Shown piece after piece: positions 1-64,000 of a DNA stretch of 64,000 nucleotides (position 1 is the stretch's first letter; every line of letters starts with the position of its first letter). This DNA comes from Batkoa obscura. Lineage: Eukaryota. The notes beneath the pieces are model-generated. The model searched no databases and was not told where the DNA came from. It saw only the letters and a list, made by a program, of their open reading frames with translations. The position numbers were made by a program, and so were the translations under genes. The stretch spans positions 186,001 to 250,000 of the forward strand of contig JASVEC010000002.1 of NCBI GenBank assembly GCA_030770535.1, read 5' to 3'.

Positions 1-264
1 TACCGCTTTATCTAAATACAGTTTACTATTTAGGTGATGTACCATGGAGTTTTAAATTTTCTACAAAACTATTGATAAAAGCAGCTGGTTTTTTCGCAAA
101 GGAAAGCAAAAGTCTCAAAGACGACGTTGGATTAGTAGTAGTTATAAAATTAACACAAATGCCCAAAACGAGCATTTTGGTAAAAATTCTATAAGAAAAT
201 AATAATTTTGAGTGGCCAAAAATATAACTGAATTTGATGTTTTTTATTATAAAATAGGCTTAAT

Positions 265-1491
265 TTAAAGGGTTTTAATAAAATTTTTATAATTTTTATC
301 GAGTTCTTCTTTAGTCACCGTAGCAGTTGAATTAAAATCAGTTGTACCATTATTCATAGTAGCAAAACTAAGTTCTATAAAATCTAAAATAGTCAGATGA
401 AAGTTTATCTTTGAATAGTAAAATACCTTTATCATTATCATATAGGCTCTTCCTAAATAAAGATCTATTGATATATCTTAAATATATCTTTCTAAATGCA
501 GAATGGATGGTTGGATCACAGAAAAAGGCGATAAAGTTGAGGGTACCCAATAAACCACCTGTAATATTGGCAAAAATCGATAATTCAGAAGATTCAATGT
601 CTGAAAGATCATATGCTGACTGACTTAATATGATTCCAAGATTACCAATGATCATGCCTAATGGATATAGTGAGCTAAAATAAAAGTTAGACTATATTTT
701 AGATCGAAAAATTGTATACATTCTGAAACCCATAACTTTTACACTTCTAGTTGCTTCTACTGAAGCTCTTGCCCCACGAAACAATCTAAAATTCTGCACG
801 ATTTCTGTTTGGCTATTTAGTTTTACTGTAACAACAATGACAATTGTCAACAAATAGGCCATACAAAGAAGCATTACTAAGTTGCTGGCATAAAACTCAA
901 ACATTTTAGCATAATGCTCATCTTCCGTTGCAATAAAACACTTATTAAATTTACTATAGCCAAGGGATCCGTTTGCTATATTAACATTGATTAGCACAAA
1001 TTCTAAAAAAAAGCAATGTCATACCAAGTAAAGGAATGGTAATTAAAAGAGAAAGCAAAATAGAGCCAATCCAATACCCAGCTTCGATTTTCTTAGTTAC
1101 GTTAATCCCATGAATAAATACTAATTGTAAATTAAGTCCAATAGCAACATTAAGAAAAGCATAAAATATTGGGAAGGTCAATGATTGGAAAGCAATGAAA
1201 GTACATAAAGGGTTTCCTTCCTTATTATGTGCACGGGACCACAATGGAAAGGAATGTACCCAAATGTCGTAGCATGAAATAACGGTTTGTAGTCTAAGGG
1301 TTACTCTGTCCACCAATTTATGATCGTAAATTCCTATTAATTAAAATTAAAGAACTATATTATGCTGATATTATTTTATTACTTAAAGTAAGCATAGTTA
1401 CTACTACTATAGTTGCTAAAGCCAATGAGACCTTTGACATTTCTGGATAAACATATGTGTACACATATGTTGCGTAATCGGCTACGTTCAT
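265..1491 (-). CDS. 7TM GPCR, cAMP-receptor/Git3-like; 5 exons (1491-1383, 1333-1025, 975-720, 674-427, 383-265)
   Basis: Manual splicing of ORFs 981-1316, 692-997 and 368-655 using four GT..AG introns of 49, 49, 45 and 43 nt (branch-like CTAAT/CTAAC/CTGAC in three). Gives a continuous frame MNVADYATYVYTYVYPEMSK...LVDRVTLRLQ...FRISLYPLG...GTLNFIAFFCDPTI...KNFIKTL*. Hydrophobic helices and DRVxLRL / RxxLYP / DP motifs are typical of fungal cAMP-receptor-like GPCRs. Confidence 0.8.
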
Positions 1492-2788
1492 CTTAGTTTA
1501 GTAAATTAGTTAAATAATTTATTATACATCGTAAATGATCAACACTATTTATATAAGTCATTTTTGATATTATACTTGTTTATGAGTAATATAAAAATAT
1601 TAATTTTACATTTCATTTTTATCAAGTTGTAGCCAACTTTGAAAATATGACCTTAAATTTAAATTATTTTATCCCTTGTTATATTTGAAATTTTTAATAT
1701 ATATGATTCAAATAATTTAAAAATAGAAATGATACTAAGTCGTTTGTGGTTTACATATTACTTTAATAGACCTAACATTTTATTGTTCCACAACGTAAAT
1801 ATCAGTAGAGATAAGCTTTCTATTGTTTTGGAAATACTAAATCTTTCATTTTCAATATAAACGGACTAGTACAATAAAAATAAAGTAGGCTAATAATAAT
1901 ATTTTAAGTGATTTTAAGTTAATATAATATTAAATGAGGCTACATTGAAAATAGATGCTATGGTTTCTCTATACTATATTTTAAGACATTAAATCGAAAT
2001 TATAATTTATAGCAATAATAACTTTTTGGATTTACGCAAGAATAGGAGACGATTTAGGCACCAAATCTTAAAAATATAGATAAGAAATGAATCAGACGAT
2101 ACATATTTGCTATTACCGTTCTTTGATGATTTCATAAATCTGCATGGTTTACCATAGCTTACTATTAGTTATGTTCCTTGTGATTAGATATTCAAAAGCA
2201 AAAATTTAGGCTTTAAACATAATCCTCAAATTGACAAGACTATAAACTAAGGCAAATAGCATTATTTTTGTAATCAAATCAATATATGAATTATTTTTAA
2301 ACTATTTTCAAACTATTTTTAAAGATTATGAATGATTATATACTTTCATGAACTAGAACAATTTAAGGCTAAAGCACATTCGGTATCAGTAATAGTATTT
2401 AACTAAGTATGTAAACTAATCCCCTAAAATAAATTTAATTTTCTTTTTAAACTTCATGTACCCGCCATTGAATGTTCTTTGAACTTCAGTAGTTTGGACC
2501 ATTTTGCTATGATCCAAATATTTACATTTTAGTAGCTAATAATTAATTATTAAGACTTTATTTATTGTAGCATATGAATAAGTCACGTAGTCAATATTAC
2601 GAATTCATGATGCTGATTTGAATAAAAATATGTTCCATATATCATACTATATATATAATATCTAAATAATAATTTATAGAATACTAAATAACATGACAAT
2701 ACTGTAGCAAACTATCAAATAAAAATTGTTGTACATATAACACATTGCATTTAATTCTTTAATGAATGAATCGCTTAAAATTAAATAT

Positions 2789-2987
2789 GTGAATATATTT
2801 TTTAAGAATTTTACTAACAATTTTTCCACTCAAATAGCGCTTAAAAAATGTAAAAAGTAATGAAGCCAAAAAAAACATCCACTATATGAGGATGTGTTTT
2901 TGTGTTTAAGAATTTTACTAACAAATTTTCTACGCAAATATCAGCTTAAAAAATGGAAAAAATAATCAAGTCAAAAAAAACACTCCC
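2789..2987 (+). mobile_element. Two tandem ~98-bp MITE copies (2789-2883, 2888-2987) separated by ATAT
   Basis: Both match the MITE core AAGAATTTTACTAACAA...GCTTAAAAAATG.AAAA..AAT.AAG.CAAAAAAAACA; ATAT flanks. Confidence 0.75.
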
Positions 2988-3606
2988 ATATGTATTTATT
3001 TACATACTATAGCTTTGATTAATACTAATGTATGAGTTATATTAATAAGAGTCTTACTGATCCAAGAATTTCTATCAAATTCAATAGAAATTCCGCTAAT
3101 TTATAATCTAAACTATAACAAAATAATTTAAAACTGTGTTGTGTGAAATATCGCTTTATCAGCTCTATGATTGATTGTAACATGATAACCATTTGAGTTG
3201 TTGTGCTCTCGAGTTCAGAGACGATTAGTGCTATGCTCTTATTTTGATTTGCTATGAGAATTTCTGCCACATGACTCCGAAGGATATTATCTCCCCCTTT
3301 TGATATCCATACTTGTTGGAGTTTAAAAGAGACTCTAGAACATAGTAGCTTGTGGTTTTTTAACTGAATTATTCCCTGATATCTCGAACATGTAATAAAG
3401 CCACTAAGTTTTCTTAATAGTATTTTGCATAGTTTTTACATTAGTATTGTCTATTCTATTTGTTTTACATAGTCTGTAGCCTATTATATGCCATTCTTCA
3501 TAATCCAAGTCTATCTTAGTCACATAAACTAAGACCTTTCGACTTATAGTGTAGTCAACCAAGCAATAGCTGTTTTTGACTCCAATCACTGAATACCAGA
3601 TCTCAC

Positions 3607-3915
3607 ACTGGGCATATATATTACATAAATCGTTTCTCTTATTACATTTTTGAAATTACTTGGCATATATTTAAAAAACGTTGACCTAGCTACTGCTTTA
3701 TCTCTTAGATCATTCAAATATTTACTGTATATCATTCTTATACTTTCATTTAATATATATATTATCTGATGAATATTTACTATCGTTATTTTTTTATTAA
3801 ATCTTGATGAAATAGTTGAATCATTTAGTAAATATTGTATAATAGTTTCAGTTTGCTTACCTTTAATTTTTTTTGTATTTTTAATAATAGGTTGTAATGT
3901 CAATATTTTATTATT
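3607..3915 (-). pseudogene. Degenerate internal fragment of the Sola-like transposase
   Basis: Encodes ...IIQYLLNDSTISSRFNKK...YSKYLNDLRDKAVARSTFFKY, matching roughly aa 125-225 of the 567-aa transposase; frameshifted; abuts the TIR at 3916. Confidence 0.85.
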
Positions 3916-6358
3916 GGGGTTGTCTGAATTAGTTTCATTATTTTATCCAATTTTTGAAAAATTTTGTATTTTAAAAACTTCGCTTAAAATTCTATAAAAT
4001 CACATCTTTTATTAAAACAAAAGTACCCAAACACAGTTTTAAATCATTCTATTATAGTTCATACTGAAGTTAGTTGAATTTTTACTAGATCTTAAATACG
4101 CGTTCTTATAAAGCTTTATTGAGAAATATTTATTATCAACTGCTTTATAACCAACATTGTAGATTTATTATCAAATAAATAAACTATTTTAATGCTATAA
4201 TTACATTATTAATATATTGCCAAGTTAATAAATAGCTGCATGGGAGGGAGTGGTCAGCCCCAAAACTATAATTAACCATCCCTATATAGTACAAGTAATA
4301 ATCATTTTTACATATTATTACAGTTACTTGTTCTTTGACCACTTATTAACTTAGCTATTAATAACTTAAGTAATCTTAACATTTAACAATCTATTTCTAT
4401 CATTCAACAAACTACTTACTTGCTTAGTAAATATCGAAATTTTTAAATACTCTGTTATCTTCGTAAGGTAAGCTGGGATTGATCTTTTAATTTTTCTGTT
4501 TTCTATAGACTCTATAACTTTAATTGGGACTATATCGCTTTTTTTTGATGTATCAGATACTGGATAACAATGTAGTTTATTGTTATGTTTAATAAAGTGT
4601 AAATACTTCTTAATGTCCTGCATCTCTATTATTCTTTTTGTATTTTTGTTTCTTTTATACTTTTTAAAAATTATATCTGTTTTCCCATTATTAACAGTCG
4701 AGTTATTAATTTTATTATGCTCACAAATAAAAGCCTCAAATCTTGAAATTAATTGATTGATATCTTCTATTTTACCTAACGCTTCAAAACTACTTTTCCA
4801 TTTTGAAAGGTTTCCAAAATGTCCATCAACTATACTTTTTCCATGATGCTCAGCAAAAAAATTAAGATTAACATTCAAACTACTATTTATTTTATGAATT
4901 TCTTTAAACATATAGTGTAGAAACTCTTGGGATCTAAAATGATTTCTTGTATCTGCCCATATATTAATTTTTGTAAACTTTTTAAATAGAAGCTCTGTAG
5001 AGATTAAATTGATTAAACAATCTCCTGCATATGCTGAATCATGATTCAATATTTCAGATAAATAATCAAAGTAAACTTTGCCTATTGTTTTATCATCTTT
5101 TAAGTATAATACACCAAAGCCTAATACTGATATAGCTTGTTTATTATAATGATCTAGATTTATTGAATCTGGTCTTGTCCCTATTTCCATATTTTGTTTA
5201 AAATCTAAAATCATTATACAACTTTTGTTATTTAATTTTTTAATAGTTTCATTAAATGTGTTTTTTTGAGTATCAACACAGAATTTATGTAATTTGTATA
5301 ATTTTTCTTCTTCGTTGAAAACTTCTTCTATCTCTGCTTTGTTTTTTGCTGTATTTATTTTATTTTCAAATAACTTTTTTCTAACTGTATACTGGGTACA
5401 TATATTACATAGACCCGTTTTTCTTGCTGGATTTTTGAAATTACTTGGTATATATTTAAAGAACGTTGACCTAGCTACTGCTTTATCTCTTAGATCATTC
5501 AAATATTTACTATATATCATTCTTCTACTTTTGTTTGATATATATATTATCTGATGAATATTTACTATCATTATTTTTTTTATTAAGTCTTGATGAAATA
5601 GTTGAATCATTTAGTAAATATTGTATAATAGTTTCAGTTTGCTTACCTTTAATTTTTTTTGTATTTTTAATAATAGGTTTTAATGTCAATATTTTATTAT
5701 TATTACTTGTTTTTGAATAATCATATTGATTTCTATTTATATTAAACCCAAAACTTTTACATTTATCAAAATAATATACTGAAGCTATAGTTGATAACAA
5801 CACTACTCGCTGATTTTTGTTTCCTGTTTCCCTTAAAGCACTAATTTTATACATTACTTGATTAAGTTTATTATTATCGATAGTAAACTTTGATAATATA
5901 TCTTTTCTTTGTTTTGTTTTATTATAAAATTCCATAAACCTTGGGTTGTTATAAGTAGCTTTTAAAATTGATGTAAATGAATTACAATGTTTATATTGTG
6001 TACTCCTCCCTATTGTATTGAAGTTTTCAAAAATTCCATTTCGAAGTTTAGTTATGAAAGTTTGCATTTTATTTTTATTTCTATTTCAACAAAAAATAAA
6101 GTCAAATAACTGTATTTATATAATTATATAATCATATAGCTATATATTATATATCTGTTAAATATCTAACAGAACTAATATAAAATATATAATTAGTAAA
6201 GTTAGCTATTTAAGAAAAGGAAACAATTAAAATAAGTTTTAAGTAGAGAGATTTAATTTTAGGCTTTTTAGATTTAACCGTCACATTAGACACAAATTTA
6301 AAAATTTAAAATTTGGATTAATTTCTAAGTAAACTCTGAAACCAATTAGGACAGCCCC
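3916..6358 (-). mobile_element. Full-length Sola-like DNA transposon copy with frameshifted transposase (ORFs 5525-6067 and 4366-5610)
   Basis: Both TIRs present (GGGGTTGTCTGAATTAGTTTCA at 3916; reverse complement of GGGGCTGTCCTAATTGGTTTCA ending at 6358). Frameshift in the (AT)n tract near 5540; DTGNH changed to DTRNH. Flanks TATT/AATA are not a direct TSD. Confidence 0.92.
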
Positions 6359-7120
6359 AATATAATTTTTAAAAAATACGAAAGAAACAAAAATATAAAA
6401 AAATAATAGAGATATAAGGCATTAAGAAGTATTTACATTTTATTGAACGTAGCGATGATCTACATTGTTATCGAGCATCTGATACATCAAGAAAAAGCGG
6501 TATAGTCCCAATTAAAGTTATAGAGTCTATAGAAAACAGAAAAATTAAAAGATCGATCTCAGCTTATCTTACGAAAACAACAGAGTATTTAAAAATTTTT
6601 CATATTTACTAAGCAAGTAAGTAGTTTGTTGAATGATAGAAATAGATTGTTAAATGTTAAGATTACTTAAGTTATTAATAGCTAAGTTAATAAGTGGTCA
6701 AAGAACAAGTAATTGTAATAATATGTAAAAATGATTATTACTTGTACTATATAGGGATGGTTAATTATAGTTTTGGGGCTAACCGCTCCTTCCTATGCAG
6801 CTATTTATTAACTTGGCAATATATTAATAATGTAATTGTAACATTAAAATAGTTTATTTATTTGATAATAAATCTACAATGTTGGTTATAAAGCAGTTGA
6901 TAATAAATATTTCTCAATAAAGCTTTATAAGAACGCGTATTTAAGATCTAGTAAAAATTCAGCTAACTTCAGTATGAACTATAATAGAATGATTTAAAAC
7001 TGTGCTTGGGTACTTTTGTTTTAATAAAAGATTTGATTTTATATAATTTTAAGCGAAGTTTTTAAAACATAAAATTTTTCAAAAATTGGATAAAATAATG
7101 AAACTAATTCAGACAACCCC
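6359..7120 (+). mobile_element. 3' fragment of an older copy of the same transposon, with right TIR
   Basis: Matches element sequence from about 24032 to 24793 with substitutions and indels; ends ...CAGACAACCCC|ATAT. Confidence 0.9.
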
Positions 7121-7277
7121 ATATATTAAAAGTTAATTTCTATATATACATTAATTAATAATTGTTTCAAAAAATTCCAGTAAAATAAAATTGATCTAAT
7201 TAAAGGGGTGTAGAAGGATTTATTGGTTTTTAGAAAACTAAATATGAATTATTTGTTTAGTTTTTAACAGTATAATA

Positions 7278-7349
7278 TTCTTCATGGTCCAGTGGTTAGG
7301 ATTTTCCGCTTTCACCGGAACGGCCGGGGTTCGATTCCCCGTGAGGAAG
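7278..7349 (+). tRNA. tRNA-Glu (anticodon TTC), intronless
   Basis: Cloverleaf: acceptor TTCTTCA/TGAGGAA, D arm GTCC-AGTGGTTA-GGAT, anticodon stem TTCCG/CGGAA with loop CT-TTC-AC, T arm CGGGG-TTCGATT-CCCCG. Confidence 0.95.
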
Positions 7350-8231
7350 AAGAAATAGTTGCTTTGACTTGTAGGCTATCTTATACTCAACTTTTAATAT
7401 ATGGATAGTTATGATATCTACTATTTAATTTTTTACATTATAGACTAAGTATCAATACCTTTTATACTACTTGTTTTAGTTAAATTACTTTGCTACTACT
7501 TGTAAAGCTTAAACGAAATTTCAAATAATACAATTTCGTTAGTAACTGCCATTGTGTTTCCCTTATACACTTCTGACCAAAATGGTTGTTAAACATTTCG
7601 GGTAAAGGACTTATATTCCTCATTATACCCCAAAAATAACCATAAGGAATTACTTTTTATAGAGTCACAAATGCTGGTCAATATAGTACTTTTTGCATTT
7701 TTATTATTATTATAAATTACCTTTTAAATGCTTTTATTATCTCACATAAATAAAGGTATTTACAGTTAATAGTTATTGTCCAATAATCAATTGAGTTAAA
7801 TTAAACTACATGATTTAAGAATTTTAATATCAAGATCGTACATTATTATATAGTTATACACAACACCACAATATGCAATCTTGTAAAATCAAAGCTTGTT
7901 TTATAAACTATCTATTAGTATTATCTCTTTATTTGGCTTTTGTAGTTTTGCAATAAATTGAAACAATACGTAAACGGTTACAAAGAGCCATATTTGATGA
8001 AATAGTCCAAACCTCTAGAAACTCTATATGGGGGTGTCTTTTTTAACTTTATAATAAATTTTACAACTTCATTATTGCATAAATATGGACAAAAATGAAC
8101 AAGATATTATTGTAGGCATTTTTAGCATATATTTAAAGCAACTGAAAATTTCAGCATGGTAAAGTTAGTAGCACAATTACGTATTTTATTTAAGAAGTGA
8201 TAGATAAAAATAAGCAGTAAATAAATGACAG

Positions 8232-8765
8232 TTATAATAATAAATAGCTTAAACTCATCCTTGTTGCACCCTTAGTTGGAGATGGAGGGGAAGGAGGGAT
8301 AGAATGAAGGATCATGTTAGAGTTTGATTCAAAATTACTTTGAGATGATAGCACAGAGGGGAAAGTTGTATTACTTTTGTTCGTTTTGGGTGATAGGCTT
8401 GAAGAAAGCTTTAAGAAAAGGGATTCTTCAATAGTATTTATCCATTGAAGCCCAGTATTGATCGGTACTAGGCTCGTCTTCTTCTTTTCCCTACATCTAC
8501 GATTTTGAAACCAAATTTGAAATTCTCTTGGATCCATTTGTAATTGTTGAGATATCTCTTTACGTGCGTCTTTCGGAGGGTATGGATTAAGAGTAAATAT
8601 TGATTCTAGAATTTTATGTCTCTCTTTCTTTAAAAGGCTTCTGATTCTTTTTTCTTTACTATCACTACTACTACTCTTATTATCTCTTATTTTATTCTTA
8701 TTATTATTAGGATCAGATGAAAAACTAAAGATATAAGTTTTATAGCTCTTAGTAGATTTGAACAT
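8232..8765 (-). CDS. Homeodomain transcription factor
   Basis: KRIRSLLKKERHKILESIFTLNPYP...EISQQLQMDPREFQIWFQNRRCREKK carries the helix-3 WFQNRR signature. S/P-rich tail ends RMSLSYLLL. First in-frame ATG is at 8765 (the ORF track starts at TTG). Confidence 0.9.
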   Translation of the reverse strand: MFKSTKSYKTYIFSFSSDPNNNKNKIRDNKSSSSDSKEKRIRSLLKKERHKILESIFTLNPYPPKDARKEISQQLQMDPREFQIWFQNRRCREKKKTSLVPINTGLQWINTIEESLFLKLSSSLSPKTNKSNTTFPSVLSSQSNFESNSNMILHSIPPSPPSPTKGATRMSLSYLLL

Positions 8766-11700
8766 ATATTGCAATGGGTAAATAAATAAAATAAAATTAA
8801 ATAAGATGACTATTTTTCTTAGAATAAATGCTATTCTTGAACTCCATTTATATACCCTTTTCCCAAATCCTAATTAATAGCAAATTATTCTATATCAAAG
8901 TTTAGTTAATAAAATGGCAACGGTAATTGAGCTTCTTTATTTATATCAAAAATGCACCTTTTTTAGAAAATATTTATTGGCGAGAGGAAAAATAGAAAAA
9001 TTAACTGGAAATTTTTTTTTAAAAAACCTCCAAAGTCTAAAATCCATGTTATGAATATTCATTTAATTAATAAACAATTTGTACGATATTGAAAGATAGA
9101 GAACAATTAAAAAGAAGTGAACAAAAAAGGTTGTAGGAAAAACTATTAATTTGGAATCCTTACTGGTTTCTTAATAATCTTTATTTCCCATCCTCACTTA
9201 TTTTTTACTTGACCTTGACAAGAAAGCTTTAAACTATACTTTCAGCATCTTAAAAGATTATTTCTAAAATAAGCTCCCTTCCTTAAACAACACTAAGGCA
9301 GTGTTGAATATGATCATAATAACACTATCAAAATAAGCAATAAATAAGAAATTTGGAGCAGAGTTTTACAGCTAATAGTTAATTATGCTACATTAGTATG
9401 CTTTTTCTGATTTTTTATATAAATCTGCTCGTTAATTTACTAAAAAAAATACAGTTCTTTATAAAGATGGGTGTAGAAAAATATTTAATGTTAGGAGTAA
9501 TTGAGTTGGCGGAAAGATACCAAATCGAAAATGGCTAGTTAACGATGCTAAATTGTACTACGAAATGGATGATCGAATTTAAATTAAATAATTTTATACA
9601 TTTAAATATTAGTGTCCGTTTTTTAAGCTCTGTGTTAAAGTTAATAGCCAATCTTCTATCTTTATTTAATCTTTCTGAGAGCATTTATTATAATTTGCTT
9701 TAAGTTTGATTTTATTTGCTGTTTTGGTAAGGTCCTTTATGGGTGTCTTCAGCCTTTACATAGTGCCTTTTCAATCAAATATACAGGTATCTCTTATACA
9801 ACTAGGATCACCTGGCCGTTAAAATTCCAAAAATATTGTGCAAAGACTAAGGACACCATAGTGGAATCTTACCGCTGTTTTAAACCTTTCATGTAATTGA
9901 TTTTTTCCACCTCAATGAACATTATCTAAAAAAATGTCAACAACTTTTATTTGAGAGGTTTTGTTTGTTGTACTGCTGATTTGATAGTTTTAAAGTATAT
10001 AGTAATTTATTAATTTTTAACTTTAGCTTAATCATTAGTCTTTTTAGTTTTTCAATCGATTAAAAGTTGAAAATACTAACTTACTATGACTAACTATATT
10101 ACAAGTTGATGTTGAATGGGATTGATTGGAATTTCTTAATTGTTATAACTAAACTCTTATGGTATACGTTCGAACATTAAATCTTATATTAAAAATAAAT
10201 ATAAAAAACTCTTTTTTTATTTTTCCTAATTTAATCTTATTAGACTTATTGTGATGAGTATATATGGTTTGGATGTTTTTCAGTTAAACAACCAATCAGT
10301 ATTAATCTTAGGTTAGTAGAAGTATTAAGTATTTCCATAAATGGCATATAACTTTATTCTGAAAAAACCATAGATTAGTGGTTATGACTGGTTTTTATCT
10401 TTAAAATTTTTAATAATCATATTTAATTAGGCTTTAATTTTTCTAAAGTGCAAATTGTAGTGTAACAAAAGCTTTATCATTGTAGCTATATATCTCTACT
10501 AATCTTTTTTATAAACTATTACAAGTTATTATCAAAACAACGAATAATAATCATTTAGTTTCCAACGATAATTTAGTATTACGGCTAATGGGTTACCCAA
10601 ATAAATTGATTAGGGACCAACTACATAAACTAAACAATATTTTGAAGGTATGGCATAAAAAATTATTTCATTCATTTATACCATAATATAGCAGTATTTT
10701 AAGCTATACAATTGGGAGAAATAATTATTCTAGTTAAACTTATAACAAGTTAAAGTAATATCTAAAAGCACTCAACATCGCGCTAGTACCTAATTATTTC
10801 CATAGAGTTTATTAAATAAAACGATTCACAATATCAAATCACTATGATTACTAACTGCTGTTTAAGCTCAGAATTATATAAATGATAGTTTTAGTTATAT
10901 ATGAAGAGCTTAAAACATTTGTTTAAATGAATAACAATAAGTGTATCTGTTTTTTAATTGATTATTATAAATGGTACTTATAAACCTATAGTCAAATCAA
11001 AATTTATAGCTTGCCAATATAGGAAAGAAGCCGAATTTTATAAACTTTGAAGTAAAAACCTATACTTTCCTTATCTTATGAACAAAAGTGAAAATACACT
11101 CTAAAAAACCACTCCCTAATATAAAACAATGAGGAGTTGTAAGCTGCAGTTATAATTTTGAAAATTGTTTTATTGTCTAATGAGGAAAATTTTCTATATA
11201 TTAACGTGTGTTTATTTGATTTAAGCATCAGCTCATAGCAGTGGGTATCCCTGCTTTCGAAAGTAATAAATACTATTGAACTATACTAATATGGATGCTT
11301 CCGAGTTATTTATTAGTTCTATGTATGATTAACAGGCAAATCAATTATTATAAAAGTGTGCATTTATACCATTTAATTTATTTAGATAAAATATCATGTA
11401 TTACATTAACACAACTTTTGATCTAAATAAATTTTGCTACAACATATGCCATTAAAGCTGAAATTTTATGAATTAAGCACTTTAGTGGCTGAATAATTAA
11501 AATTTATGCCATTTTTAAACTTTGGTAAAAAGTCTAATTTACCTATTAAATAAATTAATAAAGAATATCTTTGATACTGATAGAGCTTACTACTATAGCC
11601 AAATTTTATGTTATTAGCAATTGGATTTAAAGTCACATATAGAATGAGATAAATGAAATTATAAAGGTTCCATTACACTTTTATTATCCTTGTTTAGAGT

Positions 11701-13476
11701 TAATAAAGTTATCAAATAAACTGCTTTGGCTTGTAGATTTTGAAAATTATCCTTTGGACATTAGCCTTAATTAGGCTACGTACTTTTGTTATGAAACCAG
11801 CTATTTAAATAAGCTATTTATCTATTTGATTTTAATAATAAAATCCGTTATGACAATTTGGGCTGAACTGCCAAGAAGCTAAGTAAATATAGAATATAAA
11901 ACAAACATCAAAAGTTATATATTACATATCTACTATAAAGTATAAATGATGATATCAACTAAGTAATAGTCCTTTTAGGCATGTATCTTAAATTATACTC
12001 CAATATTCCAAATAATTTTAAGAGTTTTGATAAATACTATATTTCAAACATAACATTTATTATTTTATTTTACTCCAGTACCTAAGAATAATATAACTTC
12101 CATTGTATCATCTGGTCTAGATCATATAGTCATATATATTTATTGTATACTCATTTAAAAACATACTCATCGCAAATTTAGTATGTGAGAATACATTCTC
12201 AATTTTACACAAAATTGTTAGTTTTTTAAAGTTAATAAGTTCACCTATTTGCTATTAAGAGGTAGGTAAAACTAAACAATCAGAGATAATTAATTACTAA
12301 CAAAATTTGAGTAATAGTAACTAAATATTTTTCTGAATGTGGTAGAATAAAGTTGCTTTTGTTAGCTAATTAAATCATATGTCATAGTCTGTAAGCTTGT
12401 ATAAGCTAATTGACTAATATTTAGCAAATAAATAAATAATAATAGCATATATTATTTAGTACTCATCGGTATATTGCAGAAATGTATAGAGCTTATGCTA
12501 CCTTAATGACTCGATGCTTTTTTAGAATAAGAAAAATTAAAGTTGGTCGTAGAACCATGTTTGAATTATTAGTATCAATTTAGTGATTTGTAGATAGTGT
12601 AGATACTTTAAACTTCTGATCTTCAGCAAAGTTAAAAAAATCTTTGCTTTGAGGATACATGAGGTTAAGATGTGTGTAATTAGCTTAAATGAAACAAATT
12701 AGGGGGCTAAATTAAGATCATGGTTATAGAATATTGTTGGTTTTACAAAGCTTATTAGAAAATCTTTAGAATTTTAAAGAACTTTAGATATAGTTAATAA
12801 GTTCAAAAAATATCGCAAGTATGATATCTTATTTAAATGCTAATATGCTATAATCAATAAAGAGCCACCCTATATTTGAATTTTTTATATCTAAATACAA
12901 TAAAGTAAATAATTGATTTTTACAATTGATTTTTTAATTATGTTGTTTTAGTCAAGGTAATGCCAAATGTTAATGATCTATATTTTTGTAGCTTATTTTT
13001 TCGACATGTTAATTTTAAAACAGTTAGAATTTAAAATAAAATTTTCTACTTAATTTCTTTTTCCATTAATATAACGTAAAATTTAATACAATGAGATAGC
13101 TGTCTTGTCTAAAAAATTTAGTAAAATTGCTTCCGTTTAACAGCATTTAAAAAATGGAGAAAGCAATAAACCCAAAGTGACATCCTCAAATATTATAAAA
13201 CGCCCATAACAAGTTGTTAAAAATTCTAGAATTGATTGTGTTTAATTGCTTGACAGTTTTGTAACTTGCTGCTAATTTTTTAAATGCAAATAAGTAATTA
13301 TTAAGCAATATGATTTCAAATTTCGCATAAAAAAATTTAATGACAAATTAAATATACAAAAACGTCTAAATCCAACCACTTTTATAATATTTAATACAAT
13401 GATAAGTAATCTTTGAACATAATGATAAATGATACATAAATATAAAACTTAATTTGTAGTAAGCATATATTATGTA

Positions 13477-15357
13477 TTAGATAACAAATTTCTTTTCCGA
13501 AAACAATAAGCGAGTATCATCTTTTTTAACTTCGGGTGTAATCAACTGTACTTTGACTGTCCAATTTCCAGAGTAGTAAGAATTAATATTACTTAAACTT
13601 AATTTGAATTGATCATTAAACTGACTCAATTGTACGTTGTTCTTATACCATTTAATTATAAACTTTTCGCCTTTAAACAACTCTGGATCTTTACGGAAAG
13701 GACCAAAAGCTAATGGAGTCAAATTAACAATAATGTTTGAGTTCATTTTACTAACAGTTAAATCATCAATGATATTCAATCTTTTAAGGTACTGCAGCCA
13801 AAGAGATTCTTTACACACTTTACAAAATTTTGATGAAGTCATATTTCTCATAACACAATGTTCATTCGTTGGACGATATCTTTTAACATTGTGATCATCC
13901 CAAGTAGGATATAAAGAATAATTTTCACCTTCAAATTTATACTCTTGTTCCGTACCATACTCGTGTAGAGTAACAGAAGTTACCATTCTTAATGGCATAT
14001 TATCTAGTATATTCTTTGTGCTTGTGATATTCAATGTATGAAGTCCCTTGCTGAATCCGTTGGTACTATTAAAATGATCATAAAACACACGATCAATTGT
14101 ATTAGCAGATTTCCAAGGGATTGATATGTCATCAATTTTAATAGAAATACTATCCTCTTCAGCTGCTCCAGAGATACCAATTCTATAATACCAGCGATTA
14201 AACTTACCATCTGAAGTGAAATTGGTTACAAAAGGCCCATTCTTTAAACTATACCATGGGTATAACAGCAGTCGATTAATATTACGTTCTTCTCTTACAG
14301 TGTTGCTAGTTAACCAATGTTTCCATTTAATACTATTGAAATTTTGGACCTCCTCGCTGTTGGCCCCATAATAAGCATATGAATTATCATATTCGTCTCC
14401 AACTTCTGCAAAGGTATGTCCCATTTCATGATTCAATACAATGGAGCCACTACGCTTTGAAGAAGTTGATATAATGATATCTCCACCAACCCCACCATAA
14501 TACTCATCATTGGCTATAACTACTTTATAATCACAAGCAAAATCACCAGTTAATTTACAATACGAATTAACTTTACTTATACTATCATTTGGATAATAAA
14601 TAGCTCTTAACTCTTCACCTGGTCTGTACAATGAAAACGCCGTATTTTTCTTGATATTTCCTTTGGTTATACCAGAATCTTGCGATTCTACAAATACAGC
14701 CCATACATTATAAATGGGGAAATAAGAGTTAAAAGTTTCCCCTTCAAATAGTTTTTTGACTAAGTAATCAATATCTGTAAAAAACTTTTGTTTTTCAGAG
14801 AGTTGGTAACCATCACCCATAAATACAACATCAATACGATTCTTTGGATCTCCATTGCTCAAAAGTTTTCTTACTTCAGTGGCGGTTTTGTTCATTTTAG
14901 GAAGTAAACTTGGACTGTTATCACCTACTATTTTATTGCTATCGTTGCCATTAATAGAGATGATTGGTAAACTGCCACATACTTTAGCTAATTCTTGATT
15001 AACATTAGCTTCATGAATGGTTGTGATAGTAAACAAGTCATAGTTTAGACTAGCAATCAATTCACTTCCCTTTTCAATATGACCTAATTTCCCCTTTTTT
15101 ACAATAATTGGTGAATTCTCATCCAGTCCATGATAACGTTGGACCAGTCCATTGAATATTACTTCACAATGATTATCATATTTGACTACTTTTGATTCAT
15201 AGAAATTGGGTTCGGCCGCTAGGATACTTATTGTATTAAAAGGTTTAGTGATTGGCATTCAAGTAAATAAAACTTAATACCTTTGACTCTCAGCAAGTAT
15301 GAGTTGAGTTAAGATCAATAGATCCCAACTTATTAAAGAACTTAATGGTAATTTCAT
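13477..15357 (-). CDS. Secreted M64 (IgA peptidase-like) zinc metallopeptidase; 2 exons (15357-15281, 15226-13477)
   Basis: NRIDVVFMGDGY, YYGGVGG, HEMGHTFAEVGDEY and CVMR...FCKVCKE are M64 motifs. An upstream exon gives a signal-like MKLPLSSLISWDLLILTQLILAES, joined in frame through a 54-nt GT..AG intron. Confidence 0.88.
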
Positions 15358-15571
15358 TTTTTGATATACAAATGGATAGTCTACTAGTTCTTATTTATAC
15401 TATTTACATCGAAACCAAAATAATATATCCTTATTCTATCGATTGAAGACAGCCTTATCACATTATCATAAAATCCATTAGTTTTAAGATGCTAATTTAG
15501 CTAGTCGTTATACCAACTAGTCTTTAATTTACTTTTAACACTAGTTAAAGATTAGCAAATTAAATTCATTT

Positions 15572-15671
15572 GGGGATGTTTTTTTTTGGCTTCATTACTT
15601 TTTCCACCTTTTAAGCGCTATTTGAGTGGAAAAATTGCTAGTAAAATTCTTAAATACAAAAACACATCCCC
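15572..15671 (-). mobile_element. ~98-bp MITE
   Basis: GGGGATG...CATCCCC termini; ATTT target-site duplication on both sides. Confidence 0.9.
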
Positions 15672-16797
15672 ATTTTATAGTTATAATTACTGTAAAAATA
15701 ATAACTATTGTTTTTAACAGTCAGTACAATTTTAATAATAGAAGCATGATGTATCCCATGAACAGTATAACTAAAATCATTGTAGATTTTTTGTTCTTGT
15801 GACTATCATCATAATACTTGAATCTTCTAATCATTAGATGCTGTGTAAATGTTTTTTTGTTTAAGTACTTCCCTATAATTTAAACCATAAATTAGATAAA
15901 AAGTGAACAAATAGATGAAACAAAAAAACATCCTTGTGTTTACCCTTTGAGTACCAAACTTTTAGAAATATTAGTCTAAAAGGACAAACTTTGTTTTGCA
16001 GAAACAGTTCAATTGGGACAGAGGTTTTTGCACGACTGAGCTGTCTGACAATTGTCTTCGTCTAAACCATACTTCACTTTGGCTTGAAAGTTGAATGGCG
16101 AAAATATTTGGTTAGTACCCAATAGATTAAATCTTCAATTTTTTGAAATTTGCATAATATTTAGAAGCAAGTTTTTTTTAACCATTTACTATAAACTATA
16201 CTAATGTAAATTAAAGGTTTATGCTCAATAAACCGCATGCATATAATTATTTTGATAGCGAAATAAATTTCCCAATTAGATTGAGACTTATTATTAATTC
16301 TAACTTTTGGGTTCTAGAACGCTATTTCTGCTGCTAAATGCTATATGATTATTAAGTAACTTGTATACTATTTTATGTGAAGTCTTTGAAAAAATGATTT
16401 TTTAACTAGTTTTTGATAACCATTTTACACCACAACAGTATATACCCAATAAGTTTATATTCCTATTAAAGTTAAAGATATGTTTAATAGATAAAATGAC
16501 ATAAGGAAGAAATAATAAATTAAAATATCGAAAAGTGGAATTAAACTATAATAGGAACAAGACAATAGTCGAAATTCATAGCTGAACCTTGATTTGTTAT
16601 CATTACCTTAAACTTTGGCTCAGTTTAGTAAGTTTAATCACAATACAACGAGTAGTAGAAAAAATAATGAAACTATTACAGTCATTTAATATCTAAGTTC
16701 AATCTTTTTTCCTACCTTTATATATAATAAACTAAATGTACTATAAAACAAACTTTAATTAGTGATATTATTTATTCGAGATATAAAATATAAAGAA

Positions 16798-17781
16798 TTA
16801 AGATCTAAAAATCTTATAGCATAAATTTTGAAACATTTCTATCATAGCTAATTTAATCTGTTCGTGTAAAACAAGAACCATCAATGGATTCATAACACCT
16901 AAAAACATAAGTAAAGCAGCCGTAATAGCATCGGCCTCTATAGAACGTACCTCCCAAGCGCTTAACTCATAAATTTCATAAGCTATAGTAGGAAGTAAAC
17001 AAAGATAATAAAAGAATAACATGACAGATATCTTTAGGTAAACTTTACGTTTAATCCTTCTAACTTCCACTTCGTTAATTTCTTGATGATACCCAACGGA
17101 TTTGTTCTCAGATCCTTGAGAATTTGATGTCGTTATCATTCTTTTAATTGCTTTTTTATGTGCTGTTGCAATATAAATGTAACAATAAGTCACTACCACT
17201 AAGGTTAAAATTCGAAAGATTAATGATACTATTTGAGCTGTCATAACCAAAGGTTCCTTATGAAGTGCATCTACAAGCATACATCTCCCAATTGGCATTT
17301 TGAAAAACTTCAGTTGAGCTCCAACTGAAACACAAAATGCAAATACAATAGCCATTGGGATGCCACCAACTAAAACCCAGAATAAGGTAGTTTTCATTTT
17401 TCCGGTTTTGGCTGAAATAATAGCATCATATCTAGAATATGCTAATAGGGCTACCATCCAAATAGCAGAAAAAGTAAAGAAACCAGTGGATGCACCGCGT
17501 ATATGACAATCATATGGTCCATTGCCAAAAATTTTCATAAAAAATCGAATATTTCCATATAAAGTGGTTCCTGCATTAGCTGCATCTAATAAAGTTAAGG
17601 CTAATACCGCTATACCGCTTACATTAAATAATAAACTTCGGCGGTATAGAATTATCCCAAGCACGAATAAATTTAATAGCACAGATAAGACGCCTTCAGT
17701 AAATAAAACATAGGTTCGTATTATTACTACTATCTGTGGGGGCTCAGAAGATACTTGAGTTGAGAGAGTACTATTATTCAT
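16798..17781 (-). CDS. Rhodopsin-like (class A) 7TM GPCR, intronless
   Basis: Seven hydrophobic segments; TM1 LN, TM2 LD, Cys at the top of TM3, LAYSRY (DRY-equivalent), TM6 CLLP, TM7 NPLM. N-terminal NNST sequons. ATG at 17781 (the ORF track starts at TTG 17799). Confidence 0.82.
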   Translation of the reverse strand: MNNSTLSTQVSSEPPQIVVIIRTYVLFTEGVLSVLLNLFVLGIILYRRSLLFNVSGIAVLALTLLDAANAGTTLYGNIRFFMKIFGNGPYDCHIRGASTGFFTFSAIWMVALLAYSRYDAIISAKTGKMKTTLFWVLVGGIPMAIVFAFCVSVGAQLKFFKMPIGRCMLVDALHKEPLVMTAQIVSLIFRILTLVVVTYCYIYIATAHKKAIKRMITTSNSQGSENKSVGYHQEINEVEVRRIKRKVYLKISVMLFFYYLCLLPTIAYEIYELSAWEVRSIEADAITAALLMFLGVMNPLMVLVLHEQIKLAMIEMFQNLCYKIFRS

Positions 17782-19414
17782 TAAATGGTAAGAAAGCAAA
17801 AAAACAACAAATGAAAAAAGGATGGATTATATTCAATTTTAGATTATCCAATAAAGTAGAATTATTGAAGAATTCTTTTGATAATTAGTACCTTTTATTT
17901 TACTATACTATATCACTCAAAATGGATAAGCATTGACTATTTTTGTATTTTTGTAAATTATAAAAAAACTAACAATGAATTTTGTACTCAGTAAATTAAC
18001 CAACCAGTGCTAAATTTAGTTTAATGTTACCAAATTAGAATACAATTGCTATAGTTTGGTAGGAACCAGACATTATAAACTTTAATTATTACAGTTGTTA
18101 AGGCTTTTTTGTGACCTATTTGACAGCATATTTGAGAAAAAAATTATATTATATTTATGTAGAATATTTAAGCCAACCTTCAAAAAAATCGGTTGAAAAT
18201 AGTTTAATTTTAAAAATTATTGCTAAAAAGTCCCAAAGAGGCTGTAACAGTTATAAGTACAAGTTAAATTTATTTTGAGCTTTACTATATTTGGATTTTT
18301 CATTTATTTTACCTGTTTATCACCACTTATTTTATTTTATATTTTAGCGAGGATAGCCTTTTCTTATTGTGCTGCCTAACTATCAGTATAACAAGAATCC
18401 TTACTTTAAAAATGTGCTTTGTTCCATTACTTTGTATATTCTATTATACTAAATAATATCATACTTTCATTAGAAACAAATATCCAATTTTTGCTGTTTG
18501 TACCATCTCGGAATTATTATATAAAAAAAGCGTTTTGGGGCAAGTAACGTGGATTTAAAAAAATCTAAAAATAGCTTATATAAAATAAAATAGCAACATA
18601 AGCTATTTTCAAGGTATAAAATTCGAACTTAATAGCTCATGGGACATGACTTAAGGGCTTTAACTTTATATTAAGTACCCCTAAAAATTAACTACTGTTC
18701 CATATAGGTGCTATATCTCTGGTTTGTACATTTAAACATTACTGTCTATCATCAGTAAAATAGTAAAAAACAAGAAAAATGAAACTCAATTATTGTATTT
18801 TATTTTTATCTATTGGTTGAAATAAAAATTGAAAATCCACTTTGTTGAATAAAGTTTATTAAATTTCATTTCATTTTTTGTTCTTTTTAGACACAATTTT
18901 AAAAGGTTGACTATTTGAAAAGGTAAATCTATATGGCATATAGGTTAAATTTGAGAATATTTTTAATTTGTTAGAATTAATATATCAATAGAATGATGAC
19001 ATAGTATAGCCTATTAATAGATACAAATATAAATGTGTAAAAGTGAAATAAAACAATACTATAATTTATTTTAATATTAGGAAATTAATAATAACTATAA
19101 TAAAAATAATAGTAGCTAAAATAAGTGCTTAAAAATAGTAGAGTTATAGTATCTTTAAATTTTTTTAAATTATTAAAGATGCTAAATATTGATATTTGTT
19201 AAACCTAAAAAAGTGACTTTTAAAAGTGATGGTAGTTTATTACTCTAGCTTTTATCAAAAGCATGTATATAACTATCCAAAGTATCTAGAAGCGTTTATT
19301 TGATTAGCACAATAGCTCTTTAATTATAATAAATATAACAGTAGGATTTTCAAATAGTAAACTTAAATAGAAAAACATAACAAAAATATAAGTTTCAAAT
19401 TTCATAAATTATAT

Positions 19415-19506
19415 GGAGATGTTTTTAGTTTCATTACTTTTTCCATCTTTTAAACCCTACTTGAGTAGAAAAGCTATCAGTAAAATCTTTAAAAAAACAC
19501 ACCCTC
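19415..19506 (-). mobile_element. Degenerate ~98-bp MITE
   Basis: TTTCATTACTTTTTCCATCTTTT...TTGAGTAGAAAA core; eroded termini. Confidence 0.65.
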
Positions 19507-19600
19507 GTATATCGTTTTTAAATGATATTAGAAGTATATGCTTAATTAATTTAAAATTATTTAGAATCATTTAACTATATTAACTGTTTATTATACTGTT

Positions 19601-20632
19601 TTAATTACTGATTGGAGTTGGGACAACATGAGAGCGCTTAACTCGATTATGGGGAGTTCTAACTGGGATTGGGACACGATGAGATCTAACTGATCTAAAG
19701 CGAGGATCTCTGTATTGGTTATTGTGGCGTTTAGCTTCGTATTTGTTATTATGTTTTATTTTTCTAAAGCTAACTGCATCATCATCTGAACCCCATTCTG
19801 AGCTCTCTTCAGTCTCTTCAGTTGACTCTACTGGAGCTTCTACATTAGGACCAGTAGGTTTTTCAGTAGAGTTCTCTTCAGGTTTACTTGGAGTGGTTTC
19901 CATAGTTTGAGGTGGGGAAGTTGGAGAAGATTGTGCACTACCATCTCTATATGCTGAGCCTTTTCCAAGACATTCTTCAGAAGTTACAAAGGTAAAACCT
20001 TTAGCTTTAATAGCATCAATAGCTTCTCCAACCTTAGCATCAGCGAAATTGGTATGATCGTGTTGTAATGTAATGAAAGATTGAGAAGCAGGGTCAGCAG
20101 ATGCCATTGTATCAGTGTAAGTTCCCAAAATTAAGCTTGGGTTGGCTTTACGATCATCTCTCCAGTCATTGGTATCCAAATTAACACCAACTTGAACATA
20201 ATCCATACCATTTAAAGTATCCATAGCAACTTGATTTTCTTCTAATCTTGGATTTCTCATATATCTTACTTTCTTTCCAAATGCTTTCTCAAGAGCATCC
20301 TCGGTTTTTTGCATTTCTTCTTTGATACCATCAGCAGATAACTCAGGTAAACCCGGATGACTCCAAGTGTGGGATGCGATTTGATGGCCTTCATCATAGG
20401 CACGTTTAACAATGGCCTCTTTCCCAGCAACATTACTTCCAATAAAGAAAAAGGTAGCTTTAACCCCCTTTTTACTTAACACGTCAAGTATTTGTGGGGT
20501 GTTATCATGTGGTCCATCATCAAAAGTTAATGCAACAACACCTGGTTTGGTACATTCTTTGATCATTTGAGATGTAACAATTTGTAAATAAGAGTTGATA
20601 ATAATGGCAGCAGATAATCCAAAAAATTTCAT
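19601..20632 (-). CDS. Secreted chitin/polysaccharide deacetylase (CE4, NodB domain) with S/T/E-rich linker and basic tail
   Basis: Signal peptide; TFDDGP, HTWSH, RNP, DTNDW and LQHD CE4 motifs; terminal ECLG. Confidence 0.92.
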   Translation of the reverse strand: MKFFGLSAAIIINSYLQIVTSQMIKECTKPGVVALTFDDGPHDNTPQILDVLSKKGVKATFFFIGSNVAGKEAIVKRAYDEGHQIASHTWSHPGLPELSADGIKEEMQKTEDALEKAFGKKVRYMRNPRLEENQVAMDTLNGMDYVQVGVNLDTNDWRDDRKANPSLILGTYTDTMASADPASQSFITLQHDHTNFADAKVGEAIDAIKAKGFTFVTSEECLGKGSAYRDGSAQSSPTSPPQTMETTPSKPEENSTEKPTGPNVEAPVESTEETEESSEWGSDDDAVSFRKIKHNNKYEAKRHNNQYRDPRFRSVRSHRVPIPVRTPHNRVKRSHVVPTPISN

Positions 20633-21697
20633 TTTTAATTAGTAGTTGTTATAATATAGAGTATAATAGTTTAGTTGTATTGTATTAATTAATCAATAAT
20701 TAATAAAATTATAGTAAAAGTAGTTCAATTATTCAATAATTAAATGAGTTTGATAATGTTAAAAGTTGAAAACTTCACCCTTTATATACCCTTTTTTGAA
20801 TCCTGACGCTATTGTTTTAATCATCGCTATTACTAAGAAAGGGTATTAATATATTTAAAATGATCAAAACTTAACACAAATAAATTAAGTTATAAGTATC
20901 ACTGTTCTTGATATAAGAACATATTAAAAGACTATTAAAATAACTGAAATCGATTACTTTTATATATTTATCATTCAATGGAGCATATTACTAATAGAGG
21001 GCTATAACTCAAACGATTGTCAACGTTTAAAACAGCTTTGTTTTATTTTATTTTGTTGAATCCATTTGTCAATATAATCTATTGTATATTGTACACTTGA
21101 AAAATCTAAATAATGGCTAATAAATTTTTTAATTTATTGTTCTATAATTTGGCTTTATGTTAGCTATATAAGTCAAAAAAAAATCAATCAACTTAAAATA
21201 ACAAATATGTTAAATACAGTAAGTTATTAATTCTATTGAAATAGTTCCAATTCAAATTTAAGATTTTCTTGGCAACTGGCTTAATACCATCTAATAAATT
21301 ACATTAGTAACATAAAAAGTATAATATAATAAATAACATAAAGCTAGAAATCAAAGAACTTTTATCTTAATAATTATAACAGTTCTTCATATTATTATAC
21401 TGATAGATAAAGGATGATATAACCTTAGGAAATAAATGAATAAGGCTTAGAATATTAATAAATATAATATATTCTTGAAATTGGAACATTATTGACAGTA
21501 GAACAGTTTTAAATATTTAATTTAATAAATAGAATTCGAACTATATTGTGAAATATCTGTTTGTTTAACTGGTTTCTATTAATTAATATATATCGAATAA
21601 AGGTTGTTTACTTATTAACATTTTATTATTAATTTATGAAATACATCGATATTAACATACTTATTTTATATTCCTAATCTGATTTTTAAAAAATATA

Positions 21698-21795
21698 GGG
21701 GGATGCATTTTTGTGTTTAAAAATTTTACTAACAAAGTTTCCGTTCAAATAGCGCTTAAAAGATGGAAAAAGTAATAAAGTAAAAAAAACGTCCA
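21698..21795 (+). mobile_element. ~98-bp MITE
   Basis: GGGGGATGCATTTTTGTG...CAAATAGCGCTTAAAAGATGGAAAAAG core. Confidence 0.8.
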
Positions 21796-22329
21796 TATAC
21801 TGACTTCTCCCTTTCCTTTTAACATATTTATAAGACAATATCAACGACATGATATTATAAAAAAATTCAAATTTCATTAAAGGATAAAAATTCTAGTACT
21901 TTAAACAATTCAAGCTTAATTATTATGATATTATATAAATTAATGTAAGAATATAGCGATGTTTATGATGAATTAGATCTATTATTTAAAGAACAACAAA
22001 TTCTATTTTACTTTATTTAACAGTTAAAATCTAACAAATTAATGTTAATTTATATTTTATTATATAAATATGTTTTTCGTATAAAAATTGAATTATTATT
22101 TTCTACATATATGAGGATTTTTTTTTTGATTTTGAATAAAATACAATAAAAGATAATTAATATAAATATAAATATATATATTACAATCGTTATATCGATA
22201 TAAAATATTAGTAGTAAAGTTTTATGTTAAATACAAATTTAATTATAAACATGATCTTTTTTACATACAAATATCAAAATAAAACTTATTATCAATTTTC
22301 ATAAAAAAAAGATTCAAAATAAATTATAT

Positions 22330-24793
22330 GGGGCTGTCCTAATTGGTTTCAGAATCTACTTAGAAATTAATCCAAATTTAAAATTCCAAGTTTGTGTTCA
22401 ATATAACGGTTAAATCTAAAAAGCCTAAAATTAAATGTCTCTATTTAAAACTTATTTTAATTGTTTCCTTTTCTTAAATAGCTAATTTTCCTAACTATAT
22501 ATTTTATGTTAGTTCTGTTAGATATTTAACAGATATATAATATATAACTATATGATTATATAATTATATAAATACATAATTATATAAACACAGTTATTTG
22601 ACTTTATTTGACTTTATTTTTTGTTGAAATAAAAATAAAATGCAAACTTTCATAACTAAACTTCGAAATGGAATTTTTGAAAACTTCAATACAATAGGGA
22701 GGAGTACACAATATAAACATTGTAATTCATTTACATCAATTTTAAAAGCTACTTATAACAACCCAAGGTTCATGGAATTTTATAATAAAACAAAACAAAG
22801 AAAAGATATATTATCAAAGTTTACTATCGATAATAATAAACTTAATCAAGTAATGTATAAAATTAGTGCTTTAAGGGAAACAGGAAACAAAAGTCAGCAA
22901 GTAGCGTTATTATCAACTATAGCTTCAGTATATTCTTTTGATGAATGTAAGAGTTTTGGGTTTAATATAAATAGAAATCAATATGATTATTCAAAAACAA
23001 GTAATAATAATAAAATATCAACATTAAAACCTATTATTAAAAATACAAAAAAAATTAAAGATGACCAAATTGAAACTATCATACAATATTTACTAAATGA
23101 TTCAACTATTTCATCAAGATTTAATAAAAAAAATAACGATAGTAAATATTCATCAGATAATATATATATATTAAATAAAAGTAGAAGAATGATATATAGT
23201 AAATATTTGAATGATCTAAGAGATAAAGCAGTAGCTAGGTCAACGTTCTTTAAATATATACCAAGTAATTTCAAAAATCCAGCAAGAAAAACGGATCTAT
23301 GTAATATATGTACCCAGTATACAGTTAGGAAAAAGTTATTTGAAAATAAAATAAATACAGCAAAAAACAAAACAGAGATAGAAGAAATTTTCAACGAAGA
23401 AGAAAAGTTATACAAATTACATAAATTCTGTGTTGATACTCAAAAAAACACATTTAATGAAACTATCAAAAAATTAAATAACAAAAGTTGTATAATAGTT
23501 TTAGATTTTAAACAAAATATGGAAATAGGGACAAGACCAGATTCAATAAATCTAGATCATTATAATAAACAAGCTATATCAGTATTAGGCTTTGGTGTAT
23601 TATATTTAAAAGATGATAAAACAATAGGCAAAGTTTACTTTGATTATTTATCTGAAATATTGAATCATGATTCAGCATATGCAGGAGATTGTTTAATCAA
23701 TTTAATCTCTACAGAGCTTCTATTTAAAAAGTTTACAAAAATTAATATATGGGCAGATACAGGAAATCATTTTAGATCCCAAGAGTTCTTACATTATATG
23801 TTTAAAGAAATTCATAAAATAAATAGTAGTTTGAATGTTAATCTTAATTTTTTTGCTGAGCATCATGGAAAAAGTATAGTTGATGGACATTTTGGAAACC
23901 TTTCAAAATGGAAAAGTAGTTTTGAAGCGTTAGGTAAAATAGAAGATATCGATCAATTAATTTCAAGATTTGAGGCTTTTATTTGTGAGCATAATAAAAT
24001 TAATAACTCGACTGTTAATAATGGGAAAACAGATATAATTTTTAAAAAGTATAAAAGAAACAAAAATACAAAAAGAATAATAGAGATGCAGGGCATTAAG
24101 AAGTATTTACACTTTATTAAACATAACAATAAACTACATTGTTATCCAGTATCTGATACATCAAAAAAAAGCGATATAGTCCCAATTAAAGTTATAGAGT
24201 CTATAGAAAACAGAAAAATTAAAAGATCGATCCCAGCTTACCTTACGAAGATAACAGAGAATTTAAAAATTTCGATATTTACTAAGCAAGTAAGTAGTTT
24301 GTTGAATGATAGAAATAGATTGTTAAATGTTAGGATTACTTAAGTTATTAATAGCTAAGTTAATAAATAGTCAAAGAACAAGTAACTGTAATAATATGTA
24401 AAAACTATTATTACTTGTACTATATAGGGATGGTCAATTATAGTTTTGGGGCTGACCACTCCCTCCCATGCAGCTATTTATTAACTTGGCAATATATTAA
24501 TAATGTAATTATAACATTAAAGTAGTTTATTTATTTGATAATAAATCTACAATGTTGGTTATAAAGCAGTTGATAATAAATATTTCTCAATTAAGCTTTA
24601 TAAGAACATGTATTTAAGATCTAGTAGAAATTCAACTAACTTACAGTATGAGCTATAATATAATGGTTTAGAACTGTGTTTGGGTACTTTTGTTTTAATA
24701 AAAGATGTGATTTTATAGAATTTTAAGCGAAGTTTTTAAAATACAAATTTTTTTAAAATTGGATAAAATAATGAAACTAATTCAGACAACCCC
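22330..24793 (+). mobile_element. Intact 2464-bp Sola-like (probably Sola2) DNA transposon
   Basis: 22-bp imperfect TIRs (18/22 match) beginning GGGG; ATAT TSD; a single intact transposase ORF. Confidence 0.95.
22640..24343 (+). CDS. 567-aa DDD transposase (Sola-like)
   Basis: CxxC (DLCNIC) followed by IIVLDFKQN, IWADTGNHF and FFAEHHGKSIVDGHFG as the putative catalytic D-D-D; lies between TIRs. Confidence 0.88.
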   Translation: MQTFITKLRNGIFENFNTIGRSTQYKHCNSFTSILKATYNNPRFMEFYNKTKQRKDILSKFTIDNNKLNQVMYKISALRETGNKSQQVALLSTIASVYSFDECKSFGFNINRNQYDYSKTSNNNKISTLKPIIKNTKKIKDDQIETIIQYLLNDSTISSRFNKKNNDSKYSSDNIYILNKSRRMIYSKYLNDLRDKAVARSTFFKYIPSNFKNPARKTDLCNICTQYTVRKKLFENKINTAKNKTEIEEIFNEEEKLYKLHKFCVDTQKNTFNETIKKLNNKSCIIVLDFKQNMEIGTRPDSINLDHYNKQAISVLGFGVLYLKDDKTIGKVYFDYLSEILNHDSAYAGDCLINLISTELLFKKFTKINIWADTGNHFRSQEFLHYMFKEIHKINSSLNVNLNFFAEHHGKSIVDGHFGNLSKWKSSFEALGKIEDIDQLISRFEAFICEHNKINNSTVNNGKTDIIFKKYKRNKNTKRIIEMQGIKKYLHFIKHNNKLHCYPVSDTSKKSDIVPIKVIESIENRKIKRSIPAYLTKITENLKISIFTKQVSSLLNDRNRLLNVRIT

Positions 24794-24809
24794 ATATGAT
24801 AGTTTATAT

Positions 24810-24908
24810 GGGGATGTATTTTTGTATTTAAGAATTTTACCAACAAATTTTCCACTCAAATAGCGCTTAAGAAATGGAAAAAATAATCAAGTCAAAAAAA
24901 ACACTCCC
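24810..24908 (+). mobile_element. ~98-bp MITE, 16 bp from the transposon right end
   Basis: GGGGATGTATTTTTG...CACTCCC with ATAT on both sides. Confidence 0.9.
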
Positions 24909-25476
24909 ATATTATAAAAAATTAATTAAAAACTAAAAATTAAGAAAATAAAGTTTATTTATCATTGACTATTATTTACGAAACATGTAAACTAAAAATA
25001 AAATAAAAGTAAAGATTAGTTGATAAATTAATGATAAAATTAACTTTTAACCTCAACTTTTAAATAGTTATAAAATCTTACTATTGAACATTTTTCTATA
25101 AATTAATGCTCATTTAAAATTATTGTAAGTGTGATCTATTATTTTGAGGCAAATCTTGCATGAATTACTTTATAACAAATGGTTTATCTTGATTTTATTA
25201 TATATGATAGCAACAACAACATGTAAATGATAATATCAAATGAGAATACTATTAGCTATATTTAATAAAAAAGGTACAATTCAACATAAAAGAATAAAAA
25301 ATAGTAAGCTAAATGACATTCAAGTGATTTATTAAGAGAATAAAACTAACGTGATTAAGATCATGCTTAAAAAAGAAGATAAAAGAAAAGGTACTTATTG
25401 TATCACAAAGTCCATGATCCAATATATATATATAAACAACCCATTAGTACATTTAGATAATAACATCTTTTTTAAA

Positions 25477-26718
25477 ATGAATAAAACATTCCTATTAGCA
25501 TTATTAGTCAATTTAGTCGTTGGTGAAAGCTATTCTGGTGAAAAAGTATTAGAGTGTGCTTTAGTGAAGGGCAGCAAAGGCAAATTATTTAGTACTTTAG
25601 ATATTTGGGGATATGATTTGCAAGCTAAAACCTTTACCGTACGTGTTTTAGATGATAAAGAATATAAGCTAGTTACTAATAATACAAAATGCAAAGTAAA
25701 AATTGATGATCTTACTGCTCATGTAAATAAACTAGCTGATGCTGAAAACAATAATTTGTCGGTTAAGGCTTCAACTGCTGACCCTTTCTTTAATAACTAT
25801 CAAAGTTATGCTACTATTGGTTCCACTCTTCAACAATGGGCTACACAATATCCAGATTATGCTACTTTTATTCCATCAATTGGTAAATCTACTGAAGGAA
25901 GAGATATCTATGCCTTTAAAATCACCAATAAAAAATCCACTGGTGCTAAAAAAGGAATATGGTTTAATTCAGGATTACATGCTCGTGAATGGATTGGACC
26001 AGCTTCTTCACTATATAGTATTAAAAAATTATTAGAAAATGCTAGTAGTACTGAAGTAGCTGATCTTTTAAACACCTTCGAGTATCATTATACTCCATTA
26101 GCTAATCCAGATGGTTATGAATACAGTCGTAGTACTAGCCGTTTATGGAGAAAAAATAGAAGAAATAATGGTGGTAGTTATGGTGTCGACCTCAATCGTA
26201 ATTGGAATGATCATTGGGGTGTTGTTGGTAGTAGTACTAACCCTCGCTCTGATACTTATCAAGGCCCAAGCCCTAACTCAGAACCCGAAGTAAAAGCACT
26301 TGCTGCTTATGCTTTAAATATTCCAAATCGATATGGTGGTATTGATTTCCATTCCTATTCTCAATTAGTATTACGTAATTGGGGATGGACCACTCAATTA
26401 TCAGCTAATGAAAAATTAGTCAAACCATTAGGAGATGCTATGAGAGACGCTTTTGCAACGAAAGGGTATAACTATGTATCTGAAACATCTGCCGATTTAT
26501 ATCCAGCTTCTGGAGCGCTTGATGATTGGATGGCATCGGTTGGTAAGTTGGTCTCCTTCACAGTTGAGTTATGCCCAGGGGAGGGTTCTTCAATTGGATT
26601 CCAATTGCCCGCTTCTGAAATCGTTAAGTGTTCGGAAGGTTCTTATGCGGCTATTTTGGCTTATTCTAAATATTTGAAGCAAAATCCTAACATTCCACCA
26701 AATACTCCAATTCCTTAA
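25477..26718 (+). CDS. Secreted zinc carboxypeptidase M14A, CPB-like (Asp255)
   Basis: Signal peptide from MNKTFLLALL (ATG 25477) plus prodomain; HAREW, RKNR, DLNRNW, DFHSY, YPASGALDDW and FTVEL motifs. Confidence 0.95.
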   Translation: MNKTFLLALLVNLVVGESYSGEKVLECALVKGSKGKLFSTLDIWGYDLQAKTFTVRVLDDKEYKLVTNNTKCKVKIDDLTAHVNKLADAENNNLSVKASTADPFFNNYQSYATIGSTLQQWATQYPDYATFIPSIGKSTEGRDIYAFKITNKKSTGAKKGIWFNSGLHAREWIGPASSLYSIKKLLENASSTEVADLLNTFEYHYTPLANPDGYEYSRSTSRLWRKNRRNNGGSYGVDLNRNWNDHWGVVGSSTNPRSDTYQGPSPNSEPEVKALAAYALNIPNRYGGIDFHSYSQLVLRNWGWTTQLSANEKLVKPLGDAMRDAFATKGYNYVSETSADLYPASGALDDWMASVGKLVSFTVELCPGEGSSIGFQLPASEIVKCSEGSYAAILAYSKYLKQNPNIPPNTPIP

Positions 26719-27302
26719 ATTTATCATACAATAAATCCCATAATAATTAAGTTATATCTAGAATAATTATATATTCAAACTTTAAATAAAAAATAAATTG
26801 CATGAACTTGAATCTTATTTTAAAAAAATGATACGAGTAAACTAAAAGAATAAAAATGTTTTGTAAAGCAAATGATGAATATCTCTAAGAGCATTAAAAT
26901 ATAGTGTTATTTAATAATACTTGTTGAATTTCATTAAGAAAACACTAAAACAATATAAAAAGAAAAGCATCTATAGCAACATCAATGCTTGATTCATAAC
27001 TTATATTTTATACTATTCTTGCTTATTTAATAACAAAACTATTGATATACTAAATCAATACAGAGATTTTATTACCTTATTCATTTTTTTTGAAGCATAA
27101 AATCTAAATAACTATTAAATACTAAATAAAAGCACATTCGCATATTGATTGGATCTATTCATATCTTGATTATTGTATCAGCGGTAATAGAAATCAGCTA
27201 TTAAATTCATATTGAAAAGTCATTGTTTACTTCAACCTGATTCTTTTTTAAAACAATTTGTTAGAATTTAGATTTCAAAGTTTAAATTTCATATGGGAAT
27301 AT

Positions 27303-27403
27303 GAGGGATGTTTTTTTTAGCTTCATTTTTTCCATCTTTTAAGCGCTATTTGAGTGGAAAGATTGTAGTAAAATTAAAAATAATAAACCAAAAAAACAGT
27401 CCC
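27303..27403 (-). mobile_element. ~98-bp MITE between the two carboxypeptidases
   Basis: TTTTAAGCGCTATTTGAGTGGAAA core; ATAT flanks. Confidence 0.8.
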
Positions 27404-27988
27404 ATATATTTTTTAGAATTTAAAGTTTAGAAATTTTTATTAAAAAGAATATCAAAATCTATTTTGTCTCAAATTTATTAACTTGAGTCTGAGTATTCTA
27501 ATTTTTAAGCCTAAAATTCAAGAAGATCACGTTTTAACTATTGAGCTTTGAAGTGAATACCAGTTAATCAACTTTTGCTGGGTTGGAGTCTACTTGATAT
27601 TGCAACTCCAAAGACTACTTGTAATTTTTTTAATATCAAGTGAAGATTTTATTTTGAGTTAAGATTAAACACAAAGTTGATCATGTTTTTCTTGTTTTAT
27701 GACTTACAATTGAAATTTTTATATTAAATTATAAATATTGAACAAATATCAATATAAAAAAGCATTCATCAATTATAAAATATTGAAACAAAAAGTAATA
27801 TCTAGTCTATTGAATTAATAGCTAATATTAAAATAAACTAAATAAGCCCCTTATAAAAGAACTGAATACTATCTAATTTTCATGTTAAATTCAAATTATA
27901 AAAACTTCGATTTAATAAAAGTAAGACATATATATTAGTTATCATTTTTTATGAATTTTATTTCATTATTTTAATCAATAAAATACGA

Positions 27989-29230
27989 TTAGAGTGGCTT
28001 ATTTGGTGGGATATTTGGGTTTTGTTTGAGATATTTTGAATAAGTTAAAACAGCAGCATAAGTTCCTTCAGCACATTTAACAATTTCAGAAGCAGGCAAT
28101 TGGAATCCAGCTGATGAATTATCTCCAGGACATAATTCAACAGTAAATGACACTAATTTAGCTACGGATGCCATCCAGTCATCGAGAGCTCCAGAAGCTG
28201 GATATAAACCAGCGGATGTATCGGAGGTATAAGTGTAACCTTTAGAAGCATAAGCAGCTTTCATAGCATCTCCTAATGGTTTTAACACATTTTCATTGGC
28301 AGACAATTGTGTAGTCCATCCCCAATTACGTAATACTAATTGACCATAAGAATGGAAATCAATACCACCATATCGATTTGGAATATTTAAAGCATAAGCA
28401 GCAAGTGCTTTTACTTCGGGTTCTGAGTTAGGGCTTGGGCCTTGATAAACATCTGAAGAAGGAGTGGTGCTACTACCAACAACACCCCAATGATCATTCC
28501 AATTACGATTGAGGTCGACACCATAACTACCACCATTATTTCTTCTATTTTTTCTCCATAAACGATTAGTATTACGGGTATATTCATAACCATCTGGATT
28601 AGCTAATGGAGTAAAATGAAATTCAAAGGTATTTAAAAGGTCAGCTACTTCAGTACTACTAGCATTTTCTAATAATTTTTTAAGAGTGTATAAACCAGAA
28701 GCTGGTGCAATCCATTCACGAGCATGTAATCCTGAATTGAGCCATATTCCTTTTTTAGTACTAGTGGATTTTTTATTGGTGATTTTAAAGGCATAGATAT
28801 CTCTTCCTTCAGTAGATTTACCAATTGATGGAATAAAAGTAGCATAATCTGGATATTGTGTAGCCCATTGTTGAAGAGTGGAACCAATAGTAGCATAACT
28901 TTGATAGTTATTAAAGAAAGGGTCGGCAGTTGAAGCCTTGATTGAGAAATTATCAGTTTCAGCATCAGCTAGTTTATTTACATGAGCAGTAAGATCATCA
29001 ATCTTGACTTTACAGAGTGCACTTGAGTTAGCAAGCTTTAACTCCGCTTCATTTTGGACACGTAAGGTATAAGTTTTGGTACTATGATCATATCCCCAAA
29101 TATCTAAGGTGGATAATACCTTTCCTTTTTCATAATTTTGAACGGTACAATCTAACACCTTTTCACCCTGGAAGGTGTTTTTTCCAGCAACTAAACTTGC
29201 AACTAAAGTTAATAATAAATATTTATTCAT
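27989..29230 (-). CDS. Secreted zinc carboxypeptidase M14A, paralog of 25477-26718
   Basis: Same motifs; signal peptide MNKYLLLTLV (ATG 29230); long stretches identical to the + strand paralog. Confidence 0.95.
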   Translation of the reverse strand: MNKYLLLTLVASLVAGKNTFQGEKVLDCTVQNYEKGKVLSTLDIWGYDHSTKTYTLRVQNEAELKLANSSALCKVKIDDLTAHVNKLADAETDNFSIKASTADPFFNNYQSYATIGSTLQQWATQYPDYATFIPSIGKSTEGRDIYAFKITNKKSTSTKKGIWLNSGLHAREWIAPASGLYTLKKLLENASSTEVADLLNTFEFHFTPLANPDGYEYTRNTNRLWRKNRRNNGGSYGVDLNRNWNDHWGVVGSSTTPSSDVYQGPSPNSEPEVKALAAYALNIPNRYGGIDFHSYGQLVLRNWGWTTQLSANENVLKPLGDAMKAAYASKGYTYTSDTSAGLYPASGALDDWMASVAKLVSFTVELCPGDNSSAGFQLPASEIVKCAEGTYAAVLTYSKYLKQNPNIPPNKPL

Positions 29231-31691
29231 TTTGATTAAATTCAATGATTTGTTTAATTTTTCAATTGGAGTTTTTGTGGCTATTTATACTCTAACACCA
29301 GATATGTTGATAAACCTCTAAATTTTACTTATGACTTTTTAAAAGTCATCTTCTTTTAGCGATTTTTCAATAACACTTGTTAGTATTCCTAAAATTAGGT
29401 GATTTAATGTATTATTAATATTGAAGATTTAATAAAAAAGAATGAGCATAAACAAAGGAGTAAGAGTTGAATGGCATTAAAATTTATCTATTAAAACCAA
29501 ATTTTATAAATTAAATAATCACTATTATTATTATTTTTTATTCGCTTTAAAAGGAAAGCTTGCATTTTATACACAATGATTTTATTTGACTATATATATC
29601 TCATGATTTTAGTTAGTTGTCTAAACTGAATATAATATTAGTTAATCCGATCAGAAGGTTAAGGAATGTGACGCTATTAAAAAATTAATGATGAAATTAA
29701 ACAAAGGACTTCTATAAATTATCAATTCATTTGATTTGTTTCCCGAATTGGAATGACTTGATGGCATGTCATCCAACACGTTAATGAGTAAGTAAAATTT
29801 TAACTGTCTAAATATGTAGCTATCTTAATTTATAAATTATAGGATTCAAATGTTATCTTATATTATTATTTGATTGTATCATTCGCAAAACTCACTCATT
29901 TCTTATTCTTTTTATGTTTTTAACTATTGTATAGAATTATATACAAACATCAACAATAAGTTGATTCGCACTTTAGCTATCGTATTGAGAGAATCCAATA
30001 TCAGTTGCTAAGTTTTTGTACTTTTTTGTTTTATTATTTGAATGGTTCGAAGTATATCTTTTTGGACTAAGATATTTAATATATGATATATCTCCAAGAC
30101 AGAATCAAAGACAGTCCTAATTTACAGTATAAATAATTTATTAATAAATAATATCAGTAAACTAATGATCTTTTATGTTTTTGAGCTTGAGACGTTCTTA
30201 TTCACAATACTCTACAAATTAGATTTTACTACTAACGTGTAAAATGATCAAAATAGTACATATCATATCAAGCATATCAAGTTGCACATAAAATCTATTA
30301 AATAAATCTGTTTTTTATGTTAAAAAATAGCTATATTAATATAGTGATAGGGTCAATATAAAGTGTGAGTGAGTATAAAAATAGCTTTTAATGTAACATA
30401 AATAAGCTATAAATTCACGGTTTAAAGTTTACAATATTTTAAATTTAAAGCTATTTCTAAATCTCTAAAATAATCTCAAATATTTAGTGAATATATCATT
30501 AGATTCCTTAAACTTGACTAATTAGCTTTGTGATTGGATAATTTTAAAAACTGGGAAATTATCACAACATAATAGTGGTGCTTAATGGCTGAAGTGTGGT
30601 AATAAGTATTTACAGGTTTTTAGAAAGAAAATGAGATTAAAGTAAACTAAAAAATCGTCAAGAAACTATTGACCTCAGTTTTATTTTGTTGCAATACAAT
30701 TATATTAAAATGTAATACTAAGTACTAAGTTACTTTAAATTAATGGATAAACCCAAAAACTCGGTCTAAGCTGAAGATAAAGCTTTACAAAACTTACTCT
30801 AAATTTTGCCCTTATAAAATTTAACAAGGATTATCCTTTTTCTTATTTTATCCACTTTTTATGCAACGTAAAATTAAACAAGATTAATTGTTAAACTGGA
30901 AATTAAAAAAGATATTCATGTATGCTTATTCTAAAACTACAAAAAATAACTGTTTTATAGCATTTACACTTAATTTTTAATTTTAGCATAAATAAAAACC
31001 GGAAAAAGTGAATCGTTGATTAATTTATTCCAATTTGAAATGCACCAAACTTGGTCTTTAGAGTTTAAATTCAGATGTGTAATGTTTTTCAAAAAAAAAC
31101 TAATAGTCGTCAAATTTTTTTCAAAATTTAATTCATGAGCTTTAGTTTGACCTAAAATTTTATTTTTAAATAAACTGTTAGTTACTACACATTTGAATAT
31201 AAACAATCATACTTTAATTATTAGAAACTAGTCCAACTTCAAAAGAATTTCATACATTGGAGTATTAGCTATAATGATAGTAATATTAAAAGAAGAATAA
31301 CCGCTTAATAATGCAAACGGAAGTAATTAATGTCCATTTTTAAATTTAAATAAAATAATAGGATAACATGATATTTAAAAGAAATACAATAGATATGCAA
31401 AAGAAGTAGTAATTATCAGTTGACAATAAAAATAGCCGCCTATTAAATAATTAAAACCTTTTATTATCATGCAGGATAAAAGTAGGAATAAAGGTGGTAA
31501 CAAGAAGCAGGGAAGAATTATTTTAGAATATCATTTTAATAAAATATTAATTAGAATAAATATAATAACTAATTGATGCTCCCTAAATTTAATTCCATTA
31601 TAATATTTGATTTTTTATTTAAAATATGTGGTTTCAGTCGCAATATATAAGAGAGCATTGTAAATCAAAGTCCAACTCATATTTTCTAATT

Positions 31692-32462
31692 ATGAAACCA
31701 ACTATTTTCTTGTCTTTTTTATCTCTTGTAGCTTCTCAAACTAAAGAAGATAATATTTTTCCACCATCTCGTATTGTTGGCGGTTATGAAGTATCTCCTA
31801 AATTTAAATATCCATGGATGGCTTCTCTTCAATATAACGGTAGACATTCATGTGGTGGTGCTTTGATTAATGGCAACACTATTATATCCGCTGCCCATTG
31901 TGTTATAGGTGCTGATTCTTCTTGGAAAGCTTCTATTCATCGACATAATTTAACATTAACTCCTAAAGCTGAAGGCGGTAAGACTTACCAAGTTATTGAG
32001 CGCATTTCTCATCCTTTATATGACGCTTCAACCAATGCAAATGATGCTGCTATTTGGAGAATCGATAGTACTGATTTTTCACCTACAGGTGTAATATTAG
32101 ATGATGGAAAGTACTCTAATAAGGATGATACTCTTTTGAAGGTCATCGGATGGGGTACTACCTCATCTGGTGGCGCCGTATCTAAAGTACTACTCGAAGT
32201 TAAAGTACCAGTATTTAACGCTGACAAATGTAAGAAAGCATATCCAGATTTAGACACCGTTACCCAATTTTGTGCCGGATATCCAGAGGGTGGTAAAGAC
32301 TCATGTCAGGGTGATTCTGGAGGCCCTATGTTTATTGAAGAAAACAAAGTACCAGTATTAGTTGGTATTGTTTCATGGGGTAGAGGATGCGCTCTTAAAG
32401 GTTATCCAGGTGTATATACTCGTACTTCAGCTGTTACTAATTTCATCAAACAATATTTATAA
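31692..32462 (+). CDS. Secreted trypsin (S1A) 1
   Basis: Signal peptide MKPTIFL; activation site R|IVGG; SAAHC, ND, GKDSCQGDSGGP (D189 trypsin pocket). Confidence 0.96.
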   Translation: MKPTIFLSFLSLVASQTKEDNIFPPSRIVGGYEVSPKFKYPWMASLQYNGRHSCGGALINGNTIISAAHCVIGADSSWKASIHRHNLTLTPKAEGGKTYQVIERISHPLYDASTNANDAAIWRIDSTDFSPTGVILDDGKYSNKDDTLLKVIGWGTTSSGGAVSKVLLEVKVPVFNADKCKKAYPDLDTVTQFCAGYPEGGKDSCQGDSGGPMFIEENKVPVLVGIVSWGRGCALKGYPGVYTRTSAVTNFIKQYL

Positions 32463-34065
32463 AATTAAAAAATTAATTTTAGACACTTAATAAAAATAAT
32501 TCCAATATGAGCTAAACTTTTCTGTTTTTCATAGTTATTTGTTTAATTTTACTCTTGAAATAAAAAATTGACTATTTTAGAATGTTGGTAGCAGATTTGC
32601 ATCAGACCATATTTGTAGTTAATTTATAACTTTAATTACATATTGAGGTTACAAATTTTGTTTTGGAAAGTTAGTCAAGATAACTCCTGACTGACAACGA
32701 CTTTCAATACTTCTCCAAAACCTTTGACTTCGGCCCTTATTGCAGATCAGGTACAGGCTTTCTTTAGGAAGATTTCAGTCTAAATTTACAGTCTAAATTT
32801 CAGTAAAATCCTTGTCATATTTCAGAGTATTTGTCCACTATACAAAGTACCGAAGAGCTAATAAAAACAAGTTTGAAATACATAAAAATCAAAAACTTGT
32901 TTTAGATTCATGCTTTATTTTATCATTCTAATCTATATAAGATAAATAATAAATTTTAACTAAGCTATTATTAATCTGGGATACTTGAACAAGAATTCAA
33001 TTATTAGTATTTATATGAGAAGTAGGAGACTACTCATCTTATTTTAAAAATGAGTTAACAAGATAAGCCATTATTAAAAATGTTTTTTATCTCTCTAGTT
33101 ATTATATATTATCCCTTTCAATGTAACATATTTTTAATTTTTGAAATAAAATTTAAAGCTTTTCTGTGATTTTAGTCTAGGATTTTTATGGTGAATGTTA
33201 TATGATAACATTAAAGCTTATTCTTTAAACAAATGCTAAAATATAAAAAATATAAAGAATAATATACTATGAGATATTGAAATGTACTTTAGCTAAATTT
33301 TAATACAACTTTTTTTTTATATAATTAAAGCCAGATGAGTTCATCATATATACGAAATTCCGTAGTTTATTTTACAGTTTATATAAATATAGAGCTATAC
33401 TCCTCAAATTAAGACCAATAGTATCAAAAAACTATCTAATCTGATCAGTCTAAAAGTATATTTTATAAAAATAAGTAAAAGCGAAAATTTTAATATAAAT
33501 CTTGTACACTAATCACACAATTAATAAAGTAGCTTAGAGTGCCTTTTTGTTTATCATCTAAAACAAAATTTATTGAACTAGATATTTGAAACCTGATAGC
33601 ATATTATAAATGTGTTTATTCTTTATATAAACTTAGTATATTTAATGTACTATTTAATAAAATGTGACCTACAGTAAAAAGCAATAGTTGAAGACAGGCA
33701 CATGCGCAATATAAAGGAACCATTACTATAATACAAATATAAGCAATGGTATTAGAATGTCATATTATATTTTTAAGACAAAAATGGCAATAATAATATT
33801 ATTTAATAAAAAACAAAGGTTTGCGTTTTACTAAATTAATTGAACTTAAATAAATTAAAAATAAATACTAGCCTTTAGCAAATTAAAAACTAATAACATG
33901 ATCGTGTTGCATCATTTTTGAAAAAAACTAGTGACCAAATAATGGTCATCCTTAAAACAATAAAATTTGTATGCTAAACTTGAAATATTAGTAGCTAAGT
34001 AATTGATAACAAGCTATAAAAGCAAGTTCAAGAACTCAAGTTTTAGTTATCAATTTATTGAAAAC

Positions 34066-34839
34066 ATGAAATCTGCTATTTTATTATCTCTTTTATCTCT
34101 TGTAGCTGCTCAAACCAAAGAAACTGGTCTTTTCCCACCTGCTCGTATCGTTGGTGGTTATGAAGTCTCTCCTCAATTTAAATACTCATGGGTAGTTTCT
34201 CTTCAGTATAATGGTAGACACTCATGTGGTGGTACTTTAGTTAATGGAAATACCATTGTATCCGCTGCTCATTGTGTCATTGGTGCCGATTCTGCCTGGA
34301 AAGCTTCCGTTCATCGTCATGACTTAAGCAAAACTCCTGAAGCTGAAGGCGGTAAGACTTATAACGTTGTAAAGCGCGTTAAGCATCCTCTTTACAACAC
34401 TTCAACCAACGCATATGACTCTGCTGTTTGGAAGATTGATGCCCCAGCTGGTCCATCCACTGGTGTATTATTAGATAGTGGTAAATGGGCTAATGCTGAT
34501 AACACTCTCTTAAAAGTTATTGGATGGGGTACTACTTCATCTGGTGGTGCAGTATCTAAGGTATTACTCGAAGTCAAAGTACCAGTCTTCAATGCTGATC
34601 AATGCAAAAAGACTGCTTATGGTACTCTTGACACTACCACTCAATTCTGTGCTGGTTACCCAGAAGGTGGTAAAGACTCATGCCAAGGTGATTCTGGAGG
34701 TCCATTATTCATTGAAGAAAACAATGCTCCAGTATTAGTTGGTATTGTTTCATGGGGTAGAGGATGCGCTCTTAAAGGTTATCCAGGTGTATATACTCGT
34801 GCTGCCGCTGTTGCTGATTTCATCAACCAAAATTTATAA
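34066..34839 (+). CDS. Secreted trypsin (S1A) 2
   Basis: MKSAILL...R|IVGG, SAAHC, GKDSCQGDSGGP. Confidence 0.96.
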   Translation: MKSAILLSLLSLVAAQTKETGLFPPARIVGGYEVSPQFKYSWVVSLQYNGRHSCGGTLVNGNTIVSAAHCVIGADSAWKASVHRHDLSKTPEAEGGKTYNVVKRVKHPLYNTSTNAYDSAVWKIDAPAGPSTGVLLDSGKWANADNTLLKVIGWGTTSSGGAVSKVLLEVKVPVFNADQCKKTAYGTLDTTTQFCAGYPEGGKDSCQGDSGGPLFIEENNAPVLVGIVSWGRGCALKGYPGVYTRAAAVADFINQNL

Positions 34840-35489
34840 TTTTTTGAATAAAAATTGAATTATTTTAAACTGGAGTATTTTAATTTTTAAATCTACTTTT
34901 AGCTAACTAATGTTTTTACGATCACAACTATTACTAATACTTGCTAATACATTTTAAAAACTAGCTTTTAGCATCTTTCATAAGCCAAAAAATTTAAGTA
35001 AGTTGAGATAATTTAAAATTACCAGCTCTAGAAACTATAGCGTGTATATTTATTGAGTTAGTTTACATAAAAACAAATTATACAAAACAACACAACCCAA
35101 TTAAATTCATTAGAAATATGCTTATTTCATATGCTATAACGACTTTAAAGATTAAGCCTAAGGTTATATTATATCAGATATGTAAATTGCTTGATTGTTG
35201 CTGTTTTGGTTTCCATTTTTCATACTACTTTTAATATTACCATAATTTGATAAAAATCGATTAAAAACTTATTAAAACAACCTTATTTTAAAAATGATAC
35301 AATTTAGCTTAAAATAATTTTTTTATATTATATCTTAAACTTGTGTCATTGAGAAGTAAATTAAAGAGCTATTATATACTATAGAATGAAATACGTTACA
35401 TTACAAGACTTTAACTAGGTTATGTTATAAGTAGGTATCATCAACATCTTTTTTATGGTTCTAATCTAATGATAGAAAATTTAGTAATT

Positions 35490-37953
35490 GGGGCTGTCCT
35501 AATTGGTTTCAGAATCTACTTAGAAATTAATCCAAATTTAAAATTCCAAGTTTGTGTTCAATATAACGGTTAAATCTAAAAAGCCTAAAATTAAATGTCT
35601 CTATTTAAAACTTATTTTAATTGTTTCCTTTTCTTAAATAGCTAATTTTCCTAACTATATATTTTATGTTAGTTCTGTTAGATATTTAACAGATATATAA
35701 TATATAACTATATGATTATATAATTATATAAATACATAATTATATAAACACAGTTATTTGACTTTATTTGACTTTATTTTTTGTTGAAATAAAAATAAAA
35801 TGCAAACTTTCATAACTAAACTTCGAAATGGAATTTTTGAAAACTTCAATACAATAGGGAGGAGTACGCAATATAAACATTGTAATTCATTTACATCAAT
35901 TTTAAGAGCTACTTATAACAACCCAAGGTTCATGGAATTTTATAATAAAACAAAACAAAGAAAAGATATATTATCAAAGTTTACTATCGATAATAATAAA
36001 CTTAATCAAGTAATGTATAAAATTAGTGCTTTAAGGGAAACAGGAAACAAAAGTCAGCAAGTAGCGTTATTATCAACTATAGCTTCAGTATATTCTTTTG
36101 ATCAATGTAAGAGTTTTGGGTTTAATATAAATAGAAATCAATATGATTATTCAAAAACAAGTAATAATAATAAAATATCAACATTAAAACCTATTATTAA
36201 AAATACAAAAAAAATTAAAGATGACCAAATTGAAACTATCATACAATATTTACTAAATGATTCAACTATTTCATCAAGATTTAATAAAAAAAATAACGAT
36301 AGTAAATATTCATCAGATAATATATATATATTAAATAAAAGTAGAAGAATGATATATAGTAAATATTTGAATGATCTAAGAGATAAAGCAGTAGCCAGGT
36401 CAACGTTCTTTAAATATATACCAACTAATTTCAAAAATCCAGCAAGAAAAACGGATCTATGTAATATATGTACCCAGTATACAGTTAGAAAAAAGTTATT
36501 TGAAAATAAAATAAATACAGCAAAAAACAAAGCAGAGATAGAAGAAATTTTCAACGAAGAAGAAAAATTATACAAATTACATAAATTCTGTGTTGATACT
36601 CAAAAAAACACATTTAATGAAACTATCAAAAAATTAAATAACAAAAGTTGTATAATAGTTTTAGATTTTAAACAAAATATGGAAATAGGGACAAGACCAG
36701 ATTCAATAAATTTAGATCATTATAATAAACAAGCTATATCAGTATTAGGCTTTGGTGTATTATATTTAAAAGATGATAAAACAATAGGCAAAGTTTACTT
36801 TGATTATTTATCTGAAATATTGAATCATGATTCAGCATATGCAGGAGATTGTTTAATCGATTTAATCTCTACAGAGCTTCTATTTAAAAAGTTTACAAAA
36901 ATTAATATATGGGCAGATACAGGAAATCATTTTAGATCCCAAGAGTTCTTACATTATATGTTTAAAGAAATTCATAAAATAAATAGTAGTTTGAATGTTA
37001 ATCTTAATTTTTTTGCTGAGCATCATGGAAAAAGTATAGTTGATGGACATTTTGGAAACCTTTCAAAATGGAAAAGTAGTTTTGAAGCGTTAGGTAAAAT
37101 AGAAGATATCGATCAATTAATTTCAAGATTTGAGGCTTTTATTTGCGAGCATAATAAAATTAATAACTCGACTGTTAATAATGGGAAAACAGATATAATT
37201 TTTAAAAAGTATAAAAGAAACAAAAATACAAAAAGAATAATAGAGATGCAGGGCATTAAGAAGTATTTACATTTTATTAAACATAACAATAAACTACATT
37301 GTTATCCAGTATCTGATACATCAAAAAAAAGCGATATAGTCCCAATTAAAGTTATAGAGTCTATAGAAAACAGAAAAATTAAAAGATCGATCCCAGCTTA
37401 CCTTACGAAGATAACAGAGAATTTAAAAATTTCGATATTTACTAAGCAAGTAAGTAGTTTGTTGAATGATAGAAATAGATTGTTAAATGTTAGGATTACT
37501 TAAGTTATTGGTAGCTAAGTTAATAAATAGTCAAAGAACAAGTAACTGTAATAATATGTAAAAACTATTATTACTTGTACTATATAGGGATGGTCAATTA
37601 TAGTTTTGGGGCTGACCACTCCCTCCCATGCAGCTATTTATTAACTTGGCAATATATTAATAATGTAATTATAACATTAAAGTAGTTTATTTATTTGATA
37701 ATAAATCTACGATGTTGGTTATAAAGCAGTTGATAATAAATATTTCTCAATTAAGCTTTATAAGAACATGTATTTAAGATCTAGTAGAAATTCAACTAAC
37801 TTACAGTATGAGCTATAATATAATGGTTTAGAACTGTGTTTGGGTACTTTTGTTTTAATAAAAGATGTGATTTTATAGAATTTTAAGCGAAGTTTTTAAA
37901 ATACAAATTTTTTCAAAATTGGATAAAATAATGAAACTAATTCAGACAACCCC
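35490..37953 (+). mobile_element. Intact 2464-bp Sola-like transposon inside the trypsin array
   Basis: Same TIRs; AATT TSD on both sides. Confidence 0.95.
35800..37503 (+). CDS. 567-aa DDD transposase (Sola-like)
   Basis: Differs from the 22640 copy at only a few residues. Confidence 0.88.
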   Translation: MQTFITKLRNGIFENFNTIGRSTQYKHCNSFTSILRATYNNPRFMEFYNKTKQRKDILSKFTIDNNKLNQVMYKISALRETGNKSQQVALLSTIASVYSFDQCKSFGFNINRNQYDYSKTSNNNKISTLKPIIKNTKKIKDDQIETIIQYLLNDSTISSRFNKKNNDSKYSSDNIYILNKSRRMIYSKYLNDLRDKAVARSTFFKYIPTNFKNPARKTDLCNICTQYTVRKKLFENKINTAKNKAEIEEIFNEEEKLYKLHKFCVDTQKNTFNETIKKLNNKSCIIVLDFKQNMEIGTRPDSINLDHYNKQAISVLGFGVLYLKDDKTIGKVYFDYLSEILNHDSAYAGDCLIDLISTELLFKKFTKINIWADTGNHFRSQEFLHYMFKEIHKINSSLNVNLNFFAEHHGKSIVDGHFGNLSKWKSSFEALGKIEDIDQLISRFEAFICEHNKINNSTVNNGKTDIIFKKYKRNKNTKRIIEMQGIKKYLHFIKHNNKLHCYPVSDTSKKSDIVPIKVIESIENRKIKRSIPAYLTKITENLKISIFTKQVSSLLNDRNRLLNVRIT

Positions 37954-38336
37954 AATTAAATTCTGTTTATAAATATTTTCTTTATAAAAATTCATTGTAA
38001 TTATTTATGATGAGGATTAATAGTTCAAGTAAAAAACAAGTTTGAGTTGTTTAAGCTATTATAGAAATTTATAAAACTTTTTATTTATGTGATGTTTTTA
38101 TGTTATTTTTATATCATTATTTTATGTTTATAAATATATATCAAACATACTCAGAATAGAATTTACTATTTTATAGCTATTTAAAATTTGTTGTTATTTA
38201 TAAAAAAAATAAATATAAAAACATTTATGATTATGTTATATGAACTACTTATTAAAAAATAAAATTAACTGAAAATGCAAAATAAATACAAAGTAAAATA
38301 TTTTAAAAATATTTTGTAAATTTTAATCTATTAACT

Positions 38337-38435
38337 GTGAATGTTTTTTTTGACACCATTATTTTTTCCATTTTTTAAGCGCTATTTGAGTGGAAAGTTT
38401 GTTAGTAAAGTTCTTAAACACAAAAATACATCCTC
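38337..38435 (-). mobile_element. ~98-bp MITE
   Basis: Core match; AACT duplicated on both sides. Confidence 0.85.
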
Positions 38436-39306
38436 AACTTGTTAAATATTAAAGTAAAGTTGATTGTATATAAGGATGTTTTCTACTTCCAACTACTCCT
38501 CCACCTTTAAGCGGCTATTGCGTAATTTTTTTTCACTTTTTAACAAAAAGAATTTTTTTTTTCACTTTTTAATTAGTAAAATAAATTTTTAATTAAAAAC
38601 AAGCTCATATAAAATTATTTAATTTATTGTTTTGTTAGCATTTGCATTCAGTTAACAATTGTGTATTTATTAATCTTCAATTAAAAAAACTCTTGTAAAT
38701 GTATTTTTCATATATACACACCTTGTTTAATATTACACAAAACAACAGTTGTACAAAAACTTATCTATTACATTTGAGATCATCTGATGAAACTTATTAA
38801 TTTATTTTCTAAAAATAATTTCTTTTTTCGTCACTTGTTATCTTTATCAAAATTAAATTGTGTATTTTTATACCTATTGTTTTTTAGGATATATTTTATA
38901 ATAAACTATAAAGCTGTAGCTATGGGCTAATGTTTGTAGATAATTAGAGCTATATGTCATACCATATAATATTAAAATGGATTTAACTTTACAGAAAAAA
39001 CAACAAATAGATAAGAATAAAAGTTAAGATGACTAAATTTAATGAAGAATAAATAGCACATTAACAATGCTATAAAAATCAACTTTAATTTTACAACAGC
39101 TCAGTTCTCATGTTTTAGCATATAACTATAAAGTTTACTATTAATTTTTTCATAAAGAAAGGAATAAACTGATCATTACATGTCATTGTATCATGTAAAT
39201 GTTTAGTATTAATGAATAGATTATGAATTAAAATAAATCCAACCCGCTTTACTAAAAAACAAGTATATAAATAATTAAAAACAACTAAAGTCTTTACAAT
39301 TATAAG

Positions 39307-40083
39307 ATGAAATCTATCATATATTTAACCTTGCTTTCTTTAATTAGTGCTCAGTCCACTTCTAATTCAGCTGATTTACCTCCTGGACGCGTTGTTGGTG
39401 GATATGAGGTTAATCCAAAGTTTAAATATCCATGGATGGTCTCGCTTCAAAATAAAGGTGTACACTCTTGTGGAGGCTCCTTACTAAATGGGAATACAGT
39501 CATTTCTGCAGCCCATTGCATTGGAGGAGACGATTCCGATTGGACTGCAGCAGTGCATCGCCATGATTTGAGTAAAGCTGCTAGCGTTGAGAATGGAAAA
39601 GTTTATAAGGTCATTAAACGTATCCCACATCCTCTGTATAACAGTCAAACAGTTTCAAATGACGCTGCTATTTGGAAGCTTGATAACCCTGATCATTCTT
39701 CTACAGGTCTTCTATTAGATGATGGAAAATACTCTAACAAAGATAACACTCTTTTAAAAGTTATTGGATGGGGTACCACTTCATCCGGTGGTACTGTTTC
39801 AAATATTCTATTAGAGGTCAAAGTACCAGTATTTAATGCCAACAATTGTAAAAAAACAGCTTATAATGGAATGAACATTACATCCCAATTTTGTGCTGGG
39901 TACCCAGAAGGCGGTAAAGACTCATGTCAAGATGACTCTGGAGGCCCAATATTTATTGAGGAAAATGGCTCTCCATTATTGGTCGGTATTGTGTCGTGGG
40001 GCGAAGGTTGTGCCCTCAAAGGAAAACCAGGTGTTTACACTCGTACTTCTGTTATTAGAGATTTTATTAAGCAAAATCTATAA
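39307..40083 (+). CDS. Secreted trypsin (S1A) 3, with a Gly193Asp oxyanion-hole substitution
   Basis: R|VVGG, SAAHC, ND; active-site motif reads CQDDSGGP instead of CQGDSGGP. Confidence 0.93.
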   Translation: MKSIIYLTLLSLISAQSTSNSADLPPGRVVGGYEVNPKFKYPWMVSLQNKGVHSCGGSLLNGNTVISAAHCIGGDDSDWTAAVHRHDLSKAASVENGKVYKVIKRIPHPLYNSQTVSNDAAIWKLDNPDHSSTGLLLDDGKYSNKDNTLLKVIGWGTTSSGGTVSNILLEVKVPVFNANNCKKTAYNGMNITSQFCAGYPEGGKDSCQDDSGGPIFIEENGSPLLVGIVSWGEGCALKGKPGVYTRTSVIRDFIKQNL

Positions 40084-41234
40084 TTTTTAATAAATACAGT
40101 TCTTTTAAATTGTTTGTGCTTTTTGTATCATTAGAGAAAGTTAGATATTTAGCAGCATATGACATCATTAAGAAAATTCTTTTGATTTTCTAATATAGCA
40201 TTTTCAGCTGAATAAACCACAAAACCTTCTGGGTTTTATGCTTAGTCTTTTTAAATACTTTATAGTAAGAGTTGATAAATTTATTACATACGATTATTTT
40301 TATGTTAAAATAAATATCAAATGTTTTGAGCTTTAGCTATTATAACAACAAAAGCTTCAATCGAATTTTAAAATATATTTATAAATTATCTATGAAGGAA
40401 TGAGTAAGTATAAATCAATAATTATTACTCTATAAAGTTATAATAAGTGTAGCAGCTATCTTTGAAGGTTACAATTACAAGTTTATACAATGAATATTAT
40501 TCAATTATTCTGGATTCTGTAATGAATGAAAACTAACTCAACCAGTTTGCGGTTTAAATTAATGCAATAATTTAACGGCTGTTGGTGGCTACTTCACCAA
40601 ACCGCTGTTTTAAAATAAAGCTTTAAATAGGATATTTTAGTTTAAAGTCGAGCTTTAGAAATAACACAATTATCATTTGAATAAGCTATAATATCTTTCA
40701 TTCGGTTAAATAGTTACATAATCAAAATTTTAAAGAGATTAAATATAGTTTTATGCTGAGTCGCAGATTTACAATAGCAATGTTCGAGTTTGACCATAAA
40801 TATTTAAAATAATAATCTAGTATCGCTTGTATGAAAACATTAAAAATTTGACTATTTAAATCAAAAATATAAAAAGTTTAGTTTACTGATATATTTTTAA
40901 ATTAAACATAAAACATGACTCAGTAAATCAGGTATGTATCATGAGTGAATTTTTTAGAGAATAAAAATCAAATTAAATAAAATGGATAGATAATTGACTT
41001 TAGTATCACGCATTAAAATTGATCCTTGTGGACTTGCTACATCCCTGATATAATAGATAGTTAGCTAAGTTAAAAAGTATTAAATAATAACTTGTATTAT
41101 ATAAATATAGATACATCACGTCGAGTCACGCTCACGTTCCAATTACAAAAAATTATAAATAAATTGTTGTGTAGCTAAGGATAGAGAAGTATATAAAAAG
41201 AGAGCATCAAACTTTAACTTTAAACAAATTAAAA

Positions 41235-42008
41235 ATGAAGTCTGCTATTTTATTATCTCTTTTATCTCTTGTAGCTGCTCAAACCAAAGAAACTGGTCTT
41301 TTCCCACCTGCTCGTATCGTTGGTGGTTATGAAGTCTCTCCTCAATTTAAATACTCATGGGTAGTTTCTCTTCAGTATAATGGTAGACACTCATGTGGTG
41401 GTACTTTAGTTAATGGAAATACCATTGTATCCGCTGCTCATTGTGTCATTGGTGCCGATTCTGCCTGGAAAGCTTCCGTTCATCGCCATAATTTAACATT
41501 AACTCCTGAAGCCGAGAGTGGTAACACTTATAACGTTATAAAACGTACTTCACATCCTAATTATGTTGCTTCTACTTTCTCTCATGATGTTGCTGTTTGG
41601 AAGATTGATGCCCCAGCTGGTCCATCCACTGGTGTATTATTAGATAGTGGTAAATGGGCTAATGCTGATAACACTCTCTTAAAAGTTATTGGATGGGGTA
41701 CTACTTCATCTGGTGGTGCAGTATCTAAGGTATTACTCGAAGTCAAAGTACCAGTCTTCAATGCTGATCAATGCAAAAAGACTGCTTATGGTACTCTTGA
41801 CACTACCACTCAATTCTGTGCTGGTTACCCAGAAGGTGGTAAAGACTCATGCCAAGGTGATTCTGGAGGTCCATTATTCATTGAAGAAAACAATGCTCCA
41901 GTATTAGTTGGTATTGTTTCATGGGGTAGAGGATGCGCTCTTAAAGGTTATCCAGGTGTATATACTCGTGCTGCCGCTGTTGCTGATTTCATTAACCAAA
42001 ATCTATGA
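41235..42008 (+). CDS. Secreted trypsin (S1A) 4
   Basis: Protein identical to trypsin 2 except for a central patch of about 35 aa. Confidence 0.96.
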   Translation: MKSAILLSLLSLVAAQTKETGLFPPARIVGGYEVSPQFKYSWVVSLQYNGRHSCGGTLVNGNTIVSAAHCVIGADSAWKASVHRHNLTLTPEAESGNTYNVIKRTSHPNYVASTFSHDVAVWKIDAPAGPSTGVLLDSGKWANADNTLLKVIGWGTTSSGGAVSKVLLEVKVPVFNADQCKKTAYGTLDTTTQFCAGYPEGGKDSCQGDSGGPLFIEENNAPVLVGIVSWGRGCALKGYPGVYTRAAAVADFINQNL

Positions 42009-42400
42009 ATTTAATAAAATAGTTTGTAAATTATCATTTGTTATATTATTATGCTATAACTATTTTAGTGTATTTAAGCACTTTAAGAAATTAAACATTT
42101 GAATTTTAGTTAGGAATAACTGAGTTTCTTGGTAATTTTTTCTGGAACATTTTGATATTAACTTTTACAACACAAGGATTATTAATAAAACAGTACAAGT
42201 TAGAAGTACTAAATATAACTACGGCACCAGTCCTAATACTAGTTCAAATTTAAAACAACCATAACATTAACGTTATTGAAACAGCAAAACATTTAAAGTT
42301 ATAAACCAGTATAAAACCGCTAATTTACTAAAAGTCAGTTTTGATTATTTTTCACTTTATTAGCTGTTATTTTTGATTGTAATTTATTTTTTTACATACA

Positions 42401-42492
42401 AGGTGTTTTGGTTTTATTACTTTTTTCATTTTTTAAGCACTATTGGGCAGGAAAAATATGGGTAAATTTCTTAAGGAAAAAGAGACATACAC
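42401..42492 (-). mobile_element. Degenerate MITE
   Basis: TTATTACTTTTTTCATTTTTTAAGCACTATT...GTAAATTTCTTAA similarity; termini eroded. Confidence 0.55.
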
Positions 42493-43447
42493 ATATATGG
42501 CTTTTTTAATCCAAACATTGACTTAACTCTCCCCTTTCTTTCATCCCAATTGTACTAAAGAAGCCTTCAATGAAGCTTAACTGATATCCAAACGATTATA
42601 TAGATTTTAGCCTTATTTCCAACCAGGCACCACCTTTAAAGTTGGAGAATCCTATGTTGTTTATGATACATGGAGAGACTATGAAAAGTTACTATTAAAT
42701 GAAAAAGTTTAGTATATCAGACTTTGAGGTTTTGAAATTAGAGGAATTAAACAAATTTATCGAATACTAAAATTTGACCTGGTGTTCTTCAAGTCGGACT
42801 TCATCCTTATCTTGCTCAACATGAATTATATGAATTCTAAAGATAAAAATATTTAACTAATTGGCTATTTGTCCCTTAGATTAAAACTCTCACCAAAGAT
42901 TTGCGAAGGAAAGTGTTTGATGGATATTGCGATTCGATCAGAGGAAGTTCTTACTTTTATCATTTTAGTTTAGAGTCAGTAATGTAGTACTACTATAATA
43001 TTTATTAACGAAGATTATATTAAAAATGGATTTGAAGACATAGGATCCTCTAAAGAAAATTTAATAAAATCACTTCTTGAATTGGATTGTTCATAAATAT
43101 ATGGTCAAAAATTTCAAACGTTTGCCCTGAATGCTCACTATTCCCATGTATATAAATTTGTATAAGTTACATTTACTTTTATAAGTTATTTCATTTAAAC
43201 AAAATATAGAAAATGGGTTCTAAATAATTAGTAAAAAATAGTAATAACTTAGTGAATTTTACATTTAGAATCAACTATAAATAGGCTGTATAAATCAAGT
43301 CAAAAAGAATATTAGCCAAGTTACATTACCATTTATCACAATAAGAAAAAAAACTAAAATTTAAAAATAAAGTTTTATAAATTACTTACTTTTAATTCAA
43401 CAATTCATGATTATCACGTTTAGTATAAAGGATCCATATTCATTCTC

Positions 43448-44173
43448 TTATGCTTTAATAACGTCATTCTTAGTTTGATTAGTTGATTCTAAAGAGATAT
43501 CTATATTTTCTGCAAGTGAAGCTTGGGCAGCAATTTTAATAGCGAGAGGGTCATTATCTTTATCAACAAATTGAGATTTCACTGGAAGACAATCAGAAGC
43601 AAGACGGAAAGCCTCTTTAGCTAACTCAAGTGGAAGGTTGGGTCCAGCAATTTCAAATAAAATTTTATCTTTTGGTACTCTACATGCCCAATATTCAAAA
43701 GCACCTTTACCTTTACCCATTCGACTTTCATTGCCTTTAGCTGAAACTGGAATATCTGGAAATACTCGAAGCCAAATCTTAGTTTCTTTAGCTGGTTTGA
43801 CTTTACGACGAATTACATTATGGCATGCAGTTATTACTGAAGCGGATAATCGAATTCCCTCTTTAATACGAATTCCATATTGTCCAAATGCAATTGTATT
43901 ACCTTTTTGAGATCCTCCTGTACGTACTGGTACTCTTCCTTTTTGTGCTTTTTTATGTTTACGACGTCTTGGTGCTAAATTACTGGCATTACGCTGTGTT
44001 TGTAATTGTGGATTAAAAGCTAAATTATTGATGACAGGTACGGATGATTTCATTAAATTGGAATAGCTTGAAATCGGTTTAATACCGTTGAACAAGCTTG
44101 TCTTCATAGGCGATGTCAATGACTGACTTGAACATATTCTAAAGCTTTTGGCTAACACTGATAATAAAGACAT
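43448..44173 (-). CDS. MRPL16: Mitochondrial ribosomal protein uL16m
   Basis: N-terminal S/K/R-rich presequence; PRRRKHKKAQKGRVP, GQYGIR, IWLRVFPDIPVSAKGNESRMGKGKG, ILFEI and AKEAFRLA are L16 motifs. Confidence 0.95.
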   Translation of the reverse strand: MSLLSVLAKSFRICSSQSLTSPMKTSLFNGIKPISSYSNLMKSSVPVINNLAFNPQLQTQRNASNLAPRRRKHKKAQKGRVPVRTGGSQKGNTIAFGQYGIRIKEGIRLSASVITACHNVIRRKVKPAKETKIWLRVFPDIPVSAKGNESRMGKGKGAFEYWACRVPKDKILFEIAGPNLPLELAKEAFRLASDCLPVKSQFVDKDNDPLAIKIAAQASLAENIDISLESTNQTKNDVIKA

Positions 44174-44760
44174 TTCTATAAAACAAAGCTAATTAAATAA
44201 TACCTGATCAAAATTGAATAATTTTAGATTGGTAAATTATGGGACAATCGACAACTTTGCCTTGTTATTGGCTTGATTTTCGAATTGATGTATTACTAAA
44301 ATTTAGTTCTCAACTTCATTTTTTTACAAAAATAAACCTGATAATTTTTTACCAAGTACATATGAGCTAGTTTGAGAGTTCAGCTTAATTTTTCAGTTTA
44401 AATTTTTGACAAAAATTGCAAATTAAGCACAAGGTGCTATGAAATTAATTGCTTTTTTGCTTAATTTTAAAATTATCCCACATGGGGCAGCGTCTTTTAT
44501 TTATTATTGATGTTTTTTACTAATTGTCCTTTTTACTATTTTTTTAAAATTTAGGAATTAATCAGTACGTTTGCTTATCCAAGCTTGGATATGCGCTAAC
44601 TAACCTTTTATTTTAAAATAAAATTCAAATTAATAAGCATTAGATTAGCACGATAGAACAAATAGTTGATTATAAAACTCATCATTTGCCAACACACATT
44701 CGAACTTAAACGGATATATTAACTAATTTCTAAGTTTTAGAAGAATAGTAAAAAACAATT

Positions 44761-44856
44761 GGGGATATATTTTTGTATTTAAAGATTTTACTAATAATTT
44801 TTCCACTCAATAGCGCTTAAAAGATAGAAAAAGTAGTGAAGCCAAAAAAACATCCC
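44761..44856 (+). mobile_element. ~98-bp MITE
   Basis: GGGGATAT...CATCCC with AATT TSD. Confidence 0.88.
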
Positions 44857-45484
44857 AATTAGTAAAAAACATTTCCATTTGTTTAATATTAAAAATTTAT
44901 GCTACATAGAGAAAATGGACAAAAACAAATGAAAAGGAAAACTTTATCTTTAATTTTAACCAAGGTTTTAAACTTGAGGGCTATTCTGGAAAAAGGAACT
45001 TTGCTTCAAAGCTTGGAAATTATGTTGATTTTTATAAAAATATCCGAAATCATTAAAATGTTTTTTTGATAATTAGTTCATTTGTCTATAGGTGGTTAAA
45101 ATGATAAATAAAGTTACTGTCTTCTAATCAAGTCAGATAAAGTTATTACTAAAAGTAAGACGGTTATATAATATATAGCATAAAGCTAATAAAAAAATGG
45201 AATAGCAGTATAAAGTAAATAATACCACTATTTACTAGCAATGAATATCTATATAAGAGTGATTATCTTTGATAGATAAATGAGATCAATTTCATTATAT
45301 TCTATTCAATATTGTTATGTGTAATAAACCATAAACCCTCATTTTGGTTTAGATGATAAAAAATACAACTCTTAATATTTGAGCATCAGGATTATTAATA
45401 AGCTGATTGTATATAAATGTCTTTTACAAATAACAATTCTCAATCCACATTTTTTGTTTAAAAAAGTTTCCGTGAATAATATAT

Positions 45485-45681
45485 GTGTATGTATTTTGTT
45501 CAAGAATTTACTAACAACCTTTCTACTTAAATAGCGGTTAAAAAATAGAAAAGTAATAGAGTCAAAAAAAAAATCACCATATGGGAGTGTTTTTTTTGAC
45601 TCTATTATCTTTTCCATTTTCTAAGCGCTATTTAAGCGGAAAATTTGTTAGTAAAATTCTTAAACACAAAAATACATACAC
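45485..45681. mobile_element. Inverted MITE dimer forming a ~197-bp imperfect palindrome
   Basis: 45485-45578 (+) and 45583-45681 (-) joined at CC-ATAT-GG; ATAT outside both ends. Confidence 0.88.
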
Positions 45682-45786
45682 ATATCCTGTATTCTGTCTT
45701 TTAGCTATTTAGAATACCAAAAAATATTTAATGAACATATAGAAATAAGAACAGAAAAGAAAAGCATCTATCTTTTGAAACTATAT

Positions 45787-45884
45787 GGGGATGTATTTTT
45801 GTATTTAAGAATTTTACCAACAAATTTCCGCTTAAATGGTGCTTAGAAAATGGAAAAAATAATGAAGTCAAAAAAAACACTCTC
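45787..45884 (+). mobile_element. ~98-bp MITE
   Basis: GGGGATGTATTTTTG...CACTCTC; ATAT TSD. Confidence 0.9.
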
Positions 45885-46089
45885 ATATGATTTCTAGATA
45901 ATGATTAATATTCATACTTTTATAGCTTAAAATAATAATACACCAAGTTTTGAATAAGCTAAGATCAAGGAAATAAATACCAATAATAAACTATTGATAA
46001 TAGCGAATTTATAATTATGATATGAAGATCAATTCATGAAATAGTTTTTAAGAATAGATATTAATATTGTAGTAATGTAGATATTCTGA

Positions 46090-46560
46090 TCTTATACCAA
46101 CTAAGGGTATTATTATTACAATCGTATTATGAAATAAAAATTATTGGTCGAAATTGTGTTATTTTTGAAATTCAAAAGTACTGACAGCAATGATAACTTG
46201 TCCATATTAAAAGAATATTACGATAAGTCATGTTATTGTCAAGGATAATTTGTTTATTGTTATTGAATTATGCATGACATATGTATTTTAAAGGTATCAA
46301 GTCATTTTGTTCACAAATATATTTAGCCATCAATACTTGGTATATCTTTTATTAATGGTATAATCGTATTATTTAATAAGGATCATGTTCTAGCCTTTAG
46401 AACAAGAATTTCAATATATTTTTATTCTTGTATTATTAAGATTCATTTATCTACTTTAGGTGTACAGATTAATAAAAATCCTATTATTAAGCTTGAGTAT
46501 TACTCAGCTATAATTTTCAGTCTTATTATAAAGCTTCCTACGAATATCTTTATAAAAACA
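46090..46560. repeat. Diverged non-coding block repeated at about 54150-54560 and 56800-57260 (3' flank of peptide genes A, B and C)
   Basis: Shared run GA(T/C)CTTAT...AGGG.TATT...ATTATGA..TAAAA.T.ATTGGT..AAA.T.T.TT...AGTCAT.TT.TT; boundaries approximate. Confidence 0.7.
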
Positions 46561-46739
46561 AATCTAATTTTGAAGTCAAAAGACCCTTTTTATTAAAATT
46601 TATTATAGAAATAAGTAAAATCGCTCATTAGAAACGTTTATATTTACTAGTATAGATTAATTTTTAAATTTCTATAAAATAATGAGTCGTAAAACAAACC
46701 AAAGTAGTTGAAAAGATAAAAAAACTTTTAAATAAATGC

Positions 46740-46831
46740 GGGAATGTTTTTTTGGCTCCGCTTTTTCCGTCTTTTAAGCACTATTCGAGCAGAAAAATTA
46801 GTAAAATTCTTAAACATAAAAATACATTCTC
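46740..46831 (-). mobile_element. Degenerate MITE just 3' of peptide gene A
   Basis: TTTTAAGCACTATTCGAG...TAGTAAAATTCTTAAACATAAAATACAT core. Confidence 0.75.
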
Positions 46832-46955
46832 ATACAGTGTTCAAAAATCAAACGAAAAGTTCTTCATTTATTAATATAAAAATGCTAAAGTAATTGGTTT
46901 TTAAAGAATGGAGTTTGGTTCATTGATGTCATCATTGTTAACCATAGACATTACC

Positions 46956-47219
46956 CTATCCTCTTCTTTGAAGTGGTGCATCAAGTCCTCTTCTGCCATA
47001 TGGTCTATAGGCTCCTCTTCTTTGAAGTGGTGCGTCAAGTCCTCTTCTGCCATATGGTCTATAGGCTCCCCTTCTTTCAAAAGATTGTAGAGATTCGTTT
47101 TCTTTATTTAGTGTTACTGCTCCTTGAATAGAATCGTTAGGAATAGCTGGTGCAGCAATAGCAACAAAGTTATTGATAGTTAAAATAGTAAATAAAGTTC
47201 CAATGAGATGAGTATACAT
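46956..47219 (-). CDS. Secreted dibasic-site repeat-peptide precursor A (KEP-like), 87 aa
   Basis: Hydrophobic signal peptide, pro-region, then RR-[GAYRPYG-RR-GLDAPLQ-RR]x2-G; 54-nt tandem repeat at the DNA level. Confidence 0.85.
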   Translation of the reverse strand: MYTHLIGTLFTILTINNFVAIAAPAIPNDSIQGAVTLNKENESLQSFERRGAYRPYGRRGLDAPLQRRGAYRPYGRRGLDAPLQRRG

Positions 47220-47243
47220 GATTTTTTTTGTGTTTTAACATGT

Positions 47244-49708
47244 GGGGTTGTCTGAATTAGTTTCATTATTTTATCCAATTTTTGAAAAATTTTGTATTTT
47301 AAAAACTTCGCTTAAAATTCTATAAAATCACATCTTTTATTAAAACAAAAGTACCCAAACACAGTTCTAAATCATTCTATTATAGCTCATACTGTAAGTT
47401 AGTTGAATTTCTACTAGATCTTAAATACATGTTCTTATAAAGCTTAATTGAGAAATATTTATTATCAACTGCTTTATAACCAACATCGTAGATTTATTAT
47501 CAAATGAATAAACTACTTTAATGTTATAATTACATTATTAATATATTGCCAAGTTAATAAATAGCTGCATGGGAGGGAATGGTCAGCCCCAAAACTATAA
47601 TTAACCATCCCTATATAGTACAAGTAATAATAGTTTTTACATATTATTACAGTTACTTGTTCTTTGACTATTTATTAACTTAGCTATTAATAACTTAAGT
47701 AATCCTAACATTTAACAATCTATTTCTATCATTCAACAAACTACTTACTTGCTTAGTAAATATCGAAATTTTTAAATTCTCTGTTATCTTCGTAAGGTAA
47801 GCTGGGATCGATCTTTTAATTTTTCTGTTTTCTATAGACTCTATAACTTTAATTGGGACTATATCGCTTTTTTTTGATGTATCAGATACTGGATAACAAT
47901 GTAGTTTATTGTTATGTTTAATAAAGTGTAAATACTTCTTAATGCCCTGCATCTCTATTATTCTTTTTGTATTTTTGTTTCTTTTATACTTTTTAAAAAT
48001 TATATCTGTTTTCCCATTATTAACAGTTGAGTTATTAATTTTATTATGCTCACAAATAAAAGCCTCAAATCTTGAAATTAATTGATCGATATCTTCTATT
48101 TTACCTAACGCTTCAAAACTACTTTTCCATTTTGAAAGGTTTCCAAAATGCCCATCAACTATACTTTTTCCATGATGCTCAGCAAAAAAATTAAGATTAA
48201 CATTCAAACTACTATTTATTTTATGAATTTCTTCAAACATATAGTGTAGAAACTCTTGGGATCTAAAATGATTTCCTGTATCTGCCCATATATTAATTTT
48301 TGTAAACTTTTTAAATAGAAGCTCTGTAGAGATTAAATCGATTAAACAATCTCCTGCATATGCTGAATCATGATTCAATATTTCAGATAAATAATCAAAG
48401 TAAACTTTGCCTATTGTTTTATCATCTTTTAAATATAATACACCAAAGCCTAATACTGATATAGCTTGTTTATTATAATGATCTAGATTTATTGAATCTG
48501 GTCTTGTTCCTATTTCCATATTTTGTTTAAAATCTAAAACTATTATACAACTTTTGTTATTTAATTTTTTGATAGTTTCATTAAATGTGTTTTTTTGAGT
48601 ATCAACACAGAATTTATGTAATTTGTATAATTTTTCTTCTTCGTTGAAAATTTCTTGTATCTCTGCTTTGTTTTTTGCTGTATTTATTTTATTTTCAAAT
48701 AACTTTTTTCTAACTGTATACTGGGTACATATATTACATAGATCCGTTTTTCTTGCTGGATTTTTGAAATTACTTGGTATATATTTAAAGAACGTTGACC
48801 TAGCTACTGCTTTATCTCTTAGATCATTCAAATATTTACTATATATCATTCTTCTACTTTTATTTAATATATATATATTATCTGATGAATATTTACTATC
48901 GTTATTTTTTTTATTAAATCTTGATGAAATAGTTGAATCATTTAGTAAATATTGTATAATAGTTTCAATTTGGTCATCTTTAATTTTTTTTGTATTTTTA
49001 ATAATAGGTTTTAATGTTGATATTTTATTATTATTACTTGTTTTTGAATAATCATATTGATTTCTATTTATATTAAACCTAAAACTCTTACATTCATCAA
49101 AAGAATATACTGAAGCTATAGTTGATAATAACGCTACTTGCTGATTTTTGTTTCCTGTTTCCCTTAAAGCACTAATTTTATACATTACTTGATTAAGTTT
49201 ATTATTATCGATAGTAAACTTTGATAATATATCTTTTCTTTGTTTTGTTTTATTATAAAATTCCATAAACCTTGGGTTGTTATAAGTAGCTCTTAAAATT
49301 GATGTAAATGAATTACAATGTTTATATTGTGTACTCCTCCCTATTGTATTGAAGTTTTCAAAAATTCCATTTCGAAGTTTAGTTATGAAAGTTTGCATTT
49401 TATTTTTATTTCAACAAAAAATAAAGTCAAATAAAGTCAAATAACTGTGTTTATATAATTATGTATTTATATAATTATATAATCATATAGTTATATATTA
49501 TATATCTGTTAAATATCTAATAGAACTAACATAAAATATATAGTTAGGAAAATTAGCTATTTAAGAAAAGGAAACAATTAAAATAAGTTTTAAATAGAGA
49601 CATTTAATTTTAGGCTTTTTAGATTTAACCGTTATATTGGACACAAACTTGAAATTTTAAATTTGGATTAATTTCTAAGTAGATTCTGAAACCAATTAGG
49701 ACAGCCCC
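47244..49708 (-). mobile_element. Intact Sola-like transposon inserted 24 bp upstream of the peptide gene A start codon
   Basis: TIRs at both ends; ATGT TSD; the paralogous empty site at about 55152 has a single ATGT. Confidence 0.97.
47695..49398 (-). CDS. 567-aa DDD transposase (Sola-like)
   Basis: Intact ORF, near-identical to the other copies. Confidence 0.88.
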   Translation of the reverse strand: MQTFITKLRNGIFENFNTIGRSTQYKHCNSFTSILRATYNNPRFMEFYNKTKQRKDILSKFTIDNNKLNQVMYKISALRETGNKNQQVALLSTIASVYSFDECKSFRFNINRNQYDYSKTSNNNKISTLKPIIKNTKKIKDDQIETIIQYLLNDSTISSRFNKKNNDSKYSSDNIYILNKSRRMIYSKYLNDLRDKAVARSTFFKYIPSNFKNPARKTDLCNICTQYTVRKKLFENKINTAKNKAEIQEIFNEEEKLYKLHKFCVDTQKNTFNETIKKLNNKSCIIVLDFKQNMEIGTRPDSINLDHYNKQAISVLGFGVLYLKDDKTIGKVYFDYLSEILNHDSAYAGDCLIDLISTELLFKKFTKINIWADTGNHFRSQEFLHYMFEEIHKINSSLNVNLNFFAEHHGKSIVDGHFGNLSKWKSSFEALGKIEDIDQLISRFEAFICEHNKINNSTVNNGKTDIIFKKYKRNKNTKRIIEMQGIKKYLHFIKHNNKLHCYPVSDTSKKSDIVPIKVIESIENRKIKRSIPAYLTKITENLKISIFTKQVSSLLNDRNRLLNVRIT

Positions 49709-50104
49709 ATGTCTTTATTTACATGTATTTATATACTTTTTTCGATATCTGATGTCTGATGTCTAATGTCTGATAAGGAGTATTTTTTAAAACTATACAT
49801 TAAAAATGTTTGTATTATAATTTTTTATTATCCAATTAATTTTACTTTATAATAGAATACAATGCTATTTATTCTTACTACCACCTTGTATCACATTGGG
49901 TCACACTTTTGATTCTTAACATTCATATGATTTATTAATATTGAATTATTTTATATCATGTACTGTGAAAATCTAAAAATAAGTATTATCTTTTGCTATT
50001 ATCAATATCTATTTTAATTAATCAAACACTTGCCTATTAAATAAAGTTTTGGAATTTATGTTTTATGAAAGATTCTAAACGCAATAATTGAGCATCACGG
50101 TATA

Positions 50105-50202
50105 GGGGGTGTTTTTTTGACTTCATTACTTTTTCTATCTTTTAAGCACTATTTGAGTGGAAAAATTGCTAGTAAAATTGTTAAACATAAAAATGCATCC
50201 CC
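50105..50202 (-). mobile_element. ~98-bp MITE
   Basis: GGGGGTGTTTTTTTGAC...CATCCCC|ATAT. Confidence 0.88.
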
Positions 50203-50474
50203 ATATTATGAATTAGGCTTACCAACTACAAAACATTAATATATTTCTCTCTTTAAACTGATAAATTTGATTTGAATAAAATAGCTGTATACTGACATTC
50301 TAATCTTTATTGGATATATTGATATGGGTCAAAATAACTATAAAGAATCATTGTTATTTTGGCTTGATTTTGAATAGTATTATAGAACGAGATTATATTT
50401 AAGTTTCTGCTGATGCCCTTCTAACCAAAGCTGCTAATAGCCTTCTTATACAACGTTCACGTAAAGATCTATAT

Positions 50475-50558
50475 GGGAAGGTTTTTTATTCAAGCATTTA
50501 GTTAGCAATTTTTTTTAATTTTGTGGCATAGAAGAACATAAAAGTGAAGAACATTCCC
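50475..50558. mobile_element. Possible second MITE type (84 bp)
   Basis: ATAT|GGGAAGGTT...AACATTCCC|ATAT; interior is unlike the main MITE. Confidence 0.45.
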
Positions 50559-50584
50559 ATATTTTAAACAAAAAATAAAAAATA

Positions 50585-50680
50585 AGGTTGTCTTTTTGTG
50601 TTTAACAATTTTAATAACAGTTTTTTCGCTTAAATACTGCTTAAAGATAGAAAAAGTAATGAAGCCAAAAAAATATCCCT
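50585..50680 (+). mobile_element. Degenerate ~98-bp MITE
   Basis: TTTTTGTGTTTAACAATTTT...GCTTAAAGATAGAAAAAGTAATGAAGCCAAAAA core. Confidence 0.75.
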
Positions 50681-51127
50681 AAATGTATTTATTATATTAA
50701 GTAAACCAATCTGAGGATCAAGAAAAGATTATAACTCAAAAGTTGTTATTTGAGGATAAGTTCAAGCGTTTTATTACGGATTTTATATAAGATCGATATA
50801 ATAATCGTCGACTAAAGTTGAATCTTATATAAACAAGCTAATGTTCAAATATAAATGGTACAAATCTACAAGTTGTAGAAAATAATTGAGTACTTAGTCT
50901 AGTTCACTTTAGCTGATGTGTTTTTTAGTAAAAGCTGTAAAAAATATATTGATAAAGTAAATCAGACCAAATACAACATAGCCAAAGTTATACTTTTTTC
51001 ATTAATAACGTTACTATGTATAAGTGTAAATATGCTCGAAAGAATAGCAGGGATTAATTTTGATTATATTGTATTATGAAATAAAACCAGCTGGAAGGAT
51101 ATCAACTATCAATTATATAAACGATAT

Positions 51128-53591
51128 GGGGCTGTCCTAATTGGTTTCAGAATCTACTTAGAAATTAATCCAAATTTAAAATTCCAAGTTTGTGTTCAAT
51201 ATAACGGTTAAATCTAAAAAGCCTAAAATTAAATGTCTCTATTTAAAACTTATTTTAATTGTTTCCTTTTCTTAAATAGCTAATTTTCCTAACTATATAT
51301 TTTATGTTAGTTCTGTTAGATATTTAACAGATATATAATATATAACTATATGATTATATAATTATATAAATACATAATTATATAAACACAGTTATTTGAC
51401 TTTATTTGACTTTATTTTTTGTTGAAATAAAAATAAAATGCAAACTTTCATAACTAAACTTCGAAATGGAATTTTTGAAAACTTCAATACAATAGGGAGG
51501 AGTACACAATATAAACATTGTAATTCATTTACATCAATTTTAAAAGCTACTTATAACAACCCAAGGTTCATGGAATTTTATAATAAAACAAAACAAAGAA
51601 AAGATATATTATCAAAGTTTACTATCGATAATAATAAACTTAATCAAGTAATGTATAAAATTAGTGCTTTAAGGGAAACAGGAAACAAAAGTCAGCAAGT
51701 AGCGTTATTATCAACTATAGCTTCAGTATATTCTTTTGATGAATGTAAGAGTTTTGGGTTTAATATAAATAGAAATCAATATGATTATTCAAAAACAAGT
51801 AATAATAATAAAATATCAACATTAAAACCTATTATTAAAAATACAAAAAAAATTAAAGATGACCAAATTGAAACTATCATACAATATTTACTAAATGATT
51901 CAACTATTTCATCAAGATTTAATAAAAAAAATAACGATAGTAAATATTCATCAGATAATATATATATATTAAATAAAAGTAGAAGAATGATATATAGTAA
52001 ATATTTGAATGATCTAAGAGATAAAGCAGTAGCTAGGTCAACGTTCTTTAAATATATACCAAGTAATTTCAAAAATCCAGCAAGAAAAACGGATCTATGT
52101 AATATATGTACCCAGTATACAGTTAGGAAAAAGTTATTTGAAAATAAAATAAATACAGCAAAAAACAAAACAGAGATAGAAGAAATTTTCAACGAAGAAG
52201 AAAAGTTATACAAATTACATAAATTCTGTGTTGATACTCAAAAAAACACATTTAATGAAACTATCAAAAAATTAAATAACAAAAGTTGTATAATAGTTTT
52301 AGATTTTAAACAAAATATGGAAATAGGGACAAGACCAGATTCAATAAATCTAGATCATTATAATAAACAAGCTATATCAGTATTAGGCTTTGGTGTATTA
52401 TATTTAAAAGATGATAAAACAATAGGCAAAGTTTACTTTGATTATTTATCTGAAATATTGAATCATGATTCAGCATATGCAGGAGATTGTTTAATCGATT
52501 TAATCTCTACAGAGCTTCTATTTAAAAAGTTTACAAAAATTAATATATGGGCAGATACAGGAAATCATTTTAGATCCCAAGAGTTCTTACATTATATGTT
52601 TAAAGAAATTCATAAAATAAATAGTAGTTTGAATGTTAATCTTAATTTTTTTGCTGAGCATCATGGAAAAAGTATAGTTGATGGACATTTTGGAAACCTT
52701 TCAAAATGGAAAAGTAGTTTTGAAGCGTTAGGTAAAATAGAAGATATCGATCAATTAATTTCAAGATTTGAGGCTTTTATTTGTGAGCATAATAAAATTA
52801 ATAACTCGACTGTTAATAATGGGAAAACAGATATAATTTTTAAAAAGTATAAAAGAAACAAAAATACAAAAAGAATAATAGAGATGCAGGGCATTAAGAA
52901 GTATTTACACTTTATTAAACATAACAATAAACTACATTGTTATCCAGTATCTGATACATCAAAAAAAAGCGATATAGTCCCAATTAAAGTTATAGAGTCT
53001 ATAGAAAACAGAAAAATTAAAAGATCGATCCCAGCTTACCTTACGAAGATAACAGAGAATTTAAAAATTTCGATATTTACTAAGCAAGTAAGTAGTTTGT
53101 TGAATGATAGAAATAGATTGTTAAATGTTAGGATTACTTAAGTTATTAATAGCTAAGTTAATAAATAGTCAAAGAACAAGTAACTGTAATAATATGTAAA
53201 AACTATTATTACTTGTACTATATAGGGATGGTCAATTATAGTTTTGGGGCTGACCACTCCCTCCCATGCAGCTATTTATTAACTTGGCAATATATTAATA
53301 ATGTAATTATAACATTAAAGTAGTTTATTTATTTGATAATAAATCTACAATGTTGGTTATAAAGCAGTTGATAATAAATATTTCTCAATTAAGCTTTATA
53401 AGAACATGTATTTAAGATCTAGTAGAAATTCAACTAACTTACAGTATGAGCTATAATATAATGGTTTAGAACTGTGTTTGGGTACTTTTGTTTTAATAAA
53501 AGATGTGATTTTATAGAATTTTAAGCGAAGTTTTTAAAATACAAATTTTTTTAAAATTGGATAAAATAATGAAACTAATTCAGACAACCCC
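51128..53591 (+). mobile_element. Intact 2464-bp Sola-like transposon
   Basis: TIRs; ATAT TSD; almost identical to 22330-24793. Confidence 0.95.
51438..53141 (+). CDS. 567-aa DDD transposase (Sola-like)
   Basis: The only protein difference I see from the 22640 copy is LINL vs LIDL. Confidence 0.88.
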   Translation: MQTFITKLRNGIFENFNTIGRSTQYKHCNSFTSILKATYNNPRFMEFYNKTKQRKDILSKFTIDNNKLNQVMYKISALRETGNKSQQVALLSTIASVYSFDECKSFGFNINRNQYDYSKTSNNNKISTLKPIIKNTKKIKDDQIETIIQYLLNDSTISSRFNKKNNDSKYSSDNIYILNKSRRMIYSKYLNDLRDKAVARSTFFKYIPSNFKNPARKTDLCNICTQYTVRKKLFENKINTAKNKTEIEEIFNEEEKLYKLHKFCVDTQKNTFNETIKKLNNKSCIIVLDFKQNMEIGTRPDSINLDHYNKQAISVLGFGVLYLKDDKTIGKVYFDYLSEILNHDSAYAGDCLIDLISTELLFKKFTKINIWADTGNHFRSQEFLHYMFKEIHKINSSLNVNLNFFAEHHGKSIVDGHFGNLSKWKSSFEALGKIEDIDQLISRFEAFICEHNKINNSTVNNGKTDIIFKKYKRNKNTKRIIEMQGIKKYLHFIKHNNKLHCYPVSDTSKKSDIVPIKVIESIENRKIKRSIPAYLTKITENLKISIFTKQVSSLLNDRNRLLNVRIT

Positions 53592-53861
53592 ATATAATGT
53601 TTCTTAGTTAACTATCCCTAGCTTCAGATGCTTCAAATATTAGAAATGTAAGCCCCCAAAAAGGTAATATTAGAAACCTATTGAAACAAAGATGAAATGT
53701 ATAAATATCATATTAGATATGATTCTATTTTAATTTGTTTTTCCTGAGTTTTCTGTAAACATATTTTTCCGTCTATTGAATATTAAAACAAAATTATTCA
53801 AACTATTCATTAAACAAAAATAAAGATAATAAGAAATGGTTTAAAATATAGAATAGTAAAT

Positions 53862-53956
53862 GGGGATGTATTTTTGTGTTTAAAAATTTTGCTAACGATA
53901 TTCCACTCAAATAGCGCTTAAAAAGTGATAGTGATAAAATCAAAAGAAACATTCCC
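53862..53956 (+). mobile_element. ~98-bp MITE
   Basis: GGGGATGTATTTTTG...CATTCCC; flanks AAAT/AAAC. Confidence 0.82.
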
Positions 53957-54867
53957 AAACTTTAATTATCATAGACAATTATACTTTTTGTATATCAACA
54001 TTGTAGTACTTCTAAGTAAAACAACCCCAAGATAAACAATGGTCAATAGCAAATTACTAATAATGAGGGGTTTATAATTGCTACATAAAATTAACTTGAA
54101 TGCTGTTTTATTGAAGAAATGGCTTTACTTTATAGTGATGTAGGCGATTTGATCTTATAATATTCAGGGATATTGTTTTATAATTGTATTATGAAGTAAA
54201 AATAATTGGTCAAAAATATGTTGATTCCAAAAAATAAACAATTTCTAAAATCAATATCGCCTTTATTCCATCAAAACAAGATAGCTTTGAGTCATGTTAT
54301 TAATAATAATCTTTTAAATTCCTATTAAAATTTTTGTACTATATATTTTTGAAAAATATTGGTGTATCTTTGTTAATTATAGAATCTTGTTCATTAACAA
54401 AACACTATACTTTAAGCTTTATTATAGGAAACTCAATACATTATTAGTTTCGCCTTACTGAAATACTTTTACTTGCGTAAAATGTCTTGATTAATAAAGA
54501 TCTTAGCATTTGCCTTGGCTTCTACTTGGCTATTAACTATATTCTCATAACAAAAAAGTATATGACTTCCCCATTAAAGAAACAGTGATTTTAAACAATT
54601 TTAAATCAGCCAGTTTATAAAGAGTGTAATAATAAAGTGTTTATGCAATATTTATACAATCACAATAAACATATTTGTAATATAATATTGACTATAAAAA
54701 AAAGGTAAGTATAATCGACTTTAATGTATACTTTGAAAAAATTAAATAAATCACTAATAAAATAAAATAAGACTCGTATTTATTAGTATAAAAGTATTAG
54801 AATAACCAGTTTTCCAATAAGAGAGTTTGATAAATTCATATCATCATTGTTAACCATAGACATTACC

Positions 54868-55131
54868 CTATCCTCTTCTTTGAAGTGGTGCATCAAGTCC
54901 TCTTCTGCCATATGGTCTATAGGCTCCTCTTCTTTGAAGTGGTGCGTCAAGTCCTCTTCTGCCATATGGTCTATAGGCTCCCCTTCTTTCAAAAGATTGT
55001 AGAGATTCGTTTTCTTTATTTAGTGTTACTGCTCCTTGAATAGAATCGTTAGGAATAGCTGGTGCAGCAATAGCAACAAAGTTATTGATAGTTAAAATAG
55101 TAAATAAAGTTCCAATGAGATGAGTATACAT
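54868..55131 (-). CDS. Secreted repeat-peptide precursor B (identical to A)
   Basis: Same 87-aa sequence; upstream region uninterrupted, with a TATA-like TATATAAATA about 40 nt upstream. Confidence 0.88.
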   Translation of the reverse strand: MYTHLIGTLFTILTINNFVAIAAPAIPNDSIQGAVTLNKENESLQSFERRGAYRPYGRRGLDAPLQRRGAYRPYGRRGLDAPLQRRG

Positions 55132-55159
55132 GATTTTTTTTGTGTTTTAACATGTCTTT

Positions 55160-55345
55160 ATTTACATGTATTTATATACTTTTTTCGATATCTGATGTCT
55201 GATGTCTAATGTCTGATAAGGAGTATTTTTTAAAACTATACATTAAAAATGTTTGTATTATAATTTTTTATTATCCAATTAATTTTACTTTATAATAGAA
55301 TACAATGCTATTTATTCTTACTACCACCTTGTATCACATTGGGTC
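55160..55345 (-). promoter_or_regulatory. Conserved upstream module of the peptide-precursor family
   Basis: On the + strand, ATCCAAT(T/C)A followed 61-63 nt later by TCACATT recurs at 55273, 49830, 59075 and 63230, i.e. about 130-150 nt upstream of the B, C and E starts and of the A start once the transposon is removed. Confidence 0.6.
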
Positions 55346-58300
55346 ACACTTTTGATTCTTAACATTCATATGATTTATTAATATTGAATTATTTTGTATC
55401 ATTTACTATGAAATTATTAACAATATCTGCTTTTATTATTATTAATATCAATCATTTATTTTGTTTAAGTAGACAATCACCTATTGAATATTATTTTGGA
55501 TTTCATTCTTTAGTTTTAAATTCTAAATCTAGATTTAGATGACAACACATTTACTGCGAGATTAAAATTATCAATCTTATAGTATTATAGTACTGCTCTT
55601 TTTAGTAAAAAAATAAGCATTTATTAAGATAGCTATACTATATTTTTTGATCTATATAAATTATATGATGTGTATTTTAGTATGATGGGAGCATTTCATG
55701 TTGTTTTAACTAATGATTGATTAACGATATAGAATAGGTCAAAATTTATCTTTACTTCTCTAAACAAAATTATTTTAGAAGTTCTTTTGTAAAGTTTATA
55801 AATACAATGTGGTGTTTTTGCATCAATGAAAAGTTTTGGTATCAAATCCTACAAAACATTAAACTCTGCCAAGTATTTCGGGATAAAGCATGCTAGTTAT
55901 GAAAATTAGCATGAATATTAAGGTGTATAAGACATCATATCTAAAACGGGTATCTTTTTAATGAGTGAACTAAGATTTTCAAAAACACATTGGGTTTTAG
56001 AAGAAAACACTCAATGGTAGTAGCAACCATTTCAATAGGAGTTTAATAACAAATGTATACTTTAATCATTAGAGAAATTTTCAATAGTTTCAAAGCTATA
56101 TATTAGCCATAAAAGGTATAACTCATGGCATTTTATTTAGAAGAACAGTAAAAAATAAGGCTGAAATGATATCAAAAGATATAGCGGAAGTTTTATAAAG
56201 ATGAAGGTATTTAGGGATAATTTGGGTTGGTTTTCAATTGTACTTTTTTATGAAGTCAAACTGATTGGACTATAATTTTTAATAAAAAAGAGAATCTAGC
56301 AGCAATAGCTTATTTAGTACTGCTAATATACTATTATATTAGCTGTTATAGTTATATGGGTTTCATTTATTAAAAGGGCATGGGTTTAAAAAAATACTCT
56401 TAGAGTCATCACTAAGCTTGAAAATCACAAATATTGTTTTGCAAAAGAGTCATTCTTTTGATCCATGTCTTTTACATCAATAAACTTTCTATCAACAGAC
56501 TGTTCCGTCTGCTGATATACAAAATAAATAAAATATCATTTTATAGAGCTATGTATTAAATGATGATAGTAAGAGATTTTTTATTTTAAGGTACAGTTCT
56601 TCTAGTGAACTTTAAGCGTATATTTTTGGATATTAAAATAGTAATGTGTTATCAATTTTATATAACTTGAGCTCAAGGAAAATAGCCATCAACGTTAAAT
56701 TGTTAAATATACTAATTTATAATTGCTTGTAGCCAATTTGGTTCATATAGTAGTTTTTTAAGGGTACATATTGACATTAAAATAACGTAAATGGTCCGAC
56801 CTTATGAAATTCAGGGATATTACTTTCATAATAACATTATGAGATAAAAGTAATTGGTTAGAAATTGTATTGTTTTTGAAATACAAAAGCAGTTGCCAAC
56901 AGTAGTGGCACCTTTATCCATATTAAAAAACTGTTGCTTTAAGTCATCTTGTTATTAAAATTTTTTTATCTTTAGCTATCAAATTGTACACAGTATATAT
57001 ATTCAAAAAGCACTAGATCATTGGTTTCTAAATAACTTTAACTTTCACAACTTGGTGTGCTTTTTATTGATTGTAGAATCATGTTATCTAATGGAAATTA
57101 TGCTTCAGTCTTTAATATAAGTTCGATCCCTCATTGTTTGTGGTCTATTGAAATTAGTTTATTTGGTTAATATATTTGATCAACGAATATTCTACTAATT
57201 AAACTATTGTTTGATTATAAACTGTAGTCTCATTATAAAGCATTCTACAACTACTATCATAAAACAAATACATATTACAGCACCTTCAGACATAAATAGT
57301 TTATTAAAATTTAACAACAAAGGGGTTGTAAAATTTTATTATAGTTAGAAAAATTTGATTTATAATAGCATTGTTTATAAAAATTTCAAATTAAATTTTA
57401 ATGCATGCTTAGAGCATTCACAACAGTAAGTCCAAAAAATTGAGCAAATTAATTTTATTTGCTCAATCAATTTAGACAATTTTCAAAGTTCCTTGATTGT
57501 CACTAATAGCAAATATACTTAAGATTAAGAAGCTATTTGTTGCGGATTTTTTTATGTAAATTTAATAATGTTCCTAGATCAAGAGGTCCTTAAATTTTTA
57601 TACAAAAATAATAAATCAAAAACTAATAAATCTGAATTATAACATTCTATCAAAACTATGAAAGTGAAATGAGATACTATTTCTCTATTCGAAAAGAACG
57701 ATTGGCTCATTATTAAACCAATTTAGTTGAATTCCATTTAAAAACTATTTTAAAGATTATATACGATATAGCTATATAAAAGCTTAATAGTATATAAATA
57801 GCTATTCTTGCAAATAGGCGAAATAAGCCGTTGATTTTTTACGTAACAGCCAATATTCATAAAGTAGAACTTTTGCTATACATAATATCTAACTTGAATT
57901 TATTATACTATATTGGGATGTTATTTTGATTTCATTTTTTGTCAACTTTTATCAAATAAAAGCACTCGATAGTTTATTTGCAAAACTAGTAAAAAACATG
58001 TCAAAATAATCAAGTTTAAAAGATCCGAATTTAGATATTAGCTATTTTTGAATGCCCTCTTTCTTTTTTTGGGCAAATCTTAACTATGAAGACTGCGGAA
58101 TTGTAGTAAAAATCATTGATTTAAATTTCGATATTTGTATAGAAAAATTCCAAAAAAATAGAACCTATCAAAAAACTACTATTTTTCTATTTAATAAATA
58201 GTTTTAGCTGATACTAGAACATTTTATTCAACTAGTAAAAAATAAATTTAAGTTCATTGTTTTTTAAAAGGAGGAGGGGACTTAAAAAATTAAGAGAAAG

Positions 58301-58687
58301 TTATTTAAAACTAAGTGCTTATAAAATATTTTTATAAAATATAATTATTTTAGTTAATGATATGGGGACATATTTTTAGATGAAAAAAATATATCCCTGT
58401 GATTTAGCACCTTTCTGCTCAAAAAAGAAAGAAGCATTCAGAAATATAATACATTCCAATTATGTTTGCCAAAAAAATAATTTAGTTCAAATTTAAGCTA
58501 ATGGATTAGAGGTAAAATAATTGTAAAATGTTTCAAACTTTACCTGCTTGAATATTTTATTACTGGGAATGGGAGAAATCAAACATTTTTTCAAAATGAA
58601 ATTAAACAAAAAAATCCCTCTCATTTATTAAAATTAAAATAATAAGCTAATTCACTTTACTATAGGAAGCTTAATACATTTAACCTA

Positions 58688-58945
58688 TCAACGGAATCTA
58701 TAAGCTTCATCAATGCTTCTTCTACTATATGTTCTACTACTTCCTCTTCTCTTAAGTAATGCCTCAAAATCTCTTTCACCATATGGTCTCCAATTTCTTT
58801 TTTCAAAAGATTTATAAGGTCCGCCTTCTTTATTTAATATTATTGTTTCTTGGATAGAATCACTGGAAAGTATTGGAGCAGCAGTAATGACAAAAGTACT
58901 AATAGTTAGGATAGTGAATAAAGTTCTAGTGAAATGAGTATACAT
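58688..58945 (-). CDS. Secreted peptide precursor C, 85 aa
   Basis: Signal/pro-region homologous to A/B (MYTHFTRTLFTILTI...DSIQ...LNKE); KR-NWRPYGER-DFEALL-KRR-GSSRTYS-RR-SIDEAYRFR. Confidence 0.85.
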   Translation of the reverse strand: MYTHFTRTLFTILTISTFVITAAPILSSDSIQETIILNKEGGPYKSFEKRNWRPYGERDFEALLKRRGSSRTYSRRSIDEAYRFR

Positions 58946-60332
58946 GACTTGATTTTTTTTATAATTTATTTTAGCTACATTATTAAGTATTTATATATTT
59001 TTAATACCTTGTATTTATTAGAGAACACGTTTTTGTAATTATACACTGCATATGTTTGTATCATATATATTAATATCCAATCATATTTACTTCATAATAT
59101 AACATAATAGTGTTTACTCATAATACTATTTTATGTCACATTCAATTGCACTTTCGATCCTTGAAATCTATAAAATTTGTCAATATTTGGTTATATTATA
59201 TCATTTACTGTGAGGTTATTTGAATATTTATTCTTATAATTATAATTATCATCAACTATACATGTAATTTGATCACACAGCTGCTATTAAGGGATTTTTT
59301 TGGGATTCTTATAAATATGATTTATTAATTCTAAATAGGGATGGTGGTTAAACACCGCACTTATTAGAAATTTAAAACTATAAACTACTCAATAACAATT
59401 TTCATGTATCAATAATAAGGCTTATTTGTTAATTTCCTATTTTTTAAGTGTTGTTGCTAACAAATAATAGAGAAAAAAAAAGGTATGTAAAACAAATAAA
59501 GGGCCTTTATATATGCTTCTTAAACACTCTTGCGCACAATATCTATAACCCAAAATTATCTTCATCATAACTAACTATAAAACCGATACCTCCATTCATA
59601 CCACTCATTCACACTAAACCTTTTCTTTTGATCTTTGTTATTACTTTATCTACTTGCTTTGTTGGATCTTTCCCTTGAATATATACCATTCTCACTGTGA
59701 ATCTTCAACAAATGATTCAGGGCTTGATTTCTTGACCTTTAATCTTCACTTTGAATGGCACATTTTATGGGTTATTATCTCCTACTTTATTGTCAAACAT
59801 CCAAGCAGGGATGCTTACACCATTGGAAATATCTTAAAATGGTCTCCTAATCTTTTTTATAAACTAATCCAAATTTAATAAAATATTTTACTTTCTGAGT
59901 TCAAATTTTAAAAAATTATAAGAGCACATTTTGTAAATGATTTTATATTTTAGTCTTCAAGATGAACAGTTTGTTTATTAAACGTATCTAGTCAAATTAT
60001 GTCTATTTATTTAAAGCTCCTTGGTTAAATAATAATACATGTTTGATATGCCAATTGTCATTATAAATCCTAACTTTATTATAAAAATTAATTTTTGTTG
60101 CAATAGTTATTAAAGAAATAAAAGCAGGGTGCTTATATAATATTTGTCTAACAAGGAGCGTCCAAATTAAAGGAATAATATTAATTGTATTAACCATAAA
60201 TATTGTAAGAATTATGCTATTTAATATATAATCAAAATAGTTAATAAATATTATGTATCAAATAAAATAAATAAGTGATAAAATATTAAAGTAATAGATT
60301 CACGAATAAAATGGTTTGATGGATTCCCATTA

Positions 60333-60539
60333 TCATCGCCATCCATAGGCTCTATCAACGTCTCTTATATTATATATTCTCCCGCTTCCTCTTCTTCCAA
60401 CAAATTGATGATTTCCACTTTGTTTGTTTGATATTGCTACTTTTTGAATAGAATCACCGGAAAGTACAGGAGTAGCAAGCGCAATAAAGCTATTGATACC
60501 TAAGACGGTAAATAGAGTTCTAGTAAATTGAGCTTCTAT
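60333..60539 (-). pseudogene. Peptide precursor D: open frame but start codon ATG>ATA (not in the ORF track)
   Basis: Manual translation: (I)EAQFTRTLFTVLGINSFIALATPVLSGDSIQKVAISNKQSGNHQFVG-RR-GSGRIYNIR-DVDRAYGWR*. In-frame TAG upstream and no in-frame ATG. Confidence 0.82.
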
Positions 60540-60639
60540 AATTTGATTTTTTATAATTTGTTTCGGCTACATTGGTAGATGTTTGTATACTTTTTTTGAT
60601 AGTTGATATCTAATAAGCTTGATTTTTTTATAAGTATAT

Positions 60640-60737
60640 GGGGATGTATTTTTTTGTTTAAGAATTTTACCAACAATTTTTCCATTCAAATAGCGCTTAA
60701 AAAATGGAAAAAGTGATCAAGTCAAAAAAACACCCCC
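60640..60737 (+). mobile_element. ~98-bp MITE upstream of precursor D
   Basis: GGGGATG...CACCCCC; ATAT TSD. Confidence 0.9.
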
Positions 60738-61077
60738 ATATATTAAATATATTCATACTATATTTAATACCTTTTAATTATTTTTTCTTATTTTTATAAA
60801 CCCAGCCATTTCATTTATTTAATCAAACACTTACTTTTTATATAAGCTCTTATATCTATACTCTATAGAAAAAAACCATGAATGCAGATATTAATTAGAT
60901 ACTATAGTATTATAAGTAAGTTTACCACTTGTTTAATGTCAATAGTGTAACTCTTTTGAGTTAACAAAAGGATCTTAAACAATAAAAACTTGTATTTTTT
61001 GAATCCCATTGATGATATAGTGTACCAACCAACATATAAAATGATTTTTGTTGCTTTAATTAAGTTTGAAAAGTATA

Positions 61078-61175
61078 GGGGAGTGTTTTTTTATTTCATT
61101 ATTTTTTCCATTTTTTAAGCGCTATTTAAGCGGAAAATTTGTTAGTAAAATTCTTAAACATAAAAATACATCCCC
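61078..61175 (-). mobile_element. ~98-bp MITE
   Basis: GGGGAGTG...CATCCCC|ATAT. Confidence 0.88.
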
Positions 61176-61249
61176 ATATATTGATCAGTTCTCATCAAAT
61201 TTTTCTATTTACAAAGTCAATGTTTGAATATGAAAAGTACAAAACATGT

Positions 61250-61347
61250 GGGGATGTTTTTTTCAATTTCATTATTTTTCCATTTTTTAAGTGCTATTCG
61301 AGTGGAAAGATTGTTAGTAAAATTCTTAAACACAAAAAAACACCCCC
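61250..61347 (-). mobile_element. ~98-bp MITE
   Basis: GGGGATG...CACCCCC; flanks ATGT/ATAT. Confidence 0.88.
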
Positions 61348-61941
61348 ATATATTAAATTAAGCAAAGTGATTCGATATAACATGTTTAAGTAATTTCATC
61401 TTTAGTAATAGCATATATCTTTACAATGATCAATGTTTTTGAGAACAATAATAGTTGTTTTTCAATTGTGTTCGATTATATTCAATTGTATTTAATTATA
61501 TTCAATTGTATTTAATTATGAAGTTAAAGTAGTTGGATAACAAATCTTAATGATAATAAAAATTAATAACTATCAATTGATAGATTCATTATATGCTATC
61601 AAAAATATTAGTTCTAACTTTATTAATTAAGTATCAGAAAGCCATGCCATGAGCTTCAAAGGTATACTATTAGGATCATTATCGGGTTTGATTATAAACA
61701 TTAATTTATTAATAGTTGCTCTTTAATTTATATCTCAATAACAATTTTCGATTAAAAAGGTATATTCCGTCTGTTGTAAATTTATGCTAATAAAAGATGG
61801 TTTATAAACCACAAATAAAATACTCATAAAAACATAATAGTGTTCTTAATAAGCATCATACTTTGAATTAGAATTAGAATTTAGTATTTTAGTATATAAA
61901 TATCAGTATAAGCAACCAGACAATTTAACTTTTATAGATAT

Positions 61942-62038
61942 GGGGATGTATTTTTGTATTTAAGAATTTTGCTAACAAATGTTCCACTCAAATAGTGCTT
62001 AAAAAATGGAAAAAATAATGAAGCCAAAAAACATCCCC
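61942..62038 (+). mobile_element. 97-bp MITE with perfect 8-bp termini
   Basis: ATAT|GGGGATGT...ACATCCCC|ATAT. Confidence 0.93.
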
Positions 62039-62695
62039 ATATTTTGTCTTTTCTAATTCTATTATGAGCTCAAATTAATTGGCTGGAATTACTGATTGTG
62101 AAAATATAAAAGTAAATAGTGATGAATTTTTCTATTGTCAATAACACATGGCTATAAGTCGTTTTAAATAAATGGTTATATCAATAGCATTTTAAGAATA
62201 AGCATTGTTTGAATTTATAAATTATATAGTATTTTGGCTATATAAGCCCACCCTATCTTTTATTTATTATAAAATCATGTCACACTTTTTACGTTAAAAT
62301 AAGATGGAAAAGGGAGTTAGCTAGGCCATATCTCCTATTTAACAAAATAAAATTGTAGTTTCTGATCATTCCAAATATTTTTTAAAAGTTAGTATTTTGA
62401 AAGTAAGTAAATTTGATATTTCTATTGAAAGCAAGCATCATTTAATTAATATTATTGTTAGGCTTTACTATCATTTTAAGATAAAGGGATTTGCCCACAG
62501 AGTTAACTATGGTCAAGCATACTTGATTCATTGTTTGAGTTTAATAAGCTATGATAAGTAAAATTATACTGAAAATAAATGAGTATTAATTAAATTCTTT
62601 TTGTGACTTACAGCAAAAAAGGCAACTTGCTTCTTAAAAGATTAGTTTATATAAAAAAACAACAACTTTAAACTTTTCTTAAAAATTAACTATAT

Positions 62696-62791
62696 GAGTG
62701 TTTTTTTAGTTTAATCACTTTTTCTATCTTTTGAGAATTGTTTAAGTGAAAAGATTGTTAGTAAAGTTCTTAAACAATAAAATACATCCCC
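62696..62791 (-). mobile_element. ~98-bp MITE just 3' of precursor E
   Basis: Core match ending AATACATCCCC|ATAT. Confidence 0.8.
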
Positions 62792-62845
62792 ATATGTAAA
62801 TAAAAATTAAATATCAATAATGTTTTATTTAATGTATTGATATTG

Positions 62846-63082
62846 TTAACGCCATCCATAGGCTTTACCGATTCCTCTTTTTGAAAGTGAAGGATTATGT
62901 GTTTCTTTATTAAATGTAGAAATAGAAGCTCCATGATATTCATCCGATAATTTGACTAATTTATCAACATTTGATATTAATGTTTCTTGATTTGAATGAT
63001 TAATAGCTACCGGGGTGCTAATAACAACAAAAATATTGATGCCCAAGATAGTAAACAAAGATTTGAGAAAATGAAAGTACAT
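62846..63082 (-). CDS. Secreted peptide precursor E, 78 aa
   Basis: MYFHFLKSLFTILGINIFVVISTP signal homologous to A-D; ends KR-GIGKAYGWR*, sharing AYGWR* with D. Confidence 0.83.
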   Translation of the reverse strand: MYFHFLKSLFTILGINIFVVISTPVAINHSNQETLISNVDKLVKLSDEYHGASISTFNKETHNPSLSKRGIGKAYGWR

Positions 63083-63574
63083 GATTTAGTTATTTAATTC
63101 TTATGTTTGTTTATATTGTTAGGTATTTATACCCTTTTTTCATACCTTTCAAATTATTAAGGGCATTTTATAGTGTAGAGTAACTATAGTTTTATCTTTG
63201 GTACTAAGCTCTTAATAAAGTATACTTTTATCCAATTAGTTTTGCTTCAAAATAGAATTTAACAATATGGAATTCTTACTATCATTTCAAAATCACATTA
63301 TATTATGTTCTTAATTTAAAACGTTTTTTTTATTAATGATATAATTTTATAGGAAAGGTGAATTTAATTAGAAAAGAATGAGAATTAGTTCTCAACTGTA
63401 TTCTATTATAAAGTAAAATCAATTGGGTAATTGTTTTTATTAAAAAAATTAAATAGTTGTTGATCAATATAAACAATGTATGCTACTGAAACAGCTATCC
63501 TCAATTTTATTAATCAAATATTAATCAGACATAACCCTTAATACAATACTAAAATCATCATTAAGATAAAAAAT

Positions 63575-63674
63575 GAGGGTGTTTTTTTTGACTTCATTTA
63601 CTTTCTCTATCTTTTAAGCACTGTTTAAGTTGAAAAATTGTTAGTAAAATTCTTAAACACAAAAATACGTCCCC
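63575..63674 (-). mobile_element. ~98-bp MITE
   Basis: GAGGGTG...CGTCCCC with AAAT TSD. Confidence 0.87.
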
Positions 63675-64000
63675 AAATAGTATTTTAATATAAACTTAAT
63701 TAATAAAAAATGATTAAAATAGTATGTTATATTTATTTTATATTTAATATGGAAACAATAAGTTAAAAAATTATAAAGCACAAATAGTAGAAATTTAATG
63801 AAGCTTTTGAAAAGCAGTATAGTTTGAGTGCTAATACTATTATAGACTTTCACGGCTTTATGTTTAAATAAAACCATAAGATTAATATTCTCAAATAATT
63901 AAATTTACAAAAGAATAACAGCTGATCAATAAAGGACTATTTAGAATTATAATATATGAAACTGTTGTCTGTATAAAAAACCTTTAAAGACTAAGGTTGA

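Follow-up and report, generated by a model that had tools for sequence, protein, structure and literature searches.

Five tandem genes for predicted small precursors of the Kex2-processed type, with tyrosine-bearing cores, in an entomophthoralean fungus

The window, i.e. the whole 64-kb stretch of DNA analysed, contains five co-oriented reading frames of 68-87 amino acids, arranged in tandem on the minus strand and called A to E in the following:

46956..47219, minus strand: precursor gene A, 87 aa; leader, pro-region and (GAYRPYG-RR-GLDAPLQ-RR) twice
54868..55131, minus strand: precursor gene B, 87 aa; TATA-like box at -47
58688..58945, minus strand: precursor gene C, 85 aa; NWRPYG-ER-DFEALL-KRR-GSSRTYS-RR-SIDEAYRFR
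60333..60539, minus strand: precursor gene D, 68 codons; GSGRIYN-IR-DVDRAYGWR
62846..63082, minus strand: precursor gene E, 78 aa; longer pro-region and a single core, KR-GIGKAYGWR

These are five related small-precursor genes of an entomophthoralean fungus that is very closely related to Neoconidiobolus thromboides. Their mutual similarity is reflected in tblastn E-values of 2e-08 to 1e-25, and a DNA profile matched exactly A-E in the window, the next match having an E-value of 1.5. Frames, coordinates and strand agree with the five paralogs described in an earlier note on this DNA, with two qualifications: D has no ATG in the window, and A and B do not differ at any of their 264 coding bases, so that the number of distinct proteins is four.

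Each precursor has one hydrophobic stretch, located within the first 25 residues (11-residue hydropathy 2.05-2.84); after residue 28 the same 11-residue measure reaches at most 0.79, so that the hydropathy fits a putative ER signal peptide with no further membrane segment. Cys is absent from all precursors. The leader motif noted previously is present in the form LFT[IV]L[TG]I. Further downstream, one to four short segments per precursor follow KR or RR, among them 7-9-mers bounded by these dipeptides. Cutting at KR, RR and KK sites gives at least four fragments in A/B, C and a paralog from the database (P0123) but not in D and E, which have one dibasic site each. Most Tyr-containing segments share the pattern G-x-x-[RK]-x-Y-G, and the proposed position of Tyr at the sixth residue was found in 7 of the 12 distinct segments of at least 6 residues (A, C, D, E and P0123). 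All peptides listed earlier are present; however, NWRPYG and GSGRIYN are bounded by single basic residues (ER and IR, respectively), so that strict cutting at KR/RR would give pieces of 14 and 18 residues, the alternative forms for C being NWRPYG and NWRPYGERDFEALL. The list was also incomplete in that the tyrosine-free peptides GLDAPLQ (twice in A/B) and DFEALL had been omitted.

A screen for ORFs combining the leader, KR/RR and Tyr at position six returned four ORFs in the real region and none in 200 of 200 shuffles, a comparison that is partly circular because the criteria were derived from the finding. The proposal that leaders are conserved while cores diversify did not hold: averaged over 10 pairs, identity was 50% across the first 40 residues as against 45% across the Tyr cores, or 53% when Tyr cores were compared by best match, so that leaders and cores show about the same degree of conservation. 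The pN/pS ratio of the leader was below 1 in all six pairs (0.46-0.76; uncorrected, with approximately 29 synonymous sites each).

The identity of A and B extends over 315 bases (24 upstream, 264 coding, 27 downstream), and the upstream flank of B is 89% identical to the DNA beyond a transposon, T1, that lies next to A. Four additional features belong to this part of the locus:

47244..49708, minus strand: DNA transposon T1, with a 567-aa ORF (47695-49398), short terminal inverted repeats and a 4-base target duplication
51128..53591, plus strand: transposon T2, a second T1 copy, inverted relative to T1 and located between A and B
46938..46961, minus strand: degenerate terminal core of A, at/after the stop codon; reads GXGNVYG (X, stop), with the Tyr6 register kept
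54850-54873, minus strand: degenerate terminal core of B; reads GXGNVYG (X, stop), as in A

T1 (2.46 kb) inserted about 20 bases upstream of the ATG of A and separates this gene from a TATA-like box. In D, the codon at the start position encodes Ile, where the database homologs P0122 and P0125 have Met, the start of D being intact in P0125. Besides tandem duplication and the gain and loss of an internal unit of 18 residues, the evolution of the family involves gene death, as seen in the lost start of D, the separation of A from its promoter and the dead terminal core in A/B. The public annotation models A in an alternative frame (P0124). This model was discarded, as the 49-base intron that it implies would have GG at its end in the window and the paralogs do not share that frame.

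Transcription was assessed with contigs from three runs which were taken as RNA by guess (probable RNA) and whose contig depth is unfit for ranking genes; none of the runs listed as containing this DNA is on record as RNA, which is no evidence either way. B and C are covered by contigs of all three runs; those on C are unspliced and show 0, 1 and 4 differences. The reading frame of E is covered, among the pieces listed, by contigs from two of the three runs, with 0 differences in both, and cover of D is weak. Gaps such as 55274-56421 had no contigs from the three runs. The cover of B might derive from B only or from A too. Lack of transcription of B, C or E had been named as a finding that would speak against the proposed peptide system; probable-RNA contigs cover all three genes.

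C is 98% identical to the N. thromboides protein P0121, C and D each differ by two residues in a second strain, and P0123, a sixth paralog, carries GSGRPYG twice. A profile search of 1.84 billion representatives yielded seven matches, of which four are N. thromboides proteins. The matches P0127-P0129 were dropped as long tandem-repeat proteins without leader or cores, their scores being summed over 5-12 weak stretches. None of 7991 candidates was a longer multi-repeat relative, which is weak evidence, and none of 174 pattern matches in metagenome contigs was confirmed. In protein profile, pattern and metagenome searches, no homologs were thus found beyond N. thromboides. Pfam gave no family at E<=1 for A, C, D and E, solved structures gave one chance match (E=1.6), full-text searches for peptide motifs gave unrelated matches only, and no paper was found that joins 'Kex2-processed repeat' and Conidiobolus. 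A characterised family, which would have removed the novelty, hence did not emerge from Pfam, structure, profile or literature searches. Given the species restriction, a host-directed or dispensable family fits as well as a species-specific signal.

The explanation favoured here, tentatively and with somewhat less than even confidence, is that the A-E precursors are secreted, cut by Kex2/Kex1 into linear peptides, and function as signals via the fungus's own rhodopsin-family GPCRs. As judged from sequence, the signal peptide would be cleaved before AP/TP near residue 22-23; Kex2 would cut after KR/RR, and Kex1 would then strip the C-terminal basic residues. Predicted products are GAYRPYG, GLDAPLQ, GSSRTYS, SIDEAYRF and GIGKAYGW, with longer pieces where a site has decayed to ER/IR. 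They would be linear and mostly of the form G-x-x-[RK]-x-Y-G, neither amidated nor cyclised. The putative receivers, rhodopsin-family GPCRs of the fungus itself, constitute the least supported step. The Kex2-type reading, put forward already in the earlier note, fits the anatomy, the probable transcription and the lack of a characterised match, but the precursors remain below the three-repeat rule for Kex2-processed repeat proteins (KEPs).

The 15 species listed without KEX1, KEX2 or STE13 do not include the relative Conidiobolus coronatus (PMC6339444 Table S1b), which points indirectly to Kex2 in C. coronatus. In the available part of one S8 protease survey, the 18 enzymes of C. thromboides included none classed as kexin, and the only two kexins were from C. 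incongruus (PMC6169396); Kex2 is therefore only presumed in the producer species. In N. thromboides FSU 785, 26 of 33 GPCRs belong to the rhodopsin class, with 0 Ste2 and 0 Ste3 (PMC12842992 Table S3), and the pheromones of these fungi have been described as largely unknown (PMC6339444 section 18). One gene of this receptor class is present in the window:

16798..17781, minus strand: rhodopsin-family (7tm_1) GPCR gene (PF00001, E=1.8e-11)

It is located 29 kb from the peptide cluster and serves as an example of the candidate receptor class only; its best solved relatives are opsins, with weak E-values. The window also encodes four trypsins, two M14 carboxypeptidases and one M64 peptidase.

Alternatively, the linear peptides might be small effectors aimed at immune, gut or neuroendocrine receptors of an insect host. 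We consider this unlikely, though not negligible: the fungus comes from an insect-pathogenic group, secreted-type proteases are abundant in the window, the family is confined to one species and shows gene birth and death, and characterised KEP peptides function mostly in biotic interactions (PMC9769878), whereas full-text motif searches gave no animal neuropeptide match and the cores are no more diverged than the leaders. In Coprinopsis, pure cultures showed no phenotype when six KEP genes were knocked out, and functions directed at other organisms are preferred in that study (PMC9769878). Hardly credible is the variant, raised previously, in which the peptides are C-terminally amidated (GAYRPY-amide) and mimic insect neuropeptides. 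Although Gly-Arg-Arg follows the core in A/B and P0123, Gly directly precedes RR in only two of seven distinct Tyr cores and is internal in two others, the AYGWR cores; moreover, PAM is reported missing throughout fungi in the available part of PMC6529398, and literature motif searches turned up no RPYamide family. Cyclisation of the cores through Tyr to a dikaritin-like RiPP would agree with the conserved Tyr, the cyclisation residue in ustiloxins, asperipin-2a and phomopsins (PMC7329392). It is very improbable given that DUF3328/UstYa or tyrosinase was encoded by none of 61 open frames (at least 65 codons, outside transposons; short exons missed) in the window, which ends about 900 bases beyond E, and that 0 of 185 Zoopagomycota KEPs have a DUF3328 neighbour (PMC7329392).

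A structural, surface or antimicrobial function of the peptides or the uncut precursor, e.g. in the wall, in conidial mucilage or in competition on the cadaver, appears quite improbable in place of receptor signalling. Hyphal walls can be altered by peptides that Kex2 releases (Rep1; PMC6339444), and the precursors are Arg-rich, but the pieces are hydrophilic and comprise 6-9 residues as compared with 37 in Rep1 peptides, and the fixed residue register suits a binding site. It is rather improbable that A-E are a relic in decay, largely dispensable and transcribed with little function. In this strain two of the five copies seem impaired, there are decayed cleavage sites, and pN/pS is only moderately below 1, yet the frames have remained open with leaders 42-62% identical, C and D have hardly changed between strains, and the coding DNA of A/B has been homogenised as compared with flanks of 89% identity.

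Little is known of the pheromones and peptide signals of Zoopagomycota, and searches found no ligand for their many rhodopsin-class GPCRs. Under the favoured signalling reading, A-E supply exact candidate ligands of 7-9 residues for a finite receptor set (26). It is possible, but on the doubtful side, that they represent an animal-style peptidergic system in which Tyr-register ligands serve expanded orphan rhodopsin-class GPCRs and replace the absent Ste2/Ste3. In that case the class may be much larger, as KEP catalogues do not see precursors that have only one or two cores. Precursors carrying fewer than three repeats escape KEP screens, and one member of the A-E family is mis-modelled in public annotation. 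Should the peptides prove to be ordinary KEP products, or dispensable ones, they are one more case among thousands.

Among known systems, KEPs share with A-E the leader, the pro-region, short cores between KR/RR, tandem paralogs and abundance in Zoopagomycota, where KEPs are most abundant (11.56 per strain; PMC6339444, PMC7329392, PMC9769878). For C. coronatus, 11-19 KEPs have been catalogued, several with neighbouring accession numbers (PMC6339444, PMC7329392). The idea of an uncharacterised system thus holds in that no characterised match was found, but the precursor type is already common in Zoopagomycota, which lowers the novelty. In contrast to KEPs, each motif of A/B and P0123 is present in two copies, of 7 residues, C and D have unlike cores, and E has one; the rule of both catalogues is at least three similar repeats (of at least 8 residues each in PMC7329392), and A-E and P0123 all fall below three. 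No sequence homolog of A-E was found in KEP-catalogued species, and N. thromboides is not named in the KEP-catalogue supplements searched.

Ascomycete alpha-factor precursors (MF-alpha1/2; PF05436, PF04648) resemble A-E in their prepro layout, one to four short peptide copies and dibasic sites, and in an atlas search a cluster of alpha-factor precursors came second, its score of 0.79 being no more than a lead. However, A-E peptides have 6-9 residues as opposed to 9-24 in alpha-factor, there is no MF_alpha Pfam match, and STE13-type XA/XP runs are lacking, with one GA in the A/B core only and none in C, D, E and P0123. Dikaritin RiPP precursors (ustiloxin, phomopsin, asperipin-2a) likewise have Tyr-bearing cores between Kex2 sites but differ in that the A-E window is without a DUF3328/tyrosinase gene, the A-E repeats are few and unlike, and the fungus does not belong to Dikarya. 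A-E resemble animal neuropeptide prohormones (e.g. RYamide, NPF) in that one small precursor would give several different related peptides, in G-RR at some sites and in rhodopsin-class candidate receptors, but share no sequence homology with them; G-RR is not conserved, and PAM is reported absent from fungi. The likeness to animal prohormones is convergent, and A-E are a new family of the known Kex2-processed precursor type.

Five minus-strand reading frames were found where the earlier note had placed them, and their paralogy was confirmed (pairwise tblastn E values 2e-08 to 1e-25). A DNA profile search of the window returned exactly five family copies. Every precursor has a single, N-terminal hydrophobic stretch, lacks Cys and carries short segments after basic sites. 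Two of the boundaries claimed in the earlier note are monobasic.

Precursor genes and their segments, with the intervening basic sites
46956-47219, minus strand: A, (GAYRPYG-RR-GLDAPLQ-RR) x2
54868-55131, minus strand: B, same segments as A
58688-58945, minus strand: C, NWRPYG-ER-DFEALL-KRR-GSSRTYS-RR-SIDEAYRFR
60333-60539, minus strand: D, GSGRIYN-IR-DVDRAYGWR
62846-63082, minus strand: E, GIGKAYGWR
Different contig, Neoconidiobolus thromboides FSU 785: sixth paralog P0123, GSGRPYG-RR-GFYEPLL-RR-GSGRPYG-RR-YSLLKLS

Tyr is the sixth residue in 9 of the 15 segments of at least six residues (7 of 12 distinct segments), counted over A, C, D, E and P0123 with B omitted as identical to A. A screen for a hydrophobic leader, KR/RR and Tyr six residues on recovered A, B, C and E and matched none of 200 shuffles, a test that is partly circular, being modelled on the finding. 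Beyond the stop of A and B the DNA reads GXGNVYG with Tyr in the register of the cores; judged from sequence, internal and terminal cores thus likely share one ancestor. The proposal that leaders are conserved while cores diversify was not borne out, mean identity being 50% for leaders (10 pairs) versus 45% for Tyr cores (53% at best match). Instead, the paralogs vary in the count and order of their cores. Leader pN/pS (uncorrected) was 0.46-0.76 in all six pairs.

A protein search with 70 candidates gave four matches, all from N. thromboides. A profile search of 1.84 billion representatives gave the same four and three further matches, which were discarded as their scores were inflated by repeats. 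Neither longer relatives of the precursors nor members in metagenome contigs were found. As small genes frequently lack annotation, restriction to one species is shown for protein databases only. No characterised family was matched in Pfam or PDB. The strings 'thromboides', RPYG and AYGW are absent from the text-form supplements of PMC6339444 and PMC7329392, on which picture tables may bear; the terms sought do not occur in PMC13308352, and the accessible parts of PMC11105155 and PMC8778642 provide context only. Full-text literature, for the most part outside subscription journals, yielded no account of the genes or their peptides. The family is a real, undescribed one of small Kex2-type precursors.

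G+C content of the window is 26%, and the nearest named match of its mitochondrial L16 gene is Entomophthora muscae (67%). The peptide genes match FSU 785 proteins with up to 98% identity, differing by two residues in C, two in D and one in the first 34 residues of A, which makes a further strain of N. thromboides the likely source. A single FSU 785 contig, 12,383 bases long, carries the L16 gene together with A, C and D, which span 17.1 kb here; both transposon copies of the cluster, beside A and between A and B, are therefore probably missing from, or collapsed in, FSU 785.

Across 315 bases A and B do not differ, so that the five loci encode four distinct proteins rather than five; the upstream flanks of the two are 89% alike. 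This disparity suggests an older duplication that may later have been homogenised by gene conversion, an assembly effect being the alternative account of the identity. A transposon of 2.46 kb, inserted with a 4-base target duplication about 20 bases upstream of the A ATG, displaces the TATA-like box, which is at -47 in B, -52 in C and -49 in E. D lacks a start codon in the window but has an intact one in FSU 785. The cluster holds three intact genes. The public FSU 785 model of A, P0124, changes frame via an intron with GG at the acceptor position in the window, for which reason GAYRPYG is absent from it; P0124 appears to be mis-spliced, concealing the repeated cores. Non-coding pairs downstream of A, B and C (45914-46377 and 56620-57092; 45782-46160 and 53857-54222) are old duplications, 66-67% identical, and suggest that the cluster expanded via tandem blocks at least 2 kb long.

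The 2.46-kb element, possibly Sola-like by its features, is present in five copies in the 64-kb window (3910-6374, 22325-24795, 35490-37955, 47244-49708 and 51128-53591). The 567-aa ORF is intact in four of them, which share 98.6-99.8% identity. The first copy bears a frameshift as well as an extra inverted 770-base end. Termini are GGGG...CCCC, with AT-rich 4-base target duplications in four copies. No Pfam match was obtained (best E=0.18), and the element looks recently active. A shorter dispersed repeat, some 110-130 bases long (more than 20 copies in the window, e.g. 60621-60750, 61074-61180, 61930-62045 and 24805-24918), partly in inverted pairs (45481-45889), with ends similar to the transposon termini and heavy cover by probable RNA contigs, is likely a MITE family. 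Secreted-type proteases lie in tandem at 25363-42008.

Other genes of the window
368-1340: multi-membrane gene near the left end, apparently intron-split, no Pfam match
8232-8765: small homeodomain protein
13477-15258: fungal M64 (IgA peptidase family) metallopeptidase, 593 aa, E=1.9e-27
16798-17781: rhodopsin-family GPCR, intronless
19601-20632: polysaccharide deacetylase with Ser/Thr/Glu-rich tail
25363-26718 and 27989-29230: two M14 zinc carboxypeptidases
31626, 34066, 39307 and 41235: four trypsins, two of them 94% identical

Contigs from three probable RNA runs (RNA status guessed) were compared with 54700-63300. Depth over B and C was seen in all three. Among the best-supported pieces listed, unspliced ones with 0, 1 and 4 differences cover C, E is covered without differences in two runs, and D in one run at low depth with 8 differences. 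No run covers 55274-56421, 57570-57856, 58144-58430 or 59292-59865, as expected of gaps between genes if the runs are RNA; short dispersed repeats likewise attract contig cover. The family is probably transcribed. In addition to exact contigs there are diverged ones, C-like (48 differences) and E-like (13-17 differences) in two runs and D-like (22 differences) in one, so further paralogs or alleles exist.

The precursors would likely be secreted, cut by Kex2 past KR/RR and trimmed by Kex1, as described for the alpha-factor path (PMC6339444). Conidiobolus coronatus is outside the list of 15 species without these enzymes (PMC6339444 Table S1b). In the accessible part of PMC6169396, however, the 18 S8 proteases of C. 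thromboides include none classed as kexin, which leaves the Kex2 step putative. Processing into linear peptides is, on balance, quite probable. C-terminal amidation (GAYRPY-amide), as suggested before, is unlikely because Gly precedes RR in two of seven distinct Tyr cores and lies inside the core in AYGWR, and because PAM is reported absent throughout fungi in the accessible text of PMC6529398. Tyr cyclisation is likewise unlikely, given that DUF3328 and tyrosinase had no match among 61 open frames of the window and that 0 of 185 Zoopagomycota KEPs (Kex2-processed repeat proteins) have DUF3328 nearby (PMC7329392).

Short hydrophilic peptides in a fixed register fit receptor ligands. According to the accessible parts of PMC12842992, including Table S3, 26 of 33 FSU 785 GPCRs are rhodopsin-class and none is Ste2/Ste3, the rhodopsin class being concentrated in Entomophthoromycotina. 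The GPCR gene at 16798-17781, whose best solved relatives are opsins with weak E-values, lies 29 kb from the cluster, a proximity that implies no link. Linear peptides might act as self-signals through the fungus's own rhodopsin-class GPCRs, an overall reading we hold tentatively, at somewhat under even chances; the bolder version, in which they are the own ligands of orphan receptors of this class, is rather doubtful. Against self-signalling count six KEP knockouts of Coprinopsis, which in the accessible text of PMC9769878 had no phenotype in pure culture, outward-facing roles being favoured there.

By analogy, the family may work like KEP and alpha-factor precursors, differing from catalogued KEPs in that these comprise by rule at least three repeats (PMC6339444, PMC7329392), more than are found here. 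KEP density peaks in Zoopagomycota, at 11.56 per strain (PMC7329392), and C. coronatus is credited with 11 or 19 KEPs in the accessible tables of PMC6339444 and PMC7329392, several of those in 15 of the 19 rows having adjacent accessions.
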